DNA from: an uncultured Pseudomonadales bacterium | GTDB lineage: Bacteria; Patescibacteriota; Microgenomatia; UBA1400; Chazhemtobacteraceae | NCBI GenBank assembly: GCA_964618725.1 | Contig: CAZUBK010000001.1 | Location: 68,878 to 132,877, forward strand | Direction of reading: 5' to 3' | DNA: 64,000 nt | Part shown: positions 1-64,000 of the stretch, in pieces | Layout of the letters: each line of letters starts with the position of its first letter | Numbering within the stretch: position 1 is the first letter of the stretch | The notes under the pieces: model-generated | Told to the model about the DNA's origin: nothing | The model's database searches: none | Seen by the model: the letters and a program-made list of their open reading frames with translations, nothing else | Made by a program: the position numbers and the translations under genes

Positions 1-1
1 A

Positions 2-75
2 GCGTCCATAGCTCAGTCGGATAGAGCAACTGCCTTCTAAGCAGTAGGTCGCTGGTTCGAATCCAGCTGGACGCA
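2..75 (+). tRNA. tRNA-Arg (anticodon TCT)
   Basis: Cloverleaf read by eye: acceptor gcgtcca/tggacgc, D-arm tagctcagtcggatagagc, anticodon stem actgc/gcagt with loop cttctaa, T-arm ggttcgaatcc. No encoded CCA. Confidence 0.85.
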
Positions 76-111
76 CTATCGAACTTAAACCCAAGGTGTT
101 AAATTTGTTGC

Positions 112-780
112 ATGGACATAATTGAAGATTCCCAAACAATATCTGCAGCAAAGGAAAATAATGATTCCCAAAACTCTAGCAAACGAATGGGCGTAGAAGC
201 TACTTATATGAGTGATAGGGGCGTCTTCGAATATCTTGATCGTCTGGGTATTTCTGAAAGAGATCTCGATGATCCAAACATAATAGTGATGGATCTTGGA
301 GCAGGTGCAGAACAAGACTTCGCTAAACAAGTTCGACAGTTGGAACTAAAGTGTAAGGTTATATCTATTGACCCACGACTTGGTTTATCTATAGATAAAG
401 ATCTTTCTATACCTGGAACTGATCGAGAAAAGAGATTAAAAGGAAGACTAAATCCAGAAAAGAACTCATTAGCTGCTATTGGTAATAATTTACCTTTCGC
501 CAAAGAATCTTTTTCTCGGATCTATGCCATGTACTCTGTACCATATTATTTAGAGACCGCGGAAGAAATTGAGGAGCTTTTTTCTGAAGTACTGCGTGTC
601 CTGAAATCTGAGGGTGAATATCGAGCATATCCAATAGATGGTGGTCAAAAGAAGATAATTGAGAAGGTTCTGGGTGAAAGAATGAGTATAGATTACGAGT
701 TTCTATTGAAAGAAATCGAAGAGGACGGCTCCGAGGATTGGACGCTGATATTAAAGAAATTGCCTGTCCAAGCTCTTTAG
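112..780 (+). CDS. Class I SAM-dependent methyltransferase
   Basis: 222-aa ORF. Motif I VMDLGAGAEQDF and motif II-like NNLPFAKESFSRIYAMY, typical of Rossmann-fold methyltransferases. Confidence 0.6.
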   Translation: MDIIEDSQTISAAKENNDSQNSSKRMGVEATYMSDRGVFEYLDRLGISERDLDDPNIIVMDLGAGAEQDFAKQVRQLELKCKVISIDPRLGLSIDKDLSIPGTDREKRLKGRLNPEKNSLAAIGNNLPFAKESFSRIYAMYSVPYYLETAEEIEELFSEVLRVLKSEGEYRAYPIDGGQKKIIEKVLGERMSIDYEFLLKEIEEDGSEDWTLILKKLPVQAL

Positions 781-954
781 CAAGATATCAATCTTGGCAA
801 TGTCAACATTCGTTTTAACTAATTTGTCTGTTCTGAATGCGTCTAGTAGAGGGCACCAAATTGGAGTTAAAACTATGGAATTCTTTTGCTATGCTAGTTT
901 TGACACAAGAGATTGATAGTTACAAATTTATTGAAATGGTGATATAGTAAGACT

Positions 955-1383
955 ATGGGAAATTTTAAACAAGGTAGTCGGTTTGGTGGTTCGAGGTTTG
1001 GAGGTAGAAGAGACTTTAGCGACAGAGGGTCGGAGAGAACCATGTATAAAGCAGTGTGTGACAACTGTGGACGAGACTGCGAAGTCCCTTTTCAACCAAC
1101 AAGCGGTAAGCCAGTGTTTTGTAGTGACTGTTTCAAGAAGAGACTTAATGCGGGGGGGGATAGGCCGGAAAGGCGAGACTCTGGACGTGACTTTAATCGG
1201 GATGGACGAAGGTCAGCTCAAAATGAGCAGCTTGAGGTAGTCAACGCAAAGCTAGACAAGATACTCAGAATGTTGGAAGGAAATAAGGTCATTACAGAGA
1301 CTAAAGAAGAGGTTACTAAACCTAAGCTGAAAGCAAAGAAGAAGGTAACTACAAAAAAGAAGTCTGTAAGTAAGAAGAAATAG
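955..1383 (+). CDS. CxxC...CxxC zinc-ribbon protein with Arg/Gly-rich N-terminus and Lys-rich C-terminal tail
   Basis: 142 aa. The segment MYKAVCDNCGRDCEVPFQPTSGKPVFCSDCF contains two CxxC pairs. N-terminal RFGGSRFGGRR repeats and a KKK-rich tail suggest nucleic-acid binding. Confidence 0.55.
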   Translation: MGNFKQGSRFGGSRFGGRRDFSDRGSERTMYKAVCDNCGRDCEVPFQPTSGKPVFCSDCFKKRLNAGGDRPERRDSGRDFNRDGRRSAQNEQLEVVNAKLDKILRMLEGNKVITETKEEVTKPKLKAKKKVTTKKKSVSKKK

Positions 1384-1400
1384 ATTTGGGGTGTTGACAA

Positions 1401-1943
1401 GTGATACATTACCCTGCTACGTTGTCAGCTATGAAGAAAGAATATTTGGGTGGCTTACTGGTTCTGGGTTTAGTGATTGGTTTTCTGGGGCGAAATCAAA
1501 TAAGAAGTATCCTCGGAGTATCCTCTACTCGTGAGGTGGAAGAGACTACCGGAGTAACGGTTACGGAAGAAGTACCAACACCGGCAACGGCTCCTGTGAT
1601 AAATGGAGGTGACGCATTGAAACCAAAAACAATGCCTGGAAGAGGAACATACTGGACCACACCCGAGGGATTTGCCTTGTATACCTATGACATAGATACC
1701 AACGCGTCAACAGAGAACTGCACAGGTGTATGCGCTAAGAGGTGGCCGGCATATGTGCTGAAAGGCGAGGCGCCGAAAACTTTGCCCAAAGACGTGACTT
1801 TAGTTCAACGAGTTGACGGGGCCATGCAATTTACTTTTAAAAGCATGCCGTTGTACCGTAATGTTAAGGATGAGTCTCCTGATGATATGACAGGAGACGG
1901 AGCTGATGGTCGCTGGCGCTTGGCCCGACCAGATGCCTCTTAA
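1401..1943 (+). CDS. Secreted/lipoprotein of the COG4315-like family (Yx[FWY]xxD repeats)
   Basis: 180 aa. GTG start at 1401, with ATG 1431 (MKKEYLGG) as an alternative. N-terminal hydrophobic anchor followed by repeats resembling TYWTTPEGFALYTYDIDT and RWPAYVL...MPLYRNVKDES. Confidence 0.5.
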   Translation: MIHYPATLSAMKKEYLGGLLVLGLVIGFLGRNQIRSILGVSSTREVEETTGVTVTEEVPTPATAPVINGGDALKPKTMPGRGTYWTTPEGFALYTYDIDTNASTENCTGVCAKRWPAYVLKGEAPKTLPKDVTLVQRVDGAMQFTFKSMPLYRNVKDESPDDMTGDGADGRWRLARPDAS

Positions 1944-1957
1944 CTTAAAAAGTTACG

Positions 1958-1997
1958 CAAAAAAAGCAGTAGATTTTCTTACTGCTTTTTTTTCGGA
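1958..1997 (+). terminator. Rho-independent terminator
   Basis: Hairpin aaaagcagtag...ctactgctttttttt followed by a T-run. Confidence 0.6.
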
Positions 1998-2083
1998 CTA
2001 GTTAATTTTCTTTTTGTTTCTTATAGGGATAATTGTGTTATCATTCTGGCAATAGCACTTTAATTCATTGGGGGAGAGAGGGA

Positions 2084-2809
2084 ATGAAATCTTTCTTTAC
2101 ATTGAGAAATTTGGTAATGTTCATTCTTTTAGTTGCTTCGATTACTTGGCTAGGCTTCAATTGGGATATGGCTTTGGTGATAGGTTTATCTGTATTCATT
2201 CATGAATTTGGTCACGTTTGGATGTTTCAGCGTTTGGGAATTTCGATTACACGGGTGAGTTTTATCCCTTTTTTTGGTGCCTCCGTCTCCCCAGGTAGGG
2301 AAATACTAGAGAGTAAAAACAAGGAGTTTTGGGGTACCCTATGGGGACCGGTGACTGGATCACTATTGGGTATTCTGACAGCAGTGGGTTATTTGGTAGT
2401 TCCAGATAACCGATTACTCATGGCAGCCATTATTATTGTGGGGCTTAATATCCTGAATATGTTGCCTTTTATGCCACTTGATGGCGGCATGATGATAACA
2501 GCAATATTGCGGTCAAGAAAAAAGGGGCCTTTGAAAATCTTTTATCTGGTAACAGTACTAGCCGAACTCATTTTGTTGGTTCAGACAGGAAATCTGCTAA
2601 TAATCTTTCTTCTCGTAATTGGCCTGATTGGACTACATAGTACTTTTGACAGCGCCATACTAGATCTAGGTTTTATGACAAAGAATGAGATTTTGGTGAA
2701 TTTTTTTGCATACAATTTCAGCCTGGCAGTACTAACTGGTTTTATGCTTTTTCTGTTAGGGGAAATAGGGGGTTGGGCTGTTTTTGTTGAATTAGTGAAG
2801 ACCGGTTAA
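2084..2809 (+). CDS. Peptidase M50 (site-2 protease-like) membrane metalloprotease
   Basis: HEFGHVW (HExxH) in a transmembrane segment plus downstream NMLPFMPLDGG (LDG motif). Multiple TM helices. RBS ggagagaggg precedes ATG 2084; the track's longer ORF begins at 2033. Confidence 0.6.
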   Translation: MKSFFTLRNLVMFILLVASITWLGFNWDMALVIGLSVFIHEFGHVWMFQRLGISITRVSFIPFFGASVSPGREILESKNKEFWGTLWGPVTGSLLGILTAVGYLVVPDNRLLMAAIIIVGLNILNMLPFMPLDGGMMITAILRSRKKGPLKIFYLVTVLAELILLVQTGNLLIIFLLVIGLIGLHSTFDSAILDLGFMTKNEILVNFFAYNFSLAVLTGFMLFLLGEIGGWAVFVELVKTG

Positions 2810-2810
2810 A

Positions 2811-2847
2811 CGAAAAGAACCACTCCTAAGGGAGTGGTTTTTTGTAT
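2811..2847 (+). terminator. Rho-independent terminator
   Basis: accactcctaagggagtggttttttg hairpin plus T-run. Confidence 0.6.
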
Positions 2848-2889
2848 CATGGGCAGGAAAAGCCCGAGATGGTAAAATGGACTGGTCTT

Positions 2890-2967
2890 GGTGGCCATAG
2901 CTTAGTTGGCTAAAGCGCCTCCCTGTGGAGGAGGAGATCGGGGGTTCGAGTCCCCTTGGTCACCCCA
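2890..2967 (+). tRNA. tRNA-His (anticodon GTG) with G-1 and encoded CCA
   Basis: Extra 5' G pairs with C73. Anticodon stem cctcc/ggagg, loop ctgtgga. T-arm ggttcgagtcc. 3' end ...caccCCA. Confidence 0.85.
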
Positions 2968-3141
2968 AGATTTTCCTTACTATCGTATGAGCCATGGAAA
3001 TATAGACTACTTCACGATCCTCAAAAAGGTTGACTTCAAGTGCTTGGTGATACGAACTGTTGCCTTCCAAGTTACTGAAGTTATGTGTTAAAATGTAGTA
3101 ATGCATAGAGTCATTATTTAGACCCTCTATGTGAAGTTATT

Positions 3142-3342
3142 ATGATGACCGGAACAGTCAAGACAAAAACTGACAGGGGCTTTGGGTTTATTTCAAGAGA
3201 AGGCGAAGACAAAGATCTTTTCTTTCATTCCAACGACTTGGTAGGAATCTCTTTTGAGGATCTACAAGTTGGCTCTCCTGTTACCTTTGAAATCGTAGTC
3301 GGTGAAAAAGGTCCAGCTGCTAAAAATATTAAGCTCGCTTAA
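3142..3342 (+). CDS. Cold-shock protein (CspA family)
   Basis: 66 aa. GTVKTKTDRGFGFISREGEDKDLFFH matches the cold-shock domain RNP1/RNP2 signatures. Confidence 0.8.
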   Translation: MMTGTVKTKTDRGFGFISREGEDKDLFFHSNDLVGISFEDLQVGSPVTFEIVVGEKGPAAKNIKLA

Positions 3343-3358
3343 GATATAGCTGACATAA

Positions 3359-3402
3359 ACTGACAACCCCAGGTCCTATAGTTGACCTGGGGTTGTTTTG
3401 GG
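3359..3402 (+). terminator. Rho-independent terminator
   Basis: acaaccccaggtc...gacctggggttgtttt. Confidence 0.7.
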
Positions 3403-3452
3403 TATAGAATGTATCGAGCTGAATTCCATATATTCTAGACAAGGAGAGTTAT

Positions 3453-3623
3453 ATGCTTGTTTATATGGGCACCGCGATCATCATCGTCAGCCTGATTGCC
3501 TTCATGATTGCCGCACTATTTAATGTCTTGGTTGGATTTTGGATCTTTATTCCTTTAGGGTTCGGCCTTATCATTCAAATGATTGGATATTGGCAAAACT
3601 GGCCACGCTATCCAAGGATATAG
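3453..3623 (+). CDS. Small (56 aa) two-helix membrane protein; absent from the ORF track (under 60 aa)
   Basis: Strong RBS aaggagag 5 nt before ATG 3453. Hydrophobic throughout (MLVYMGTAIIIVSLIAFMIAALFNVLVGFWIFIPLGFGLIIQMIGYWQNWPRYPRI). Followed by terminator hairpin gagtcccccggttggggggctc plus T-run. Confidence 0.4.
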   Translation: MLVYMGTAIIIVSLIAFMIAALFNVLVGFWIFIPLGFGLIIQMIGYWQNWPRYPRI

Positions 3624-3649
3624 TAGGCTTACGAGGCTTGTTTATGAGT

Positions 3650-3685
3650 CCCCCGGTTGGGGGGCTCTTTCTATATTATGGCTAG
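3650..3685 (+). terminator. Rho-independent terminator
   Basis: 9-bp GC stem gagtccccc/gggggGctc, loop ggtt, then tttctatatt. Confidence 0.55.
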
Positions 3686-3741
3686 TTTGGTAAAATTGAG
3701 GATGTATCCGAAGCTATAAGGTGTAGCAACCAACACGGTAT

Positions 3742-3813
3742 GGGTTCGTAGCTCAATGGTAGAGCAATTCCCTCTTAAGGAAGCGGTTGTGGGTTCGACT
3801 CCCACCGGACCCA
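3742..3813 (+). tRNA. tRNA-Lys (anticodon CTT)
   Basis: Acceptor gggttcg/cggaccc, anticodon loop ctcttaa, T-arm gtggg ttcgact cccac. Confidence 0.8.
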
Positions 3814-3878
3814 CATGTGTTTTGGAAGGGTGCAGGTTCGAGTCCTGCCGGATACGTAAGAGATATACTGAGGAAGTT

Positions 3879-3952
3879 GCACCCGTAGCTCAGCTGGATA
3901 GAGCATCTGACTTCGGATCAGAGGGTCGGGGGTTCAAATCCCTCCGGGTGCA
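3879..3952 (+). tRNA. tRNA-Arg (anticodon TCG)
   Basis: Acceptor gcacccg/cgggtgc, anticodon stem tctga/tcaga with loop cttcgga, T-arm ggttcaaatcc. Confidence 0.8.
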
Positions 3953-3976
3953 CAAGTGGTGTAGGATATATGAAGA

Positions 3977-4285
3977 ATGAAGAGTGACTTTTGTGAGTTG
4001 GCGAGAAGCGTTTACGAGCTAATAGATACAGAGCTAAAAGGAGTTGAGTCAGGAAAGTTGGATGTCATTGAGGCATATCCAAAATTAGTTGTCTCTTGTG
4101 AATTTCTTCGATATATTCGGGGAGAGTTTTTTAGTTTTTCACGACCGCCTCTTTTGGACTGCCAAAAAGAACTGTATCGACTGGAAGATGAAGTATCTGG
4201 ACGAGTTGAACAACTAAGAAAGAAGCTCGATTTGAGGGACCCTAGAACGAAGTATTTTTTTAGATCTGACGAAGAGGCTTTTTGA
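3977..4285 (+). CDS. Hypothetical protein (102 aa)
   Basis: ORF only; no motif recognised. Confidence 0.35.
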   Translation: MKSDFCELARSVYELIDTELKGVESGKLDVIEAYPKLVVSCEFLRYIRGEFFSFSRPPLLDCQKELYRLEDEVSGRVEQLRKKLDLRDPRTKYFFRSDEEAF

Positions 4286-4322
4286 CTGAATTCCCTTGTG
4301 GATAGGTCTATGATATTAATAG

Positions 4323-5510
4323 ATGAGTATGAAGAGGATAGAAGGGGATAATCATTTAGCAAATGTTTTGACCGAGTTAAGAAACCGGGCGGAAGTGTAC
4401 TTTCCTGGTGCTAGATTTGCCTCTGTATATTCCCCTACTGAGAAAGAGATGGTGCTTGTTCCTATTGCAGAGGCTTTGGTTTCACAGTTTGGACATGGAG
4501 TCGATTATGCTTCTGGGGTGTTTGAAGGAAGTAGCGCAATGATAAATGAGAGAACAGGTGTCCCCCATGTAATTTTGCTTGAACAACGAAATAGGAGGTT
4601 ATTTCACCGATCTCTGCCAGCAAGGGGATACGAGGCCCCTGTAAGCGAAGAGGCATTTGCATTGGCAACACTTAATCTTATTGTGGCGAACGGCCTAGAT
4701 CTTTTTAAAAATCCTAATGGAGAAGAAGGTTTTGTGAGGGCTTATATTAGGCCCACTATGTATCCGGCCACTTTGGCTGGATATGGAATCAGTATGCGAA
4801 AGGAATATCCCGTTGATGCTGGCATTATTGCCTGGGCGTGGCCAGATTACTTGGATCATACTTTGGCAACTCGCGGGGGTGTTTGCGCGATCACAGGACA
4901 CCAAAGACTCTTTAAGGTAACTGGTAAACACGCTAGTAACTACGGAGCTGCTGTGAAGGACGGTGGATTGGCGAGGTCACGTGAAGCGGACGAGCTGATT
5001 TATCTAGCACCATATTTAATAGACAAAGATGGACATCTGTATTGGGATGATCCAAACAACTTGGAGGCAAAATTAAGAGATGGTGTAATTTGCGATGGAC
5101 CCGGAGAGGAGTGTGTTGCACTGACGAAAGACCAGAAGACTTTGATTTATCCACCAATGACAACAAATAGATTGGGAGGAACGGTATTGCAATACATTAT
5201 TGATCATATGGCCAAGAATGTGGGACTCGAGACCAGAGAGGGTGAAATTACTTTGCATGATATAAGGACGGGAAAGTATGCAGGGTTGGCGATGGTTGGC
5301 AATGCGGTCAAAGTGACACCGATGAGGCAGATTAACTTGCAGAGTCCACTGGGATGGGAAGAAAAAATTCGTTTCTTTGCTGAAAATAACGTGCCGGAGA
5401 AACTCGATGAGTTGAGAGTTAGATGGGAAAACGAGACGAGAGGACTTGTCGATCCAAGTCATCCTAGTCTGTTGACTTCGGTCGAGGATTTCAATCTTGA
5501 TGTGGTTTGA
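4323..5510 (+). CDS. Fold-type IV PLP-dependent aminotransferase-like protein (BCAT/class IV-like)
   Basis: 395 aa. Runs of similarity to IlvE read by eye: GVFEG...ILLEQRNRRLFHRS (compare FEGIR...HREHMQRLHDSA), AYIRP, and KHASNYGAAVKDGGLARSREADELIYL (compare KAGGNYLSSLLVGSEARRHGYQEGIALD). Confidence 0.55.
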   Translation: MSMKRIEGDNHLANVLTELRNRAEVYFPGARFASVYSPTEKEMVLVPIAEALVSQFGHGVDYASGVFEGSSAMINERTGVPHVILLEQRNRRLFHRSLPARGYEAPVSEEAFALATLNLIVANGLDLFKNPNGEEGFVRAYIRPTMYPATLAGYGISMRKEYPVDAGIIAWAWPDYLDHTLATRGGVCAITGHQRLFKVTGKHASNYGAAVKDGGLARSREADELIYLAPYLIDKDGHLYWDDPNNLEAKLRDGVICDGPGEECVALTKDQKTLIYPPMTTNRLGGTVLQYIIDHMAKNVGLETREGEITLHDIRTGKYAGLAMVGNAVKVTPMRQINLQSPLGWEEKIRFFAENNVPEKLDELRVRWENETRGLVDPSHPSLLTSVEDFNLDVV

Positions 5511-5595
5511 GCTCTTGACAGATACCTCCAGTTTGAGAGACTTGTTGTTTGGATGAGCTATATACAAAATCCAAAACCAGCTGAGAAAATTTAAT

Positions 5596-5623
5596 ACCGG
5601 GCGAAAGCCCTTTTTTTTCGGCT
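5596..5623 (+). terminator. Rho-independent terminator
   Basis: cgggcgaaagccc followed by T8. Confidence 0.7.
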
Positions 5624-5656
5624 TGTTTTTGAGAATTAACAATTAAAAGAGAAAAA

Positions 5657-7147
5657 ATGAAGAAAATGAAACTGAACATAGAAGGGAAAGTGGTGAGCCT
5701 GGGTTACTCGGAGCACTTTGCAAATCTGACACGAATGAACCAGAGCCTTAACTTTGGGGCGAGGGATAATTACATCAGTAGGGGGCTTCTTTATGTTGAT
5801 GTGCCGGAGATAGTCGGAATAACTGGGGCATGTGAGAATGTTGATACTTTGTTTAAAGTGGGTAACCGGATGGGGTTACCGCTTTTTTTTAGCCAAACGG
5901 GGCAGTTGGCGCTAGAGCAGACACTCCAGTCATTCCCGGGAGTCTTTACTGTGATTCATTCAGGAAGAGATGAGGAGATAGAGGATGAGCGACATTTAAG
6001 ACAATTTCGCTTAACCGAGGAAGAGTTTGATTGTACGATGGCTGGGATGGCAAGAGAGACGTATGACGAGGAGGTCATGTTTGAGGCGCTTTTGTCACAC
6101 ATTCAGGCTGCGGTACAGGCGATGATAGCAAGAGTGGTGGAGGACCGGGGAGAAGAACTGGAGCAAGTGTATGGTCGAGAGGTGAAAGCACTGAAATATG
6201 CCACCAAGAATGATTTCTTACGGATCAATTACGAAGATGCTGTTAACTTATTGCGAGAGAATGGATTTAAAAAGTTATGTTTTGGAGACGACTTGGGATC
6301 AGCTGAGGAAGCCAGAGTAGTGGAGATACTAAACAAAGGGAAGCAATTACCAGTATTTATTATGCGGTATCCCAAGGAAATAAAGTTCTTCAACATGAAG
6401 GTATCAGAAAAGGACCCTCGGGTAGTGCTGTCAGCAGACTTGGTCTTTCCTTTTGCTGGAGAGGGGGTCGGGAGTGCTGTCAGAGAGCACGATTATGAAC
6501 GATTAAATAAAAGATTGCTTGAGTCAACGATGTATCGGCTTCATATAGAAAGAGGAGGCAAGTATGGGGACTTTGGCTGGTACTTAAATATTGTCAAGGA
6601 CAAGGGAAGTAATCCTCATGCCGGATATGGTATAGGCAATGAAAGAGTAATGCAGTATATCCTCGGCGAAACTGATATTAGACGGGCGTCGATGTTTTCG
6701 TTACTAAATAGACAAACGGGAGATTGGGATGAGAGACATTACGGCCAAGCGGCGGTTTTGCAACAGCCTCAGCTTAAGATACTTCTTTCCATAGGTAAGA
6801 AAAGGAACAAAAGGATATTACTGCCGGAGATAAAGAGACTAATAGGAAGTGAGAGAGCAATTATTTATGCAACACAGAAGACGCATGAGTATCTTGAGAT
6901 GGAAGGAGTCAGAAGCCTACTAGTACATAAAATCTCGCAGTTGGACCATACACCTAATATTGCAGATCTGCTGAGCCGAAGAGTGTTTGACTTAATCGTT
7001 AATATTCCAACTCGAACTAAAGTACGGACAAGTGTAGAGTTTACCGACGGTAAATTAATCAGAAAGGGAGCGGTAGACTTGGGAATAAAGCTAATTACTG
7101 ATCCTGAGGTGGCGATCATGACATTGCGGAATTTGGCAAGAGAATAA
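5657..7147 (+). CDS. Class IIb aaRS-like catalytic core (AsnRS/AspRS-type, AsnA-like) fused to a C-terminal MGS-like domain
   Basis: 496 aa. Motif 2-like HSGRDEEIEDERHLRQFRLTEEEF, FIMRYPKEIKFFNMK, DLVFPFAGEGVGSAVREHDYERL, and motif 3 AGYGIGNERVMQYILGETDIRRASMF. No anticodon-binding OB domain. C-terminal ILLSIGKKRNKRILLPEIKRL...ATQKTHEYLEMEGV...DLIVNIPT resembles the MGS-like fold of CarB/PurH. Confidence 0.6.
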   Translation: MKKMKLNIEGKVVSLGYSEHFANLTRMNQSLNFGARDNYISRGLLYVDVPEIVGITGACENVDTLFKVGNRMGLPLFFSQTGQLALEQTLQSFPGVFTVIHSGRDEEIEDERHLRQFRLTEEEFDCTMAGMARETYDEEVMFEALLSHIQAAVQAMIARVVEDRGEELEQVYGREVKALKYATKNDFLRINYEDAVNLLRENGFKKLCFGDDLGSAEEARVVEILNKGKQLPVFIMRYPKEIKFFNMKVSEKDPRVVLSADLVFPFAGEGVGSAVREHDYERLNKRLLESTMYRLHIERGGKYGDFGWYLNIVKDKGSNPHAGYGIGNERVMQYILGETDIRRASMFSLLNRQTGDWDERHYGQAAVLQQPQLKILLSIGKKRNKRILLPEIKRLIGSERAIIYATQKTHEYLEMEGVRSLLVHKISQLDHTPNIADLLSRRVFDLIVNIPTRTKVRTSVEFTDGKLIRKGAVDLGIKLITDPEVAIMTLRNLARE

Positions 7148-7198
7148 CGTCTCGCTTAGAATCTGATTAAATGATCGTAGGAGAAAATCTAATCAGAT

Positions 7199-9103
7199 AT
7201 GGCAAAAATTGAAGTCTTAAAGACAAGAGAAAGCGAATATGCACAGTTAAAGTCAATAGAGAGGGAGATCAGAATTACTGGCGGATTCTGGCGATCTATA
7301 TTAGATACAAATCTTGAAGTAAGCTTACTCAGACAATATGAGGAGTGCGAGAAAACAGGAAGAATAGATAACTTTCGTCGAGCGGCGGGAATCCCGGTAG
7401 CGAGAGAGGAAAAAAGACAGATTGCTCCCGACTCGGATGTATACAAATGGGTAGAGGCGGCGAGTTATGCTTTGAGAGATAAAGAATTACCAGGACTGAC
7501 TGATAAGTTGAATGAAGTAATAGATTTGATTGTGGCAGCCCAATCGGAAGACGGGTATCTTAACACGATGTTTGTGGGGGAAAGAGTAAAAAGTCGCTTC
7601 AGTAATCTGCTTTGGGATCATGAGCTATATTGTGGAGGTCATCTGATTCAGGCGGCACTGGCGCATTGGCGAGCGACGGGTGAGACAGAATTACTAAATG
7701 TTGGACTGGCATTCGCCAATCATATCTGTGAGTACTTTGGTGAGGAAACACATCAAGGTACCTGTGGCCATCCCGAGATTGAGATGGCGTTGGTGGAACT
7801 ATATCGGGAAACGGGAGAGACAAAATATCTTAATCAAGCAGTTTTCTTTATCAACCAACGAGGGCGAATGCCACCCATCTTGAACGGGAGTAGTGGCATT
7901 CAGGACCATTTACCGATAAATGAACAGACAGAAGTAGCCGGTCATGCGGTAAGGCAATTGTATTTGATGGCGGGATTGGCCGATCTTTATATGGAGACAG
8001 GAGATGGGGCAATACTTTCAGCAATAGAGCAACAATGGCTGGACCTAACAAAGAGACGAATGGCAATTACAGGAGGGACTGGGTCAAGATATGCGGGAGA
8101 GTCATTTGGTTTACCATATGAGTTGCCAGACAGGACAGCTTACAATGAGACGTGTGCAGCAATTGCCAGCTTCATGTTTGCCTGGCGATTGTTACATATT
8201 AGGCCAAATGCGAGGATTGCCGATTTGATGGAGCAGACGCTATACAACGGCGTTCTGGCGGGTGTATCGCTAGACGGACAAAGTTACTTTTATGCGAATC
8301 CTCTAGAGCATCCAGGAGACGATAGTAGTATTCGAACATTTTATGGCAGTAATCAGAGGACGAGAGAGATGTGGGATCAGGTTCCTTGTTGCCCGCCTAA
8401 CTTGGCGAGAATTCTAGCCTCGTTACCTGACTATTTGTATACCAATACGCAAGGGACGATATATTGCCACTTGTTTGCTCAAAGTGAGGCCACATTTGAA
8501 ACAAAGAAGGGAAGGATTGGCCTTTCGCAGAGAACCAATTACCCTTGGGACGGGGAAGTGGAGTTGAGAGTTGAGACTGTGGACCCTGTTGAGCATGAAA
8601 TCGCACTTAGGATGCCTGGGTTTGCAGGCAAGGCGGTGATGGAGATAAATGGGGAAGAGCAAGAAGTTGTTATTGGAGAAGATGGATATGTAAGATTAGT
8701 TCGAGTCTGGCAGTCGGGTGACATTATTACTCTACAGATGGAGTTGTTAGTCAGAAAGATGGCTTCACACTCGCATTTGACGAGTCATGCCGGAAGTATC
8801 GCCTTAATGCGAGGACCGTTAGTTTACTGCCTTGAAGGAGTAGATCATTCCGACTGTGATATCTTTGATTTGGTGCTAGAGAAGACACAGGTTTTTGAGG
8901 AGGAATTTCGACCAGAGTTATTGAAAGGCATAATGACTCTTACGAGCACTGCCCTACTGAGATCCAAGTCTCCCGGACTGTATTTCCCGATTGATGGGCA
9001 AGAGGGAGAGAGTAAAGAGGTGGCGATAACGGCAATCCCCTATTTTGCCTGGGCGAATCGTGGCAGAAGTTCGATGAAGGTGTGGTTACCGTTGAAAACT
9101 TGA
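7199..9103 (+). CDS. Glycoside hydrolase family 127-like (DUF1680, beta-L-arabinofuranosidase-like)
   Basis: 634 aa. FWR, NFRRAAG, QLYLMAGLADLY and the Cys-rich VPCCPPNLARIL segment resemble the GH127 Zn/Cys active-site region. Confidence 0.5.
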   Translation: MAKIEVLKTRESEYAQLKSIEREIRITGGFWRSILDTNLEVSLLRQYEECEKTGRIDNFRRAAGIPVAREEKRQIAPDSDVYKWVEAASYALRDKELPGLTDKLNEVIDLIVAAQSEDGYLNTMFVGERVKSRFSNLLWDHELYCGGHLIQAALAHWRATGETELLNVGLAFANHICEYFGEETHQGTCGHPEIEMALVELYRETGETKYLNQAVFFINQRGRMPPILNGSSGIQDHLPINEQTEVAGHAVRQLYLMAGLADLYMETGDGAILSAIEQQWLDLTKRRMAITGGTGSRYAGESFGLPYELPDRTAYNETCAAIASFMFAWRLLHIRPNARIADLMEQTLYNGVLAGVSLDGQSYFYANPLEHPGDDSSIRTFYGSNQRTREMWDQVPCCPPNLARILASLPDYLYTNTQGTIYCHLFAQSEATFETKKGRIGLSQRTNYPWDGEVELRVETVDPVEHEIALRMPGFAGKAVMEINGEEQEVVIGEDGYVRLVRVWQSGDIITLQMELLVRKMASHSHLTSHAGSIALMRGPLVYCLEGVDHSDCDIFDLVLEKTQVFEEEFRPELLKGIMTLTSTALLRSKSPGLYFPIDGQEGESKEVAITAIPYFAWANRGRSSMKVWLPLKT

Positions 9104-9140
9104 CACCTTAGCCGATCTAGCTCAGGATAAAAGTGGGAAT

Positions 9141-9749
9141 ATGTGGAAAAAGATTGCCTTACTAATTTTGTGGATGATGACTTCGGTGACGACGCTGCTG
9201 TTTAGTGTTCGTTTGTTTCAAAGTCAGAATCTGTTGGCAGAAAGTCAAATGAAGCCGTCAGTGCTTGGGGATATGAATAGCCTAATGGAAAGGGAGACTC
9301 CAGAGCTACTTTATGCTGCGATTCCACTGCCGAGTAATAAGATAAAGACGGCGATAAAGTCGGCCGACGCCAGACCGGAAATCTTGCGACAGTACTTGGC
9401 AAAATACGAATCTCCACTTGAGCCATTGGCGGATCTTATCGTCCAGATGGCCGACGAAAATGGGTTTGATTTCCGGTGGATGGTGGCAATTGCTCAACAG
9501 GAGTCAAACTTGTGCGAAAAAATCCCTGAAGGATCCTACAATTGTTGGGGGTGGGGAATCTATGGAGACAAGGTGACTAGATTTGCGTCGTTTGACGATG
9601 CCGTGAGGCGAATTGCCCCTCAATTCAAAAAGACTTTTCTACATACCGGTCCGAATACAGATCCGGAACAAGTGATGAAAACGTATACGCCGCCGTCTGA
9701 CGGATCGTGGGCCTTTGGCGTGAATCAGTTTATGGATGAGATGGAATAA
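9141..9749 (+). CDS. Secreted/membrane-anchored hypothetical protein (weak lytic-transglycosylase-like E-S motif)
   Basis: 202 aa with an N-terminal TM. The AIAQQESNL segment weakly resembles the SLT-domain catalytic Glu-Ser region; otherwise unassigned. Confidence 0.3.
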   Translation: MWKKIALLILWMMTSVTTLLFSVRLFQSQNLLAESQMKPSVLGDMNSLMERETPELLYAAIPLPSNKIKTAIKSADARPEILRQYLAKYESPLEPLADLIVQMADENGFDFRWMVAIAQQESNLCEKIPEGSYNCWGWGIYGDKVTRFASFDDAVRRIAPQFKKTFLHTGPNTDPEQVMKTYTPPSDGSWAFGVNQFMDEME

Positions 9750-9799
9750 AGAAAAAGGGTATATAATGAGCTGATCTTTTCGCACATTGGGAGGTCAAG

Positions 9800-10120
9800 G
9801 TGAATGCTGATTACATCCTTGTAATTTTAGTGTCAGTTATGGTAACCACGTTGTTTCTTGCCATTGCCCCGGGGTTTTTGCAGACATTGAAGATTAAGTC
9901 ATATCAATTTTTGCTCGGCATCTTACATTTGGTAACAGCAGGTTTCATTGGACTCTTTGCTATCACCACGACAGAGATATATATGAGACCACTGATTGTA
10001 CTTAGTTTTGTGAGCTGGCTGGGAATGGCTTTGTTTTACTTTGGTTCGGCTGCTTTCGGCAAGTGGGAGACTCAATCAGCTCAAGCACCTGAGACTCCAG
10101 AGCCGGGTAACGATAGTTAG
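9800..10120 (+). CDS. Small integral membrane protein (3 TM)
   Basis: GTG start at 9800 after RBS gggagg; three hydrophobic helices. Confidence 0.45.
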   Translation: MNADYILVILVSVMVTTLFLAIAPGFLQTLKIKSYQFLLGILHLVTAGFIGLFAITTTEIYMRPLIVLSFVSWLGMALFYFGSAAFGKWETQSAQAPETPEPGNDS

Positions 10121-10127
10121 TTTTTTT

Positions 10128-10165
10128 GCCCTCCTTATATCGACTTAAGGAGGGCTTTTTGGGAT
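10128..10165. terminator. Bidirectional Rho-independent terminator between convergent genes
   Basis: gccctccttatatcgacttaaggagggcttttt; a second hairpin ctcccggggtgagccgggag follows. Confidence 0.65.
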
Positions 10166-10203
10166 GAAAAAACTCCCGGGGTGAGCCGGGAGTGCGATGA
10201 AAA

Positions 10204-10992
10204 TCAATAGTTTTCTCTGATTTCAGAAACGAGAAGCTTGTCTTTATTGTGCAAAGTTTCCTCAATACCAGCAATTTCTTCTTTGATGATACTGAGGAGT
10301 GCTTTCTGGTAAAGTACTGCGTTGAGATTAACAATTTGACTGTTTGGATCAGAATTGCTGCTTAGAGTCAAAAGTCTAAGGGGTTTGTTGATGCCATTTG
10401 TCCAGAGTTCGAGAGAGCGGTCGGGGTTGGTTTGAATCTGAGTACCGAGAGAGACACGCTTAGCAACCAGTTTAATCAAGGTAGAAGCAGTATCGTCCTG
10501 GACATCAGCTAAAAGGGGAAGTATTTGACCTTCAGATTGGAGCGGAACGTCACCCATTCTTGTCAGACGAATCTTGACCGATTGACCGAGCTGTTTTTGC
10601 AATCTGTCGGCAATCTCGGCGAGATAGGGGAGGTACTTGATGCCATAGCAATCGATAACCATGTCTTCGAGAGGGAGGTTAATTTCACCCACAGGAATAG
10701 CCTCAATTACTTTCTCTTCGGAGATTTCAATCTCCCATTTCAGCCAACCACGCCAAACTCGCTTTTCCTGGCAAGTAATGGTTGTGACAGTCATTCCAAG
10801 AGTGAGCTTATCAGCGTCCGCGTACAGATCTCTGGTGAAATTTTCCCTACGCCAGGGATAATTGTGGTAATAGACGCCGGGGCAAACGGGATAGCCCCAG
10901 TGCCTCAGGAAGGCGCCTATCTTAATGATCTGAGGAATCTCGAGAACTACTTCTGGATTACCGGTAGAGATGGGAATAATATCTATTGACAT
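10204..10992 (-). CDS. Hypothetical protein (262 aa)
   Basis: Long ORF with reasonable codon usage; no motif recognised. Confidence 0.4.
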   Translation of the reverse strand: MSIDIIPISTGNPEVVLEIPQIIKIGAFLRHWGYPVCPGVYYHNYPWRRENFTRDLYADADKLTLGMTVTTITCQEKRVWRGWLKWEIEISEEKVIEAIPVGEINLPLEDMVIDCYGIKYLPYLAEIADRLQKQLGQSVKIRLTRMGDVPLQSEGQILPLLADVQDDTASTLIKLVAKRVSLGTQIQTNPDRSLELWTNGINKPLRLLTLSSNSDPNSQIVNLNAVLYQKALLSIIKEEIAGIEETLHNKDKLLVSEIRENY

Positions 10993-11094
10993 CTTGTCTC
11001 CTTACTTAAGTTTGAAATGTTCACAATCATTTTACCATTATCTATGGGATTAGTACATTCTTTTTTCGAACCTAAAATGGTAAAATATGTTTAT

Positions 11095-11178
11095 GCCGAG
11101 GTGGCGAAATGGTATACGCACTGGATTTAGGATCCAGCGGGGAAACCCATGGAGGTTCAAGTCCTCTCCTCGGCACCC
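11095..11178 (+). tRNA. tRNA-Leu (anticodon TAG), type II with long variable arm
   Basis: Acceptor gccgagg/cctcggc, anticodon stem ctgga/tccag with loop tttagga, variable arm cggggaaacccatg, T-arm ggagg ttcaagt cctct. Confidence 0.8.
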
Positions 11179-11191
11179 AGTATTTTTTAGT

Positions 11192-11395
11192 ATGAAAAGT
11201 AAAACGATTCTATTTTTAATCATCATTTTATCTGTAATTGTTTTTTTTGGTTTCTATTTCGCAAAGAGAAATTTTGTAGTTTGCCGCTTTATAGGTGGCA
11301 GACTGGAAGAAATAAATGCCGGGTGTCAATGTGCTTCGCAACCTTGTACTGTAACAATGTGTAGTCATGAGAATAAATGTGTTTTAGGCAAGTAA
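11192..11395 (+). CDS. Small secreted Cys-rich peptide (67 aa) with internal Gly-Gly
   Basis: Track ORF 11087 trimmed to Met 11192 because the upstream part overlaps tRNA-Leu. MKSKTILFLIIILSVIVFFGFYF is a hydrophobic leader; FIGG is followed by a 31-aa tail with six Cys (CQCASQPCTVTMCSHENKC). Confidence 0.35.
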   Translation: MKSKTILFLIIILSVIVFFGFYFAKRNFVVCRFIGGRLEEINAGCQCASQPCTVTMCSHENKCVLGK

Positions 11396-11457
11396 ACATT
11401 CTTTTTGAAATGAGCTAAGTCGGCTATGAGGCTACACTGAGCCAGCGACAAAGGAAT

Positions 11458-11973
11458 TTATCTGTATATCGCAATTAGTTGTCTGACTATCATCTCACTC
11501 CACTTCTCGATATGGTCTGACGAGAAGTCAAACCAAACACGATAGAAATTGTCGCGAGCAATTTTTCTTGTTCTTCCTACTTCTGGATCTTGGAGATAGA
11601 TGAAGTTGTCATCTAATCCTGCAACAACGGAATAATGTCCGTCCGCAACTTCATCTTCAGGATAGTCATAACGCCCGCGGGTAAACCAATTGATGATTAC
11701 GGGAACGCCTTTCTCTAGCCACTTTTGAAGATCGTTGAACTTTGAGTTGTTTTTGACTTCCACTTTGAAGCCTAATTTTTCTGCAGCTTGTTTAATTGAT
11801 TTTGCATCTACGCCAAGACCAACCTGGCGATTACACATTTGGGATAGCTCTGCCTCACTTATGTCTAAATTGTAGTAATCGGTGACAATCTTTAGTGATG
11901 CAGGACCACAATACCCACCGTGAAGGGTTTCTTGAAAAGGCTTAACAGATAAGAGGATGGACCTATTAAACAT
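11458..11973 (-). CDS. Stand-alone papain-like C39-family peptidase domain protein
   Basis: 171 aa. GGYCGPASLKIV (nucleophile Cys) and DGHYSVVAGLD (His) resemble bacteriocin-processing C39 / C39-like peptidases. Confidence 0.55.
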   Translation of the reverse strand: MFNRSILLSVKPFQETLHGGYCGPASLKIVTDYYNLDISEAELSQMCNRQVGLGVDAKSIKQAAEKLGFKVEVKNNSKFNDLQKWLEKGVPVIINWFTRGRYDYPEDEVADGHYSVVAGLDDNFIYLQDPEVGRTRKIARDNFYRVWFDFSSDHIEKWSEMIVRQLIAIYR

Positions 11974-11976
11974 AAA

Positions 11977-12945
11977 CTATCTTGTTTGGGTAAATAGATC
12001 TTCGATGATTTCGTCGAGGGGCACGCCTTGAATATCAATATCGTCGATGGGAAATTTATCGGCTAACTTGGCAATAATTTTACTTTGAGAAGCTTTGGGA
12101 ACTTCAAGGGTATATGAGAGTTCTTTGCTATTTATGACTTGGCCAAGTTTGCTTAATTTCTCTTCTTTGATGGGTTTCGTAAAGGTGACGGTTAGATATT
12201 TTTTGTCTTGGTAATGGTGAGATAGTTTTTCTAGGGTATCATCAAAGACTATTTGACCATGGTTAATGATAATGGCACGATCAGAAACACTTTCTATGTC
12301 GGCCATTTCATGACTAGTGAGAATGATCGTTGTTTGCTCTTCTTTGTGGAGGTGGCGGAGAAAGTTTCTAATTCTCCTCTTGGAAACGACGTCTAAGCCA
12401 ATGGTTGGCTCGTCGAGGAATAAAAGCCTGGGTCGGTGGAGAATGGCGCCAATTAGTTCCATCTTTAAGCGTTGTCCGAGTGAGAGTTTTCTAACGGGGA
12501 TATCGAGCTGCTCCTTAACGTCGAGCAACTCCGTCATTTCATCAAGGCGGGTTTGGAAAGTCTGGTCTGGAATTTGATAGATAGTTTTGAACAGCTTGAA
12601 GCTCTGCATTGCCGAAAGATCCCAGGACAAGCCACTTTTATTTCCCATTACTAAGGCAATTTGACGCAGATATTCTCTTTTCCTTTGGTTTGGAGTAAAT
12701 TCAAGTACTTTTATTTCCCCGGAGGTTGGATACAAAAGACCAGTGAGCATTTTAAGAGTCGTTGTTTTGCCGGCTCCATTAGGACCAAGGAGCGCTACTG
12801 ATTCCCCTTGATTGATCTGGAAATTTATATGATCAACGGCAGTAAGTGGTTTACTTTTTGGAATGAAGATACTTTTGAGTACTCCTTGCTTGACTGGGAT
12901 TTTATAGGTTTTAGTTAGATTTTTTATACTGATAATTGGTGTCAT
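11977..12945 (-). CDS. ABC transporter ATP-binding protein (ABC-2/DrrA-like)
   Basis: Walker A GPNGAGKTT, signature LSLGQRLKMEL, Walker B LLFLDEPTIGLD, H-loop SHEM. Confidence 0.85.
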   Translation of the reverse strand: MTPIISIKNLTKTYKIPVKQGVLKSIFIPKSKPLTAVDHINFQINQGESVALLGPNGAGKTTTLKMLTGLLYPTSGEIKVLEFTPNQRKREYLRQIALVMGNKSGLSWDLSAMQSFKLFKTIYQIPDQTFQTRLDEMTELLDVKEQLDIPVRKLSLGQRLKMELIGAILHRPRLLFLDEPTIGLDVVSKRRIRNFLRHLHKEEQTTIILTSHEMADIESVSDRAIIINHGQIVFDDTLEKLSHHYQDKKYLTVTFTKPIKEEKLSKLGQVINSKELSYTLEVPKASQSKIIAKLADKFPIDDIDIQGVPLDEIIEDLFTQTR

Positions 12946-12947
12946 TT

Positions 12948-13775
12948 TTAGGATGAAGCTGATGTGTAATGTTTAAGCGCGAAGTTCCAGGCTTTGATTT
13001 TAATGAAAAGAAAGATAATTGTGGCAAACAAAACAAGCAGAAGCCAGATAGGGCTGGTGGTACGACCTAATACATACGATGTTGTGAGCGCGGTATGGGC
13101 CAAGAATGGAACAGCTGTTAAGCCTAGGAGGATTATAGAATTAGGGAATGCTTCGAGAGGGATGGCGTCGCTGCCAAAAAAAGCGACTTGATAAGAAATA
13201 CCCACTAAGCCTTTTGATTCACCTGTCCAAAAAGTTAGGAGTGTAACAAGAAACTGAAAACAATGAATGGCAATTTGACCTAATATTAGGGTCAAAACTC
13301 CATAGAATACTCCAAGTGGGGTGATACTAAAATCAAGATGTTTAATAACAAGGTATAGGAGTGGAAGGGTGGCGGGCCACATTTCAAAGACTAGAGTAAA
13401 AAGATTGATTTTTTGGAAAGTGACATACCAAAGCGATGGTAAGGGCTTGCTCAATATCAGGTCAAGCTTGCCGCTTTTAATGTCTTCGCCTAATCGTTCT
13501 AGATTGGTCATGCTCCAAACCCAGATAAGGTAGAAGTTAAACTGAACTATTAAAGTGAAAAGAAGAGCTTCGGAATAGCGGTATCCGGCGATGTTTTGAA
13601 TCCGGCCAAAAAGTGCAGAAAGAAAAATCAGATACGTAATCATGTAGGTGATCGTAGAGGCCAGTCCTCCCCAGTTATTTAAACTGTAAGCTAGTGACTC
13701 TTTTAAAGAGAAAAGAGTGTTTGCTTTAAGAATCGCTAGGCGAATACTAATTGGTTCAAATACCGATTGCTTCAT
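12948..13775 (-). CDS. ABC-2 family permease
   Basis: 275 aa, about six TM helices, immediately upstream of the ATPase. Confidence 0.6.
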   Translation of the reverse strand: MKQSVFEPISIRLAILKANTLFSLKESLAYSLNNWGGLASTITYMITYLIFLSALFGRIQNIAGYRYSEALLFTLIVQFNFYLIWVWSMTNLERLGEDIKSGKLDLILSKPLPSLWYVTFQKINLFTLVFEMWPATLPLLYLVIKHLDFSITPLGVFYGVLTLILGQIAIHCFQFLVTLLTFWTGESKGLVGISYQVAFFGSDAIPLEAFPNSIILLGLTAVPFLAHTALTTSYVLGRTTSPIWLLLVLFATIIFLFIKIKAWNFALKHYTSASS

Positions 13776-14538
13776 AGCGTTTTAATCCAAGTCGCCAGAT
13801 AAAAAAGCTAAATGGTAATAGAACGAGGATCCAAACAGCGGCGGAAATGAAGGCAGTCAGAATATCGTAATTAAAACTTCTGGTCTGCATGATGATTGAA
13901 GGAAGGTACGCCACCGCGGGCAGAGGAGAAAGTAGCAAAAGATGTTTGATCTTGTCGGAAAAGAAAGTGATGGGAATGAGAACACCACTAAAAACGCGTA
14001 TGAAGTGGGAGGCAACGTTTTGAAGATGCTTTGCTTCAGGACTCCAGAATGTAAGACTGCCAACAAGTAAGTTGAAAATGAAACCAATGATGAAGGCCAA
14101 GGAAATACTCAAGAGAAATAATATAAACTGAATTAGAGAGAAGCTGGGCAGGAAAATAAAACCAACAGACATAAGTAGGATAGACATAAACATGACTATC
14201 CCCCTGGTGCCCAAGAAAGAAGTGTATAGGAAAATAACTGGATGAATGGGACGAAGTAGGTGGGAGCTTAGAGTTCCTTCTTTTATCTCACTATTAAGGG
14301 CTCTAGTGAAACGAAGCGATTCAGCATCGACTAATCCTTGGACGCCATTAGCGATGAGGAAATAGGAAATGAGAGACCCTACGCCCGTAGACGCTTGCTT
14401 GCCGATTAGACTCCAGAGAAAAATAACTCCCCCTAAATAAATGGCTTTGTTTAAAATCATCAGCCAAACTTCACTCCGGTAATTGGTGACCTGAGAAAGA
14501 CCAAAAATAAGACTGTCTTTGTATGTGGAAAGTTTCAT
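13756..14538 (-). CDS. ABC-2 family permease
   Basis: 260 aa multi-TM protein that overlaps the start of the next permease. Confidence 0.6.
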   Translation of the reverse strand: MKLSTYKDSLIFGLSQVTNYRSEVWLMILNKAIYLGGVIFLWSLIGKQASTGVGSLISYFLIANGVQGLVDAESLRFTRALNSEIKEGTLSSHLLRPIHPVIFLYTSFLGTRGIVMFMSILLMSVGFIFLPSFSLIQFILFLLSISLAFIIGFIFNLLVGSLTFWSPEAKHLQNVASHFIRVFSGVLIPITFFSDKIKHLLLLSPLPAVAYLPSIIMQTRSFNYDILTAFISAAVWILVLLPFSFFIWRLGLKRYEAIGI

Positions 14539-14585
14539 CTCACCTATTATAGCTTTTCACCCTTAAAGGATGATGTCGTTTTGGC

Positions 14586-14699
14586 TTGGCCCGACGCAGT
14601 CGGTCCAGCCTGAAGCTGGACAAAAAAATCGCGCGCAAAGCCGAGCGTAGCTCGGAGTGAGCCCCGCTAAGCGGGACGAACGGAAAATACAAAAGTGGC
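14586..14699 (+). repeat. Copy 1 of a ~114-nt multi-hairpin GC-rich repeat
   Basis: Near-identical to 16554..16667. Hairpins ccgac-gca-gtcgg, gtccagc-ctgaa-gctggac, ccgagc-gta-gctcgg, cccgc-taa-gcggg. Sits in an AT-rich background. Confidence 0.7.
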
Positions 14700-14947
14700 T
14701 GCCGCGTGGCATCAGCGGAGGGGGGCGCTGAGCCAGCGGCGAGCTCAATTTCCTTGGAAAAATGTAATAACATCTCTAAAATAGAGCACCCATCCGGACT
14801 TCAGGCTTTTGGCCGGACCGCTCGCCCAGGCGGTGTGGGTGGAGATTTTGAATCCAGAGTCTAATGGGCTCTTGAAGTTAAAAATATTAACCAATGTTAC
14901 CCTAAGTTATCGACTTTTATAATTAGTAGTATACTGACTCTCAGATT

Positions 14948-16150
14948 ATGAAAGAGATAGATAACCCGTTTGCTCCAGGTGCCGGCAAACTTCCTCCTGA
15001 ACTTGCAGGTCGTGATGAGAACTTGGAAAAAGTGGATGTGATTCTGCATAGATTCAAGAATGGAAGGGGCGATAGAAGTTCATTATTTCTAGGACTTCGG
15101 GGTGTGGGCAAAACAGTTTTGCTTAATACTGTAAACAAGAAGGCATTAGAATTGGGATATCACACTGTTTACGTAGAGTCTCCTGAAGAAGAATCACTAG
15201 GCAGCTTGCTTATTCCTGGCCTTAGAAAAGTATTATTACAACTAAGTGTCCTAGAAGGAGCAAAACAAAAGCTAAATATTGCTTTTAGTGCCTTGAGATC
15301 TTTTGCGTCTATTTTTGATATAAAAATAGGTGATGTTGGAATAAAAGTTACCAAATCTATGGGAGTAGCTGATAGTGGAATCCTAGATCAAGATTTGATT
15401 GATCTATTAGTTTCCGTAGGAGAAGCAGCACAAGAAGCCAATTCGGCAGTTGGGATACTGATAGATGAGCTTCAATACGTTAAAATAGAAGAACTTGCAG
15501 CGCTCTTCGCAGGCATTCATCGCGTGGGCCAGCTTCAATTACCCTTAGTTTTATTCGGTGCAGGTTTGCCCCAGTTGGCAGGCATGTCAGGAAACGCAAA
15601 ATCATATGCGGAGCGCTTATTTGACTTCCAAGAAATTGGCCCACTTGAGGAAGCAGACGCAGTCATTGCAATTAAAGAACCTTTAGAAAAAGAGGGAGTA
15701 AGCATTGAATCGGAAGCTTTAAAAGAAATAGTTAGAGAGACTGAAGGTTATCCATATTTCCTTCAGGAATGGGGTGCTCATACCTGGAGATCTGCAGAAA
15801 GTTCACCAATAACACTTGGGGATGTAATGGGGGCAACTAAAGACACCATCTTTACACTCGATAAAGGTTTTTTTCGTGTCAGATTTGATCGGTTAACCCC
15901 AATTGAAAAGGACTATTTACGAGCCATGGCTGAGTTGGGAAGGGGCCCTCACCGCTCTGGTGATATCGCCACTAAACTTGGTAGAACTGTAAATGAAGTA
16001 GCACCATTCCGGTCAAAACTTATTGTGAAAGGTATGATTTTCTCGCAACAACACGGAGATACTGCTTTTACTGTTCCTAAATTCGATGAGTACATGAAGC
16101 GAGCAATGCCTACTTTTACTCCTCATCCGATAAAGAAAAGAGTTACGTAA
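14948..16150 (+). CDS. AAA+ ATPase (archaeal-type/Orc1-like P-loop NTPase with probable C-terminal winged helix)
   Basis: 400 aa. Walker A LRGVGKTVLL and Walker B ILIDELQYV. Confidence 0.55.
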   Translation: MKEIDNPFAPGAGKLPPELAGRDENLEKVDVILHRFKNGRGDRSSLFLGLRGVGKTVLLNTVNKKALELGYHTVYVESPEEESLGSLLIPGLRKVLLQLSVLEGAKQKLNIAFSALRSFASIFDIKIGDVGIKVTKSMGVADSGILDQDLIDLLVSVGEAAQEANSAVGILIDELQYVKIEELAALFAGIHRVGQLQLPLVLFGAGLPQLAGMSGNAKSYAERLFDFQEIGPLEEADAVIAIKEPLEKEGVSIESEALKEIVRETEGYPYFLQEWGAHTWRSAESSPITLGDVMGATKDTIFTLDKGFFRVRFDRLTPIEKDYLRAMAELGRGPHRSGDIATKLGRTVNEVAPFRSKLIVKGMIFSQQHGDTAFTVPKFDEYMKRAMPTFTPHPIKKRVT

Positions 16151-16395
16151 GAACGACTCTACTTTTTCAAAGATATTCTTGTGTGACCTACATTTGTGTT
16201 CTATTCCAAGTTTAGTTGCTTTTTTTCGGCCCGGTAGTTTTGATTAGAGTGATATAATAGGATCACAATTTGGGGAGGTAGGTCCCAACTTCATACCTGT
16301 GAAGCTACTAAGTGAGACGCTTGCTTTCTTGAAGAGGAACTGGCGTCTTTTGTCGTTTTATTAATTAACACAGAACAGAAAGGAGGTGGAAGCAG

Positions 16396-16545
16396 ATGAC
16401 GACACAGGAAATGGCAGTAGAGCTTACTAAAGCTTGGATTGCGCAAAGAGGTTCTTTGTCAATAGCATCACAAGCGGCTACTGACATATCTTTAGTTTAC
16501 AAAGCAATGGTGAAAGCAATAAATGAGAGCTATAAAGAAGAATAG
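16396..16545 (+). CDS. Small hypothetical protein (49 aa)
   Basis: Strong RBS aaaggaggtgg 6 nt upstream of the ATG. An extended -10 (tgatataat) lies ~140 nt upstream. Absent from the ORF track (under 60 aa). Confidence 0.35.
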   Translation: MTTQEMAVELTKAWIAQRGSLSIASQAATDISLVYKAMVKAINESYKEE

Positions 16546-16553
16546 AATCAGGT

Positions 16554-16667
16554 TTGGCCCGATGCTGTCGGTCCAGCCTGAAGCTGGACAAAAAAATCGC
16601 GCGCAAAGCCGAGCACGGCTCGGAGTGAGCCCCGCTAAGCGGGACGAACGGAAAATACAAAAGTGGC
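16554..16667 (+). repeat. Copy 2 of the ~114-nt multi-hairpin repeat
   Basis: Same orientation as copy 1; differs only in hairpin loops (acg vs gta, gct vs gca) and one wobble. Confidence 0.7.
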
Positions 16668-16681
16668 CGCCCCATGTCTAT

Positions 16682-17788
16682 TTAGGCTAGTTGTTCCCAC
16701 GGTAGATGGGCAGGTCCGAAATGGCCATAACTTGCGGTTTGACGATAGATGGGTCGGCGAAGGTCAAACTTGGTGATGATACCTCCCACTGATAAGTCGA
16801 GTAAATTCCAAGCAAAATCGTTAATGACTTTGTCTGACTGGTTCGAGGTACCAAAAGTTTCAATTGCCTTACCTACTGGTTGACGATGGCCGATGGCATA
16901 GGCCAATTGAACTTCACAACGGTCGGCAAGTTTCTGGGCCACTATATTCTTGGCGATATAACGCGCGGCATAAGCAGCAGAGCGATCAACCTTAGTCGGA
17001 TCTTTACCGGAAAAGCAACCGCCGCCGATTCGACCCATTCCACCATAGGTATCGACAACAATTTTGCGGCCAGTAACCCCGGTGTCAGAATACGGGCCAC
17101 CGATTTCCCAGGCGCCTGTACCATTGAAAATGACTTGGGATGGCTTAATGGCAGGTAAATGATATTCCTCTAGTAAAGGGGAGACAATGAGTCTGAAAAG
17201 TTGGTCTTTAACTTCCTCTTTCTTAACTTTAGGATCATGAGGTTTGGCAAGGACGACGGTAACGACTTGCTCTGGCTCACCTTTTTGACTGTACGAGACG
17301 GTTACCTGAGACTTGCCGTCAGGACGAAGATAGGTTAGCTCATTTTGGGCTAGTTCATCGAGGCGGCGGACAAGCGCGTGCGAAAGAGAAATAGGGAGAG
17401 GCATGAGCGACTTTGTTTCATTGGTGGCATAACCAAACATCATTCCCTGATCTCCCGCCCCGCCATCATCTACACCAAGGGCGATATCAGGAGACTGTTG
17501 GTGGATATAGACGTTGAAATTTGTTTCAGGACCAAAATTAAAGATTTTCTGAGTATAGCCGAGGTCATTAATGACAGCCTTAGCGATATTGACATATTGG
17601 AGTGGCTTGGGGCAGGTGATCTCACCGGCTAGCACCAATTTATTTGTAGTAACCAGGGTCTCACAGGCGACACGTGATTGAGAATCAACGGTGAGAGCGG
17701 CATCAAGAATGGCGTCGCTTACTTGATCACAGATTTTGTCCGGGTGACCGGCACAGACTGACTCCGATGAAAAGAGGGAGTATTGCAT
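16682..17788 (-). CDS. metK: S-adenosylmethionine synthetase
   Basis: [40 protein letters not shown], and a 368-aa length typical of MetK. Confidence 0.9.
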   Translation of the reverse strand: [368 protein letters not shown]

Positions 17789-17911
17789 TTTAGTTTTCCT
17801 CTAATTAATAAGGCTTGTCATTTTGGCACCGCGTCCTGCATAAGGCTCGGTTGCCGGTCCCGTTGAGGGACTCTCTTGACAGTGAAACCATAGTAACATA
17901 ATGGGGAGTGA
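17789..17911 (-). promoter_or_regulatory. Structured metK leader (candidate SAM-responsive riboswitch-like element)
   Basis: Minus-strand leader CUGUCAAGAGAGUCCCUCAACGGGACCGGCAACCGAGCCUUAUGCAGGACGCGGUGCCAAAAUGACA. P1 is UGUCA/UGACA and encloses two hairpins. CAAGAGAG, GGCAACC and GGUGCCAA resemble S-box blocks. The RBS GAGGAAAA follows. Confidence 0.3.
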
Positions 17912-18211
17912 TTAAGAGATGCCTAAGTGTTTGTGAATCTTACAACTGACATGCTCAAGATACCAATTGAGGACGACGACCGTCTTTAGATCGAGAGCTG
18001 CTGCGATTTTGGGAATAAGATTTTTACTTGGAAGACGTTTGCCACTTTCGATTAGGGTGATAAAACTACGAGAAGTCTGACAAGAAATGGCGACTTCTTC
18101 GGCGGTTAGGCCCTGTTTTTTTCGTTCGTGTTTTAGTTGTTCTCCAAATGATTTATGCATAGCAATAGGGCTTAATAGTATAGGCAAATAAATTTTAAAG
18201 CAACTGTTCAT
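17912..18211 (-). CDS. XRE-family helix-turn-helix transcriptional regulator
   Basis: HTH QGLTAEEVAISCQTSRSFITLIESGKRLPS. The likely true start is the internal Met at ~18160 (82 aa). Confidence 0.65.
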   Translation of the reverse strand: MNSCFKIYLPILLSPIAMHKSFGEQLKHERKKQGLTAEEVAISCQTSRSFITLIESGKRLPSKNLIPKIAAALDLKTVVVLNWYLEHVSCKIHKHLGIS

Positions 18212-18261
18212 ATAGCTGTACCTATTGACAGGTCTTTTAATTCTGATTAACTTGAGAGTAG

Positions 18262-18277
18262 GTTACAGTTCTGTAAC
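18262..18277. promoter_or_regulatory. Palindromic operator-like site GTTACAGTTCTGTAAC
   Basis: Perfect 6-bp inverted repeat GTTACA/TGTAAC in the divergent region between the XRE regulator and the histidine kinase operon. A near-identical site lies at 20526..20543. Confidence 0.5.
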
Positions 18278-18395
18278 TGAGTCTAGCATCTATCTACTTT
18301 ATTAAAAGACTCACAATAAGTAAACAGATTAATTCAGCTTTATGTGGAGAGGATTGAGCGAAGGGACTTAATTAAGAAACTTTAGAAAAAAATCG

Positions 18396-20132
18396 ATGAA
18401 ACTTGCCCCGGTTCCCAAAAATGAGGTTCAACGCTTAACCTCGCTATACAGCCTTGGTCTATTAGATACTCCACCGGAAGAGCGGTTTGATCTAATCACT
18501 AGAACAACTAATAGGATCTTTCATACTCCGATTTCAACCTTGACACTGGTGGATGCGAAACGGGAGTGGTTTAAGTCTTTACAAGGCTTAGCCACTCGTG
18601 AGGGAGATAGGGCAGTGTCTTTTTGCGGCCATTCTCTTTTAGCACCCGATATCTTTGTTGTTCCTGATACAAAGAAGGACGATCGATTTGCTGACAATCC
18701 TTGGGTCACCGGGAAACCCTATGTGCGATTCTATGCGGGAGTGCCGGTTTTGAGTCCCGATAAAGAAAGGATCGGGGTTTTGTGTATTAAGGATACTCGT
18801 CCACGACAGTTCTCAAAAGGCGATCAAGGAATCCTGAAAGGATTGGCTTCTTGGGCTGAATTGGAAATCCATTCTCGTAACTTGAGTTTAGCCCTTCGAG
18901 ATAGTCTGAAAAAAATAACGGGGCGGAGAGGTCAGACAAAGGAGTTCGATCGATTGAGTAAGTTAGAAAAAGAATCAAAAAAGGCATTGGTCAGGGTGAT
19001 GAGAGATATGGAAGTGATTCTTAATGAGGTTGAACAAGATAAAGCCAAAGATGAAGCAGTGATAACAAATATTAGTGAAGGGCTAATCGCTATCGACGAT
19101 CATGGAAAAGTAATGATTGTCAGCAAAGTAGCTGAAGACCTATTGGGGTGGAAACATAACGAGATGATTGGGAAAAAGTTCACCGGACTGAACCTCGAAG
19201 ATGAAGAGAGAAATTTCTTACCACCAGATAGGCGGCCTATTTCGCTAGCTATGACGACTGGTGAAATAATCAGAGGTACATATTTCTTTGTCGGAAAAGA
19301 CAAAACTAGATTTCCAATGGCCTTGACTACAACTCCGATTAGACTCAAGGGAGAAGTTGTAGGATTTATCGTGATGATTCGTGATATATCGAAAGAGACT
19401 GAAGTAATTAATGCCAAGAGTGAGTTTGTATCGTTGGCCTCGCATCAACTGCGAACACCGCTTGGATTAATCAAGTGGTATTTAGAAGCTATGAAACATG
19501 AGGCTTGCTTTGGTCAAGCACCTATGATAACACGAAGATACATAAATGAGGTTTATAAGAATAATGAGCGGGTATTGAGTCTGGTGCGAGATTTATTATC
19601 TGTTTCTCGGATTGATCAAGGGCGCATTAAGAATCAGCCAAAACCGGTAGATGTAACGGTCGTGGTAGGGGATGTGGTAAAACAATTACAGGTATTGACC
19701 CGCAAGAAAAAGGTGGCTTTGAGGTTGGTGATTTTGAGTTCTAAGATTCCGAAAATCAAAATAGATATTTTGCGACTTCGTGAAACGATAGAAAACCTAA
19801 TAGTAAATGCCATTGAGTATTCTAAAGCTCTAAAGTCTGTCACCGTCAGCGTTAAAAGACGGGGCGGTGCAATCTTAATCAGCGTCCGGGATGCGGGAAT
19901 AGGAATTACGAAGGAAGACCAAAAGAAGATCTTTAACAAGTTCTTTAGGTCGGAAAAGGCAGTTCAATTTAATCCTGAGGGGACGGGACTTGGATTGTAT
20001 GTGGTCAAGTCTTACGTAGAAGGGTGGGGAGGTAAAGTATCGGTTGCCAGTACTGAAGGGAAGGGGTCAATTTTCACAATCAGTTTACCGATTAAGAAAA
20101 GGAAGAGACAAAAAGGAGGTGAAGTGAAGTGA
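18396..20132 (+). CDS. GAF/PAS sensor histidine kinase
   Basis: N-terminal GAF-like region, PAS-like ISEGLIAIDDHGKVMIVSKVAEDLLGW, HisKA H-box EFVSLASHQLRTPL, and HATPase N/G boxes NLIVNAIEYS...GTGLGLYVV. Confidence 0.8.
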   Translation: MKLAPVPKNEVQRLTSLYSLGLLDTPPEERFDLITRTTNRIFHTPISTLTLVDAKREWFKSLQGLATREGDRAVSFCGHSLLAPDIFVVPDTKKDDRFADNPWVTGKPYVRFYAGVPVLSPDKERIGVLCIKDTRPRQFSKGDQGILKGLASWAELEIHSRNLSLALRDSLKKITGRRGQTKEFDRLSKLEKESKKALVRVMRDMEVILNEVEQDKAKDEAVITNISEGLIAIDDHGKVMIVSKVAEDLLGWKHNEMIGKKFTGLNLEDEERNFLPPDRRPISLAMTTGEIIRGTYFFVGKDKTRFPMALTTTPIRLKGEVVGFIVMIRDISKETEVINAKSEFVSLASHQLRTPLGLIKWYLEAMKHEACFGQAPMITRRYINEVYKNNERVLSLVRDLLSVSRIDQGRIKNQPKPVDVTVVVGDVVKQLQVLTRKKKVALRLVILSSKIPKIKIDILRLRETIENLIVNAIEYSKALKSVTVSVKRRGGAILISVRDAGIGITKEDQKKIFNKFFRSEKAVQFNPEGTGLGLYVVKSYVEGWGGKVSVASTEGKGSIFTISLPIKKRKRQKGGEVK

Positions 20133-20500
20133 AGAAAATACTAATTGTAGAAGACGAACTAGCGTACTTAAAATTACTTAATTCTCAATTGACAGGGAAG
20201 GGATATAGAGTAATCGAGGCAACTGACGGGGAAAAGGGACTAGCTAAAGCCAGAAGCGAGAAACCCGATTTGATTTTGCTTGATATCAGAATGCCGGTTA
20301 TGGATGGGCTGGCGATGCTAGATCGGCTAAGAAAAGAGGAATGGGGTAAGAAAGTTAAGGTAATAATTCTCACCAATCTTGAACCTGATGACAAGATAAT
20401 CGGGAAAGTCGTCAAGGACAGACCGTTGTACTATTTTGTGAAAAGCGATATTCAGCTTGAGACGTTGTTGAAGAAAGTCAAGGAATTGCTTGCAGACTAA
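20129..20500 (+). CDS. Stand-alone response regulator receiver domain (CheY-like)
   Basis: GTG start overlaps the kinase stop after RBS aaggaggtg. KILIVEDE...DLILLDIRMPVMDG...K. No output domain. Confidence 0.8.
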   Translation: MKKILIVEDELAYLKLLNSQLTGKGYRVIEATDGEKGLAKARSEKPDLILLDIRMPVMDGLAMLDRLRKEEWGKKVKVIILTNLEPDDKIIGKVVKDRPLYYFVKSDIQLETLLKKVKELLAD

Positions 20501-20525
20501 TGAAGAAAATCATACACTTAAGATA

Positions 20526-20543
20526 TGTTACAGTTTTGTAACA
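20526..20543. promoter_or_regulatory. Palindromic operator-like site TGTTACAGTTTTGTAACA
   Basis: 8-bp inverted repeat ~12 nt upstream of the giant surface-protein gene; the same half-sites as the palindrome at 18262. Confidence 0.5.
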
Positions 20544-20554
20544 TGTCTTAAAGT

Positions 20555-23500
20555 ATGAAGATCCTATCGCCAGTCCAGACGGCCAAATTGCTTGGGGTTT
20601 CTATTGAAGATTTGCACCTATTGGAGGAGCAAGATTTGCTTCATTCCTCAAAGGATCACAAAGGAAGAATAATATACTCGCCTGAGGAAGTGGCCCAAAT
20701 AAAATCTAGGAAGGTACCCTCCATTTCTGAAGAAGCAGAGTTGGTTAATATCCAAGTTCAGAGGGAGACGGCGTATTCGGTTACAACAACGAAGAAGGTG
20801 CTTTTCTTTGTAGGTGGGGTGGTTTCCTCATACATCCTGTTGATCATTGTGTTTACGGTTCTATTCATTATCAATCCTCTACAAACGGCAGGTTGGCTTG
20901 GTTATGTTAGGGGTAATAGTCTTACCAGCAGCCTATCTCAAGCAGAAACACGAGATATGGTACTCGGGGCGAATACGGATGGAGCTATCTCAAGACCGAC
21001 TAGATTAATGCGAACTTTCTTACAACCGGCGTCGAGGGCGTCACTTGGTATCGTCAAGGCGGTTAGTCCTAATGCATATCAGGAGGTAGCCAAAATCACG
21101 ATTCTTGATCCTAATGATGTTTTTGCGGTGGAGAACGAAGTTATTTCACCTCAGATGACGCTTAGGATCTCGGATAACTCAAAGCTAGAGATAACCGATC
21201 CAGTGCAGATACCGAACCTTAACTCCGAGTATCTTCAAGGTCTACAACCGGGTAGTAATCCGGGTGATATTGCGATTGTGGGAGATACACCAAGCCTCAG
21301 TTTGGTACCGGTTACGAATGTCACTGCAACGGGACTAACTAATGCAAATCTTTCTGGCTCAGCTGGAATAACTAATGCTAACTTAGCCAACTCGTCTATT
21401 ACGATTAATACATCAAGTCCTCTCTCAGGTGGAGGGGCGGTAGCTCTTGGTAGTTCTCTTACTTTGACTTGTCCTACCTGCACGAACGGGTCGTCGCTAT
21501 TTACGGCGGACAGTACAGATACTCTGACCAACAAAACAATTGATGTAACTTTAAATACCATTACTGGCCTGACGGCAAGTAACTTAGCAGCCGGAGATTT
21601 CTCAAGCAAAATTACGAGCGGAACTTATTCTATCGATATTACCGGTAGTATTGCTTCGGCGGTCGACTTTACCGGGTCATTGGCTGGAGACGTCAGTGGA
21701 ACACAAAACCTAACGACTGTGACAAAGATTAACGGTACAACATTGGGGTCGACGACGGCTACTTCGGGTAACCTGCTAATAGGGAGTGGTAGCCAGTGGG
21801 TGACACAGACAGTGAGTAATGATGCCACGATTAACAGTTTGGGGGTGCTGACGCTAAAGAATGTTGGTACCTCAGGGACATACGGATCGGGGTCTTTAGT
21901 CCCTGTTTTTACAACTGACGCAAAAGGAAGGATATCGGGGGTCACAAATACAACCATCTCTGGCTTGAGTCCGACTAATTTTAGCTACGCCAATATTTCT
22001 CAGTGGACAAATGATGCAGGATATGTGACATCTCTTTCAGAAGCGGACACCCTGGCGACAGTGACCGGGCGCGGGGCAACGACGAGCAACGCACTCACAC
22101 TATCAAATGTGGCTAATGCGATTACCGCGGGGACATTGACGATTCAGGCTGAAAACTTCACTGATCTAACGGGAAGTGGCTTGTCTAATACGGCAGGGGT
22201 TTTGGGCGTGAATCTAACGACTTCGGGGACGACGGGGTCAACGACGAGCAATTCTGGTCTAGAAGTATCTACATCAGGACTAACCTTACTTAAGGGATGT
22301 ACTGACGAGGAAATTCTGAAGTACACTGATGCGGGTGGCTGGGCGTGTGCCGCTGATGTTAGTGGGGGTACTCCGGCTCTAAGCACTATTGGAGCGGCGG
22401 TTGGAGCCAACTTAATTAATAGTGGAGATAATGCTCAGATCTGGAATTGGGGTCTGACAACGGCAGCAAAAACGGCCTTTACTTTTGGAGAAAATACTGC
22501 AGCGATTAACGGCGCAGGTTCGCAATATATCCTTAGTTTATCGACTCTCTCGGGCTCGACTGCAGCTCCTTTGATTGTATCGGCCAGGGGGAATGCGATT
22601 ATCACCACCTCAGAGACTGGCGGTTTAACTTTTGGAAACACAACGGCCAATACAGCTATCACCTTACAATCTGGGACAGGAACGATCAATATCGGAACCG
22701 ATGCGAATGCCAAAATACTTACTTTGGGGAATAGTACTGGAGCAACGGCGGTAAATATCGATTCGGGGTCGGGCAATATCAACTTCACGGTTAACGGAAC
22801 GGGGTCCAGTGGGAAGGTTCAAATAGGTAATAGCAATACAATTACTCCTGACTTGTTAGTTTTGGATAACGGGACGGCTGACCCAGCAGGAGTCAATGGA
22901 GGGATGTACTACAACACCAGTACAAATAAGTTTCGTTGTTACCAAAATAGTGGCTGGTCTAACTGTATTACTCCCCCGGGCTCGGATCTTCAAACTACAG
23001 CTACCTACGGGACAAATGATAGTTTGGTGAATGTGGGTGTGACACAAGTGACAATTGCGGCTGTTTCTATCACTCCTGCTTCTGTGACTGGAGATATCTA
23101 CGTTCGAGGAAGAGTGGAGATCTTTAGTAGCAATAATACCGACCAAAGTTTAGTTTTGTCTATTGAAGACGATGCAACGTGTACCGGGAATACGGTTGAG
23201 ACCAATACAATTACAATTACGGCTTCGAATGGAACTCAAATAGGGAACTTTGAGCTTGCTGATGTTGTGGTTGACGCCGGTGCCTCTGCCCACTCGTATT
23301 CATTATGTGCCTCAACGGCTACGGGAGATAGCGATCTTCGACTTTATGAGATGTTTGCTACAGTGATTGATACAGGAGCAGACTTGGCAGAGATATACAC
23401 CACTGACGAGGAAAACATCGAGGTGGGAGATGTGGTTTCGCTTGAGAGTGGCTTGCAAGCGGGGATGAAGAAAAGTCAAACCGCCTATGATCAAAGTGTT

Positions 23501-24307
23501 TTGGGGATTGTTTCGACTAGACCTGGATTAATAATTGGCGATGTCGGCAAAGAAGGAGTGAGGGCTTTGCCAGTAGCCATGTCTGGTCGGGTTCCAGTAA
23601 AGGTATCGACGACGAACGGAAGAATTGATGCGGGTGATTATTTGACGACTTCTGAGATACCAGGGGTAGCAATGAAATCAACAAAGGGGGGAGCAATCAT
23701 CGGTATCGCAATGAATTCTTTCGACGGGGAGGGGATTGGTCGGATTTTGGCTTTTGCTAAGAATGGGTCGTCAACGGAAACTGTTGCCAACGTGGAAAAG
23801 ATTGCCACCAGCTCAGCTAGTCTGATTGAAGGCAATATTCTTAATCGGGTGATTCAAATCATTACTGACTTGTTTAAAAATTCAGTTGAGTTCTTGGGTA
23901 GTGTGGTCTTTCACAGTGATATTACTTTCTTAGGTAGACCAACATTTAACAAGGATACGGCGGGATATGCATTGATAAAGGCAGGAAGTCGTGAGGTTAA
24001 TATCAGTTTTGAAAAAGCATATACCAAGAAGCCGGTGATAACAGTCAGCCTTAGTCTGTCAGAAGGTGTCAAACTAGACGATCTACCGTTGTTTGCGGTG
24101 TATGAGAGTAGTTCGCAGGGCTTTAAGATTAGATTATCGAGAGCAACTATTTCGGATCTTCAGTTCTCCTGGATAGCTATCGAGGCGGCGGGAGAGGTGG
24201 TGTTGTCGACTGAGTCAAGTATGCTTATGGAGATGACAGGGAGTTTAGAGGAGGCAACGGATAGTGATGCAACAGTGGCCAGCCAGAGTGCCGAGATTGG
24301 GCTTTGA
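20555..24307 (+). CDS. Giant (1250 aa) membrane-anchored Thr/Ser/Gly/Asn-rich repetitive surface protein with N-terminal cytoplasmic HTH-like segment
   Basis: N-terminal TAKLLGVSIEDLHLLEEQDLL (MerR/excisionase-like HTH), one TM (VLFFVGGVVSSYILLIIVFTVLFII), then ~1100 aa of low-complexity T/S/G/N repeats (TGLTNANLSGSAGITNANL...) and a conserved C-terminal region (GIVSTRPGLIIGD...GDYLTTSEIPGVAMK). Confidence 0.6.
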   Translation: MKILSPVQTAKLLGVSIEDLHLLEEQDLLHSSKDHKGRIIYSPEEVAQIKSRKVPSISEEAELVNIQVQRETAYSVTTTKKVLFFVGGVVSSYILLIIVFTVLFIINPLQTAGWLGYVRGNSLTSSLSQAETRDMVLGANTDGAISRPTRLMRTFLQPASRASLGIVKAVSPNAYQEVAKITILDPNDVFAVENEVISPQMTLRISDNSKLEITDPVQIPNLNSEYLQGLQPGSNPGDIAIVGDTPSLSLVPVTNVTATGLTNANLSGSAGITNANLANSSITINTSSPLSGGGAVALGSSLTLTCPTCTNGSSLFTADSTDTLTNKTIDVTLNTITGLTASNLAAGDFSSKITSGTYSIDITGSIASAVDFTGSLAGDVSGTQNLTTVTKINGTTLGSTTATSGNLLIGSGSQWVTQTVSNDATINSLGVLTLKNVGTSGTYGSGSLVPVFTTDAKGRISGVTNTTISGLSPTNFSYANISQWTNDAGYVTSLSEADTLATVTGRGATTSNALTLSNVANAITAGTLTIQAENFTDLTGSGLSNTAGVLGVNLTTSGTTGSTTSNSGLEVSTSGLTLLKGCTDEEILKYTDAGGWACAADVSGGTPALSTIGAAVGANLINSGDNAQIWNWGLTTAAKTAFTFGENTAAINGAGSQYILSLSTLSGSTAAPLIVSARGNAIITTSETGGLTFGNTTANTAITLQSGTGTINIGTDANAKILTLGNSTGATAVNIDSGSGNINFTVNGTGSSGKVQIGNSNTITPDLLVLDNGTADPAGVNGGMYYNTSTNKFRCYQNSGWSNCITPPGSDLQTTATYGTNDSLVNVGVTQVTIAAVSITPASVTGDIYVRGRVEIFSSNNTDQSLVLSIEDDATCTGNTVETNTITITASNGTQIGNFELADVVVDAGASAHSYSLCASTATGDSDLRLYEMFATVIDTGADLAEIYTTDEENIEVGDVVSLESGLQAGMKKSQTAYDQSVLGIVSTRPGLIIGDVGKEGVRALPVAMSGRVPVKVSTTNGRIDAGDYLTTSEIPGVAMKSTKGGAIIGIAMNSFDGEGIGRILAFAKNGSSTETVANVEKIATSSASLIEGNILNRVIQIITDLFKNSVEFLGSVVFHSDITFLGRPTFNKDTAGYALIKAGSREVNISFEKAYTKKPVITVSLSLSEGVKLDDLPLFAVYESSSQGFKIRLSRATISDLQFSWIAIEAAGEVVLSTESSMLMEMTGSLEEATDSDATVASQSAEIGL

Positions 24308-24331
24308 GATTAGTAATTTGAAGAAAAATAT

Positions 24332-24736
24332 ATGAAAAAGTTACTCAATGGTAAAGTCCTGGTTTTGCTATTAGTATTGTTACTGTTGACCAGTTCTGTG
24401 GCTAGTGCGGTGTATTTCTATCAGAAATATCAGAAGATCAAGAAGAATCCGGAAACGATATCACAAGAAGAAACAGAATCAGTTACGAAGGCGATTGGTC
24501 GTTTTATGGAGTTACCTGCTGACGAAAAACCAACGTTGGCAACAGTGACAGACCAAGAGAAGCTGAAAGAGCAGGACTTTTTCAAGAAGGCGGTTAATGG
24601 AGATAAGGTCCTCATCTATACAAATGCACACAAGGCAATCTTGTATAGACCGTCTACCAACCGGATCATCGAGTTCGCCCCCTTGACGTTTGGTGGGCAG
24701 GAGCAATCCTCTCCGAGTGCGACCCAGGCAGACTAA
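24332..24736 (+). CDS. Small secreted/membrane-anchored hypothetical protein
   Basis: 134 aa. N-terminal Leu-rich signal/anchor KVLVLLLVLLLLTSSVASA. Confidence 0.4.
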   Translation: MKKLLNGKVLVLLLVLLLLTSSVASAVYFYQKYQKIKKNPETISQEETESVTKAIGRFMELPADEKPTLATVTDQEKLKEQDFFKKAVNGDKVLIYTNAHKAILYRPSTNRIIEFAPLTFGGQEQSSPSATQAD

Positions 24737-24814
24737 ATCACATGGGCCTCCCTTGACTTTTATAGTCGTTGTTGGTATTATGGGATTACTTTAACCTCAT
24801 TGAAGGAGTGTGGA

Positions 24815-25036
24815 ATGATTAATCAGGAAAGGTATGACGAATTGGCCGCCACTCTCTCCGCGGAAGACCAGCTGGTCTTTGAAGAGCTGGTGACGTCTCT
24901 GGAGAAGGCAATTGAAGGCGGTGAAACCGATATCGAGGGTGTACTGGAGAAAAAGGGAATTCCGGTCGGTAGCCCGGTCGCAATCGCCTTTTACCACTAT
25001 GCCCTGGACTTGATTTTGGGCAGCCTGCGGTTGTAA
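24815..25036 (+). CDS. Small acidic hypothetical protein
   Basis: RBS aaggag at ~24803. A sigma70-like promoter ttgact-17-tattat sits at ~24756..24785. Track ORF trimmed to Met 24815. Confidence 0.35.
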   Translation: MINQERYDELAATLSAEDQLVFEELVTSLEKAIEGGETDIEGVLEKKGIPVGSPVAIAFYHYALDLILGSLRL

Positions 25037-25079
25037 ATTCGTTGGCAGATATGGTCCGCTGGAAATCAGCGGACTTGTT

Positions 25080-26678
25080 TTATTTCTTTTGGAAGATGTA
25101 GACAGTGGGATGGTCATAGACCTGGAAAGTTTCTTCGGAAGAGTCATCGTTGATGACTAAATTGCCAAAGCGTGGGTATGAAGAAAAAGTTTTAACAAGT
25201 TTGTAGTTTAGTTTTCCAGCAAATAGTTCTGAATAGAAGACGGACATAAGAGGATATTTTTGTGGGTTATTAAGAATTGAGCCGTAAACACGACGGCTAC
25301 TGATGATGTAAAAGTCGCCTTGATCGAGCTGGTTGGTTAGTTCAGTGAACTTTTCTTTAGTATCTTGGTCATAGCTTTTGACTTCGAGGAAATTGAAATT
25401 ATTAACATAACCAGGAAGACTACTAGGAAGTTGGTCATCCCAGTGTTCGTGAAGAATGGTGCTTGTACCCGGAAGGTTTTGATAGATCCATTGAGAAGCA
25501 ACGATACGAGTGTGGGGGGAGGAGAAGACGGAGAAATAGGCAAGAGACCAAAGGAAGGAAATAGAAAGGGTGAGAAAGATGAGAAATCGACCGAGATAGC
25601 GTAAGCGGGCAGAGATCTTTAGAAGTAACCAAGAGGCAGAGAGAATAAGGGCGGGCAGAAGGGGAAGAAGGTAACGGATAAACTTGGTATGCCATTGGCC
25701 GATATATGCAAAGTAGGCGAGGGAGAAAAGCAGCAGGGGTAGAGAGTGAATCTTCTTGTATTTGAGGTCATGAATAAGCCAGAAGATGATACCGAGTAGT
25801 CCAAAGATGGCGACAGGGGGGCCGACTTGCCAAGGAAGATTCTTAAGAAAATAGAGATAGGGTGGAGTGACAGTAAACTGAAGATTGTAGGGGACACTAA
25901 GTTCACCGATAACAACGCCTTTTTCATAAGCCATTGATTCAAGGAATTTATTTGAGCTTAGAAAAGAGTATGGACTGACGACAAAGAAGGTGAGAAAAGT
26001 GAGGAGTGCAAAATATACACCAACAAAAATAGAGTGGAAGAAGTTTCTTTGAGAAGTGGTAGTCAACCAAGTGAAGAGGGGAAGGACTAGAAACGAGACG
26101 GCCGAGGTCTTGGTACCTATGGCCAGACCACAGATGAGGGCGAGCTTGGCAAAGGAGAGAGTGGATGATTTTTTGAGTGTTTGGATACAGAGACTACTAA
26201 TAATGAGTAACCAGAAAACAAGGAGACTTTCGGTCACTCCATAATGGGCATATTGGATGAAGCCAGGAGAGGCTGTAGCCAGAGCGGCAGCCAGGAGCCC
26301 AAGAGAGGGACCAACAAGCAGATTGCCGAGAAGAAAGAAAAGGGGAATGGAAGCGGTAGAGAAGGAGGCAGAGAGAAAGCGACCAAGGAGATTGATATGA
26401 CCCCAATCAGTTAGCCAAGAAGAGTTATTGGTTAGTGAAGCAGTAATTTCAGCAACGAGCCGAAGAAGATAGATGAAGAAACCGTTATAGGCATGGAAGC
26501 CAGGGTCAAGACTCCAGGGGAACTCGAGTTGAGTGACGGCAGCGGCAATGTTTCGCTCATCGGGGTGGTAACTTAAGCTTTGATCCCAGTTGAGACTACT
26601 AAAGCGTAGAAAGCCAGCGAAAATGATTAAAATAAGAAGGAAAGACTTGATAGGGAAGAACTTAGATTTAGGGGTCAC
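25080..26678 (-). CDS. GT-C fold glycosyltransferase-like integral membrane protein (family 39/83-like)
   Basis: 532 aa, more than 10 TM helices, early loop motif SYHPDER typical of ArnT/PMT-like GT-C enzymes, C-terminal soluble domain. Confidence 0.45.
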   Translation of the reverse strand: MTPKSKFFPIKSFLLILIIFAGFLRFSSLNWDQSLSYHPDERNIAAAVTQLEFPWSLDPGFHAYNGFFIYLLRLVAEITASLTNNSSWLTDWGHINLLGRFLSASFSTASIPLFFLLGNLLVGPSLGLLAAALATASPGFIQYAHYGVTESLLVFWLLIISSLCIQTLKKSSTLSFAKLALICGLAIGTKTSAVSFLVLPLFTWLTTTSQRNFFHSIFVGVYFALLTFLTFFVVSPYSFLSSNKFLESMAYEKGVVIGELSVPYNLQFTVTPPYLYFLKNLPWQVGPPVAIFGLLGIIFWLIHDLKYKKIHSLPLLLFSLAYFAYIGQWHTKFIRYLLPLLPALILSASWLLLKISARLRYLGRFLIFLTLSISFLWSLAYFSVFSSPHTRIVASQWIYQNLPGTSTILHEHWDDQLPSSLPGYVNNFNFLEVKSYDQDTKEKFTELTNQLDQGDFYIISSRRVYGSILNNPQKYPLMSVFYSELFAGKLNYKLVKTFSSYPRFGNLVINDDSSEETFQVYDHPTVYIFQKK

Positions 26679-26687
26679 AAAGATATT

Positions 26688-27809
26688 CTATACAATGGGC
26701 CCTTGCGTTTCGCCGTCTTCTAGCTCAAGTAAATCAATACCTTTGATCTCTGGGAAGCTTTGACCAACGATTCCCTTGATCTCGCCGACCATTCCGGCAG
26801 TATTACTGATAAGGCGTTGGACTTGGGCCTCACGGCTTTTCCAGATTTTTTCGAAGGCGACGCGTTCCTTGACGATCTGAAGGTGCATCTCCTGATAGAC
26901 TTCGGCGATTGCTTCAACTTGGTGACGGAACTGAGGACTGGCGATGAAGGAGTAGAGAGTATCGGCTTTTTCGCCTCGATTTTGGGCAATGAAACGTTCC
27001 TTGGCGGTGTCGATGAGAGTTTTGCGAAGAAGCTCTGCAACCGGCACAACTAGATCGGGTTGGCAGACCCAGATGCCATCATGAGGTCCCGTCTTGGTGG
27101 TCAGCTCTTTGGGTAAGATGACGCTGACGATGACGGCGAGATCGGCTTTTTCGCCTCTTAAATCTTCTTTTAACTTGGTTGACCAATCGGACTGCCAGGC
27201 TTTAGTACGCTTGCTTTCCCAGAGAATGGTGCCACAGACATTGCCGCGTGGTGTTTTGACGATTTGACGAAGATCAGCGCCTTTAACACCTTTGCCAACG
27301 GGGCTGATGGTGTCACTGGGGAAGCTACTTATGAGAGTTTCTTCCAGATCGAGTTCTAGGACCTCACCTTGGAGCTGCTGGGAACCCTGTTCGAGCTTTC
27401 GTTTGAGCTCTTCATTAACTCTAAGAATGTCGCTGAATCGCTTTTCGTTCTCTAGATCTTTGAAACGATGTTCTTCTTTGGCGCGCTTGATAGCCTCATC
27501 TTCAATAAGGCGGGATTTCTCATCGATGGCCCGAGAAAGCCTAAGATCAAACTCCTTTTGAGCCTGCTCTAGTTCTTGGCGCTTTTTCCGGAGTTGTATT
27601 TCGTTTTTTTGAGATTCAGTTAGCTTTTCTTCTGTTTTCTTGAGTTGTTCCAGGAGTAGGTTTAGTTCGCCTTCATTTTGTTTCTTGAGCGAGTCTTTGA
27701 TTTCTTGCTCTAGCTTGACGAATTCTTTCTCGCGAATCTGGTGGCTTATTATCTCGTCAACAGAGACCGGTTTACCACAGTGGGGACAATTGACTTGATT
27801 TGTAGACAT
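26688..27809 (-). CDS. DUF2130-like protein: N-terminal C4 zinc ribbon, long coiled coil, C-terminal PD-(D/E)xK-like nuclease motif
   Basis: Start taken at MSTNQVNCPHCGKPV (1 nt after the upstream gene's stop). KEK-rich heptad region. C-terminal GADLRQIV...GTILWESKRTK matches the D...ExK pattern. Confidence 0.5.
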   Translation of the reverse strand: MSTNQVNCPHCGKPVSVDEIISHQIREKEFVKLEQEIKDSLKKQNEGELNLLLEQLKKTEEKLTESQKNEIQLRKKRQELEQAQKEFDLRLSRAIDEKSRLIEDEAIKRAKEEHRFKDLENEKRFSDILRVNEELKRKLEQGSQQLQGEVLELDLEETLISSFPSDTISPVGKGVKGADLRQIVKTPRGNVCGTILWESKRTKAWQSDWSTKLKEDLRGEKADLAVIVSVILPKELTTKTGPHDGIWVCQPDLVVPVAELLRKTLIDTAKERFIAQNRGEKADTLYSFIASPQFRHQVEAIAEVYQEMHLQIVKERVAFEKIWKSREAQVQRLISNTAGMVGEIKGIVGQSFPEIKGIDLLELEDGETQGPIV

Positions 27810-27810
27810 A

Positions 27811-28680
27811 TTAGAGAAGCTGGCTCTCTTTGCTGTTGACATCTTTGTTGACGACGTAGAGATCGTTGTTGTATCCACTAACTCCAACATATTCTCCCCG
27901 ACCTTCGAGGACAGCTTCCAGTGGGCGGCAATGGTGACATCCTTGAGTGGGACACCTAAAACGCTCTAGTTGTCGGGCGAGTTTGATTTCTTTAGCGATC
28001 TTGAGTATCTTCTGCTGCGCTTCTTCTAGATTGGGAAGAGTTTTTTGTGTAAGCGAGTCGCTTAGACCAAGGTACCAGTAACTGGCTTCGGTAGCGGGAC
28101 GGTTTTGGGTATTATTAACGAGGAGATGGTAGATGGGAAGCTGTAAAGAGCTCGGATCCTCTTCTGTTTTACTGGTCTTGAAGTCGATAATGTGAACTGA
28201 ATCAGTATCGGGAAGGTATTCGAGCCAGTCGATCTTGCCACAGAGGATAATATTGTCATCATCAGAGAGCCAATAGTAGGGTAGATCCATATTGATCTTA
28301 ACGGCGAGACGAGTTAGGGGGCCGGGGTTTTTCTCAATGTTACGAAGCATTTGAATACCTCTTTCTTTGTATTTGTGTTCGGTGTTATTGTCAAAGAAAC
28401 CACCTTTTTTCCCGGTATATTTTTGCCAGACGTATTCAAACTTATCGACCAGAGGAGCTAGAAAGCGTTGATGTGTAGGGAGCACGGAGAGAGATTCGAC
28501 AACTTCATGGACGGCGGCGCCGAGGGAAAGAGGGGGAGTTATTACTTGGATCTTATGTTTGGTCTTGGGGTCCTTGTAGACGTTTTTGAGATAGTAGGCA
28601 CGAGGACAGGCAAGGAAATCGCTCAAGGAAGAGTGGGAGACCCAAACGGCGGAGAATTTATCTTTAGGCATAGGGCTCAT
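27811..28680 (-). CDS. Cas4/RecB-like PD-(D/E)xK nuclease with Fe-S cluster cysteines
   Basis: SHSSLSDFLACPRAYYLK (N-terminal Cys), IIDFKTSK (D-x-K), C-terminal CPTQGCHHCRP (three Cys). Architecture resembles PDDEXK_1/Cas4-family nucleases. Confidence 0.55.
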   Translation of the reverse strand: MSPMPKDKFSAVWVSHSSLSDFLACPRAYYLKNVYKDPKTKHKIQVITPPLSLGAAVHEVVESLSVLPTHQRFLAPLVDKFEYVWQKYTGKKGGFFDNNTEHKYKERGIQMLRNIEKNPGPLTRLAVKINMDLPYYWLSDDDNIILCGKIDWLEYLPDTDSVHIIDFKTSKTEEDPSSLQLPIYHLLVNNTQNRPATEASYWYLGLSDSLTQKTLPNLEEAQQKILKIAKEIKLARQLERFRCPTQGCHHCRPLEAVLEGRGEYVGVSGYNNDLYVVNKDVNSKESQLL

Positions 28681-28733
28681 TTTAACACTTAGAGGGTTTG
28701 ACAGAAAAACATCTCAACAGGTAAGCTTGGCGC

Positions 28734-29030
28734 ATGGCAGCAAAGTTTAAGGAAGCCGTTAAAGAAATGATGGCAATGCATCAGGCTGAGTTTGAAGAAT
28801 TCAAGAGAATTCACGAGTTGTTTACGGGAGACAAGAAGAAATGGTCAGCGGAATACAATAGGACTGGGAAACCGATCGTTGATTATGTTCTGGCAGCAGA
28901 AAAGCGACTTTGTTCTAAATCAGAGAGTAGCGGATACGGGGCTTATTCAACCAAGCTGTCAGAGAAATTTCGCGAAGAGGTAAAAACACATTTTCCCTTG
29001 ATAGATTTTGTTGGGGTAACTTTTTCCTAG
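28734..29030 (+). CDS. Hypothetical protein (98 aa)
   Basis: ORF between the nuclease and hydrolase genes; no motif recognised. Confidence 0.3.
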   Translation: MAAKFKEAVKEMMAMHQAEFEEFKRIHELFTGDKKKWSAEYNRTGKPIVDYVLAAEKRLCSKSESSGYGAYSTKLSEKFREEVKTHFPLIDFVGVTFS

Positions 29031-29731
29031 ATGGTTAATAGGTGAGAGTTCTGCTTAAGCCACTTTACATGATCCTTGTAATCAGGATCAAGTGATTTAA
29101 CAAGATTCCAGAAGGTTTTACGGTGGTGACGATGAATGAGATGACAGACCTCGTGGATGACGACATAGTCGACGATTTTGTGAGGGGCCTGGATTAGTTT
29201 GCGATTAAAGTTAAGATTATTTCTTCTCGAGCAACTACCCCAGATAGAGGAGACGCGTTTGAGAGTGATTCGTTGGTAACTTACATTTAGGAGTTGGCAA
29301 AAATGGTTAACTTTTTGAGTAATCACTTTTTTGCCTTGTTTGAGATACCACTTGGTGAAGAGATGTCTGAGTTCGAGACTCGTTTTGCCTAAAGAGAAGC
29401 TACTGGGAACGAGGGCCTCGAAAGAGTTGTACAAAAGAGAAAGTTTAGCCTTTTTATTAGTCAGCGAACGGGTAATCTTAAGCGGGAAGGACTCGCCAAA
29501 GTAGAGGTGGATTTCTCCATCGCAATATTTTTTCTTCGGGGAAGTCACTTGTTCTAGTTTGGCGAGTTGAGTAAGTACCCAGTCTTTTTTTTGATACAGA
29601 AAGGCCTCGATTTGAGAGAGCGGAACAAAATGCGGGGCACGAACAAGCACACCATGTTCAGATGAAATCTGAATGCTGGTGGTAAAGTTCCTATTCTTAC
29701 TTTTTTTGATGGTGTATTTAAACGGTAACAT
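29027..29731 (-). CDS. DUF45/YgjP-like HExxH metal-dependent hydrolase
   Basis: C-terminal VVIHEVCHLIHRHHRKTFW (HExxH plus extra His). Start placed at the Met overlapping the helicase stop by ~14 nt; the track ORF extends to 29809. Confidence 0.55.
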   Translation of the reverse strand: MLPFKYTIKKSKNRNFTTSIQISSEHGVLVRAPHFVPLSQIEAFLYQKKDWVLTQLAKLEQVTSPKKKYCDGEIHLYFGESFPLKITRSLTNKKAKLSLLYNSFEALVPSSFSLGKTSLELRHLFTKWYLKQGKKVITQKVNHFCQLLNVSYQRITLKRVSSIWGSCSRRNNLNFNRKLIQAPHKIVDYVVIHEVCHLIHRHHRKTFWNLVKSLDPDYKDHVKWLKQNSHLLTI

Positions 29732-31016
29732 TGTATTGACGAATTTGATCCATGAACTGAAGAATAACGGGGTCGAGCATGATATCACGGGGATTGACCG
29801 GACGAGCAAGAGACAAGCCAGATAGGGAACGGCAGCGACTCAGAGCAACATAAGCCTGGCCGTGTGCAAAGGCACCTCGACCCAGATCAACGTGGGCACA
29901 ATCAAAGGACTTGCCCTGGGCTTTGTGGATAGTGACGGCCCAGGCGAGACGAAGGGGAAGCTGGGTAAAGCTGCCTATTTCTTCTTGTTTGAGAGAGTTG
30001 GTCTGGTGGTCAAAGATTGTTTGCAACTGATTCCAGGTAAAAGGCTTGACTTCAACCTGTGCACCATCATCGATCTTGACCTTGACGGTGGAGGCAGAGG
30101 TTTTGGTGACAGTCCCGAGCGTCCCGTTGATCCAAAGGCCACCTGGCTCGTTGTTAAGAAGCATCACCCGGGCGCCTTGTTTGAGGATGAGTTTCTCTGC
30201 GGTGGGAAATTGAGTAGTAGAGAAATGGCCACTACTAAAGCCTCGGTACTCAAAAGATTTGGTAGTGAGTTTATTTAGCTCAATATTATTTATCTGATCG
30301 GCTTGCCAGTTGGTGGCGGTGAGGACAAGACCGCTGTCTCTTTGGCGGACGCGTTGGTTGAGAAAAGTAAGATCACCAGGAGTGGCAGTTTTGTTTCTGA
30401 TTTTGTTGAGAAGAGAAATGAATTCCGGCTCATTTTGGCGATAGATTTGGTCGAGTTCGATGAAGGCAAAGTCGGGAAGTAGATTGTGGAGTAGGTTCTC
30501 GAAGGAGACGGCAGAGAAAAAGTAGGGAGATTGATATGCCATGGTGAGGATTTCTTTTTCTTCCTCAGTGACGATGGGGGGGAGCTGAAAGAGGTCGCCG
30601 ATCATGACGAGTTGGACACCGCCAAATGGAGCTTGACTTTGGCGGACAGCGCGAAGGAAGGCGTCGATGGTATCGAGAAGATCGGCCCGGACCATAGAGA
30701 TTTCGTCGATAATGAGGGTGGTAAGAGCTTTAAAGACTTCTTTCTTACGCGACTTGCCGGCGAGGCGCTTGGCATCGGTAGGCGAGACACCGGGGCGAAA
30801 ACCAAAGAAAGAATGAATGGTCTCGCCGTTGACATTGACGGCGGCAACACCAGTGGGGGCAACCACAGCGAGGGGCTTACTGGTAATACTTCGAAAGTAA
30901 CTGAGAAGGGTTGATTTGCCGGTACCGGCCTCGCCGGTGATGAAGATGTGTTTGTTGGTTTTCTCAAGGAGGTCGAGAGCTTTTTGAAAGTTTGGGTTAA
31001 TGTCGATTTGTTGCAC
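29718..31016 (-). CDS. Pif1/RecD-like SF1 DNA helicase
   Basis: Walker A GEAGTGKSTLL, Walker B LIIDEISMV, and C-terminal VTIHKAQGKSFD motif characteristic of Pif1/RecD/Dda helicases. Confidence 0.7.
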   Translation of the reverse strand: MQQIDINPNFQKALDLLEKTNKHIFITGEAGTGKSTLLSYFRSITSKPLAVVAPTGVAAVNVNGETIHSFFGFRPGVSPTDAKRLAGKSRKKEVFKALTTLIIDEISMVRADLLDTIDAFLRAVRQSQAPFGGVQLVMIGDLFQLPPIVTEEEKEILTMAYQSPYFFSAVSFENLLHNLLPDFAFIELDQIYRQNEPEFISLLNKIRNKTATPGDLTFLNQRVRQRDSGLVLTATNWQADQINNIELNKLTTKSFEYRGFSSGHFSTTQFPTAEKLILKQGARVMLLNNEPGGLWINGTLGTVTKTSASTVKVKIDDGAQVEVKPFTWNQLQTIFDHQTNSLKQEEIGSFTQLPLRLAWAVTIHKAQGKSFDCAHVDLGRGAFAHGQAYVALSRCRSLSGLSLARPVNPRDIMLDPVILQFMDQIRQYNVTV

Positions 31017-31052
31017 TCTTGAAGAATATCTTGTGGTCGTTACAATGGCAAC

Positions 31053-31838
31053 ATGAGTTTCTCAAAGGAAATACTTAATGACTTGGGTTGGTTTGATGGC
31101 ATGAGAAAAGAAACTGAACTGAGGGAACCAGTTACGGGCATTTTTGAGATAGAGGCAAATACTATCGAACTACGAGAGAGACTGAGAAAAGGACAGCGAG
31201 TGATACTGCTTGTCAGTGGTGTTTCTGGAGGTGGGAAAGATAGTTTGGTCAAGGCGTTGGTTGGAGAAGATCAAGACAGTAGCAAGTTTATCCGGGTCAA
31301 GACGTGCACCACCAGGGAACCAAGAGAAGAAGAGAAAATAGAGGATCCTTATGTTCGCCTAAGTGTCGAGGACTTTTTGCAGAAGCAAGAGAGGGGTGAG
31401 TTTTTTGAATGGGATGGTCCTTACGCCGAGGCATGGTACGGAGCCAGTCGAGAAGTAGTGAGATCTTTTCTTGAGACAGGAAAGACTTGTCTTTTTGTCA
31501 TTACACCAGATGGGGCGAGAAACTATCTAAGAATTCAAAACGAAGGAGAGGAGATTTTTGAAGATGCCGCTCTTATTTACTTGTTTCTGTTACCAGAAAA
31601 CTGGCGACAGTTGGGGCGAAGACTGTTGGAGAGAGAAGTATACTCTAAGGATTGGACGGGTCAGGATCCACATGAGAAGAAAAAGGCTCGTCAGACTGTC
31701 CGGAAACGCTGGGCGCAAAACGCCAAAGACTTGGAGAATATGGACAAGGCCCATTTTGTCGTAGTCAATGAGAGTGGCAACATTGAGAGAGTGGCGGAGA
31801 GCATAAAGGGGTTGATAGGAGAGTTGGAGACACTCTAG
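31053..31838 (+). CDS. Guanylate kinase-family protein with atypical P-loop and N-terminal extension
   Basis: LVSGVSGGGKDSL (P-loop ending KD rather than K[ST]), VKTCTTREPREEEKIEDPYVRLSVEDF (TTR.PR..E..G.DY.F pattern), and VVVNESGNIERVAESIKGLI, which matches the Gmk C-terminus. Confidence 0.5.
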   Translation: MSFSKEILNDLGWFDGMRKETELREPVTGIFEIEANTIELRERLRKGQRVILLVSGVSGGGKDSLVKALVGEDQDSSKFIRVKTCTTREPREEEKIEDPYVRLSVEDFLQKQERGEFFEWDGPYAEAWYGASREVVRSFLETGKTCLFVITPDGARNYLRIQNEGEEIFEDAALIYLFLLPENWRQLGRRLLEREVYSKDWTGQDPHEKKKARQTVRKRWAQNAKDLENMDKAHFVVVNESGNIERVAESIKGLIGELETL

Positions 31839-31842
31839 CAAA

Positions 31843-31868
31843 AGTCCCCAGCTTTTGCTGGGGACAAT
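31843..31868. terminator. Bidirectional terminator hairpin
   Basis: aaagtccccagcttttgctggggac between convergent genes. Confidence 0.55.
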
Positions 31869-31872
31869 GGGG

Positions 31873-32391
31873 TTATTCTTCTTGAGGAGGATGAGCTGCT
31901 AGATATTCCAAAAGCTCCTCTTGAGCCTTGGCATATTCATCAGGATTGGTATGTATCTCAAGGAACTGACTGATCCATGCATGTTTGAGATCGCATTCGG
32001 GCAATCTGGAAATTTCTTCACGTAATTTCTCATCCGGATAGTTCTCGGATCGCATTGCTCTAATTAGTTCGTTTCGAACAAAATCGGCCATTTTCTCGTA
32101 ATGAGGAGAGTCGTTTCTATGTTTTTCCCAGTGCATGAGTATCTTTGTTTCAATATAAATCGTCATTTCCTCGAGTGATTCAAAAAGTCGTTTGGTGTGC
32201 GGTTCGTAACCGATCCCATCAGCAATGCCGCCGTAGTAGATCTCAGCTGTTTCTTTCGAAATTTCATTGAAAGCATATGGATCGTGATCGTGAATTTGCC
32301 ATGTAGCATAGCGAAAGAACCTGGGTGGAGTAGATAGCTTAGTAGCGATAACCAGACAGAAATCTGAGCCACATCGATATATCTGATACAT
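31873..32391 (-). CDS. Hypothetical protein (172 aa)
   Basis: ORF. An HDHD...H pattern hints at a metal-dependent hydrolase but is not diagnostic. Confidence 0.35.
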   Translation of the reverse strand: MYQIYRCGSDFCLVIATKLSTPPRFFRYATWQIHDHDPYAFNEISKETAEIYYGGIADGIGYEPHTKRLFESLEEMTIYIETKILMHWEKHRNDSPHYEKMADFVRNELIRAMRSENYPDEKLREEISRLPECDLKHAWISQFLEIHTNPDEYAKAQEELLEYLAAHPPQEE

Positions 32392-32554
32392 TGAATCTCC
32401 TTTTTTAAGTTGCGATTATAAGATTATACCACGAGGCTGAGAGGGCTTTCCATAACCCAGCTTTTTTTCTTATCAGAATCGGGCAAGAAATTTTCTCCAG
32501 TGACTAATGACTGCCTCGTTGACATTAAGTATATATTCGTGATATACATAATTT

Positions 32555-32851
32555 ATGAAGAAGTTGCCTGCTCCTCTAGCCTTTGACTGGGATAATGGAA
32601 ATATTGACAAGAACTTGAGAAAACACGGCGTTCACCATAAGGAGGCTGAGGAAGTCTTTTTTAATAAACCAATCAAAGTATTTAAGGATATTAAACATTC
32701 TGGTGGTGAAAATAGATTTATAGCATTGGGGGTAACTAATAAAATAAAGTATTTATGTGCTGCTTTTACGATCAGAAAGAAGAAAGTAAAAATAATATCA
32801 ATTAGATCTCAAAGCAAAAGAGAAAGGAGAATATATGAACAAACTAACTAA
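32555..32851 (+). CDS. brnT: BrnT-family toxin (type II TA ribonuclease toxin)
   Basis: LAFDWDNGNIDKNLRKHGVHHKEAEEVFFNKP...HSGGENRFIALGVT...KIISIRSQSKRERRIYE follows the BrnT pattern (F.WD..K...N..KHGV.F.EA..VF). Confidence 0.7.
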   Translation: MKKLPAPLAFDWDNGNIDKNLRKHGVHHKEAEEVFFNKPIKVFKDIKHSGGENRFIALGVTNKIKYLCAAFTIRKKKVKIISIRSQSKRERRIYEQTN

Positions 32852-33125
32852 GCCAATACCAAAGTTTAAAAACGAAGACCAAGAGAGAGAGTTCTGGGCA
32901 AAGAATGATTTTGCTGATTATATGAATCAATTTGAAAAAGTTGACTTGGATTTATCTAAACTCAAACCTTCAACTGAGTCTATTTCTCTAAGACTACCCT
33001 CATATCTATTATTCAGAATCAAGGAGATAGCCAATTCCAGAGATGTACCGTATCAATCCTTGATGAAAATGTTTTTAGCAGAAAGAGTAGAAAACGAACT
33101 GAGTAGATTGAATAGGCAATCTTGA
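32835..33125 (+). CDS. brnA: BrnA-family antitoxin
   Basis: Overlaps brnT by 17 nt. FKNEDQEREFWAKNDFADY...ISLRLPSYLLFRIKEIANSRDVPYQSLMKMFLAERV matches the BrnA RHH-like pattern. Confidence 0.7.
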   Translation: MNKLTKPIPKFKNEDQEREFWAKNDFADYMNQFEKVDLDLSKLKPSTESISLRLPSYLLFRIKEIANSRDVPYQSLMKMFLAERVENELSRLNRQS

Positions 33126-33192
33126 AATGTCATTGTTCCATGCCATGCCGGGGGCATGGGCGAAAAGTCTTTGTAGAAACATATGCTCCACT

Positions 33193-33321
33193 AGGGAGCG
33201 GGTGACCGTAATTGGCTCGAACCACTTTGGCCTGGGCGACTATATCACACCAGATCTTATTTTACAGTTCCAATCTCTTAAAGAACGAATGGGCATTAAG
33301 TCCTTCACTGGTTTTCAGTAA
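33193..33321. repeat. Repeat R copy A: degenerate copy of the tRNA-Gly 3' end plus shared ~80-nt segment (att-like)
   Basis: gagcgggtgaccgtaattggctcgaacc aligns to the plus-strand tRNA-Gly sequence gagcgggataggggaattgaacc. On the minus strand it forms a T-arm-like GTGGTTCGAGCC plus acceptor-like segment. The remainder aligns to copy B. Confidence 0.55.
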
Positions 33322-34157
33322 CTTCGTCTTCGTTCTTGAATTTCTTTTAATGCGACATCCAGCTGAGATGTAATAAGTGCAACAACGCCTTCTTTAGTAA
33401 AGCGCATATAGCGTCCGTCTTTAGCTGAATAATAGAATCCTAGTTTGAAAGCTTCTGCTAAATTAAACGTATACATAAAGCTATTATAAAAACTTTCAAA
33501 ATTTCCTCTGAATCTTGCCTCTTCAGCTTGTTTAAACAGTTTCCAATATTCGGAAGTAGAGAGTTCTTTTCCCAATTTACTTCCATACCTTCGTAGGTTC
33601 ATAAATTCACTATTGTTATCAACATATCCTTTGTCATACGTTGCCCATTTATCTAAGATATTTGGAGTCTCGTTAGATTTTAAAATTAAATAGTTAAAAT
33701 TTGGTGCGGCAACAAGCATCCCTGTCGGTACAAAATGATCGATTCCTTCGCCCCATCCAGACATAAAAGTAGTCATGTCTGCATCGTGACCCGAAAAACA
33801 GAAATTTTCAGGGTGCGTATGTACATCAAATGTCGGTACAAACTTGTCTCTTTTTTTGGAAACTGCCCACCCACACGCATCTTCACCAACATCAGGATTG
33901 GTCGGGAAAATAATCTTTTTATTTCCAATTTCAACATGAAGAACTGCTCCTCTTTCTCGGTGAGCAACATCTATCTTTGTCAAATCAGATAACCAATTGA
34001 CATAAGATTCTATTCTTATAGCATGGAAAGTATCCCTTAAATACAATGGACTAGGAAGTCTTCCCTCAGCTGAATTGATAATATAGGCTTCAAGCTCGCC
34101 GTTTTTGGGATTCAATATTTCGGGTGGAAAAGGTACGGCTCTATTGATTTCACCCAT
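33315..34157 (-). CDS. JAB/MPN (JAMM)-like metallohydrolase-domain protein
   Basis: 280 aa. HVE...HTHPENFCFSGHDAD gives E...HxH-x6-S-x2-D, one residue shorter than the canonical JAMM spacing. C-terminal helical region. Confidence 0.35.
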   Translation of the reverse strand: MGEINRAVPFPPEILNPKNGELEAYIINSAEGRLPSPLYLRDTFHAIRIESYVNWLSDLTKIDVAHRERGAVLHVEIGNKKIIFPTNPDVGEDACGWAVSKKRDKFVPTFDVHTHPENFCFSGHDADMTTFMSGWGEGIDHFVPTGMLVAAPNFNYLILKSNETPNILDKWATYDKGYVDNNSEFMNLRRYGSKLGKELSTSEYWKLFKQAEEARFRGNFESFYNSFMYTFNLAEAFKLGFYYSAKDGRYMRFTKEGVVALITSQLDVALKEIQERRRSY

Positions 34158-34180
34158 ATTGTAACATCATGTAATTTCCT

Positions 34181-34326
34181 AGTAACTTTCTGTTTATTTC
34201 TGTTACTTTTGGAGCTGGTGACCGTACTTTGCTCGAACCTGCGAGACTTGGTTACTCCAGATTTAATTCTTCAGTTAAACGCTCTTAAGTCCTATATTGG
34301 TATCAAATCCTTCGCTTTTTGTTAGC
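34181..34326. repeat. Motif P copy plus repeat R copy B (degenerate tRNA-Gly 3' end and trailer)
   Basis: agtaactttctgtttatttctgttacttt (P) is directly followed by gagctggtgaccgtactttgctcgaacc...tccttcgctttttgttag (R). This parallels the P2 + tRNA-Gly arrangement at 34759..34860. Confidence 0.55.
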
Positions 34327-34345
34327 TTAGATTGTGGTTAAGTCT

Positions 34346-34741
34346 TTAACTAATAGTACTAAGCTTTTTCCACGATTTTAATAGTTCGATGCAATAGAAA
34401 ATTCCCAACAGAGGAAAAAAGAAAGAGGTAATCATTCCAGAATAATAACTCATTTGAGCTACACCTCGGATAAAATGATGAGATTCAAGAAAAAGACTAA
34501 TTCCATAGTAGGTTAAAGGAACAAACATCCATCTTCCGCCTTTAAATATAAGGAAAGCTCCTATTAAAAATAAGTAAAAGGGAAGATGAAAAGCAAAGTA
34601 GGCAGTTTCTTTGATTGAATGAAAATAGTCCATAAAAACAGGACCAACTTCGTAGTATTTTGTCAGCGTACACTCAGCAAAATGAAACCAAGACAAAATA
34701 ATGGAGAAAAACAAAAGTGCTTGAAGCTTTTTTGAGATCAT
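34346..34741 (-). CDS. Small 4-TM membrane protein
   Basis: 131 aa, four hydrophobic helices, rich in aromatic residues. Confidence 0.4.
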   Translation of the reverse strand: MISKKLQALLFFSIILSWFHFAECTLTKYYEVGPVFMDYFHSIKETAYFAFHLPFYLFLIGAFLIFKGGRWMFVPLTYYGISLFLESHHFIRGVAQMSYYSGMITSFFFPLLGIFYCIELLKSWKKLSTIS

Positions 34742-34789
34742 TTAATTGTAATTTTCGAGTAACTTTCTGTACATTTCTGTCACTTTATG

Positions 34790-34860
34790 AGCGGGATAGG
34801 GGAATTGAACCCCTCACCACACCTTGGGAAGGTGTTGTTATACCGATTAACTAATCCCGC
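34790..34860 (-). tRNA. tRNA-Gly (anticodon CCC)
   Basis: Minus-strand cloverleaf: acceptor gcgggat/atcccgc, anticodon stem acacc/ggtgt with loop ttcccaa, T-arm agggg ttcaatt cccct. Confidence 0.8.
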
Positions 34861-34907
34861 ATGGGTGCAATTTTAACATGGGTAGGCCTTGCCTTGACTG
34901 TTAGAAT

Positions 34908-35606
34908 GTGTTTATGGCATATACGTCACGATTGAAAAGGCACGAGGGGAGACAGGCATTTATGTATATTGTGTTGTCAGTTCTATTTATCCTCTTCATG
35001 GTCAAGTGGGGAGTGCCCGGTTTGATCCAGGTATTGTCTAAAGACCAGGTGGCGTCGAACAACAAGAGCGGGGTAGATATTCCAATCCAGCCACCAGTGT
35101 TGTCAAATTTGCCAGAGGCAACTTTTAGCGGGACAATAAAGGTGTTGGGGTTGGCTTTGGTTGGTCAGAAGGCGCGACTGTATCTTAATGGCGGCGTATT
35201 TGATGAGAAGGCGGTTGATACAGAAGGTAGATTTGAGTTTGAGAACGTGACGTTATCTGCCGATGAGAATACGATCGGGGTACAGGCAATCGAGGGCGAA
35301 AAAGAAAGTGAGATTGCCGAGGCGAAAATCATTTACGACGCCAAGAAGCCAGAGATAGAGGTGACAGAGCCGAAAGAAGAGAGTCAGTTTTTTGGCAGAG
35401 ATCAACAAAGTGTAGTGATTGTCGGCAAGACTAGCGAAGAAGATGTTGAGGTAACGATAAACGGTAACTTTGTTTCAGTTGGAAATGATGGTAGCTTCAA
35501 ATACCGAACGAAATTGAATGAAGGATTAAATGAGTTTGTGATTGTGGCGATAGATAAGGCGGGTAATATGACGGAAAAGCTATTTCGACTCAGTTTTGCG
35601 CTTTGA
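34908..35606 (+). CDS. Membrane-anchored secreted hypothetical protein (beta-rich, possible Ig-like domains)
   Basis: 232 aa. TM MYIVLSVLFILFMV, followed by acidic, beta-strand-patterned sequence. Confidence 0.4.
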   Translation: MFMAYTSRLKRHEGRQAFMYIVLSVLFILFMVKWGVPGLIQVLSKDQVASNNKSGVDIPIQPPVLSNLPEATFSGTIKVLGLALVGQKARLYLNGGVFDEKAVDTEGRFEFENVTLSADENTIGVQAIEGEKESEIAEAKIIYDAKKPEIEVTEPKEESQFFGRDQQSVVIVGKTSEEDVEVTINGNFVSVGNDGSFKYRTKLNEGLNEFVIVAIDKAGNMTEKLFRLSFAL

Positions 35607-36692
35607 GGCTAGACCGACCATGCACCAAAGTAGAGTCAGGGTCCAGAGATAAAAAAGGGTGTTGTTGAAGATGGAGTGGATAAGAAGTGAAATGTAAGAA
35701 GCAAAGAACGCCGGGTGAGGTAGAAGCTTTTGGCCAATTTTGAAGAGGAGGAAGAGGAAAGAGGTGAAGCCAAATAGACCAGTAGTAGTAAGAACAAAGA
35801 GAAAGCTGTTGTCAACCCCGCCAACGCGGTTGACAATAGTAGTGTTTTGATTTGTAAATTTGAGTGAGTTGAAGCCGACGCCCAAAATGGGGCTTTGTTT
35901 AAAGAGTTCAAGTGACTTGGTCTGATTATTTAGCCTCGAGGTAATCGAGAAGGTACGGAGGAGATTGACACCTTCACCGAAGGGTTTGGGAATAATGAGG
36001 ATGGTGAGTGAAAGGAGGAGAGCGGCAATAAGAAATTTAAGTTGACGCTTTAAAATGATGAGAGTTAAAAGGCCGACAAAGAAAGCGATATATGAAGCAC
36101 GAGAGAAAGTAAGGGCGAGGGCAAGGAGACAGGGGATAACGTAGAGAGGCTTCCTCGATTTAGCGATGAGTAGAAGGGAGAAGACGGCGAGAATGGCACC
36201 GGTGAAGTTGGGGTCAAAGAGGGTGCCAACTAGGCGATAGTAGTGATCGTCGAAGCCGATTGAGCGAAGAAAACGGGTATCGGGAAGGAATAGGTATTGA
36301 AGAAGACCAAGGAGAAGGAAGATAAAGAGGCTGACCTTAGCGAGTTTGAGTTGATCGGCATTTATCTCTTGGACAGCGAAATAAACGCCTAAAGTCGAAA
36401 CAAAGCGGAGGAGATAGAGAGAGGAAAGAAAAGTTGTGGAGAGGCCGAGGAGATTTAGGTTGGCGAGGAGAGATAGGCAAGCGGCGAGAATAAAAAGAAG
36501 GAGAGGAGCATTTAATGGATCCCTGAGAAGTTTTACACGCTTAACGTAAACGAGACATAGCAAGAGGAGTAAGTTGAGGATATCGAGCCAGGCCGGGTGA
36601 ACGCTTGGATTGATTTGGGGCAGAACAAGTAATTGACCAAAAGGCCAGAAGATTATGACGAAAGAAAGAAGCTTACTTACTACTGGTTTCAT
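35580..36692 (-). CDS. O-antigen ligase-like (Wzy_C domain) membrane protein
   Basis: 370 aa multi-TM. LLIAKSRKPLYVIPCLLALALTFSRASYIAFFVGLL resembles the Wzy_C/WaaL core. Confidence 0.55.
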   Translation of the reverse strand: MKPVVSKLLSFVIIFWPFGQLLVLPQINPSVHPAWLDILNLLLLLCLVYVKRVKLLRDPLNAPLLLFILAACLSLLANLNLLGLSTTFLSSLYLLRFVSTLGVYFAVQEINADQLKLAKVSLFIFLLLGLLQYLFLPDTRFLRSIGFDDHYYRLVGTLFDPNFTGAILAVFSLLLIAKSRKPLYVIPCLLALALTFSRASYIAFFVGLLTLIILKRQLKFLIAALLLSLTILIIPKPFGEGVNLLRTFSITSRLNNQTKSLELFKQSPILGVGFNSLKFTNQNTTIVNRVGGVDNSFLFVLTTTGLFGFTSFLFLLFKIGQKLLPHPAFFASYISLLIHSIFNNTLFYLWTLTLLWCMVGLASKRKTESK

Positions 36693-37420
36693 TTTGTATT
36701 GGATAGTTCCCAGTGTTTAACGCGAGTAATTAGTGAGTAGTAGCTCATGAGAAGTGAGAAGTGAAGACCGGCCAGGCCGTCCATAAAGCCGAGAAGAAAA
36801 AAGTAATTGTAGAAGAACTTGGCGAACGGCTTGATTAGCTCTGATAGATTGAATGGGGTTTTTTGTAGGGAGGCATCAATTGTAGTGTAGCGGTTAAAAC
36901 GAAGAAATAGTTCATTTAAAGATAGATCTCGTAAATGAAGCAGGGGGCAGTTAAGTTGTCCGATTAAGCCTTTGATGTGCCAGGTCTCATGGACGGGGCG
37001 CTGCCACACTCCAGCGCCACGGCGGGCGAGTCGAAGGAGGGAAACGTTGGCGGTTTCTCCATACTTAAGGGACTGGCCCAAGAAGAGATCGTGGCGATAG
37101 AGATAGAAGCCTTGATACCGGTCAGCGTTGAGGGCGGCGAGGATTTCTTTTTTTAGCGCTTGACTAATTGCTTCATCAGAATCTAAGAAAAGTAGCCAGT
37201 CGGAGGTAGCTTTGGTAAGAGCGAAGTTGCGTTGACTGGCCCAGTCGTTATTCAGAGGATGGATAAATACCTTCGAAGTATACTTGGTGGCTTGTAGCAC
37301 CGTGTTATCACTACTTTGATCGTCGATGACGATAATCTCGTCACAGAAGCTGAGGGATCTAAGACAGCGAGTAATAGAGTTCTGATTATTTTTAGTGAGA
37401 ACAATAGCAGTGAGTGTCAT
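36689..37420 (-). CDS. Glycosyltransferase family 2
   Basis: IVLTKNNQNSI...VIDDQSSDNT...FLDSDE (DxD). Confidence 0.7.
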   Translation of the reverse strand: MTLTAIVLTKNNQNSITRCLRSLSFCDEIIVIDDQSSDNTVLQATKYTSKVFIHPLNNDWASQRNFALTKATSDWLLFLDSDEAISQALKKEILAALNADRYQGFYLYRHDLFLGQSLKYGETANVSLLRLARRGAGVWQRPVHETWHIKGLIGQLNCPLLHLRDLSLNELFLRFNRYTTIDASLQKTPFNLSELIKPFAKFFYNYFFLLGFMDGLAGLHFSLLMSYYSLITRVKHWELSNTK

Positions 37421-37454
37421 TGAGGCAATTTTAACTGAATAAAGGCATTAGAAT

Positions 37455-38957
37455 ATGAGTGTGATTAAACGAAGCTGGTCTTTGATCGGAATTGTACTTG
37501 TGTTACTGATTAGCATAGCGTTAGTACGAGTGAGAGCAGTTGTCCATGCCTGCATTAATCAGCTTATGGCCGAAGAGATATGTTGGCAGTATGTAGAGAG
37601 ATTGGAGTGGGTGACAAAGAAGATAGAAAAAGTTACTCGGAACGAAACGTTGAAACAAGTTGCTGATCTGATTGAGATGGGTAGGGAAATCCGGCCATTT
37701 AGAAACTACTTGATTGGAGAAGGCAAAAAGATAACGTATCTAGTTTTATTGCAAAACGATTTTGAACTACGTGCCAATGGAGGTTTTTCTGGCTCATATG
37801 CCGTTATTGAAATGGAAAAAGGAAGGTGGAAAATGAGGTTTGAAGACATCTATACTCCTGATGGACAACTGAACGGGTATGTGGCGCCACCACCACCGAT
37901 TCAAGCGGCTTTTAGAAAGGGTGGGTATTTGCTGCGAGATAGTGACTGGGAACCAGATTTCCCACTATCGGCGACAACGATGCGTTGGTTTTTTGAGAAG
38001 GGGGGGGAGGTCAATCCCGACATACTAGTGACACTGCCTTTTTCGACAGTAAGAGAAATAATCGGGATACTGGGGTCAGTCAAAGTACCGGAATATAACC
38101 TAACGATCAATAACGACAATATCTACGATTTCCTACAGAGTGAGAGTGAGGTTGATTTTTTTGCTGGTTCAACACAAAAAAAAGATGCGATAACTGCGGT
38201 AGGTCGAGCAGTTTTTGGTCAAGCGCGCCACTTGTCCTGGAAGGCAAAAATCAGACTGGCACATCTAATATTAGAGGAGCTGAAACGGCAAAATATGGTT
38301 GTCCACTCATTGAGTGATGAGTTTGAGCAAAAGTTATTGTTTCTAGAATTTGGCGGTGAACTAAAACCGATACGTGCAGAGGATACGGTGGTTGGTGATA
38401 CGGTTGGCCTGATTGAGGTAAATTTAGGGGCAAATAAGGCGAATTGTTGTTTGCTTCGCCAGACGGAACACGTTGTATCGGAATCCGGGGAGAAGATAAA
38501 ACACACGATCGTGGCTTGGTTTGAAAATAAATCTGGGAAAGAGAATCCAAGCCCACCTGATTTTTATGGAGGCAATTATCTGAGCTTTCTCCGTTTCTAT
38601 GTGCCCATAGAAGCGTCCAATATCAAAGTAGAGGCAGAACCGACCTACCCGAATGAGCTTATCGGTTATCCACTCCCTGTGGATACAGCGAGGAAGACTG
38701 GTGAAGTGGTAGAGACAATGAGATTTGGCTTCAAAGAGATTGGTTTTTTTCATCTAACCAAGGCGGGGACAAGGAGTCGAGTTGAATTAAGTTATCAACT
38801 GCTTATCGGAAACGAAGTGAGTTATCAACTCATGATCTTTAAACAGAATGGGGTGAGGCAATCACCACAGGTGATAGATATATTTGGGAAGAAATCAGTC
38901 GCTAATCTCGAAAACGATTTTACCGTGAGTGAAATGACAGAAAATGGGCGACCCTAA
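37455..38957 (+). CDS. DUF4012-like membrane-anchored protein
   Basis: 500 aa with an N-terminal TM. LLQNDFELRANGGFSGSYAVIEM resembles the DUF4012 signature seen near cell-envelope polysaccharide loci. Confidence 0.45.
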   Translation: MSVIKRSWSLIGIVLVLLISIALVRVRAVVHACINQLMAEEICWQYVERLEWVTKKIEKVTRNETLKQVADLIEMGREIRPFRNYLIGEGKKITYLVLLQNDFELRANGGFSGSYAVIEMEKGRWKMRFEDIYTPDGQLNGYVAPPPPIQAAFRKGGYLLRDSDWEPDFPLSATTMRWFFEKGGEVNPDILVTLPFSTVREIIGILGSVKVPEYNLTINNDNIYDFLQSESEVDFFAGSTQKKDAITAVGRAVFGQARHLSWKAKIRLAHLILEELKRQNMVVHSLSDEFEQKLLFLEFGGELKPIRAEDTVVGDTVGLIEVNLGANKANCCLLRQTEHVVSESGEKIKHTIVAWFENKSGKENPSPPDFYGGNYLSFLRFYVPIEASNIKVEAEPTYPNELIGYPLPVDTARKTGEVVETMRFGFKEIGFFHLTKAGTRSRVELSYQLLIGNEVSYQLMIFKQNGVRQSPQVIDIFGKKSVANLENDFTVSEMTENGRP

Positions 38958-38975
38958 TGGATCGCCCGAGACAGA

Positions 38976-39275
38976 TTACCTAGTCGCATCTTCTAGGTCA
39001 TTGATGATAGCATCGATCTTATTGAGCTCGTCGACACTCGGCTGACCCTGAACATCAACATGAGGTTTGGCGTAGGGGTTGGTCGTGCAGCCCAAAAAGA
39101 TGGCCACATTGCCACGGACGATACCTCTGCGGTACCGCCACCCATTCTTGCTGCAAAGCAGGTTGGACAATTCTCCCTCGACAGAAGAAGTATGTGTACA
39201 CTCTTCAATGCTGATGAGACGCTGGAGTTGAACTTGACTAAGTTGGTAGAGGGTGGAACCTGTAAGTTGACCCAT
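38976..39275 (-). CDS. Hypothetical protein (99 aa)
   Basis: ORF only. A competing 72-aa ORF lies on the plus strand; assignment is uncertain. Confidence 0.25.
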   Translation of the reverse strand: MGQLTGSTLYQLSQVQLQRLISIEECTHTSSVEGELSNLLCSKNGWRYRRGIVRGNVAIFLGCTTNPYAKPHVDVQGQPSVDELNKIDAIINDLEDATR

Positions 39276-39339
39276 TGATAGTCTCCTTTGCTAATGGTGT
39301 TAAGAACTTTGCATATTCTAGTCTATAGGATGGTACAAG

Positions 39340-40167
39340 TCAAGAGCGACGTTTGTAGTAGTGGTATGTCCAGAGAAGATAGAGGTAGGGGTAGAAGAAA
39401 ATATTATAGACTAAAGCAATTATTTTTTGTGGGAGAGGTATCCAGGTATTAATGAATGTAAGTTGGCTTTTAAAGCTAATTAGGAGTTTGTTAGTCGGTT
39501 TTGTGAAAGAAGAGGAGGTGTTGTGTTTGACGGTGACCGAGGGGTCAAGATAGAGGCGGAAACTAGCCTTGTTGGCCTTAAGGCAGAAATCGACGTCTTC
39601 GAGATACATGAAGTAGCTTTCATCTAAGAGACCAATCTTTCTAAAAACGGTGGACTTAATGAGAACACAGGCAAAGGTGACGAATTGAGCCGGTCGTAAG
39701 TCTTGGGTAGGTAGACGACTTAAGTTTACGTGAGTGGCTTGGCCGGTAACCGGGTTGACCGAGCCCTCAAGGCCAAAGAACTTTTGCCCGTTTTGAGTAT
39801 GGATCAGAGCGGGGGCGATAAGCTGGGCTTTACTTTGATTCATATGGAGAAGAAGTGGGGTCAGGAAATGTCTGGGGACTTTGGTGTCGGGATTGAGGAT
39901 GAGAATGTGAGTAGCTTTTTGTTTCAGGGCGAAACGAATACCGACGTTGTTGCCGGCGGCAAAGCCTAGATTCCCGGGGTTCTTAATCATCTTTATCTTG
40001 GGGAAGTGGGCAGAGAGATATTGAAAAGAAGCAGGGTCAGGGGAGTTATCTAGAACTATGATGTTTGTGAAAGACGACAGGTCAGAAGCAAGAAGAGAAC
40101 GAATACACCTGACCGTATCAAGATACTTTTTGTAGTTAAGAATTAGGACGAAGATTTTAGGACTCAT
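39340..40167 (-). CDS. Glycosyltransferase family 2
   Basis: FVLILNYKKYLDT...IIVLDNSPDP...GFAAGNNVGIRFAL...YLEDVDFC. Confidence 0.7.
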   Translation of the reverse strand: MSPKIFVLILNYKKYLDTVRCIRSLLASDLSSFTNIIVLDNSPDPASFQYLSAHFPKIKMIKNPGNLGFAAGNNVGIRFALKQKATHILILNPDTKVPRHFLTPLLLHMNQSKAQLIAPALIHTQNGQKFFGLEGSVNPVTGQATHVNLSRLPTQDLRPAQFVTFACVLIKSTVFRKIGLLDESYFMYLEDVDFCLKANKASFRLYLDPSVTVKHNTSSSFTKPTNKLLISFKSQLTFINTWIPLPQKIIALVYNIFFYPYLYLLWTYHYYKRRS

Positions 40168-40187
40168 CTGTTGTATTCTACTGCCAT

Positions 40188-40862
40188 ATGACTAAGCCAT
40201 TAAGGGCAGCCGTAGAAATCATTGTTGAGACATTGCAATTGAAAGGGAAGATCTTGGAAATAGGGTCGAGACAAGAGAAGAATCAACGGAAAATTGCTAA
40301 CTTACGGCCATTTTTTCATAAAAGCGAGTATCTAGGTATCGATATGAGGCCGGGGCCGGGGGTAGATAGAGTGGTAGATGGAGGAACGTTGCCATTCAAG
40401 GATGAGTCCTTTGATGTGGTGATCTGTCTTGAGACCATGGAACATGCCAGTAGACCGGGAGAGGTGGCCGCGGAGATAGAGAGGGTACTTAGTAGAGATG
40501 GGGTGGCCCTGGTTTCGAGTCAACAGAATTTCCCCATTCACATGCATCCTTCAGACTATTTTCGATACACGCCGTTTGGTCTAGCGATACTGTTTAGCAA
40601 ATTGAAGCAAAAGTTAGTGGTGGCGATTTCACCGCCTTTTGATGATGAAGTAAAACTCAATCCTCAGGCGGTCTTACTCATTGGTTGGAAGAAGAGAAAC
40701 AAGAGTATCGAGGATCTAAAAAGGAATTTGATCCAGAGTAAAAGTAGGATTTCGGCTCACAAGCCGTACAGACATAGAATTCAAGATGCCTGGAAAATCA
40801 TGAAGCGGGCTTTCAGTGAGCTTTCTTTTAGACAGGAAATAGAGTTTTTTGAAATCGATTAG
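40188..40862 (+). CDS. Class I SAM-dependent methyltransferase (Methyltransf_11-like)
   Basis: ILEIGSRQ (degenerate motif I), DVVICLETMEHASRPGEVAAEIERVLSRDGVALVS (motif II/III region). Confidence 0.5.
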   Translation: MTKPLRAAVEIIVETLQLKGKILEIGSRQEKNQRKIANLRPFFHKSEYLGIDMRPGPGVDRVVDGGTLPFKDESFDVVICLETMEHASRPGEVAAEIERVLSRDGVALVSSQQNFPIHMHPSDYFRYTPFGLAILFSKLKQKLVVAISPPFDDEVKLNPQAVLLIGWKKRNKSIEDLKRNLIQSKSRISAHKPYRHRIQDAWKIMKRAFSELSFRQEIEFFEID

Positions 40863-41959
40863 GACTTTAGGACTTTTTGATATAGGTGGTCGATCTGTTT
40901 AGCGACTTTGAGGTGGTCGTAGCGTGACTTGGCACGCTTCAGGGCAAGTTGGGAAAACTTCTTTCTGAGTAGGGGATTCGTAACAAGTAAGTGAAGTTTG
41001 TTGGTAAGTGAGATAGCATCGCTGGGCTTGGCATAGAGTGCTGCATTGCCACAAACTTCTTTGATGGCACCTGTATTTGTGGTCACAATGGGGAGTCCTG
41101 AAGCCATGGCTTCGACCAGTACCATACCGAACTGTTCTTGCCAGTATTTTGTTGTTTTACTGGGCAAGCAAAAAATATCGGCCTTTTGATATGCCTCCTG
41201 AATACGCGAGTAGGGCAGAGTGGAGTGGGTGAGTGGAAGCCCGGAGGGTAACTTAACATCTCCTTTGCCTACAACAGTGAGGTGGACCTTAAGGCCTTGA
41301 TGCAATAGATTGCGATAGCTTTGTAGTAATTCTGGTACCCCCTTCTCGCTGGTTAACCGACCAACAAAGAGAATCTGAGTAGTTTTGTTGCTTCTCTTTT
41401 TGGCTTTGTGTGAAAATTTCTTGAGATTGACCCCCATGGGAATAACCGTGATTTTGTGACTTGGGACGCCTTCAGTCATGAGTGATTTTTTGGCAAGCTT
41501 GGTGACGGCGAGGAAATGATCAATATATTTGAAGGCTAGTTTTTTGAAGGCCGTTCTCCCCCTTATAGTTTCATTGTTGTGTGGAATTACTTCCCAGACA
41601 GTACTAACAATTTTTTTAATCTTGCCTTGTCTTTTAAGATCAATTGCCTGTTTGGTGTAGTGATAGTAGGTTTCAGCGACGTGGACAACCTCACTACTAG
41701 TGACTACTTTGTCGAGACCGAAAAGATAGTGAATGTCGGTGGTTAACCTGTTAATGATTTGATATTTAAAGGGGAATTGAGGTAGGTCGGTAAGGGATGG
41801 TAGTTTGATGAGTGGAATATCAATGTTGTCGTTCAAGGGATACAAGGATGAGACGGCCTGAATGTTATATTTGTCTTGAAGTGGAGAGTAGTTTTGAAGT
41901 TCAAAGGGATTCAAAAATGCCCCACGGATGATTGAGATCTTTATCTGATTTTTCGCCAT
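40859..41959 (-). CDS. Glycosyltransferase family 4 (GT-B, group 1)
   Basis: ILFVGRLTSEKGVPELL, FCLPSKTTKYWQEQFGMVLVEAMASGLPIVTT (E-x7-E-like). Confidence 0.7.
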   Translation of the reverse strand: MAKNQIKISIIRGAFLNPFELQNYSPLQDKYNIQAVSSLYPLNDNIDIPLIKLPSLTDLPQFPFKYQIINRLTTDIHYLFGLDKVVTSSEVVHVAETYYHYTKQAIDLKRQGKIKKIVSTVWEVIPHNNETIRGRTAFKKLAFKYIDHFLAVTKLAKKSLMTEGVPSHKITVIPMGVNLKKFSHKAKKRSNKTTQILFVGRLTSEKGVPELLQSYRNLLHQGLKVHLTVVGKGDVKLPSGLPLTHSTLPYSRIQEAYQKADIFCLPSKTTKYWQEQFGMVLVEAMASGLPIVTTNTGAIKEVCGNAALYAKPSDAISLTNKLHLLVTNPLLRKKFSQLALKRAKSRYDHLKVAKQIDHLYQKVLKS

Positions 41960-42789
41960 ATAGTGGTAACCAGCCTATCAGTAAAAAAAACTGGTTGTAG
42001 GATCAAGTTTTCTAAGACGGAAAGGTGTTTTTTGGCATAATTTGATCTTGATTCAAACCAGGCTTCATGGTTTATCCTGTCTCTGTTTGGACTACTTCTA
42101 CCCCCGAAGTGCACCATTTCAGAGTGTGGACAAAATATAACTTTTTTCCTCTTTTCTTTTGCTCTCACACAAAGGTCAGTATCCTCAAGATACATAAAAA
42201 ACGATTCATCAAACATACCTAAGTCCTTAAATAAGTTGTTTTTAATCAACATGAAACCGCCCGAAACGACATCGACCACTTTATCGCCTGCCGTTTTTTT
42301 TTCGTTCAAGTAATAGTGTACTTTGTGGAAATAATCGTAAGGAATTAGTTTCCTCAAATTAGTGTAGTCAAATAGCATTGTTTGCAGAGTTGGCTTTCGC
42401 ACATACGAGCCATGAAGCTTCTTGTTCGTTTTGTACATTTTTCCACCTGCGATATCCGCTTTGTTATTTGTGAGGCATTTGGTCAATATCTTTATAGAGT
42501 TTGATTTAGTTAAAGTGTCGGGATTTACGAAAAGTAAATACTTACCCACACTCTGCTTAGCTCCTATATTGATTCCTTTGGCAAAACCATAATTGTGATT
42601 ATTCTTAATTACTTTAAGCTTTCTAATTTTAAGTTCAAGTATTTTCTCGATAGTACTATCTTGAGAGCAATTATCAACTACAACTAGTTCGTCTTGATTG
42701 TCCATTTCCTTACTGAGACTTTTAAGACACCCTTGTATGTATTTCTCGGAGTTGTATGTAAGCACAATTATTGAAATACGTTTTGACAT
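41941..42789 (-). CDS. Glycosyltransferase family 2
   Basis: ISIIVLTYNSEKYI...VVVDNCSQDST...YLEDTDLC. Confidence 0.7.
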   Translation of the reverse strand: MSKRISIIVLTYNSEKYIQGCLKSLSKEMDNQDELVVVDNCSQDSTIEKILELKIRKLKVIKNNHNYGFAKGINIGAKQSVGKYLLFVNPDTLTKSNSIKILTKCLTNNKADIAGGKMYKTNKKLHGSYVRKPTLQTMLFDYTNLRKLIPYDYFHKVHYYLNEKKTAGDKVVDVVSGGFMLIKNNLFKDLGMFDESFFMYLEDTDLCVRAKEKRKKVIFCPHSEMVHFGGRSSPNRDRINHEAWFESRSNYAKKHLSVLENLILQPVFFTDRLVTTIWRKIR

Positions 42790-42835
42790 TGGTTATATTG
42801 ACAAATCTTTTGAATAGTTATTTTATCTAGTAATC

Positions 42836-44596
42836 ATGATAAAGAAGCTCTCGTTTGTTTGTGTGATATTTTCTCTAATCTTTTTATCACTTGCTATTCA
42901 CTCTTATGCTTTCTCTGACGATTTTACATCTACAGAGCTTAATACAGAAAATTGGGCACTTGATCTCAATGGTGGAAATGCTTTTTATGATGGTAATTCT
43001 CTAAGATTAGTGCAAGGCATCAATACCAAATCACCGTATCTTAGAACAAATAACTTCACTCTAGCAACTGGCCGAGAGATTGAGATCAAATTTAAACTAG
43101 TTGGTCCATATAATTACGGCGCAGGAATTGTCTTTTATGATAGTCAGCTTGCGAATGGAATCCCCACTGAACACGCACACGCACGGACGCTTTTGCAAAT
43201 ATGGCCTTCTGGTGGAGGGAAGATCGGTTTGTATGCATTATTGCTGTGTGACGAGTCGGAAATTGATTGTTCTCGCCCGTATAGGCTACTAACTCAATAT
43301 CAATATGACGCTGAGTGGCATATTCTAAAAGTGACACAATCATTGTCTAATGTTTACTCTGTTTATTTAGATGGCGTTAAATTTCTGGAGAGTCGACCAA
43401 CAGATATAAGTGTTGGTTCTTTATGGTTTGGTAATCCAGAAATCACAGGTTCAGCAATACGTCCTTGGATCGAGATCGATTATGTACACGAAAATGCTGG
43501 AGATACCGAGGTTTCCCCTCAAGTTCCTGATTTGAAACAATATGATTCTGGATGGGGAGAGCAGATCTATGATAATGCACCTGTCTGGTCTCCAGAGACA
43601 CCAACAATAAGGAGATGGGGTTGTGCTTTAACTTCGGCATCGATGATCCTCAACTACTTTAACCACTCGATTGATCCGGGAGACTTAAATCAGTGGTTAC
43701 TTGGGCAACTGGACGGATATATACGCAATGGCTCGCTCAACTGGTTGGCAGTATCTCGGTACTCAAAGATAAATCGTGATGAGGACTCCCCTAACTTGGA
43801 ATTCACTAGGGCAAAAGTTGATAATGGGTTGCTGGACTCTACCTTGGCAGACGAGAGACCGGTGATCCTGGGGGAACCGGGACATTTTGTAGTGGCGACG
43901 GAGAAATCGGGCGAAACGTATTTGATAAATGATCCGGGATTCGATGATAGGCCAACATTGGCATCGTATGACAATGGTTATACATCACAGAGCGTCTATA
44001 CTCCCTCTAACACGGATTTATCCTACATGATGTTGGTAATCAATGAAGATGTTGATATATCAATAAAAGATAGTGAGGATAATCTAGTTGGAGACATCTT
44101 TAAAGAGGAACTGATTGATCAGACGGATGGGTCAAGTAACGGTGGATTAAATGTCTACTACTTCCCTAAACCAGAGGATGGAGACTATGTAATACGGGTT
44201 TCTGGTGGGGAAGGCTTGTATCAACTTGATTCATATCTTTATGATACTGATGGTGAAGTGGCCAAAAAGACCTTTCAGGGAGTTTTGAGTGGCTCCGATG
44301 AGGAAGAGTATCAAATTATGCTTGGCGAGGATGATGAAATCGACAAAAAAATAGGGATTGATGGCATGTTGGCTGACCTGGAAAAACTATACCAAATGAA
44401 GCTGTTGGATCATAACAGTTACAATCTGATTAAGAAGCAGTTATTGATAATGAAGAAATTAGAGGGTAAGCGGGTGGCACAGACGGGGGTAAAATTGCTA
44501 ACTTTGAGCCTGAAGAGGCAGATTCAACTACTTTCATCCAGATTAATTAGCACTGAGGCAGAGGCAGTCCTGCTTGAGGATTTAGAGGGCCTTTAG
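42836..44596 (+). CDS. Secreted two-domain protein: ConA/LamG-like lectin domain plus papain-like C39-like peptidase domain
   Basis: Signal peptide. N-terminal beta-rich domain. RRWGCALTSASMILNYF (Cys nucleophile) and GHFVVATE (His). C-terminal acidic region. Confidence 0.45.
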   Translation: MIKKLSFVCVIFSLIFLSLAIHSYAFSDDFTSTELNTENWALDLNGGNAFYDGNSLRLVQGINTKSPYLRTNNFTLATGREIEIKFKLVGPYNYGAGIVFYDSQLANGIPTEHAHARTLLQIWPSGGGKIGLYALLLCDESEIDCSRPYRLLTQYQYDAEWHILKVTQSLSNVYSVYLDGVKFLESRPTDISVGSLWFGNPEITGSAIRPWIEIDYVHENAGDTEVSPQVPDLKQYDSGWGEQIYDNAPVWSPETPTIRRWGCALTSASMILNYFNHSIDPGDLNQWLLGQLDGYIRNGSLNWLAVSRYSKINRDEDSPNLEFTRAKVDNGLLDSTLADERPVILGEPGHFVVATEKSGETYLINDPGFDDRPTLASYDNGYTSQSVYTPSNTDLSYMMLVINEDVDISIKDSEDNLVGDIFKEELIDQTDGSSNGGLNVYYFPKPEDGDYVIRVSGGEGLYQLDSYLYDTDGEVAKKTFQGVLSGSDEEEYQIMLGEDDEIDKKIGIDGMLADLEKLYQMKLLDHNSYNLIKKQLLIMKKLEGKRVAQTGVKLLTLSLKRQIQLLSSRLISTEAEAVLLEDLEGL

Positions 44597-44598
44597 AG

Positions 44599-44672
44599 TG
44601 CTCGCGCCTGGATTCGAACCAGGGACCTTTGCAATGTGAATGCAACGCTCTAACCAGCTGAGCTACGCGAGC
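44599..44672 (-). tRNA. tRNA-Val (anticodon CAC)
   Basis: Minus-strand cloverleaf: acceptor gctcgcg/cgcgagc, anticodon stem ttgca/tgcaa with loop ttcacat, T-arm ccctggttcgaatccagg. Confidence 0.8.
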
Positions 44673-44739
44673 ATGTCATGCCTATTTTACCAGAGTAATC
44701 TAGATTGCAGGATACTATCGTTACCGTTACTATTAGTTT

Positions 44740-45300
44740 ATGTTCGGCCTAATTAAGAGAATCGGTAACTTTTTTATGGACATCATTGAGGTCTTTGTCG
44801 TCTCGATGTCGGTCTTCATTGTCGTATACCTGTTTCTGATGCAACCGCATCAAGTAAAAGGCAACTCGATGTACCCTACCTTTCATGACGGGGAGTATCT
44901 CATGACCGACAAGATCACATATCGGCGGAGAACACCAATGAGAGGGGATGTAGTGGTCTTTAAGGCACCGATTAACGAAGACTTTGATTTCATTAAGCGA
45001 GTGATTGGTGAACCAGGTGATCGAGTTAGGGTCCAGGGCGGAAAGGTATATATAAATGGTGAGTTACTCCAAGAGGACTATTTACCTCCTGAATATGTCA
45101 CCAGAGCGGGACGGTATATGAGAGAGGGTCAGGAGGTAGTAGTGGAGGAAGGAACGTGGATAGTGTTTGGAGATAACCGGGATCACAGTAGTGACAGTCG
45201 AGAGTGGGGAGCGGTGCCATTGGACAACTTTGTGGGGAGGGGGTTCTTCAGATATTGGCCTCCAAATAAAGCAGGGGTCATTGTTGACCCGGCATATTAA
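44740..45300 (+). CDS. lepB: Signal peptidase I
   Basis: VKGNSMYPT (catalytic Ser), FIKRVIGEPGD (Lys box), GDNRDHSSDSREWG. Confidence 0.85.
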   Translation: MFGLIKRIGNFFMDIIEVFVVSMSVFIVVYLFLMQPHQVKGNSMYPTFHDGEYLMTDKITYRRRTPMRGDVVVFKAPINEDFDFIKRVIGEPGDRVRVQGGKVYINGELLQEDYLPPEYVTRAGRYMREGQEVVVEEGTWIVFGDNRDHSSDSREWGAVPLDNFVGRGFFRYWPPNKAGVIVDPAY

Positions 45301-45316
45301 GTGTCTTGATGGGATA

Positions 45317-46162
45317 TTATTCGCTTCCTGTTGCGTCCATTTCAAACTTGATTCCAGCTAAGGCCTCGTAAATACGATGAATTTGAACAGTGGTTTCTTC
45401 CGGCTTGCCTTTAAGGGCAATACTAATGGCAGTTTCGATGCGAGAACGGCGGATCTTAACCTTGGAGTTCTTGCCAAAGCCTTGTTGAAGCTGTTTGGCC
45501 ATAAGGTCAATCTCTTCACTCAAGACCTGGGGGTGAATGTTTTGAGTCTTGCTTTTGTCTTTGAGATTTTTGAAACGGCGGGCGAGCTCTTCGGCGCGTC
45601 TAACCGAGCCAGATTCACGTAGGATTATCTTGTAGGCCTCAATCATTAGTTGGGGATCCTGGATGGCAGCCAGAGCCCGTGCGTGGCCTTCAGAGATGAT
45701 GCCAGAGATGAGTCCGTCTTTGAGGGCATCGGGGAGTTGGAGCATTTTGAGGGTATTGCTGATATAGGCGGGGCTTTTACCGATTCTTTTGCTGACTTCG
45801 AGATTGCTTAAACGGAATTCAGTAATAAGGCGCTCGAAGGACTTGGCCCGATCGACTGGGTTTAGGTCAGTACGCTGAACATTCTCGACAATGGCCATTT
45901 CAAGCATGCCCTGAGGAGTGGTTTCTTTTATATGTACGGGAACTTCGGGGAGACCAGCGAGCTTGGCAGCACGCCAACGGCGCTCTCCGGCGATGATTTG
46001 ATAACCAGCGGGGGTGTGAGCCACGACGAGGGGTTCGATGATACCATGAATCTTGATAGAGTCGACAAGGTCAGCGAGAGAGTCATAGGTGATGACGCCG
46101 CGGGGCTGTAAAGGGTTTGGTTGAAGATAGTCTACTGGGAGAAAGCTGGGTTTGTCGCTCAT
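45317..46162 (-). CDS. parB: ParB/Spo0J chromosome partitioning protein
   Basis: GIIEPLVVAHTPAGYQIIAGERRWRAAKLAGL ParB box; HTH region. Confidence 0.8.
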   Translation of the reverse strand: MSDKPSFLPVDYLQPNPLQPRGVITYDSLADLVDSIKIHGIIEPLVVAHTPAGYQIIAGERRWRAAKLAGLPEVPVHIKETTPQGMLEMAIVENVQRTDLNPVDRAKSFERLITEFRLSNLEVSKRIGKSPAYISNTLKMLQLPDALKDGLISGIISEGHARALAAIQDPQLMIEAYKIILRESGSVRRAEELARRFKNLKDKSKTQNIHPQVLSEEIDLMAKQLQQGFGKNSKVKIRRSRIETAISIALKGKPEETTVQIHRIYEALAGIKFEMDATGSE

Positions 46163-46407
46163 TGAGAGACGGTAATAAATTTCTTACCCATTCTGGTCAA
46201 GAAACTAACGACACCATTTTGCATCGCGTAAATAGTGAAATCTTTACCGATACCTGTGCCGGTGCCTGAGTGGAACTTGGTCCCGCGTTGACGAACAATG
46301 ATTTGTCCAGTTTTAATTTTTTGGCTACCGTAGATTTTGACTCCAAGACGCTTCCCAGCGCGTTGTGAGTGTTGACGGGCCTTACCACCGGCTTTGACGT
46401 GTGACAT
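46159..46407 (-). CDS. rpmA: 50S ribosomal protein L27
   Basis: KRLGVKIYGSQ...IIVRQRGTKFH.G...GKDFT signature. Confidence 0.85.
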   Translation of the reverse strand: MSHVKAGGKARQHSQRAGKRLGVKIYGSQKIKTGQIIVRQRGTKFHSGTGTGIGKDFTIYAMQNGVVSFLTRMGKKFITVSQ

Positions 46408-46424
46408 TTTTGATTAATTAAGTG

Positions 46425-47537
46425 TTATTTTTTCTCGAAGAGAAGAATTCTGCGAATGATACTTGCCCCCTCGCGGGTGAAGTCCAGATCCGACTGCAAA
46501 CAATTGTAGCCTAAGTTTTCACAAGTGTCAATGAACTCAGCTACCCAGCGGGTGGCCTGGCGGCTAGCTGTGAAAATTGGGTAACAGAAGACGATTCTAC
46601 CCTTGGGGGGCAAAATATTTATCCAGTCCTTGAAAGCGCCAATGTAGAGTTTCTGAAGACCTTTTTGCAGACCGGTTATTTGTGTCAGACGGGGATTGGG
46701 CGGACCAAGAGTAGGTTCGGTGACAATAGTATCGACACAAGAGACTTCTTTAGAAATATGGGTAGCATCGGCGACTAAAAGGGTAAGGGCGGACTTGCTT
46801 CCAGCACACGACTGCTCTTTGGGGAGCCACTTCATATTGCTGTTTGTCCCGGTAACTTGTTGAGGCGAGAGATCAGATCCAATGACGCTGATGCCTAGAA
46901 GAGAGGCTTCCATAAGGACAGTGCCTGTACCACAAAAGGGATCAAGAAGAGTGACTCCTTTGGGATCTTTGTCGGCAATGCCAAGATTGACCATGATTCG
47001 GGCGAGTTTGGGCGGTAACATACCTAGTTTTGGGGTAACATAGGGTTTGTTTCTGTCACGGGCGATCCAGTGGCGGAAATTATGACTCCAGACGGTTTTG
47101 TAGAAACGATTCTCTTTGGGGTCAACGAAGATTTCGGTAACTTTCTTTTTTTGGAGGGCGACAGGGGAGAGACCAGTGCTATCCTTGGCGAGAAGATATC
47201 GAGCAATATGACGCTCAAGTAACTCATCTTTTATTTGTTCAGAAAGATCCTTGGTACTCTGGGAAGCGAGAAAGGTGAGACTGAAGTTCTTGGTATCTTT
47301 GAGGAGCTCAAGGAGTTTTTTCTTAAGATCAGAATCATCCTGGTACTCAGCAATCTCTTGTGCGACTTTGATGCTGCCACCTAAGCGGCAAAACTGTTCT
47401 TCACTGAGAGGTTCCTCGGTAGAAAGAGGCAAGATGCTAACTTTGGCCTCACCTAAGGAAGCAGCCGGAAAGATAGCTTTGAGTTCCGCAATTGCGAGCG
47501 GTTTGTTTTGACCTAAAAAGAAGAGATAGCGTGTCAC
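46425..47537 (-). CDS. THUMP-associated/UPF0020-type RNA (guanine-N2) methyltransferase-like protein
   Basis: LLDPFCGTGTVLMEA (motif I of the UPF0020/N6-N4 methyltransferase class), catalytic-loop-like VTEPTLGPP. Confidence 0.5.
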   Translation of the reverse strand: MTRYLFFLGQNKPLAIAELKAIFPAASLGEAKVSILPLSTEEPLSEEQFCRLGGSIKVAQEIAEYQDDSDLKKKLLELLKDTKNFSLTFLASQSTKDLSEQIKDELLERHIARYLLAKDSTGLSPVALQKKKVTEIFVDPKENRFYKTVWSHNFRHWIARDRNKPYVTPKLGMLPPKLARIMVNLGIADKDPKGVTLLDPFCGTGTVLMEASLLGISVIGSDLSPQQVTGTNSNMKWLPKEQSCAGSKSALTLLVADATHISKEVSCVDTIVTEPTLGPPNPRLTQITGLQKGLQKLYIGAFKDWINILPPKGRIVFCYPIFTASRQATRWVAEFIDTCENLGYNCLQSDLDFTREGASIIRRILLFEKK

Positions 47538-47854
47538 TTGAGAACTATTTTACTGACTTCCAGAACGGTTTGGGGTTGACGATGGCCAACCTTGCGACGA
47601 TATCGACTCTTGGCCCGGAAACGAGCAGTGGTGACTTTTTCACCCTTGCCTAGTTTAATGACTTTAAGAGAAACGGAAGCGTCTTTAACATAGGGCATGC
47701 CCAGAAGAACTTTGTCATCAACGGTGGCCAGTAGAACTTCGTTTACATTCATGTCTTTACCCTCTTCGGTGTCGACATGTTTGTCGATCTTAAGAGTTTC
47801 GCCTTCGGAGACGAGGTATTGTTTGCCAGCAAGAGAAATAACAGCTTGTGTCAT
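47534..47854 (-). CDS. rplU: 50S ribosomal protein L21
   Basis: MTQAVISLAGKQYLVSEGETL...FRAKSRYRRKVGHRQPQTVLEV. Start placed at the internal Met (the track ORF extends to 47890). Confidence 0.8.
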   Translation of the reverse strand: MTQAVISLAGKQYLVSEGETLKIDKHVDTEEGKDMNVNEVLLATVDDKVLLGMPYVKDASVSLKVIKLGKGEKVTTARFRAKSRYRRKVGHRQPQTVLEVSKIVLK

Positions 47855-48077
47855 GGAATATATTTTACAGGACTTGTGGCTAAAGATCAATGGATGTGAT
47901 TAGTTTGCTCTTTTCCGTGGAGAATGAGAAAACTTTTTTAGTCCTTTCCAGGTTGGTCTGATTGTTTTTAGAAAGGCAACTATTTTTGAATCAATTTCTT
48001 GATATGGTAACGTCTCCTCTATCAAAATCATGCCGAGAGAGAATTCACTTTTCAGTGGAAGATAGTGTTTTGAGTTT

Positions 48078-48263
48078 TTAGTAATAATGATTCTTCCTTC
48101 TTTTTTTAGCTGTTAAAGCTACCCTTTCGTCAGTTACGCCGCCAAGATTGGAGTCATGCACGATACTGCGTAGATTATGTAAATTGTTTAACTCAGGGAA
48201 GTTCTCACGTCCTGGAAACATCTCGTCTAGGAGAAGCCTAAATTTGGACGGGTGTTTGACCAT
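48078..48263 (-). pseudogene. Truncated DUF5615 (PIN-like) protein, putative toxin partner of DUF433
   Basis: KFRLLLDEMFP matches the DUF5615 N-terminus, but the ORF is only 61 aa (family members are typically over 100 aa) and overlaps the DUF433 gene by 26 nt. Confidence 0.3.
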
Positions 48264-48501
48264 ATCCGAATTGTTTCATTAGGCTTATGAACTTATCTAC
48301 TTTGTCGTTAGTTAAAGTCGGATATTCCATTAGAATAATCCGACGAGGATAACGACGCCTAAATGTAAGTTCAAAAAGAAGGCTGGCAGGAATGCGTGTA
48401 CCGATGATTACTGGCTCTCCACCAAGAATATCTGGATTACTTATGATTGGATCTTTGAGAGGAAAGTCTGATTGAGTCTTCATAGATTTAGTATATATCA
48501 A
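48238..48501 (-). CDS. DUF433 domain protein (putative antitoxin-like)
   Basis: PDILGGEPVIIGTRIPASLL matches the DUF433 core. Confidence 0.5.
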   Translation of the reverse strand: MIYTKSMKTQSDFPLKDPIISNPDILGGEPVIIGTRIPASLLFELTFRRRYPRRIILMEYPTLTNDKVDKFISLMKQFGYGQTPVQI

Positions 48502-48709
48502 TTTTGTTACCAGTGATAAATGATCTCAGGGATCAGACTATTCCATAGATACAGACTAGCCAAATGTAACCCGAACGTCGAAAGTTCCTTTTTTCTGTTA
48601 AAATGATTATTGCTTATGACTAAGAAACTTACAGCGACAAAGATTTCCCACTAGGGGCATAGTAGATATATTTTTTGAACTACTCCCCTCCTAGCGGGGG
48701 GATTTTATT

Positions 48710-50068
48710 ATGATCGGACTAAAATGCGAAAACATCAGCAAATTATACAACCAGCCACTTTTGGACCGGGTAAGTTTGGTATTTAGCGGACGGGGAGTGA
48801 TTGGCTTGATTGGAGACAATGGATGTGGCAAATCTACTTTGCTTAAGATCTTAAGTGGGGAGGAAACACAGTTTGAGGGCAAGTTTTTTTGGAGCCAGGC
48901 GACTCACATTGGCTATATGCCCCAGGAGATAATGGGAGGAGATAGGTTATCGGGGGGACAAAAGAAGATTGAGAAGCTAGCCGAGCTACTTTACTCCGGC
49001 TATTACGACGTTGTGTTATTAGATGAACCGGATAATCACCTGGATTTTGAGGGTAAGGACTGGCTACAAATGGCATTAGAACAATTCCCGGGGCTTGTTA
49101 TCATGATCTCTCATGATCGGGATTTTTTAGCAAAAACGACACAATATACCTGGTTGATTGAAGATAGGCAGATTAGGACATTCCCCTTTGGATACAAGAA
49201 GTTTGAGGAAGTCTATCGTGATGAACAGGAATATCAAAAGAAGCTGTTTGGACTACAGGAGAAGGAAAAGAAAAGATTAGAAGAACTGGTCAAGATCTTC
49301 AGGGTCAGAGCGGCATCAAACAAGAAAAGAGCCGCGGCGTATCACAATATGGTCAAGAGATTGGAGAGACACAACAAAGAAGCGATTGAGGATCCAAAGA
49401 AGCGACTGGCGAGAATATATCTGGATAGCCGGGTAGACAAGAAACAGATCAAGGGTAAGACGGCTATCCTAGTCAAGGACTTGGTCTTCTCGTATGGCGA
49501 CAACAAGGTATTTGATGGGGCTAACCTGCATCTAGCAGTGAAGGACAAAGTCGTCTTGGTGGCACCGAATGGAGCGGGTAAGTCAACACTCATTAAGCTT
49601 CTGCTTGGGCAACTGCAACCAAATGAAGGAGTGGTCAAAATTGGCAACAACCTGGAGATTGGCTATTACTCTCAGGAACACTCTCAGGCATTAGACGAGG
49701 AGAGCACGCCGATAAAACAGTTTATGGATACATATCCTATGTTTGAATACGAAGTAGAAGGGGTGTTGCGTAAATTCCTCTTCACTAAGCAGACGATGAG
49801 ATCAAAGATTGAGTTACTCTCAGGTGGCCAAAAAGCGAGGCTGCAGTTGGCCCTTTTCTTGTATCGGAAGCCAGATATCTTGATTTTGGATGAGCCGACA
49901 AACCACCTGGACATCAAATCAATTCAGGCAATGGAGAACTTCTTAAATGAGTATCAAGGCAGCGTGCTCCTTATCTCCCACGACAAAGAACTAATTGAGG
50001 CTGTAGGTGAAGAAACATTTACGATTAAGAACGGGAGAATTGAGCAGTCTCCACCAACCTATAGTTGA
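48710..50068 (+). CDS. ABC-F family ATPase (tandem ABC domains, no TMD)
   Basis: Two Walker A (GDNGCGKSTLL, APNGAGKSTLI), two signatures (LSGGQKKIEKL, LSGGQKARLQL), two Walker B (LLDEPDNHLD, LILDEPTNHLD). Confidence 0.8.
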   Translation: MIGLKCENISKLYNQPLLDRVSLVFSGRGVIGLIGDNGCGKSTLLKILSGEETQFEGKFFWSQATHIGYMPQEIMGGDRLSGGQKKIEKLAELLYSGYYDVVLLDEPDNHLDFEGKDWLQMALEQFPGLVIMISHDRDFLAKTTQYTWLIEDRQIRTFPFGYKKFEEVYRDEQEYQKKLFGLQEKEKKRLEELVKIFRVRAASNKKRAAAYHNMVKRLERHNKEAIEDPKKRLARIYLDSRVDKKQIKGKTAILVKDLVFSYGDNKVFDGANLHLAVKDKVVLVAPNGAGKSTLIKLLLGQLQPNEGVVKIGNNLEIGYYSQEHSQALDEESTPIKQFMDTYPMFEYEVEGVLRKFLFTKQTMRSKIELLSGGQKARLQLALFLYRKPDILILDEPTNHLDIKSIQAMENFLNEYQGSVLLISHDKELIEAVGEETFTIKNGRIEQSPPTYS

Positions 50069-50095
50069 CTTGGCGTCAAGTTCTGATAGAATAGT
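50066..50095 (+). promoter_or_regulatory. Sigma70-like promoter (TTGACT-16-TAGAAT)
   Basis: ttgacttggcgtcaagttctgatagaat overlaps the ABC-F stop and lies upstream of the RBS ggagga for the next small gene. Confidence 0.45.
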
Positions 50096-50152
50096 CCAAC
50101 TTATTCTTTCATACTGCTTCGTTCCCAGACATGCGAGCGAACCGGAGGAAAA

Positions 50153-50525
50153 CGTGATTCAATTGATGCCGCCAGTGATGAGGCACTATCGTACTTTGAA
50201 CTTGGAGGTTAACTATCGCGGACTTTACTTGAGTATTTTTCAATATGAGGGACGATCCCACGCGCTGAATACTTGGACGATTGAGAAGCTCCCGACAGAC
50301 TTTCTTGAATTGGCCGACGCTATTTTGAGACCAAAAGATAGTGCCACCTATTTACCTTTGGGAGAGTTTAAACATGGACATGTCGAGGGATCTTTAATTG
50401 CTCTTGACAGCGGAATGATTCGCCTTTGGTTTGAAACAAACGATTTATACAGCCCCAAAGAAATTGTCCTTCGCCCGGAAGAACTGCGTACATTAATCGC
50501 CAAAATTCGTGGATATTTCCGCTAA
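50153..50525 (+). CDS. Hypothetical protein (~124 aa)
   Basis: Track ORF 50007..50525 trimmed to the GTG after RBS ggagga. Followed by a strong terminator. Confidence 0.35.
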
Positions 50526-50529
50526 AGGT

Positions 50530-50565
50530 AAAAAAGGCGATCTTAACCAAGGTCGCCTTTTTTTA
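50530..50565 (+). terminator. Rho-independent terminator
   Basis: aaaaaggcgatcttaaccaaggtcgcctttttttat. Confidence 0.7.
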
Positions 50566-50623
50566 TGTTTACAACCAAAGTAAGACAAAATGGAACACTT
50601 TAGAAAAAATGTATATTTGACTT

Positions 50624-51097
50624 ATGAGGCAGACAAAATGGTGGCGGCTACCGGTGAGCTTGGCATTGAGCTTTTCTGCGGCAGCAATTGGTGGAGCATA
50701 TACGGCTCAAGGCTTGGGTTCTTGGTACGACACACTTAACAAGCCTTTTTTTCAGCCGCCAGCTTGGGTTTTCGGTCCGGTTTGGACGGTACTGTACTTT
50801 CTGATGGCTGTTTCTTTGTTTCTGGTCTGGAACAAGAGTAGGGGCAATAGACTTCGGGAAGTATGGACTCTGTTTTTGGCCCAGTTGTTTTTGAACATTT
50901 CCTGGACATATATCTTTTTTGCTGCCAAAGAAATCTCTTTGGCGTTTTTGGAGATCGTGATCTTGTGGGTCGTGATCTGGAAGATGAGGCGGGTATATAT
51001 GAAGATAGATAAGACGGCTGGGATGCTACTGGTGCCGTATTTGGCCTGGGTGGGATTTGCCTGCTTACTTAACTTGGCAGTTGTGGTGCTAAATTAG
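50624..51097 (+). CDS. TspO/MBR family tryptophan-rich sensory protein
   Basis: WYDTLNKPFFQPPAWVFGPVWTVLY and five TM helices typical of TspO. Confidence 0.75.
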   Translation: MRQTKWWRLPVSLALSFSAAAIGGAYTAQGLGSWYDTLNKPFFQPPAWVFGPVWTVLYFLMAVSLFLVWNKSRGNRLREVWTLFLAQLFLNISWTYIFFAAKEISLAFLEIVILWVVIWKMRRVYMKIDKTAGMLLVPYLAWVGFACLLNLAVVVLN

Positions 51098-51121
51098 ATA
51101 GGGAGCAATCCTAAAGTCAAG

Positions 51122-52171
51122 TTAATCTAGTTTTTTAGATTTCCTGACCGAGAGAACGAAGCCTAACACTATAGCCGAAGAGAGAATGGAGCTGCCACCG
51201 TAGGAAAAAAGGGGAAGGGTGATACCAGTCACGGGAAGTATCCCCATATTCATGCCGGTATTGATGGCAAATTGGATAAAGAAGAGCCAGAAAGCACCGG
51301 TGATCAAGAGTCGATCAAAAGCGATTAAGTGTTTTGAGAGATGCAAGAGCCAGAGAAGAAGGGTGAGAAAGCTAACAAAAAGTAGCGTTGAGCCAATGAA
51401 GCCAAATTCTTCGGCAAAGGAGGCGAAGGCGAAGTCTGTATGGCGTTCGGGGAGGAAGCGAAGATGAGATTGAGTCCCTTGGCGGACGCCTTTGCCCAGA
51501 ATGCCACCGGAGCCAACGGCGATCATGGCTTGGATGACGTTGTAGCCGCTTCCTCCAGGATCGGAGTAGGGACTGATGAAGGTATGGAGGCGTTGGCGTT
51601 GGTAGTCTTTGAGAAATGTAAAGCCAATAGGAAGAGAGAGTAGGCCGATGAAAAGAAAAATTATTAGCTGTCTGGTGGGAAAGCGGGAGGCGAAAAGCAT
51701 GCCGAACCAGATAGCGATAACGACTAAGCTAGAGCCTAGATCTGGCTGAAGAAAGATTAAGGCGGTTGGGGGAATGAGTAGACCGATTTGATTGATTAAC
51801 CAACGACCGTAACGATAGATGGGCTTGTTGAAACTACTAGCGAAGAAGGCGATGAGGAGGGGCTTGCTAAATTCGGATGATTGAAAGCGAAAAGGACCAA
51901 GGTCAATCCAGCGAACGGAACCCCTGGTGGCGCTACCAAGGATAAAGGTGGCGACGAGGAAGATAAGGGCGAGGATGTAGAGAAAGGGGGCGAGTGACTC
52001 GAGAAGACGGTGATCTAGACGAGACAAAAGGATGACGACTAAGATTCCGGCAAGAAAAAAAGTAAGTTGATTGGGAAATAGATCGGGGTAGGTACTCAAA
52101 ATAGTAGTTAAGCCCAATATCACGATTACTCCCAGACTGATAATCAGCGGAAAAAGGGGGGGTGATTTCAT
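51122..52171 (-). CDS. SEDS-family protein (RodA/FtsW-like)
   Basis: GSGYNVIQAMIAVGSGGILGKG...FLPERHTDFAFASFAEEFGFIGS. Confidence 0.75.
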   Translation of the reverse strand: MKSPPLFPLIISLGVIVILGLTTILSTYPDLFPNQLTFFLAGILVVILLSRLDHRLLESLAPFLYILALIFLVATFILGSATRGSVRWIDLGPFRFQSSEFSKPLLIAFFASSFNKPIYRYGRWLINQIGLLIPPTALIFLQPDLGSSLVVIAIWFGMLFASRFPTRQLIIFLFIGLLSLPIGFTFLKDYQRQRLHTFISPYSDPGGSGYNVIQAMIAVGSGGILGKGVRQGTQSHLRFLPERHTDFAFASFAEEFGFIGSTLLFVSFLTLLLWLLHLSKHLIAFDRLLITGAFWLFFIQFAINTGMNMGILPVTGITLPLFSYGGSSILSSAIVLGFVLSVRKSKKLD

Positions 52172-52180
52172 ACAGACAGT

Positions 52181-55135
52181 TTAAGCGTGGCGACGATTTA
52201 CAGCAACGACCTCACCCTTTCTTAGCTCCCCGATCAGGGCTTGGCGCTTGATCTCTTCCTCGTATTCGCTTGGCCAGTCGGGAAGAGTGGCATCGACAAC
52301 TTCATTGAGGTCACAATCAGCCTCTTTTCTTTTTTGCTGGAGAAGACGAATAACTTCTCGTGCCTTACCGGCAGCGAGGAGGTCGGGGGTGAGATTGGTA
52401 TCTAGTTCAATGGATAGGTCAGTGTCGGCTTTACTAAAGACGACTTCTTTGAGATTGAGTTCCTCTTTGATCAGTTCGATTAGATCGGGACTTAAGTTAA
52501 TCCCGTCCTTACTGGAGATGGTAATTTTACTTAGTGGTTGGCGAACGGGGAGATTGCTTTGTTTTCGAGCGGCGTGGCCTTGTTCGACTATCTTTCGTAT
52601 CAGAGTCATAGCCTGTTCGAGCGGCTGATCGATGTATTCATTATTGAACTTGGGCCAGTTAGTTAGATGAACAGAATCTCCGGTGAGATTGCGATGCATC
52701 TGATCGGCGATGAAGGGAGTGAACGGCATGAGGAGTTGGCCTAAAGTGAAAAAGGTATGGTGAAGGACATTCATGCAGGATTGTTTGTCTTCACTTTCTT
52801 CGACAGTTGGCCCAACGCGGTCGCGGGAACGACGAATGTACCAAGTGGAGAGGTCGTTAACGAAGTCTTCAATGGTATTAGCGGCGGTAAAGGCATTGTA
52901 TTGATCAAGTGAGTCAGTCACTATCTTCATAGTCGAGTGAAGACGGCTTAAGATCCAGCGATCGAGATCACTATTTGGAGTTAACTCACCAGGGACAAAG
53001 TTCTCAAGGCAAGCATAGTTGACGTAGAAGCGGTATGAGTTCCAGAGAATCATATGGAAGCGGCGTCTGACTTCATCGGCCAATTTGAAACCAAAGAGGA
53101 GATTACTTTGGGGGGTGTGGCGGACAAACATCCAGCGCATGACGTCACTGCCGATTTTCCCGGCGGCTTCGTTAAACTCGATTGAGTTACCCCAGGATTT
53201 ATGCATGGCACGACCGTCTTCGGCTAGAAGTGAAGCAAATCCCAAAAGATTGAGGAAAGGAGGAGTATCCTCAAGGACGGTACTCATGGTAAGAAGAGAG
53301 TAGAACCAGTTCTTGAATTGACCAGGGAAGGACTCGGTAACAAAATCTGCCGGGAACCAATATTTCCAGTACTCTTGGTTGTCGGTGTAGCTAACTTTTT
53401 TAGTCTTGGGATCAATTAGAGTAGAAAAAGGAACAATACCGGCATCAAGCCAAGGGTTACCAACATCAGGAATACGCGAGGCAGCGCCACCACAGTCACA
53501 TTTGATTTTGATCTTGTCAATAAAAGGCCGATGTGGAGTATGCCCGTCAAACTCATCCCAACCACTAATGGCCTTTTCTTTTAGTTCATCGTAACTGCCG
53601 ATGACTTCAAACTGGTGACATTTGGGACATTCCCAAATGGGGAGAGCGAGACCCCAGTAGCGCTTTTTACTGATGAGCCAATCGTGCATGTTTTTCAACC
53701 AATCTAATTCTCTATCCAGACCAAAATCGGGGATCCAGTTGATTTGTTTGGTGATTTTCTTAAGACGGGGACGGAGGGGATTCTGGCCGTTATCCATACC
53801 GATATACCACTCGTCGACCACTCGCCACATCAGTTCGGTCTTACAGCGCCAACAGGCGGGATAGCGGTGTTTGTAATGATGGGTAGCAACGACGCTGTCC
53901 TTTTCCTTTAAGTAATCGAGGACCAACTCGGGGTGCTTTTTAGCATTTTGAGTAGAGAGGAAACCGAATCCCTCGTAATAGCTACCGTCTTCGTCGATGG
54001 GAGCAATGACGGAGAGACTTTCTTTCTTGCCCAAGGCAAAGTCCTCGGTACCGGCTCCGGGAGCAATATGCACAAGACCAGTTCCTTCACTTGGAGTAAC
54101 CAGATCCTTGGCGGGAATGATGGTATGGAAAGTGTCGGGGTGAGTTTGTTTGGCTTTTTGGACGACAGGGAGGTTGTCGAAGGGACCGACATATTTCTTG
54201 TTTAAGAGATCACTTCCAGAAATACTCTTGAATTTTTCATAGCTGTTACCAATTAGCTTAAAGACGCGGTCAGCCGGTTTGATATCAACGTCGAAATCGC
54301 CGGACTCGAGAAGTAGAAGCTGCTCACCTGTTTGAGGATGCCTGTAAACGGCATAAGTATAGTCGGGGTGAATGGCAACGGCGACATTGGCGGGGATGGT
54401 CCAGGGAGTGGTGGTCCAGACCAAGAGGGAGAAGTCCTCGCCTTCAACGGGCAACTTAAAAAAGACTGATTCATGGACGGCCTCTTTGTAATCCTCGGTA
54501 AGCATCTCGTGCTGAGAAATGGCGGTGCCACAGCGGGGGCACCAAGGAACCGAGTCGTGACCTTTGTAGATGTAGCCTGCCTCGTGACATTTTTTCAAGA
54601 AATGCCAGATCATGTAGTTGTTCTCGTCACTCATGGTGAAGTAAGAGTTGTCCCAGTCCATGAAATAGCCAAGGCGTTTGCTTTGATCGGTTTGGATGAC
54701 GGAGTACTTACGGACACGCTCTTTGCAGAGCTCGATGAATTTTCCAACACCAAAAGTCTCGATATCCTTCTTGTTCTTGAAGCCAAGCTCTTTCTCGACT
54801 TCGACTTCGACCCAAAGGCCTTGGCAGTCAAAGCCGTTCTGGAATCTTTGCTTAAACCCTTGCATGTTCTTGTAGCGCTGCCAGAGATCTTTGTAGGTCC
54901 GCCCCCAGGCGTGATGGACACCCATGGGGTTGTTGGCGGTAATGGGACCGTCCTGAAAATAGAACTTTTCTTTCTTGGCGTCGTTTTTGTGGAGGTAGTT
55001 CTCAACCGTGCCATCCTGATACCACTGATCCAAAAGGGACTGTTCCATTTCAGGGAAATTGGGATTACTGTCGACTGGTTTGATTTGGTTCTTATGTTTG
55101 GTCATCTTAGTTAATTCTACAAAAAAGGCACGCAT
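52181..55135 (-). CDS. ileS: Isoleucyl-tRNA synthetase (class I) with atypical HIGH region
   Basis: 984 aa. FQDGPITANNPMGVHHAWGRTYKD aligns to the IleRS PPYANG..HIGH region. GFDCQGLWVEVEVEKELG compares to GWDCHGLPIE. Zn motif WCPRCGT. KMSKS-like RAMHKSWGN. Confidence 0.6.
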   Translation of the reverse strand: MRAFFVELTKMTKHKNQIKPVDSNPNFPEMEQSLLDQWYQDGTVENYLHKNDAKKEKFYFQDGPITANNPMGVHHAWGRTYKDLWQRYKNMQGFKQRFQNGFDCQGLWVEVEVEKELGFKNKKDIETFGVGKFIELCKERVRKYSVIQTDQSKRLGYFMDWDNSYFTMSDENNYMIWHFLKKCHEAGYIYKGHDSVPWCPRCGTAISQHEMLTEDYKEAVHESVFFKLPVEGEDFSLLVWTTTPWTIPANVAVAIHPDYTYAVYRHPQTGEQLLLLESGDFDVDIKPADRVFKLIGNSYEKFKSISGSDLLNKKYVGPFDNLPVVQKAKQTHPDTFHTIIPAKDLVTPSEGTGLVHIAPGAGTEDFALGKKESLSVIAPIDEDGSYYEGFGFLSTQNAKKHPELVLDYLKEKDSVVATHHYKHRYPACWRCKTELMWRVVDEWYIGMDNGQNPLRPRLKKITKQINWIPDFGLDRELDWLKNMHDWLISKKRYWGLALPIWECPKCHQFEVIGSYDELKEKAISGWDEFDGHTPHRPFIDKIKIKCDCGGAASRIPDVGNPWLDAGIVPFSTLIDPKTKKVSYTDNQEYWKYWFPADFVTESFPGQFKNWFYSLLTMSTVLEDTPPFLNLLGFASLLAEDGRAMHKSWGNSIEFNEAAGKIGSDVMRWMFVRHTPQSNLLFGFKLADEVRRRFHMILWNSYRFYVNYACLENFVPGELTPNSDLDRWILSRLHSTMKIVTDSLDQYNAFTAANTIEDFVNDLSTWYIRRSRDRVGPTVEESEDKQSCMNVLHHTFFTLGQLLMPFTPFIADQMHRNLTGDSVHLTNWPKFNNEYIDQPLEQAMTLIRKIVEQGHAARKQSNLPVRQPLSKITISSKDGINLSPDLIELIKEELNLKEVVFSKADTDLSIELDTNLTPDLLAAGKAREVIRLLQQKRKEADCDLNEVVDATLPDWPSEYEEEIKRQALIGELRKGEVVAVNRRHA

Positions 55136-55381
55136 AATGCGTGCTTAGATCTCAGCCTACGGCTTCGAGGTACCATCTAAACGGTAACTTAATTACGGCT
55201 GTAACGGGCGTGCCCGAGGAGGTCTAATACAAAGGGAAATCCCTGTGGTTCTTCTCCTGGCTGTCCAGTGATGGCTGGATGAGGCGCTTTACATGTATTT
55301 TAACTGATTGGGGCTGACTTGACAATCCCGGTGTTATGGGGTATTATGGTTGGAAACGTCTTAGCCCCTGGGAGGCCAAAA

Positions 55382-55588
55382 ATGAGCGAGATCCTGATCG
55401 TCGATGCCGATGGCCACACCTTCGAAAGACGCCAGGTCCCTGGTTGGGTCACTGTTGAGACCAAGCAGATTGAAGGTAAGGTTATTCTCTACGTGGGGAA
55501 CGAGGCACCGGAGGAGTTCATTCCTGAAGAGTTTCAGGAAGTTAGAATTACCCGCTCTGATGGAACGATAGAGCAAATCCTGCTGTAA
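55382..55588 (+). CDS. Small protein, paralog 1 of a tandem three-member family
   Basis: 68 aa from the Met after RBS gggagg. Own terminator gaggccccgcttggcggggcc at ~55591..55622. Confidence 0.4.
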   Translation: MSEILIVDADGHTFERRQVPGWVTVETKQIEGKVILYVGNEAPEEFIPEEFQEVRITRSDGTIEQILL

Positions 55589-55678
55589 CTTGAGGCCCCG
55601 CTTGGCGGGGCCTTTACTTTTTGTTACTTATGGGTTATGATGGATGAGTTCTAACGATCTCAGCTTAAGGAGAAAAGA

Positions 55679-55906
55679 TTGAAGACTTTACGCGGGAAAG
55701 CTAGCTTCACCTACAGCGGAAATGACCCTGGTTATTTGGATAGTCCGCCACAGGATGCAGAGGTCGAGGTGCTTGCCACCGATGGTGGCACAGTTATCTT
55801 ACGTTGGAAGAGTCTGGATAGTTCTGGATCTGATCTTTACCACACCCAGATTCTTGCTGCTGGCGGCCAGGTGGTCGAAATGGTCTCGAACGAAGAGTTG
55901 AAGTAG
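55679..55906 (+). CDS. Small protein, paralog 2
   Basis: TTG start after RBS aaggag. Terminator gggccccgcaaaatagcggggcc at ~55909..55940. Confidence 0.4.
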   Translation: MKTLRGKASFTYSGNDPGYLDSPPQDAEVEVLATDGGTVILRWKSLDSSGSDLYHTQILAAGGQVVEMVSNEELK

Positions 55907-55982
55907 TTTTAGGGCCCCGCAAAATAGCGGGGCCTTTCATTTGGTACAATAGTCGGATCTTGTGATTTTATAGGAGGAGTAC

Positions 55983-56189
55983 TTGAAAAGTCTGTGGGTG
56001 AAGTTTACTGACGGGAGTGCGCATTTAAGAACCGTTGAAGATGAGACAGAGATTGAGTTGGACCCAATCTCAATGGTCTTATATGTGAAGGAAACTGATG
56101 ATATAGGGATTAAGCCCTATTCTTTCAGTCACGTAGTAAGAGCAGTATTGATTGATATTGGTGCGGATCCGGGAACGGATTATTTTTAG
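55983..56189 (+). CDS. Small protein, paralog 3
   Basis: TTG start after RBS ggagga. Terminator ggcggccgaaaggccgccgttttt at ~56197..56225. Shares the ..DG..H.R.V.......VLYV.E.. pattern with paralog 1. Confidence 0.4.
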   Translation: MKSLWVKFTDGSAHLRTVEDETEIELDPISMVLYVKETDDIGIKPYSFSHVVRAVLIDIGADPGTDYF

Positions 56190-56219
56190 GTTTGTTGGCG
56201 GCCGAAAGGCCGCCGTTTT

Positions 56220-57368
56220 TCATTTATTCCTCAAAAAAGCGGGGATATCTAGCTCGTTATCAATATCGACTTCGGAATGTTTGGCCTTGGCATCAAGGTC
56301 GGGATCAGTAGTCCCCCCGTCTTGCTGGTTTGAGTCAGAATCCTGTTCCTCCCGGTATGAGTTAGTGAAGGGAGATTGAGAACGGCTGACAAAGCCCTGA
56401 AGACGGCGCCTACTCTCGTCAAAACCAGTGGCAATGACCGAGATCTTGATCTCGTCTTTCATCTCGTCGCGGACGGTGGCACCGAAGATGATATTAGCGT
56501 CAGTGTCGGCGGCTTCAGCGATAATTTTGCTGGCTTCATTGATCTCACTCATGGTCATGTTACTACTGCCGGTGATGTTGTAGAGGATGCCTCTTGCCCC
56601 ATCAATGCTAGTCTCAAGAAGTGGTGAGGTAACCGCGGCGCGAGCAGCCATTTGAGCGCGTTTGTCGCCGCTGCCAACTCCGGTACCCATGAGGGCAGAG
56701 CCGGCATTAAGCATGACGGAACGAACATCGGCAAAGTCGACGTTGATCATGCCAGGGATAGTGATGAGATCAGAGATGGCTTGAACTCCTTGACCTAGAA
56801 CTGAGTCGGCCATGCGGAAAGCATCTAGGAAGGTAACTTTGGGGTCAATGATATCGATGATTTTTTGATTGGGAATGACAATCAGCGTATCAACGGTATC
56901 TTTAAGTCGATCGATTCCCTCTTCGGCTTGAACCATGCGACGAGTACCTTCAAACATAAAGGGCTTAGTGACAACGGCGACAGTGAGGGCACCGGCTTCT
57001 TTGGCAGCAGAGGCGATAATCGGGGCACCTCCAGTACCAGTTCCACCGCCCATACCGCCAGCTATAAAGACCATATCTGTACCAATGAGAAGATCGCGAA
57101 TTTTTTCCTTGCTTTCTTCGGCGGCGGCTTCACCCACGCCTGGATCGGCACCAGAACCGAGCCCTTTGGTTAGCTTTTCTCCGATCTGGAGTTTGGTGGC
57201 AGCATTGTTGGTGAGTAGGGCTTGGAGGTCGGTATTGACGGCGATAAATTCGACACCCTGAATCTTGCCCTCATTGATCATGGTATTGAGAGCATTGTTG
57301 CCGCCCCCTCCAACACCGAGGACTTTGATCTTGGCGAAAGAATTGATTTCTGGTTTAACTAAACCCAT
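56220..57368 (-). CDS. ftsZ: Cell division GTPase FtsZ
   Basis: GGGTGTGAAPIIA tubulin signature, NTDLQAL, C-terminal acidic tail. Confidence 0.95.
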
Positions 57369-57449
57369 GGGTATTGATTAAAAATGGTGAAAATAGTGAT
57401 AGATACTGCCGTGATCCTAACAATTAAATTAGTTTTCCACAAGTGAGAC

Positions 57450-58745
57450 TTAGGGAAGAAGTGACCTAGCCCAAGTGAGTCCCTTGTTCACCAGACCCTT
57501 GCCGGGAAGTCCTTTGATTAGACTACCGAACTTGCCGAAACTATGAGTGCTGGCATTCTTGTGAGCGAAGGCATAGAGAATGAGGCCGGTGGCAGTCGAG
57601 AAAGCGGGAGAGCCAATCTCATCAATTAATCCAGCTAGACCTTTGGGGATACCAATGCGAGCAGGAAGCTGTAGAGTCCGCTTGCAACTGCTGATGACTT
57701 CAACAGTCTCGGCACCTCCACCAGTGATGACGATGCCGGCGGGGGTGGAGCCAGCGAAGCCAGAGCGCTTGATTTCAGCACCAACCAGGGAAAAGATCTC
57801 GTTGAGACGAGGTCTGATGATACCCTCGACTAAGGTCTTGCGAGAGGTGGCACGAATATCTTCTTTGAGACCCAATCTAGTTAGGTTGATCTCGTCGAGC
57901 TTGGACTTAGAAAGATTTTTGTCGGGTTCTTTAGTTTTTTGGGCTTCGTATTCGAGAATGGTGAGATGTTGCTTGATCTTTTCGGCCGAGTCGAGACTGA
58001 CGCGAAGACCAATTGCAAGATCATTGGTAATATTCTTGGCGCCAACTGGAAGGACAGCGGAGTGAGAAATAGCCCCATCGATGAATATAGAGATGGAGGT
58101 AGTTCCCCCACCAATGTCGACTAAAACGACACCAAGTTCTTTTTCGGTTTCTGATAAAACAGCCTCTGATGAAGCCAGGCCGGCAAAGACTAGGGCTTGA
58201 GTCTCGATGGCCATCTCGGTAACACATTTATTGATATTTCGGACAACGGCATTACTACTGGTAATGATGTGGGCATCGGCCTCGAGTCGCACCCCTGTCA
58301 TTCCGAGGGGATCTCTAACACCAGACTGAGAGTCGACAATGTAACCACGAGGAATGACGTGGAGTATTTCTCGAGAAGAAGGGAGAGGAATGGCACGAGC
58401 GGCCTCAATGGCTCGAGCAACATCAGCTTGCACAATCTCGGACTCGGGGGTACCGACGGCGACGACACCTTTGGAGTTCTGTGACTGGATATGATCACCA
58501 GAAATCGAGATGAAGGCCGCGTTGACGGAATACCCGGCCATCCGCTCGGCGGCTTCAACAGATGCAGTTATCGAGGAAATGGCGTCCTCGATATCGACGA
58601 CTTGGCTTTTGCGGATGCCCTTACTGGGAGAAGAAGCGACGCCGACGACATTGAGACGATTCTGATCCTCGGAGGGGGCGACGATGATGGTGGTAATTTT
58701 GCTACTTCCGATATCAATACCAGTGATAAGTTGTGGACGGGACAT
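57450..58745 (-). CDS. ftsA: Cell division protein FtsA (actin-like ATPase)
   Basis: Actin-fold motifs TGIDIGSSKITTIIV, VVLVDIGGGTTSISI, IVITGGGAE. Confidence 0.9.
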   Translation of the reverse strand: MSRPQLITGIDIGSSKITTIIVAPSEDQNRLNVVGVASSPSKGIRKSQVVDIEDAISSITASVEAAERMAGYSVNAAFISISGDHIQSQNSKGVVAVGTPESEIVQADVARAIEAARAIPLPSSREILHVIPRGYIVDSQSGVRDPLGMTGVRLEADAHIITSSNAVVRNINKCVTEMAIETQALVFAGLASSEAVLSETEKELGVVLVDIGGGTTSISIFIDGAISHSAVLPVGAKNITNDLAIGLRVSLDSAEKIKQHLTILEYEAQKTKEPDKNLSKSKLDEINLTRLGLKEDIRATSRKTLVEGIIRPRLNEIFSLVGAEIKRSGFAGSTPAGIVITGGGAETVEVISSCKRTLQLPARIGIPKGLAGLIDEIGSPAFSTATGLILYAFAHKNASTHSFGKFGSLIKGLPGKGLVNKGLTWARSLLP

Positions 58746-58746
58746 A

Positions 58747-59643
58747 TTAGTTTGAGTTTCCGCTATTTTCCAAATTATTGATTTTAGAGATCACTGGATT
58801 GCTAAACCGTAAGTCTATTATAGATTGATCAGGATTAATTGTAGACTCGTGGAGAATTTGTTGTAAAGAGGCTACAGACTGGCGAGGGTCCTTGTTGAGA
58901 CTGAAAACAACTAAAGTGGTCTTATTGAGAAAAAGCGTTGCTGTAGTATTTGTCGCCCAGACAACCTTAGTGTCGATATTACTTTCGGTCAACTCTTGGT
59001 AGAGCTGATAGAGATTTTCGAGTGAATCGGGTGAGGGGAGATCGTTTTCGACTAGTAATTTAATGATTCTGTCTGTGTCAAGAGTGGAACTTGATTGAAT
59101 GAGGGATCCCTTTGACGTTAAATAGAAATGGTCGAAAATTGGGTCATTGACAGACTTGAGCTCTATCAGAGTACGGTGAGTGGAGGATGATGTGGCGATT
59201 TCATCCTCAGCTGTCTCCGCTGCAGATGTAGCCGAAGACGGAGAAGAGATGGGAGGTGGGGTAGATCGAATAAGTTGGAGCAAGATAAGATTTCTAGAAG
59301 TAAATAGATTAACAGTGAGAAGATCGGGAAATATGACCTTGAACTGGATGTCCTCAATCTCTGGACTGATCTGCAAGAGTCTTTGTTTAAGTGATTTGGT
59401 TTGCAGAGCAATAGTTTTAGTGCCCTTAAGTGATTCTATTTGGGTCTTAAGATTATTCTCACACGGTTTGGAGTCAAGGGTACAGGAGATCGTTTTGATA
59501 CGGAAATAGGGGCCGAAGAATAGTTGATAGAGGCCAAGGAGTAACACAAACAGTAAGGTTGGGTAAAGGAGGCGTTTGGGTTTGAGGAGAATATTGCCGG
59601 TACCGGTAGTCCGGAAGAGATGGCGGAGACGACGGTGAGACAT
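58747..59643 (-). CDS. FtsQ/DivIB-like cell division protein (TM plus POTRA-like)
   Basis: N-terminal TM, position between murG and ftsA, POTRA-like region, and a Ser/Pro-rich low-complexity insert. Confidence 0.5.
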   Translation of the reverse strand: MSHRRLRHLFRTTGTGNILLKPKRLLYPTLLFVLLLGLYQLFFGPYFRIKTISCTLDSKPCENNLKTQIESLKGTKTIALQTKSLKQRLLQISPEIEDIQFKVIFPDLLTVNLFTSRNLILLQLIRSTPPPISSPSSATSAAETAEDEIATSSSTHRTLIELKSVNDPIFDHFYLTSKGSLIQSSSTLDTDRIIKLLVENDLPSPDSLENLYQLYQELTESNIDTKVVWATNTTATLFLNKTTLVVFSLNKDPRQSVASLQQILHESTINPDQSIIDLRFSNPVISKINNLENSGNSN

Positions 59644-60746
59644 TATTTTAAATATGGCTCTAGTTCCTTGAGGATGCGATGCGTAGCATCAGTGATGACG
59701 GGTATGCTTTTGCGAGTTTTGGGCTTGAGTTTTAGGATATTGTCGATCGCAGCCTGAAGCGTAACTGGGGTGAGATCGGCCTCGTTTAGAATGGTTGTCG
59801 TGGTATGTAAAGCTAAGATCTTGGCGTTTTCCATCTGTTCATTGTGAGAGACCCAGGGAATGGGAATAACAATATTAAGTTTGTTTAAAATGATTAGCTC
59901 GTAAACAGTGTGAGCACCGGCACGAGAGATGATCAAGTCGGCACGGTGCAGATACTTGCGGCCTTGTTTGCCGAAGAAGTAGGGTTGATTAAGATAGCGC
60001 TTTCTCTTTTGGGGCGTCAGAGAGGCCCTGAGTCGGCGAGCTTTGTCTTGGTCGGCGGTAATGGTGTGGGATCCGGTTTGGTGAACGACCTTAAATTTCT
60101 CGACAAGGCGGGGGATAAGGGGAAAAACAGCTTGATTGATGATATGACTGCCTTGTTTACCACAAGTAATGAAGATGGTTTTGAGCTTAGAAGGAAGGGG
60201 CTTATCTTTCAGAAAATCGGAGGGGATGGGAAGACCGGTCACAATGGCCTTTTGAGATGGATAGTTAGACCGCGATGATTGATGAGTCAAAAAGATTTTT
60301 TTGACAAAAGGGGTGACGGCTTTGTTGGCATAACCGGCGGTGACGGTCTGTTCATGGGTGACGCTCTTGATACGGAGAAGCCAACCGACGATAACTACAG
60401 GGACGGCCATATAGCCGCCAAAAGAGACGATTAAACAAGGGCGAATCTTAAGTAGGTAAGTGAGTGCTTGAAAGAAACCAGTAAGAATTTTGAGAAATTC
60501 GAGGGGATTCTTCTTGCGATAGAACTTGCCGGTTTTGAATTCGTAGAAAGGAATCTGATGCGAGGTGACCTCTTGATACTCGGCGCTGAGAGACTTGTCA
60601 CCACGGATTGTGAACTTGTGCCCTACCCAGACCACGGGAATGCCTTTTTTCCGTAGCTCTAGAGCGACGACGAGAGCGGAGTTATGGTGACCACCGATGA
60701 AGAGAACGGGTCTTTGGATTAATTTAGAGGCGCTCATAACGAGCAA
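59643..60746 (-). CDS. murG: UDP-GlcNAc:lipid I N-acetylglucosaminyltransferase MurG
   Basis: FIGGHHNSALVVALEL N-terminal G-loop, C-terminal ISRAGAHTVYELI, plus dcw-cluster context. Confidence 0.75.
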   Translation of the reverse strand: MLVMSASKLIQRPVLFIGGHHNSALVVALELRKKGIPVVWVGHKFTIRGDKSLSAEYQEVTSHQIPFYEFKTGKFYRKKNPLEFLKILTGFFQALTYLLKIRPCLIVSFGGYMAVPVVIVGWLLRIKSVTHEQTVTAGYANKAVTPFVKKIFLTHQSSRSNYPSQKAIVTGLPIPSDFLKDKPLPSKLKTIFITCGKQGSHIINQAVFPLIPRLVEKFKVVHQTGSHTITADQDKARRLRASLTPQKRKRYLNQPYFFGKQGRKYLHRADLIISRAGAHTVYELIILNKLNIVIPIPWVSHNEQMENAKILALHTTTTILNEADLTPVTLQAAIDNILKLKPKTRKSIPVITDATHRILKELEPYLK

Positions 60747-61824
60747 TACTTAGTAATATGCCGATACCAGACAAGAGAGTAATTAATGAAGATCCACCAT
60801 ATGATATCAAAGGTAGAGGAATGCCGGTTAGCGGTACGATGGCTACCATGGCGGCCAGATTAAGCAGTACTTGCGTAGCAAAGAGTCCTGAGATGGAGGC
60901 AGCAAGGAGTTGATTGAAGCGGACTTGAGATTGCCTGGCGATGCGAAAGCCGACGTAGACGAGGGCGAGAAGAAGAAAAATAATGACTAAGCCACCAATG
61001 AAACCCATTTCTTCACCAATAATGGCAAAGATAGAGTCAGTGGTGGCTTCGGGAAGATATTGATATTTCTGACGACTGCGACCAAGACCCACTCCGATTA
61101 AGCCTCCTGACCCTAAAGCAATCAGGATCTGATTGATGTGATACGAGGAGCCGAGGGGATCACTAGTTGGATTAAGAAATGTAAGTAGTCGAGCACGACG
61201 GTAGGCGGAAGAAAGAATGAGAAGAAGGCCAATGGCGCCACCACCAAAGATGAGGGTAAGTAGCTTACTTATATCAGCACCGGAGATGAAATAGAGAAGG
61301 ATACTACTGCTGGCGATAATAATAGCGGTACCAAGATCGGGTTGGAGCATGATAAGGGCAAGGATTGGGGTGATAATAGCTGTAAAGGAGATGAGGGGCT
61401 GATCTTTCTCTAACCACGAGGAGAGGTAGAGCATAAGAGCGAGCTTGGTGAACTCGGAAGGTTGAAGGGTGAATCCGAGGAGGTTGATCCAGCGTCTGGC
61501 GCCAAGGACCTTATTACCGATACCGGGAATGAGGACGGCTAACATAAGAACTAGGCTGATGATCAGAAAAGAAGGAGCGAGGCGCTTGAAAAGAACGGGG
61601 GGGAATCGACTAATAATGAGCATCGCGGTTATCCCCAATACAGCCCATTTGAGTTGTTGAAGGGCAAAATAGTATTTGTTGTTAAATAGAGTATAGGCAT
61701 CAACGACGGAGGCGTTGTAAACCGCAATGACTCCAAGAGAAACTAATAGGAGGGTGAGGAAACTGAGCGAGGAAATAACGGGAGAGCGAAACTGAGCCAG
61801 GTTTAGAAGCTTTTGCCGGGACAT
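60724..61824 (-). CDS. ftsW: Cell division protein FtsW (SEDS)
   Basis: SEDS motifs LPEATTDSIFAIIGEEMGFIGG and dcw context. Confidence 0.8.
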   Translation of the reverse strand: MSRQKLLNLAQFRSPVISSLSFLTLLLVSLGVIAVYNASVVDAYTLFNNKYYFALQQLKWAVLGITAMLIISRFPPVLFKRLAPSFLIISLVLMLAVLIPGIGNKVLGARRWINLLGFTLQPSEFTKLALMLYLSSWLEKDQPLISFTAIITPILALIMLQPDLGTAIIIASSSILLYFISGADISKLLTLIFGGGAIGLLLILSSAYRRARLLTFLNPTSDPLGSSYHINQILIALGSGGLIGVGLGRSRQKYQYLPEATTDSIFAIIGEEMGFIGGLVIIFLLLALVYVGFRIARQSQVRFNQLLAASISGLFATQVLLNLAAMVAIVPLTGIPLPLISYGGSSLITLLSGIGILLSIARYERL

Positions 61825-61837
61825 AGGAATAGGAATC

Positions 61838-62866
61838 TTAAATTACGGCTAACCAGACCCCGAAGATAACGACCATGATGCCGGCTAACCAGGCGCGCTG
61901 GACAATCTTTGGTTCTGGCCAACCAATTTTGAGAAGCCAGTAGTGGAGGGGGGCGACTGGGAAAAGTCGTTTGTGACGCAGTTTAATTGAGAGGATTTGA
62001 AGAAAGCTACTTAAGCCTATGACGATGAAGGGACTGCCCATGATGATGAGGGCAAAGACCTTGCCGATGAGGAGACCGACGACGGCCAGGGTGGCACCAA
62101 AAGCCATAGCGCCGACATCGCCCATGAAGATACGGGCGGGGTAGACGTTGAAATAGAGAAAAGCAATGAGACTGCCCAACCAAAGAGCAAGAAAGATAGA
62201 GAGGGGGGTATCGAGGATAGCGGCAGATAGAAGCCAGAAGCCAAAAAGAGTAATCATGAGGAGGCCGCCGGCGAGTCCATCCATACCATCGGTGATATTG
62301 ACGGCATTGCTAAAGCCGATAATGAGAAAAGTAGACAACGGGATGAAGAAGATGCCGAGATCAAAGACACCGACGAAGGGAATGTTGAGGATACTGATAC
62401 CGAGATTGTTGTAGAGCATGTAGCTAATAACACCAGCGAGAACGATCTGGATGACAAACTTGTGAGCAGTTTTAAGCCCGGCAAAGCCAGAACTGTCTCT
62501 ACTTAGTTCAAAGAAGCCGATGATGTCGTCATAAAGGCCGAGAAGACCGAAGGAGATGAAAGTGAAGAAGATGATATTTAGTTCATGAGTCAGGGGATAG
62601 ACTTGGGTGATATAGACGCCTAAGAACTTGATCATGGGAAAAATGAAGGCGAAGAGAAGACTGACGATGACAAGAATAAGAAGACCGCCACCTTCCGGTG
62701 TTCTAGCTTTACTTTTAATATGCTCGGAGGCGGCGGTTTTGTTGCCACTTAGAATGGAGGATTTGCTCTTGTAAAAACGGATCCGATACAACAGATCAAT
62801 AAAAGGAACGATGGCAATACTAGTAATGATAAATGAAAAAATGAGTAGACCTAAAAGTAGCGACAT
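61838..62866 (-). CDS. mraY: Phospho-N-acetylmuramoyl-pentapeptide transferase MraY
   Basis: NAVNITDGMDGLAGG and FMGDVGAMAFG signature motifs; 10 TM. Confidence 0.9.
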   Translation of the reverse strand: MSLLLGLLIFSFIITSIAIVPFIDLLYRIRFYKSKSSILSGNKTAASEHIKSKARTPEGGGLLILVIVSLLFAFIFPMIKFLGVYITQVYPLTHELNIIFFTFISFGLLGLYDDIIGFFELSRDSSGFAGLKTAHKFVIQIVLAGVISYMLYNNLGISILNIPFVGVFDLGIFFIPLSTFLIIGFSNAVNITDGMDGLAGGLLMITLFGFWLLSAAILDTPLSIFLALWLGSLIAFLYFNVYPARIFMGDVGAMAFGATLAVVGLLIGKVFALIIMGSPFIVIGLSSFLQILSIKLRHKRLFPVAPLHYWLLKIGWPEPKIVQRAWLAGIMVVIFGVWLAVI

Positions 62867-62907
62867 GGATGAGTTAAGTATATATGTTTTTTGGTATACT
62901 GGGGGAC

Positions 62908-64000
62908 GTGAAGAATGTATTGGTCTTGTTTGGTGGGGTAAGTACAGAGCATGAAGTAAGTATTGTCACCGCTTTACAGGTGATGAATGCCTTGAAAGAG
63001 GCAGGTTTTGGTGTTTTGCCCGGATATATTGCCAAAGATGGCAAATGGTTACTCGGAGATCAGCGCTTGCTCAAACCAGAGTTTTACAAGCAACTTGATG
63101 ATGTAAAAAAAGCATCAAGACAGTTTTTGCTACCGGCAGATAGACAGGTGGGGCTACTGACTAGAGGAATGTTTGGCTATGGGGGAACGATGGAGCAGGT
63201 CGATGTAGTTTTCCCGGTGTTTCATGGTAAGAATGGTGAAGATGGGACGGTTCAGGGATTAATCGAGTTAATGAATGTGCCCTATGTAGGTTGTGGAGTG
63301 ACGAGTAGTGCAGTGGGAGTAGACAAGTATTTAGCAAAGAAGATAGCGAAGGACTTGGGATTAAGGGTAGTTCTCGATCAGCTAGTGACCAAACGGGAAT
63401 GGGGTGCGGACAGGAAGAAAGTTTTAGAGAGACTGAAGTCTTTGGGGAGCGTGGTCTATATCAAGCCAAATGACTTAGGGTCGACGATCGGAATAAACAG
63501 AGCAACGACAAAGGCGGAACTTGAGAATGCCCTAGAAGTGGCATTTGTCTATACCACCAGGGTCTTGGTGGAGAAAGCACTGGAGAGAAAGATGGAGCTA
63601 AATATCTCGATTTTAGGTAATGGACCATATGAGGTCTCGGCGATAGAGCAACCGGTGGCGCAGGGAGAAGTGTTGTCGTTTGAAGATAAATATATCCGCC
63701 CGGAAGGTAAATCGAGGGGGATGGCGAGTGCGAAGCGATTAATCCCCGCCCCTATTTCAATTAAACTTCAGAGAGAAGTGGAGGATTCGGCGAAGAGATT
63801 TTTTGAAGCAATTGGGGGTAAGGGGATCAGCCGAATTGATTTCATGGTGGACAAAAATGACCAAGTTTACTTTAACGAGATAAATACAATCCCGGGTTCT
63901 CTTTCTTTTTATCTCTGGAAGGCATCGGGTGTCGGCTTCGAAGAGCTGGTCAAAAAACTAGTCAAACTAGCCGAAGAAGACTGGAAGGAGAAAAATCAAT
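62908..64000 (+). CDS. ddl: D-alanine--D-alanine ligase (partial; runs off the window end)
   Basis: GTG start, then VKNVLVLFGGVSTEHEVS and ATP-grasp motifs later. No stop within the window, so it is absent from the ORF track. Confidence 0.75.
   Translation, partial: MKNVLVLFGGVSTEHEVSIVTALQVMNALKEAGFGVLPGYIAKDGKWLLGDQRLLKPEFYKQLDDVKKASRQFLLPADRQVGLLTRGMFGYGGTMEQVDVVFPVFHGKNGEDGTVQGLIELMNVPYVGCGVTSSAVGVDKYLAKKIAKDLGLRVVLDQLVTKREWGADRKKVLERLKSLGSVVYIKPNDLGSTIGINRATTKAELENALEVAFVYTTRVLVEKALERKMELNISILGNGPYEVSAIEQPVAQGEVLSFEDKYIRPEGKSRGMASAKRLIPAPISIKLQREVEDSAKRFFEAIGGKGISRIDFMVDKNDQVYFNEINTIPGSLSFYLWKASGVGFEELVKKLVKLAEEDWKEKNQ

Follow-up and report, generated by a model that had tools for sequence, protein, structure and literature searches.

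The four DNA-related genes clustered in the window (i.e., the whole 64,000-nucleotide stretch of DNA analyzed here) probably serve ordinary genome maintenance and were compacted locally, rather than forming a dedicated four-gene system. The explanation that we favor is that they belong to the vertically inherited backbone of a Collierbacteria-like (Microgenomates, CPR) chromosome, in which stand-alone genome-maintenance enzymes have been crowded together by local gene loss. Because the genes lie in the inherited backbone of a tiny-genome bacterium and would have become tightly packed by chance, we do not regard them as a novel four-gene anti-phage system. All four family assignments are real, with scores far above chance, and only the Pif1 and DUF45 genes look like a genuine pair. 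We infer each mechanistic step proposed below from family membership. The comparison sample consisted of the 80 closest DUF2130 loci, to which 13 others were added from relatives; approximately 30 of the 80 came from a single lineage, so that the counts are not phylogenetically independent.

The helicase gene (29718 to 31016, minus strand; GTG start; 432 aa) encodes a Pif1-family SF1B enzyme (Pfam PIF1, E = 3e-33; 115.6 bits; cut-off, 25.9). Its product matched solved bacterial Pif1 structures (Bacteroides 5FHD, Thermus oshimai 6S3E, and 8BNS/8BNV chains) over the full length (1e-128 to 1e-80), is of equal length (approximately 430 aa), and shares with them Walker A (GEAGTGKST) and the signature motif of Pif1 (DLLDTIDAFLRAVRQSQAPFGGVQ), both of which are readable in the translation. 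A RecD identity was rejected, as the RecD and RecD2 NCBIfam models scored far under their cut-offs; of the "Pif1/RecD-type" label in the preliminary description, only the first part stands. The enzyme would translocate 5' to 3' on single-stranded DNA and clear flaps, structures, or bound proteins at replication forks. Unlike the bacterial Pif1 genes used for comparison, this one is translationally coupled to the gene for a YgjP/DUF45 gluzincin. In a word search of a review of prokaryotic Pif1, "nuclease," "metal," "fused," and "fusion" were absent, and "operon" and "neighbour" occurred in unrelated senses only.

The coupled gene (29027 to 29731, minus strand) encodes a 234-aa YgjP-like/DUF45 HExxH zinc hydrolase (Pfam YgjP-like, E = 4e-55; 187.3 bits), in which H193, E194, and H197 were invariant among 61 homologs. 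In a Foldseek comparison of its AF2 model (pLDDT, 93), the catalytic domain superposed on the minimal gluzincin peptidases abylysin, jannalysin, and selecase (4e-4 to 8e-4) and on Wss1 (approximately 1e-2); because of this fold, a peptidase is the likeliest activity. DUF45, the Wss1/SPRTN (WLM/SprT) proteases, and the minimal gluzincins belong to a common zincin clan, CL0126 (10.1101/570200). The SprT-like and WLM Pfam models were below threshold on DUF45, and its beta-rich N-terminal half lacks a counterpart in Wss1/SPRTN and the minimal gluzincins. Unlike the Wss1/SPRTN DNA-protein-crosslink proteases, DUF45 carries no DNA-binding or ubiquitin/SUMO modules.

The DUF45 ATG (29731) sits 14 nt within the helicase gene, the TAA of which occupies 29720 to 29718, in line with the overlap of stop and start described earlier. 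The order DUF45-Pif1 was found in 15 loci, 12 of which had a gap of 0 to 8 nt; the remaining three (L020, L038, and L070) showed apparent overlaps of 65 to 77 nt, which may be an artifact of crude start-codon calls. The reverse order, still with an overlap, occurs in the window and L096 and probably in L100. On plasmids, distant DUF45 homologs, only approximately 25% identical to the window protein, show a 4-nt overlap with the type I HsdR stop, which agrees with an earlier remark that DUF45 genes occur in restriction-modification loci. The Pif1-DUF45 coupling echoes this HsdR-DUF45 pairing: the DUF45 proteins share their Pfam family (PF01863) and the HExxH motif, and in both cases DUF45 directly follows, and overlaps, a DNA motor gene. 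The partners differ, however (a Pif1 SF1B helicase here and an SF2 HsdR translocase in the type I loci), and, unlike in those loci, neither HsdM nor HsdS lies near DUF45 in the window. The zinc enzyme might work with, or upon, the Pif1 motor, as its homologs in type I restriction-modification loci presumably do with HsdR.

The Cas4-like gene (27811 to 28680, minus strand; start probably at M4, 28671) encodes a stand-alone Cas4/AddB-type PD-(D/E)xK nuclease of 286 to 289 aa (Pfam PDDEXK_1, E = 5e-22; 79.4 bits; cut-off, 22), which also had a PHROG "exonuclease" match (5e-14). The subfamily is small: of 1.84 billion representative clusters, 413 matched at E <= 1e-3. Four cysteines forming a 4Fe-4S-type set (C25, C243, C248, and C251) were kept in 97 to 100% of 31 orthologs, among which D151, D166-x-K168, and Q180...Y184 were also conserved. 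The Pfam match and these cysteines corroborate the earlier assignment to a Cas4/RecB-like PD-(D/E)xK nuclease with Fe-S cysteines. One N-terminal and three C-terminal cysteines, together with the GxID, (D)xK, and QxxxY motifs, are held in common with Cas4, AddB, and Dna2. The cysteine spacing in Cas4 and AddB is Cx2Cx5C, whereas that of the window nuclease is Cx4Cx2C, and, unlike in the Cas4/AddB/Dna2 group, there is no helicase fusion. Nor does the nuclease look CRISPR associated: the Cas_Cas4 and TIGR00372 models fell under their cut-offs, there is no array, and no cas genes were noted beside the cluster. The enzyme would be expected to trim 5' single-stranded ends or flaps, and in combination with the 5'-3' helicase it might provide a Dna2-like or AddB-like activity divided among separate proteins.

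The Cas4-like TAA (27813 to 27811) is followed by a single T and then by the ATG (27809) of the DUF2130 gene (26688 to 27809, minus strand; 373 aa; Pfam DUF2130, E = 4e-57); the 1-nt spacer reported earlier was thus read correctly. A structure prediction had been proposed for this protein, and the resulting model supports a PD-(D/E)xK nuclease fold, with an N-terminal helix (residues ~17 to 139; ~120 residues), a predicted nuclease core (145 to 249), and two long C-terminal helices. D179 (GAD) and E198/K200 (WESK) were invariant among 67 sequences, which substantiates the D...ExK motif of the preliminary description but not its C-terminal placement, the core being central. The CPHCG zinc ribbon proposed earlier is incomplete, since there is one invariant CPxC knuckle without a second ligand pair. 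DUF2130 and RmuC are both listed in the PD-(D/E)xK superfamily (PMC3424549). Their general plan is alike (a long coiled-coil/helical region plus a PD-(D/E)xK core; RmuC, PF02646), although DUF2130 differs from RmuC in its CPxC knuckle at the N terminus and in having two additional C-terminal helices; a sequence relationship with E. coli RmuC was undetectable (hhalign probability, 0.3%; no Pfam RmuC match). DUF2130 may be an oligomeric, stalk-mounted endonuclease with recombination or branched DNA as its substrate; its architecture is RmuC-like, and its neighbor in Woesebacteria is RecO.

All four genes co-occurred in one lineage only (Collierbacteria-like; about 15 to 30 loci), which answers an earlier question about whether the helicase and the Cas4-like nuclease accompany DUF2130 and DUF45 elsewhere. 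The gene order in approximately 30 of the 80 DUF2130 loci was GK-like(-), c13, DUF45, Pif1, [MFS(-)], DUF192, PAP2, Cas4-like, CAP(-), c3, [c20(-)], DUF2130, [pyruvate kinase(-)], second PDDEXK_1, and QueA. Between the four genes therein lie unrelated ones, encoded on either strand (MFS, PAP2, CAP, and pyruvate kinase), and such interleaved genes are at least as constant in position as Pif1 and DUF45 (PAP2, 25 loci; CAP, 28; c3, 31; versus Pif1, 21; DUF45, 20; the window's own contig counted). The cluster is flanked by genes for housekeeping and envelope functions, arranged as in Collierbacteria, and the upstream genes GT2, Wzy_C, and Glucodextran_B are common to the window and L088.

These unrelated genes bear on whether the four could constitute a single coordinated, reduced recombination/repair module, i.e., one pathway replacing AddAB or RecBCD. 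All four are DNA related and lie inside 4.3 kb in the window and inside approximately 8 kb in 15 Collierbacteria-like loci. Dna2 and AddB have a domain content resembling a 5'-3' SF1B helicase plus a Cas4-type Fe-S nuclease, which the cluster mirrors. We nevertheless judge such a module very unlikely: besides the interleaved genes retained on both strands, Pif1 was lost from five Collierbacteria-like loci that kept DUF45 and the Cas4-like gene, partial sets occurred in L082, L084, and L086, DUF2130 and Pif1 stand alone outside the lineage, and a plus-strand gene (orf98) splits the cluster in the window. The preliminary description had offered this module as a fallback; its maintenance enzymes came nearer the truth than defense, whereas its four-gene unit gives way to individual genes and a Pif1-DUF45 pair.

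Homologs were largely scattered in related genomes, an outcome named in advance as contradicting a common system. In approximately 43 of the 80 DUF2130 loci, all three partners were absent within 10 kb of DUF2130. In Woesebacteria, the order was DUF4012, RecO, DUF2130, aaRS, MraZ, and MraW (11 loci); in Gottesmanbacteria, DUF2130 follows rpoB-rpoC-S12-S7. Among the closest relatives, DUF2130 is inverted in L096 and L097, Pif1 and DUF2130 are missing at the locus in L082, which kept the Cas4-like gene, and DUF45 stands alone in L084 and L098.

A division of the cluster into two genuine two-gene modules was also considered, namely, Pif1 with DUF45 and the Cas4-like gene with DUF2130, the latter a nuclease pair in which, e.g., an Fe-S exonuclease would process the ends made by a stalk endonuclease. 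The tight junctions in the window are consistent with it, as are the coupling of Pif1 and DUF45 in both gene orders and the HsdR-DUF45 overlap on plasmids. For the second pair, one of two PDDEXK_1 paralogs lay within 10 kb of DUF2130 in 37 of the 80 loci and directly adjoined it (15 to 71 nt) in 10 (nine with the c1 paralog and L065 with the Cas4-like gene, at 17 nt); the 1-nt junction recurred in L100. Adjacency in L065 was reached in a different genomic context, making at least two contexts, and L096 retains a divergent DUF2130 (35% identity) at the same site beside the Cas4-like gene. Cas4-type nucleases thus recur beside DUF2130 more than pure synteny predicts, and a real partnership could exist. 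In 27 loci, however, the two genes are 1.3 to 2.8 kb apart and separated by the unrelated, oppositely oriented CAP and c20; in L096 they are convergent and so not cotranscribed; L082 has no DUF2130 beside its Cas4-like gene; and the PDDEXK_1 partner was absent from the ~43 loci mentioned above and from three plasmid or prophage loci inspected. Overall, we consider the two-module division unlikely.

Compaction is further illustrated downstream, where the DUF2130 TAG (26690 to 26688) is followed, after 9 nt (not 10 nt, as given earlier), by the GTG of a 532-aa polytopic membrane protein (25080 to 26678, minus strand) that is probably cotranscribed with DUF2130. This possible GT-C/PMT-like glycosyltransferase, previously called a GT-C membrane protein, had a subthreshold PMT_2 match (21.5 bits; cut-off, 26.1); orthologs (52 to 61% identity) share the neighborhood in L082 and L096. 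Since the protein is unrelated to DNA metabolism, tight operon packing here is no proof of common function, and the 1-nt junction and the 9-nt link most plausibly reflect genome compaction rather than obligatory coupling.

That the helicase, two nucleases, and zinc hydrolase form a novel anti-phage or anti-plasmid defense system, as first suggested, is extremely improbable. The Pfam and PADLOC searches proposed for the four proteins confirmed the families and gave no defense-system match: PADLOC returned only generic Cas4, helicase-domain, and coiled-coil matches (helicase-domain matches to candidate PDC-S68 models, up to 1e-22; weak GajB and LmuB matches, 14 to 18 bits) and no system-specific protein. 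Neither restriction-modification nor cas genes were found beside the cluster, and the window contained no CRISPR-like repeats. The GC content of 26.7 to 31 kb resembles that of the flanks, a nearby low-GC patch beginning only at ~32 kb; the housekeeping-gene synteny is conserved lineage-wide; and the set, found together in one lineage only, is not mobile as a unit. What the defense reading can draw on is an architecture loosely like that of helicase-nuclease defense systems, a BrnT/BrnA toxin-antitoxin pair 1.5 kb from the cluster, and the occurrence of homologs in mobile or restriction-linked settings (DUF2130 on conjugative plasmids and in prophages; DUF45 in type I restriction-modification loci, one beside Shedu). 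Given such homologs, the genes in the window may have a conflict-related role.

The two adjacent minus-strand operons recognized earlier are present, with a conserved plus-strand gene between them, orf98 (28734 to 29030), that had been overlooked. This gene, called as such on the Logan contig, encodes a small lineage-specific protein with no match in Pfam, PADLOC, NCBIfam, or PHROG. Only seven homologs were found (46 to 100% identity). Those in relatives (46 to 77%) are antisense every time; L096, L097, and L100 likewise carry orf98, and a gene of matching position and orientation in L082 is 56% identical.

Between positions 26688 and 31016 of the window lie five genes, as determined from the ORF listing and a direct reading of the minus strand. 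A Pif1-type helicase gene (29718 to 31016, minus strand; GTG start; 432 aa) is followed by a YgjP/DUF45 gene (29027 to 29731, minus strand), whose ATG precedes the helicase stop, so that the two genes overlap by 14 nt. Further along the same strand, a Cas4-like nuclease gene (27811 to 28680, minus strand; 289 aa) precedes a DUF2130 gene (26688 to 27809, minus strand), which starts 1 nt past the Cas4-like stop codon. Both junctions agreed with the preliminary description. That description had presented the genes as two adjacent minus-strand operons, overlooking a 98-aa ORF on the plus strand between them (orf98; 28734 to 29030). The next gene past DUF2130 encodes a 532-aa membrane protein; its junction is tight, as had been stated, with a spacer of 9 nt rather than 10 nt, which indicates that tight packing in this genome is no sign of shared function. 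As a methodological caution, the close spacing of genes in genomes of this kind can be mistaken for operon-based "guilt by association." The counts from a promoter and terminator scan (24.7 to 31.4 kb) were not above those of shuffles, and the scan was thus uninformative on operon boundaries.

Pfam profile searches bore out the four family calls (Pif1, DUF45, PDDEXK_1, and DUF2130). The helicase matched the PIF1 model (115.6 bits; cut-off, 25.9; E = 3e-33), its residues 2 to 427 matched solved Pif1 chains in the PDB (E, 1e-128 to 1e-43), and over its whole length it aligned with known structures of bacterial Pif1 helicases (E, 1e-128 to 1e-80). Its translation contains a Walker A motif (GEAGTGKST) and the stretch DLLDTIDAFLRAVRQSQAPFGGVQ, which we take to be the Pif1 signature motif, placed between helicase motifs II and III. 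The scores for the NCBIfam equivalogs of RecD2 (TIGR01448, 72.7; cut-off, 500) and RecD (TIGR01447, 45.7; cut-off, 310) missed the cut-offs by a wide margin; the helicase is therefore a Pif1 and not a RecD, so that only the first half of the original "Pif1/RecD-like" label stands. ATP-dependent 5'-3' unwinding is predicted from family membership. The words nuclease, metal, fused, and fusion were absent from one review of prokaryotic Pif1, in which operon and neighbor occurred in unrelated senses only.

We also compared the cluster with AddAB-like repair operons. In AddAB, RecBCD, and AdnAB, UvrD-type helicase-nuclease fusion subunits are encoded together, whereas the window helicase is an SF1B Pif1 of 432 aa without a nuclease domain, and the nuclease (289 aa) is encoded on its own, in a different transcription unit. 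The cluster did not match such an operon, and the recD model was also under its cut-off.

The Cas4-like protein passed the PDDEXK_1 model (79.4 bits; cut-off, 22; E = 5e-22). In the 31 orthologs examined, the D...DxK...QxxxY residues (D151, D166, K168, Q180, and Y184) and a set of four cysteines (C25, C243, C248, and C251) were conserved, in agreement with the proposed Cas4/RecB-like PD-(D/E)xK nuclease with Fe-S cysteines. It was rejected as a CRISPR-associated Cas4 (TIGR00372, 32 versus a cut-off of 65; Cas_Cas4, 17.6 versus 22.7), and no CRISPR-like direct repeats were found in the 64-kb window. A PDB sequence search with this protein gave no match.

The DUF2130 protein matched its Pfam family (PF09903) with 193.8 bits (cut-off, 26.7; E = 4e-57), and C8, P9, C11, E149, D179, E198, and K200 were invariant in an alignment of 67 sequences. 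Its AlphaFold2 model (mean pLDDT, 82) consists of four parts, namely, a small beta-hairpin bearing the CPxC, a single helix (residues ~17 to 139), an alpha/beta core (residues 145 to 249), and two long C-terminal helices. The first helix of the core carries E149, D179 comes immediately ahead of strand 2, and E198/K200 belong to strand 3, which corresponds to the PD-(D/E)xK arrangement (an alpha-beta-beta-beta-alpha-beta core whose E...D...ExK residues are carried by the first helix and by strands 2 and 3). The model thus supports the nuclease fold that had been suspected and places it centrally rather than at the C terminus. The proposed zinc ribbon was reduced to a single C8-P9-x-C11 knuckle, the second conserved Cys/His pair being absent in the 67 sequences. 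As a secondary possibility, this single N-terminal CxxC may form an intermolecular zinc hook, as in Rad50, at the end of the ~120-residue helical stalk. With hhalign, the 67-sequence profile aligned to Escherichia coli RmuC with a probability of 0.3%, a comparison of low power in which RmuC was a single sequence; the likeness to RmuC is therefore likely architectural only. The Pfam RmuC model (PF02646) did not match DUF2130 at an E value of ≤0.01, and a PDB sequence search gave spurious coiled-coil matches only (E > 0.5). An earlier catalogue (PMC3424549) already lists DUF2130 among the PD-(D/E)xK families without an assigned function. In our literature search, DUF2130 and YgjP/DUF45 (COG1451, PF01863) were met only as catalogue mentions.

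The possibility that the four genes form an anti-phage defense system found no support in PADLOC searches. The models (Hachiman, Gabija, Nhi, Lamassu, and others) gave only generic Cas4 and helicase-domain matches on the cluster (including the candidate PDC-S68, 1e-22) and weak matches to GajB (14 bits) and LmuB (18 bits, on the coiled coil), and neither DUF45 nor orf98 was matched. Given the lack of any system-specific protein and of CRISPR-like repeats, and a G+C content (0.44 to 0.47 across 26.7 to 31 kb) similar to that of the flanks, the label of a new defense system fails and should not be promoted; the remaining interest is modest. DUF2130 does occur on mobile elements. On conjugative plasmids of rhizobia, its neighbors are ParA and relaxase genes or a RelE/HTH pair that it directly follows; in prophage records of Helicobacter heilmannii, it adjoins a ParA fragment. 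No Pif1, DUF45, or Cas4-like gene was present near DUF2130 in the three such loci inspected (L091, 5623 to 6918; L092, 5998 to 7266; L093, 5614 to 6927).

Beside the cluster, a patch at 32 to 35 kb has a low G+C content (0.37) and near-zero GC skew. It carries a BrnT toxin and a CopG-type antitoxin (BrnT/BrnA; 32555 to 33125, plus strand; Pfam, 5e-22 and 1.5e-26), a 280-aa ORF without a Pfam match (33315 to 34157, minus strand), and, at its end, a tRNA-Gly gene (34789 to 34860). This patch looks like a small recent insertion that is not part of the cluster. Elsewhere, GC skew was positive (0.07 to 0.39) nearly throughout the window (1 to 64000), independent of gene strand, which suggests that the whole window lies on one replichore.

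DUF2130 has thousands of relatives, mainly in Microgenomates (Woese-, Collier-, Gottesman-, and Levybacteria). We surveyed the best 80 DUF2130 loci with flanks of up to 10 kb, in which genes were called and searched with the window's proteins and neighbors were clustered. No neighbor family accompanied DUF2130 in all 80 loci; a Cas4-like ortholog was present in 30, Pif1 in 20, DUF45 in 20, and all three in 15. All of these co-occurrences represented one syntenic block typical of Collierbacteria, which runs GK-like (opposite strand), c13, DUF45, Pif1, MFS (opposite strand, not always present), DUF192, PAP2, and Cas4-like, followed by CAP (opposite strand), c3, c20 (opposite strand, not always present), DUF2130, pyruvate kinase (opposite strand, not always present), a second PDDEXK_1 paralog, and QueA (c3, c13, and c20 being neighbor-gene clusters). 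With the window's own contig included in the clustering, position was kept by PAP2 in 25 loci, CAP in 28, and c3 in 31, versus Pif1 in 21 and DUF45 in 20, and the gap from Cas4-like to DUF2130 was 1.3 to 2.8 kb in 27 loci. Unrelated genes were thus at least as constant in position as Pif1 and DUF45, which, together with these gaps, argues against a dedicated unit. The window shares the wider block order, including the upstream GT2, Wzy_C, and Glucodextran_B-domain genes, and has lost the intervening genes.

Other lineages showed different surroundings. In 11 loci, the order was of a Woesebacteria type (DUF4012, RecO, DUF2130, aaRS, MraZ, and MraW), with RecO and DUF2130 sharing a strand and RecO placed upstream, in most cases as the very next gene (L002 [e.g., 5604 to 6149], L004 to L008, L018, L042, L048, L060, and L069). 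In Gottesmanbacteria, DUF2130 follows rpoB-rpoC-S12-S7; its distance from the Cas4-like gene is 9.6 kb in L063, and in L065 the Cas4-like gene immediately precedes it. In another locus (L052), Pif1 lies between YecM and a HAD hydrolase. A 247-aa gene near DUF2130 in Woesebacteria (c18) was considered as a divergent nuclease and was negative by hhalign against both PDDEXK_1 paralogs; its product looks membrane-anchored or secreted.

Closest relatives were identified through DUF45 (60 to 70% identity). Two of these loci (L096 and L097) have the order Pif1, DUF45, orf98 (opposite strand), DUF5671 (opposite strand), and Cas4-like; beyond the latter, at the site equivalent to that in the window, lies an inverted DUF2130 (L096, 3297 to 4421, minus strand; same coordinates in L097), such that the two stop codons abut. 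The L096 DUF2130 shares 35% identity with the window copy and no more than 44% with any sampled DUF2130, and the Pif1, Cas4-like, and membrane proteins of L096 are 59 to 73% identical to those of the window; the divergent DUF2130 could reflect in situ replacement or fast evolution. L100 probably repeats the window's arrangement; only a 29-aa fragment lies upstream of DUF45 there, so that Pif1 is presumed. L082 keeps DUF45, orf97 (opposite strand), and Cas4-like, with neither Pif1 nor DUF2130 at the locus, and DUF45 is solitary and adjoins a signal peptidase gene in L084, L085, L098, and L099. In L086, CAP and flavin reductase genes lie between DUF45 and Cas4-like; a 421-aa gene upstream of DUF45 was ruled out as a helicase on analysis. 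Among both the best 80 DUF2130 loci and these closest relatives, the homologs were thus largely scattered rather than colocalized. We conclude that the four-gene cluster is most likely a lineage-specific compaction of genes whose products all belong to described families.

orf98 matched no family in Pfam, PADLOC, NCBIfam, and PHROG searches and had only seven database homologs (46 to 77% identity). It lies antisense directly after DUF45 and before the Cas4-like gene in L082, L096, L097, and L100, and a distant copy is found 3 kb from DUF2130 in L074. Apart from these genes, the window contains a 1250-aa ORF (20555 to 24307, plus strand) with an HTH-looking short start, a hydrophobic stretch, and then a long Thr/Ser/Gly-rich region, and a homolog of ~1200 aa occurs in the same neighborhood in L082.

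Some of these data are suggestive of a real partnership between a Cas4-type nuclease and DUF2130, which we retain as a rival to the main reading. One of the two PDDEXK_1 paralogs was within 10 kb of DUF2130 in 37 of the best 80 loci. The second paralog (c1, ~255 aa) lies downstream of DUF2130 in L038 (11922 to 12689, plus strand) and 30 other loci and is immediately next to it in 9, often as c3, DUF2130, c1; with the Cas4-like gene of L065, this gives 10 of 80 loci in which a PDDEXK_1 gene directly adjoins DUF2130 (15 to 71 nt). The 1-nt Cas4-like/DUF2130 junction is also common to the window and L100. However, the two genes are convergent in L096, antisense genes separate them in 27 loci, and many DUF2130 genes are solitary. 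The window has no ortholog of c1 or of the small c3 gene in its 64 kb.

The DUF45 protein matched the YgjP-like Pfam family (PF01863) over profile positions 3 to 207 of 207 (187.3 bits; E = 4e-55), and its HExxH residues (H193, E194, and H197) were invariant in 61 homologs, as expected for the HExxH hydrolase first proposed. In a Foldseek search with the structure model (pLDDT, 93), the C-terminal domain superposed on the minimal gluzincins abylysin, jannalysin, and selecase (4e-4 to 8e-4), which were better matches than Wss1 (E, ~1e-2; TM on target, 0.53 to 0.59) and SPRTN (E, 0.2 to 0.35). Membership in the SprT-like (23.1; cut-off, 25.6) and WLM (19.7; cut-off, 26) Pfam families was rejected. 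Peptidase is the most likely activity.

DUF45 precedes Pif1 in 15 Collierbacteria-like loci, with a gap of 0 to 8 nt in 12 of these and apparent overlaps of 65 to 77 nt, possibly an artifact of crude start-codon calls, in the other three (L020, L038, and L070). The order is reversed in the window's own clade, and the genes still overlap. This tight coupling survives a change of gene order, which argues for a functional pair; DUF45 is retained without an adjacent Pif1 in several genomes, which argues against obligatory coupling. Searches by tblastn of the closest cultured-organism DUF45 matches, two unannotated sequence records (H33 and H34), with the window's proteins returned only DUF45. DUF45 genes had also been said to occur inside restriction-modification loci, and we observed this on Klebsiella and Roseicitreum plasmids (L094, 2612 to 6648; L095, 2714 to 6642), where there is a 4-nt overlap between the stop of type I HsdR and a distant homolog bearing the annotation "SprT family zinc-dependent metalloprotease"; the L095 locus also contains a Shedu nuclease gene. 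Unlike in a type I restriction-modification locus, where HsdR, HsdM, and HsdS would adjoin DUF45, the DUF45 neighbors in the window are Pif1, orf98, and a guanylate-kinase-like gene. The broader theme would be a DNA motor (Pif1 or HsdR) accompanied by a DUF45 zincin, and the recurrent, order-independent Pif1-DUF45 coupling, mirroring HsdR-DUF45, offers a route to testing a DUF45 function.

On the basis of these family assignments, the four probably act as separate enzymes in maintaining the genome of an organism whose repair toolkit is minimal. Pif1, as a 5'-3' helicase, would clear replication forks of flaps, DNA structures, or bound proteins, and DUF45 would be a zinc peptidase-like partner, acting either alongside this motor or upon it. 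The Cas4-like enzyme would act as an Fe-S 5' single-strand exonuclease and DUF2130 as an oligomeric endonuclease on a helical stalk, acting in recombination or on branched DNA, a role that the RecO neighborhood in Woesebacteria fits. For DUF2130, a widespread family, our analysis confirms a PD-(D/E)xK nuclease mounted on a stalk, the gene of which neighbors those of RecO or Cas4-type nucleases in bacteria with tiny genomes, a setting that makes these proteins candidate components of the recombination/repair toolkit of such bacteria. We regard as rather unlikely the stronger proposal that DUF45 gluzincins are dedicated DNA-motor partners (of HsdR in type I restriction-modification and of Pif1 in Collierbacteria-like genomes) acting, in the manner of Wss1/SPRTN, as proteases that clear away a stalled motor or proteins trapped on DNA ahead of it, with, secondarily, the DUF2130 CxxC as a zinc hook. 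If true, the Pif1-DUF45 operon would be a minimal bacterial helicase-coupled module for DNA-protein cross-links or roadblock clearing.

Finally, many of the metagenome-assembled records among loci L002 to L081 are labeled in their titles as Pseudomonadales, Gammaproteobacteria, Alphaproteobacteria, Spirochaetia, Clostridia, or Bathyarchaeia. These records have Collierbacteria- or Woesebacteria-type synteny and DUF2130 at 41 to 51% identity, and their taxonomic labels look wrong.

What the first reader, a model, noticed from the sequence alone, without database searches (positions are those of the whole stretch)
33193..34860. tRNA-Gly-anchored array of single-gene cassettes, each ending in a degenerate copy of the tRNA 3' end plus its trailer
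Reading the minus strand downstream from tRNA-Gly(CCC), the unit [tRNA 3' end][29-nt trailer motif P: AGTAACTTTCTGTnnATTTCTGTnACTTT][gene] occurs three times with increasing degeneracy. The first is the intact tRNA-Gly with P2 and a 4-TM protein. The second, copy B, starts GAGCTGGTGACCGTACTTTGCTCGAACC, and is followed by P1 and the JAB/MPN-like protein. The third, copy A, starts GAGCGGGTGACCGTAATTGGCTCGAACC with a very degenerate P. Both repeat copies align to the tRNA-Gly 3' end (GAGCGGGATAGGGGAATTGAACC) and fold into T-arm-like GGTTCGAGCC elements. They also share about 80 nt of extra sequence. This is the footprint expected from serial site-specific insertions at the tRNA-Gly 3' end, an integron-like accretion, yet no integrase is present in the window. 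The BrnT/BrnA toxin-antitoxin pair lies immediately beyond. The cargo (a JAMM-like hydrolase and a small membrane protein) fits a defence or accessory role.
Basis: seen in the sequence. Interest (0 to 1): 0.7.

Follow-up and report, generated by a model that had tools for sequence, protein, structure and literature searches.

The report
Two integrase-less mini-elements at tRNA-Gly
Next to a glycine tRNA gene of a Candidate Phyla Radiation (CPR, Microgenomates) bacterium sit two tiny single-gene insertions with no integrase, whose ends match the attachment-site ends of a widespread family of prophages; their conserved end piece appears to encode a detachable tail of a large serine integrase.

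Summary
The repeats are real. P occurs exactly twice in the window. A and B match a profile built only from foreign copies (E=6.5e-36 and 6.4e-15).

A and B are not decayed tRNA ends. Only 7 nt (GAGCKGG, the extreme tRNA 3' end) are shared with tRNA-Gly. The other ~115 nt are the terminal arm of an element found in many Microgenomates contigs. There it has a knife-sharp boundary at (T)GGAGCTGG, and it forms the left end of 54-61 kb prophages.

The layout reads host|O|A – gene – P1|O|B – gene – P2|O|tRNA, i.e. attL – E1 – attP-like – E2 – attR. That is two tandem mini-elements of 1016 and 577 nt, without a recombinase.

Related genomes carry other genes in the same architecture at tRNA-Gly(CCC). 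The 280-aa cassette recurs elsewhere with a different neighbour.

The arm carries a start-less 41-65-aa ORF that is open in all intact copies and forms 80 diverse clusters. In one contig it is fused in frame to the C-terminus of a large serine integrase. A related full integrase reads into an antisense tRNA-Lys.

Verdict: serial site-specific insertion is supported. A true integron, decayed-tRNA copies and the JAB annotation are not. This is a new variant of a known kind. The phage right end was never recovered.

The parts
34789..34860 (-). Intact tRNA-Gly(CCC). Its extreme 3' end (34789-34795, GAGCGGG on the + strand) is the shared core O. This is the tRNA half of the attR-type junction.
   Evidence: ARAGORN; Rfam RF00005 60 bits; repeat family D3.
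34747..34788 (.). P2, the right-end arm of mini-element E2, abutting O of the tRNA. It contains two TTTCTGT heptamers 10 nt apart and a promoter-like TGTACA-17-TACAAT on the minus strand, just upstream of the 131-aa gene.
   Evidence: The 13-mer TTTCTGTNACTTT also lies ~160-190 nt inside the prophage left ends of L018, L022, L032 and L040.
34346..34741 (-). Cargo of E2: a 131-aa small membrane protein with no family assignment. Homologues in other metagenomes lie without P or element similarity around them.
34212..34325 (+). Copy B, the left-end arm of E2. It starts with O (GAGCTGG) and carries a start-less 37-codon ORF, ELVTVLCSNLRDLVTPDLILQLNALKSYIGIKSFAFC*. It is a B-type variant. Together with P1 it forms an attP-like junction.
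   Evidence: The same type sits at the left end of the phage contig L040. An independent contig, L048, ends at 34211.
34170..34211 (.). P1, the right-end arm of mini-element E1, immediately upstream (minus strand) of the 280-aa gene.
   Evidence: P is conserved with the same gene in L042/L043.
33315..34157 (-). Cargo of E1: a 280-aa protein of unknown family with a conserved HxHP..S....D motif. The JAB/MPN assignment is not supported.
   Evidence: A 91%-identical copy lies on 997-nt contigs bounded by P and the element.
33196..33321 (+). Copy A, the left-end arm of E1 (A-type). It starts with O (GAGCGGG) and carries a start-less 41-codon ORF, ERVTVIGSNHFGLGDYITPDLILQFQSLKERMGIKSFTGFQ*. This is the attL-type junction with host DNA.
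   Evidence: pN/pS against canonical copies is 0.57-1.4, i.e. relaxed. Contig L049 ends 39 nt inside it.
33185..33199 (-). Hairpin GCTCC-CTAGT-GGAGC followed by a T-rich run, spanning the host|O boundary of copy A. It looks like a terminator. The host flank to its left is not P-like.
31873..33125 (.). Context only: the rest of the low-GC island (GC 0.31-0.42 against 0.44-0.52 in the flanks). It holds a 172-aa orphan gene (minus strand) and BrnT/BrnA (plus strand). No att remnant was detected here.

Best explanation
The segment 33196-34795 is the product of two successive site-specific integrations at the extreme 3' end of tRNA-Gly(CCC).

Read on the + strand it is:
- host flank | O | arm A, an attL-type junction;
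- E1: arm A + 280-aa gene + P1, 1016 nt;
- P1 | O | arm B, an attP-like junction between two tandem elements;
- E2: arm B + 131-aa gene + P2, 577 nt;
- P2 | O | tRNA, an attR-type junction.
E2, next to the tRNA, arrived last.

Both elements are miniature and non-autonomous. Each keeps the two ends of an integrative element and one outward-facing gene with its own promoter-like P, but has no recombinase.

The arms belong to a family of attachment-site ends that is widespread in Microgenomates. In full-size members the same arm, with the same sharp boundary at (T)GGAGCKGG, is the left end of 54-61 kb tailed prophages or of other islands.

The enzyme is most likely a large serine recombinase supplied in trans (inferred). 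In this family the integrase ORF runs across the crossover point. In the attP state it ends in the conserved 41-65-aa module encoded by the arm. After integration the module is left as an orphan, start-less ORF at attL, and the integrase instead ends in antisense-tRNA sequence at attR.

Shown: the repeats, the family, the prophage link, the different cargo in relatives, the ORF conservation, one integrase-module fusion, and one integrase reading into a tRNA.
Inferred: that this integrase family made E1 and E2, that P is the other half-site, and that E1 and E2 can still move.
For: ANATOMY. The tRNA and B share P plus 7 nt. A and B share 7 nt plus ~115 nt. The tRNA and A/B share only the 7 nt. 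This is the attR / attP / attL pattern of tandem insertions. Repeat spacings are 1016 and 577 nt.

FAMILY.
- Exact-pattern scans found the arm in 7 genome contigs, four labelled Curtiss-, Davies-, Collier- or Woesebacteria and three labelled gammaproteobacterial MAGs. They also found it in 26 metagenome stretches (some of them duplicates) and 1 viral contig.
- Similarity always starts at (T)GGAGCTGG, next to unrelated left flanks.
- Many contigs end inside the arm.

PROPHAGE LINK. To the right of the arm lie TTTCTGT repeats, a TTGCGC..TATAAT promoter and an AbrB-like gene. After these come an M23 endolysin, a 1545-aa phage protein and a tail fibre. L038/L039 and L040 are IMG/VR contigs of 54 and 59 kb. 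L040 shows P|O|B-type arm|phage.

HOT SPOT. L001 and L003 have tRNA-Gly(CCC) -> one gene (154 aa; TspO) -> arm, plus further decayed copies. L001 also has a tRNA-Gly 3' fragment closely matching the L003 tRNA-Gly 3' part.

MODULARITY. The 280-aa cassette (P + gene + A-type arm) recurs at 91% aa identity on 997-nt contigs, where a different (C-type) arm end lies beyond P. Contig L048, 100% identical to the window, stops one base before GAGCTGG of B.

ORF. Frame +1 has 0 stops in 9 diverse copies, while the other five frames almost always carry stops. Indels are multiples of 3. pN/pS is 0.15-0.6 among canonical copies. There are 80 clusters at 50% identity, mostly short ORFs with the module at or near the C-terminus behind unrelated N-termini, plus a 65-aa long form.

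INTEGRASE.
- P0056 residues 9-193 match phrog_95 (E=4.8e-11) and the module follows in frame.
- The Bxb1 serine integrase hits the same phrog_95 at 1.7e-136.
- L027:2103-3677 has Resolvase, Recombinase and Zn_ribbon_recom domains and is 30% identical to P0056 over 189 aa.
- Its last ~28 codons are the antisense of tRNA-Lys(CTT).

WINDOW. No recombinase was found in the window.
Against: - The right end of a prophage carrying the A- or B-type arm was never recovered. That these phages sit at tRNA-Gly, end in P, or carry this integrase is therefore not shown (searches found nothing further).
- The link between integrase and module rests on one 833-nt contig (P0056) plus a weaker motif shared with P0060 and P0057.
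- The sequence just left of O in P0056 does not translate like P. The cassette right end and the integrase right end are therefore different DNA, which is awkward if one serine integrase must bind both.
- Host flanks left of O are not conserved, whereas serine integrases normally read both attB half-sites.
- Dyad symmetry around O is weak (8-11 of 21 positions).
- The first 57 nt of the arm are invariant even at synonymous sites across lineages. This could also mean very recent spread.
- Copy A shows relaxed constraint, so E1 may be a fossil.
Confidence: 0.62

Rival explanations
1. A dedicated, integron-like gene-capture platform. The tRNA-Gly end acts as an attI-like site, each P|O|arm unit acts as an attC-like site, and a trans-acting recombinase actively inserts, excises and shuffles single-gene cassettes as the normal unit of exchange. 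On this view the cassettes are not leftovers of larger elements.
For: - The cassettes are single genes, all in one orientation, tightly packed between the repeat units.
- The same 280-aa cassette has a different neighbour in L042/L043.
- Cassette-sized contigs of 950-1056 nt were recovered for both cargo families.
- L003 has three arm copies in series.
- Contig L048 breaks exactly at O.
Against: - There is no intI or any other recombinase in 64 kb.
- The sites do not fold like attC.
- The cassettes carry a promoter-like P, unlike integron cassettes.
- The same arm is the end of 54-61 kb prophages.
- Homologues of the 131-aa gene show no P or arm similarity around them in three other contigs.
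- The array has only two units.
- Contig breaks are equally explained by repeats shared between genomes in one sample.
Confidence: 0.15
2. A and B are displaced, decaying copies of the tRNA-Gly 3' end plus trailer, left by classical tyrosine-integrase islands whose attP carried a copy of the tRNA end.
For: - O is the last 5 nt of the acceptor stem plus the discriminator base plus 1 nt.
- In many copies the boundary reads TGGAGC = rc(GCTCCA), i.e. a CCA end.
- The A-type arm start (consensus copy from L039) is tRNA-3'-half-like above shuffles (p=0.0005-0.03).
- L001 contains a true tRNA-Gly 3' fragment.
- Peptides such as MERDTG..PWEG are fused to the module in P0003, P0031 and P0082.
Against: - Beyond 7 nt, similarity to the window's own tRNA-Gly is at chance level.
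- Other tRNA species score as well as tRNA-Gly(CCC).
- Rfam's tRNA model does not hit A or B at E<=10.
- The ~115 nt are a protein-coding, element-borne module.
- The only recombinases linked to the module are serine, not tyrosine.
Confidence: 0.1
3. The module is an independent small gene (a ~40-65-aa protein, for example a regulator or immunity factor) that travels at element ends. The fusion to an integrase in P0056 is accidental read-through, and A and B are paralogous copies of that gene.
For: - The ORF is intact in all full copies and evolves like a protein.
- About ten database members begin with M directly before ELVTV/ERVTV/ELDTV.
- Two of the junctions read here carry ATG directly before GAGC, namely L026/L039 and L034/L037.
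Against: - Conservation begins exactly at the crossover, with unrelated sequence upstream.
- No conserved start codon or ribosome-binding site is present. L040 has GTC where the others have GTG, and window copy B has only a TTG.
- P0056, P0060 and P0057 share upstream coding similarity that continues into an integrase.
- A related integrase ORF crosses the junction in the integrated state as well.
Confidence: 0.08
4. An old local tandem duplication of the tRNA-proximal region, or a fixed ancestral arrangement with no mobility.
For: No recombinase in the window. Copy A looks relaxed.
Against: - The arms are 87-90% identical to copies in unrelated contexts and lineages.
- A and B are different family types, each with foreign counterparts.
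- Relatives carry different genes at the site.
- The region is a low-GC island.
Confidence: 0.03

Closest known systems
Tandem accretion of integrative elements at tRNA/tmRNA genes: tycheposons of Prochlorococcus (bioRxiv 10.1101/2020.12.28.424599) and ssrA-specific genomic islands of Dehalococcoides (PMC3146451)
   Same: Repeated integration at the 3' end of one small RNA gene. Incoming elements push older ones away from the gene. Partial att or tRNA remnants and degraded elements mark older events (text of the tycheposon preprint; abstract of the Dehalococcoides paper). The locus becomes a strain-variable island.
   Different: - The units here are only 0.58 and 1.0 kb, with one gene each and no integration module.
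- The identity with the tRNA is only 7-9 nt.
- The linked recombinase is a large serine recombinase, not the tyrosine recombinase of tycheposons.
- The host is a CPR bacterium.
CIMEs (cis-mobilizable elements) and accretion-mobilization in streptococcal ICEs (concept from my own knowledge; the term occurs in PMC6323972 and PMC5704250, listed but not read)
   Same: Elements flanked by att sites that are related to those of autonomous elements, but lacking recombination and transfer genes. They lie in tandem with, or next to, related elements at the same target.
   Different: The autonomous partners here are tailed prophages rather than ICEs. The size is far smaller. Mobilization is untested.
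Large serine integrases of temperate phages (Bxb1 gp35 type; phrog_95, PF00239 + PF07508 + PF13408)
   Same: L027 has the full three-domain architecture. P0056 matches the zinc-ribbon/coiled-coil part. The shared core between the partner sites is short.
   Different: - The integrase ORF crosses the crossover point, so its C-terminal tail changes with integration state.
- The target is the extreme end of a tRNA gene.
- The host-side left flanks are not conserved.
SSV-type 'suicidal' integrases of archaeal viruses and plasmids (review PMC8371274)
   Same: The att site lies inside the integrase gene, so integration partitions the ORF and leaves a fragment at the other end of the provirus.
   Different: - Those are tyrosine recombinases.
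- The review calls them exclusive to archaea.
- The split there removes a functional part of the enzyme. Here only a 41-65-aa C-terminal extension beyond the catalytic and DNA-binding domains is exchanged.
Integrons
   Same: An ordered array of single-gene cassettes separated by a recurring recombination-site unit, with the newest cassette nearest the platform.
   Different: No intI, no attI/Pc, no folded attC. The cassettes have their own promoter-like sequence. The platform is a tRNA gene.

Membership tests
Integron | intI tyrosine recombinase adjacent to the array | tested here: not met
   No Phage_integrase or any recombinase domain in ~45 window ORFs. jackhmmer with a Xer recombinase found nothing.
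Integron | attC sites: imperfect palindromes that fold as single strands | tested here: not met
   DNA folding of P+arm units on both strands gives z-scores from +0.58 to -1.53, within the shuffle range.
Integron | Promoterless cassettes expressed from a platform promoter | tested here: not met
   Each cassette gene is preceded by its own P. P2 contains TGTACA-17-TACAAT. This is a consensus match only.
tRNA-targeting integrative element or prophage (att-flanked island) | Direct repeats flanking the insert, one of them overlapping the 3' end of an intact tRNA gene | tested here: met
   49-nt repeat at 84%, including 7 nt of the tRNA end. The tRNA is intact.
tRNA-targeting integrative element or prophage (att-flanked island) | Site occupied by different cargo in related genomes | tested here: met
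   L001 (154-aa gene) and L003 (TspO, a 218-aa gene and two decayed arm copies) at tRNA-Gly(CCC).
tRNA-targeting integrative element or prophage (att-flanked island) | Own integrase next to an att site | tested here: not met
   Absent from E1, E2 and the whole window. Present only in relatives (L027, P0056).
CIME-like non-autonomous element | att sites on both sides that are related to those of autonomous elements, with no recombination genes inside | tested here: met
   Arms A and B equal the left ends of prophages. P occurs next to O in L040 and L042. Each element holds one cargo gene only.
CIME-like non-autonomous element | Excision or mobilization when the partner's recombinase is supplied | not testable with these tools
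   Only indirect hints: a different neighbour in L042/L043 and a contig break at O.
Large serine recombinase system | Recombinase with Resolvase + Recombinase + zinc-ribbon domains linked to the att arm | tested here: met
   Met in relatives only. L027 has PF00239, PF07508 and PF13408. P0056 hits phrog_95 at 4.8e-11 and is fused to the module. Bxb1 Int hits phrog_95.
Large serine recombinase system | attP and attB of ~40-50 bp with imperfect dyad symmetry around a central dinucleotide | tested here: inconclusive
   A recurring but weak symmetry centre at the start of GAGC, 8-11 of 21 positions. Host left flanks are not conserved.
SSV-type split ('suicidal') integrase | att site inside the integrase ORF, so the ORF is partitioned on integration | tested here: met
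   Integrase-module fusion in P0056. The L027 integrase ORF runs into antisense tRNA-Lys. Orphan start-less module at attL in more than 20 loci. The evidence is thin: one fusion contig.
SSV-type split ('suicidal') integrase | Tyrosine recombinase of archaeal mobile elements | tested here: not met
   The enzyme is a serine recombinase and the hosts are CPR bacteria. The review calls suicidal integrases exclusive to archaea.
JAB/MPN (JAMM) metalloprotease (cargo of E1) | Match to JAB/MPN profiles or fold, with the E..HxHx7Sx2D motif | tested here: not met
   No Pfam hit at E<=1 except a DUF at 0.62. No PDB sequence hit. The AF2 model (pLDDT 41.5) is unusable. The conserved motif is HxHPx5Sx4D, with non-canonical spacing.

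The most novel reading that the evidence does not exclude
In a family of temperate phages and islands of CPR bacteria, the attP crossover lies inside the 3' end of a large serine integrase gene. Integration therefore swaps the enzyme's C-terminal tail: the conserved 41-65-aa module in the free form, antisense-tRNA sequence in the prophage. This could act as a built-in switch of activity or directionality. The orphan tail arms together with P ends would also define trans-mobilizable single-gene cassettes, giving a tRNA-anchored, integron-like gene-capture system in bacteria with tiny genomes.
Probability: 0.22. Interest if true: 0.8.

Novelty: new variant of a known kind. Interest (0 to 1): 0.6.

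Why it matters
CPR bacteria have very small genomes and few recognised mobile elements, and how they gain accessory genes is poorly understood.

This locus shows a tRNA-Gly hot spot where sub-kilobase, recombinase-less units carrying one gene each accumulate. It ties them to a widespread family of prophage ends.

If the integrase-tail reading holds, it would be a bacterial, serine-recombinase counterpart of the archaeal split ('suicidal') integrases. It would also offer a simple handle (the boundary TGGAGCKGG plus the module) for delimiting prophages and islands in Microgenomates metagenomes, where these repeats currently break assemblies.

Tried and rejected
- Structured RNA or tRNA/tmRNA remnant for A and B: no Rfam hit on the window copies or on full 215-nt copies, and folding is not better than shuffles. 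A hand-drawn D-armless cloverleaf with a CCC 'anticodon' is not kept in B-type copies. Rejected.
- rRNA-operon leader as the cause of the contig breaks: no rRNA next to the element. Rejected.
- C-terminus of a host target gene restored by the phage: only 3 word-sharing proteins were found, all short, and left flanks are unrelated. Rejected.
- Conserved host RNA gene 3' end: only 7 hits in 185,579 species genomes. Rejected.
- Degenerate P left of copy A: not supported.
- Finding the phage right end or its integrase failed every way tried. These were the P+O pattern, a terminal-repeat test of the L040 contig, a tRNA-Gly(CCC) pattern in viral contigs, the phage promoter pattern, P0056 against viral contigs, a broader arm pattern, and GenBank phages by blastn and tblastn.
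- Structure of the 280-aa cargo: the model is too poor for a fold search.
- Exact look-ups of the window's 280-aa protein and of P0006 returned nothing.
- Tyrosine recombinase search with a Xer seed: nothing in any locus except the seed itself.
Full report
WHAT IS IN THE WINDOW

On the + strand the order is:
- BrnT (32555-32851) and BrnA (32835-33125), both confirmed by Pfam;
- copy A (33196-33321);
- a 280-aa gene on the minus strand (33315-34157);
- P1 (34170-34211);
- copy B (34212-34325);
- a 131-aa membrane-protein gene on the minus strand (34346-34741);
- P2 (34747-34788);
- tRNA-Gly(CCC) on the minus strand (34789-34860).

The P motif occurs exactly twice in 64 kb, against zero expected. 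P plus the next 7 nt is a 49-nt repeat at 84% identity. A and B share blocks of 29 nt (90%), 51 nt (71%) and 17 nt (82%). GC drops to 0.31-0.42 from about 31.9 to 34.8 kb, against 0.44-0.52 on either side.

WHO SHARES WHAT

The tRNA and copy B share P plus GAGCKGG. Copies A and B share GAGCKGG plus about 115 nt. The tRNA and A/B share only those 7 nt.
- Beyond the 7 nt, alignment of A or B to the window's tRNA is at chance level (p=0.44 and 0.84 local; 0.87 and 0.51 anchored).
- The region left of A is not P-like (p=0.94-0.97; no profile hit).
- The consensus A-type start, taken from prophage locus L039, is generically like a tRNA 3' half. It contains GGTTCGAGCC, and many copies begin TGGAGC = rc(GCTCCA). 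Its score exceeds shuffles (p=0.0005-0.03), but tRNA-Val and tRNA-Gly(GCC) score as well as tRNA-Gly(CCC).
- Nothing folds significantly and Rfam finds nothing.

Three junction types, host|O|arm, P|O|arm and P|O|tRNA, are what two tandem site-specific insertions at one attB produce: attL – E1 – attP – E2 – attR.

THE ARM IS PART OF A LARGE FAMILY

The 64-aa ORF over copy A had three database relatives. Their loci gave DNA 87-90% identical to A.

An exact degenerate pattern then found the arm in several collections.
- Seven genome contigs. Four are labelled Curtiss-, Davies-, Collier- or Woesebacteria and three are labelled gammaproteobacterial MAGs.
- 26 metagenome stretches, some of them duplicates.
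- One IMG/VR contig.

In every copy the similarity starts abruptly at (T)GGAGCTGG, next to unrelated DNA. The first 57 nt are almost invariant. Many contigs stop 73-122 nt into the arm or begin at it, the behaviour of a repeat with several contexts.

A profile built only from foreign copies recovers A at E=6.5e-36 and B at 6.4e-15.

THE ARM IS THE LEFT END OF PROPHAGES AND ISLANDS

In L014, L015, L018, L019, L022, L032, L033 and L038/L039 the arm continues into the following features:
- two TTTCTGT heptamers;
- a TTGCGC..TGTATAAT promoter;
- an AbrB/SpoVT-like gene;
- on the opposite strand, small membrane proteins, an M23-peptidase endolysin, a 1545-aa phage protein (phrog_9854, 6e-66) and a tail fibre.

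L038/L039 and L040 are IMG/VR contigs of 54 and 59 kb.

In L040 the arm is of the B type and is preceded by a P motif and an outward-facing gene, the same P|O|B unit as in the window. The 13-mer TTTCTGTNACTTT of P also occurs ~160-190 nt inside the phage ends.

In L004, L008 and L009 a 215-nt version of the arm is followed by non-phage genes. In L005 a ferrochelatase-like gene sits between the arm and the phage genes.

THE SITE IS A HOT SPOT WITH VARIABLE CARGO

The Curtissbacteria MAG (L001) and L003 share the neighbourhood of the window (Glucodextran_B-domain gene, Wzy, glycosyltransferases). Both have tRNA-Gly(CCC) -> one minus-strand gene (154 aa; TspO) -> arm.
- L003 has two further decayed copies, one with a stop and one with a frameshift.
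- L001 has, next to the arm, a tRNA-Gly 3' fragment closely matching the L003 tRNA-Gly 3' part.
- Database peptides repeat the theme: MERDTG…PWEG fused to the module in P0082, and a P-like peptide followed by a tRNA-like peptide and then the module in P0052.

THE CASSETTES BEHAVE AS MODULES

- A 91%-identical copy of the 280-aa protein lies on two 997-nt contigs. These consist of P, the gene and an A-type arm, but beyond P they carry a different, C-type arm end.
- An independent assembly of sample SRR12113420 contains a contig 100% identical to window 34211-44635. It stops one base before GAGCTGG of copy B.
- Another contig, identical to window 30653-33234, stops 39 nt into A. The second break is explained by A-type copies of other genomes in the same sample. 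The first implies a second context for a B-type end (inference).
- Homologues of the 131-aa protein in three other contigs match the window only within the coding region, with no P, arm or tRNA around them.

THE ARM ENCODES A CONSERVED, START-LESS ORF

- Frame +1 from GAG has no stop in nine diverse copies, whereas the other five frames almost always carry stops.
- All intact copies end at a conserved stop.
- A/B indels are 9 and 3 nt.
- pN/pS is about 0.15-0.6 among canonical copies, 0.4-0.7 for comparisons involving the B-type copies, and 0.57-1.4 for window copy A.
- A profile search of 1.84 billion representatives gave 80 clusters. Most are short ORFs (38-136 aa) with the module at or near the C-terminus behind unrelated N-termini. 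A ~65-aa long form also exists.

LINK TO A LARGE SERINE INTEGRASE

- P0056 (248 aa, filling an 833-nt contig) matches phrog_95 'integrase' over residues 9-193 (E=4.8e-11). It continues in frame into an L040-type module. It also has a weak Zn_ribbon_recom hit.
- The Bxb1 serine integrase hits the same PHROG at 1.7e-136.
- P0060 and P0057 share an N-x-W-[AS]-A-L stretch upstream of the module.
- Among the loci already fetched, L027:2103-3677 is a complete large serine recombinase with Resolvase, Recombinase and Zn_ribbon_recom domains. It is 30% identical to P0056 over 189 aa. Its last ~28 codons are the antisense of tRNA-Lys(CTT) at 3594-3666.

So in this family the integrase ORF crosses the crossover. 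It has a tRNA-antisense tail when integrated and the module as its tail in the attP configuration.

WHAT REMAINS OPEN

- I could not recover the right end of any phage bearing the A- or B-type arm.
- The sequence left of O in P0056 does not translate like P.
- Host flanks at attL are not conserved, and dyad symmetry is weak.
- The window has no recombinase, so E1 and E2 depend on an enzyme in trans or are fossils.
- The cargo functions are unknown. The JAB/MPN label is unsupported.

COMPARISON AND VERDICT

The architecture works like tandem accretion at tRNA/tmRNA genes, as in tycheposons and the Dehalococcoides ssrA islands, and like CIME-type non-autonomous elements.

It is not an integron. 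The features that set it apart are:
- the miniature single-gene units;
- the CPR host;
- the serine-recombinase link;
- the ORF-spanning att site, which recalls the archaeal 'suicidal' tyrosine integrases.

I rate it a new variant of a known kind, with interest 0.6.

Noticed in passing
window 25080-31838: Immediately beyond the island lies a run of genes with a defence or DNA-processing flavour. It comprises a PIF1/RecD-like helicase (PADLOC PDC-S68 1e-22), a PD-(D/E)XK Cas4-like nuclease, DUF2130, a YgjP-like metallopeptidase, an orphan 532-aa protein and an atypical 261-aa guanylate-kinase-like protein.
   Followed up: partly
L005 (rc) 5303-6724; also L009 and L011: Three contigs carrying the CPR-type arm and phage are binned as gammaproteobacterial MAGs (Pseudomonadales, Berkiella). 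This could be mis-binning or a host-epibiont association. In L005 a ferrochelatase-like gene and a small membrane protein are inserted between the arm and the phage's AbrB-like gene (a moron position).
   Followed up: no
L001 7303-7977 and 9996-10117: The Curtissbacteria island between tRNA-Thr(CGT) and tRNA-Gly(CCC) also holds an IS200-type Y1 transposase and two consecutive tRNA-like fragments. One is a clear tRNA-Gly 3' fragment. This points to several kinds of element using the same tRNA end.
   Followed up: partly
L001 10118-10321; P0027, P0030, P0036, P0042, P0051 and others: The module exists in a long form of ~65 aa (…DxYIKxYL…IGLRYYITxDLILQL…), with about 24 extra residues in the middle. 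The 41-aa form looks like an internal deletion of it.
   Followed up: partly
L039 262-300, L040 366-400, window P1 and P2: The same tandem TTTCTGT heptamers (10-nt period) lie next to the AbrB-like gene's promoter in the phages and in P upstream of the cassette genes. This suggests one DNA-binding protein (phage regulator or integrase) acts at both.
   Followed up: partly
window 1-64000: GC skew is positive on the + strand across nearly the whole window, whatever the gene orientation. It falls to about zero or below only in the 32-34.6 kb island.
   Followed up: no
window 34789-34860 versus L003 10906-10979: The window's tRNA-Gly gene ends …CCCGC-T-CA, with no encoded CCA. The L003 homologue encodes CCA. 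Many arm copies begin with rc(…GCTCCA).
   Followed up: no
window 34908-35606 compared with L001 and L003: Relative to L001 and L003, the window lacks tRNA-Thr(CGT) between the Glucodextran_B-domain gene and the island. The tRNA-Gly/cassette block is inverted with respect to that gene, so the hot spot has also been rearranged.
   Followed up: no
L034 7810-8010 and 9997-10101: One 10-kb metagenome contig carries two arm copies, one long-form and one A-type, about 2 kb apart. This is another possible array.
   Followed up: no
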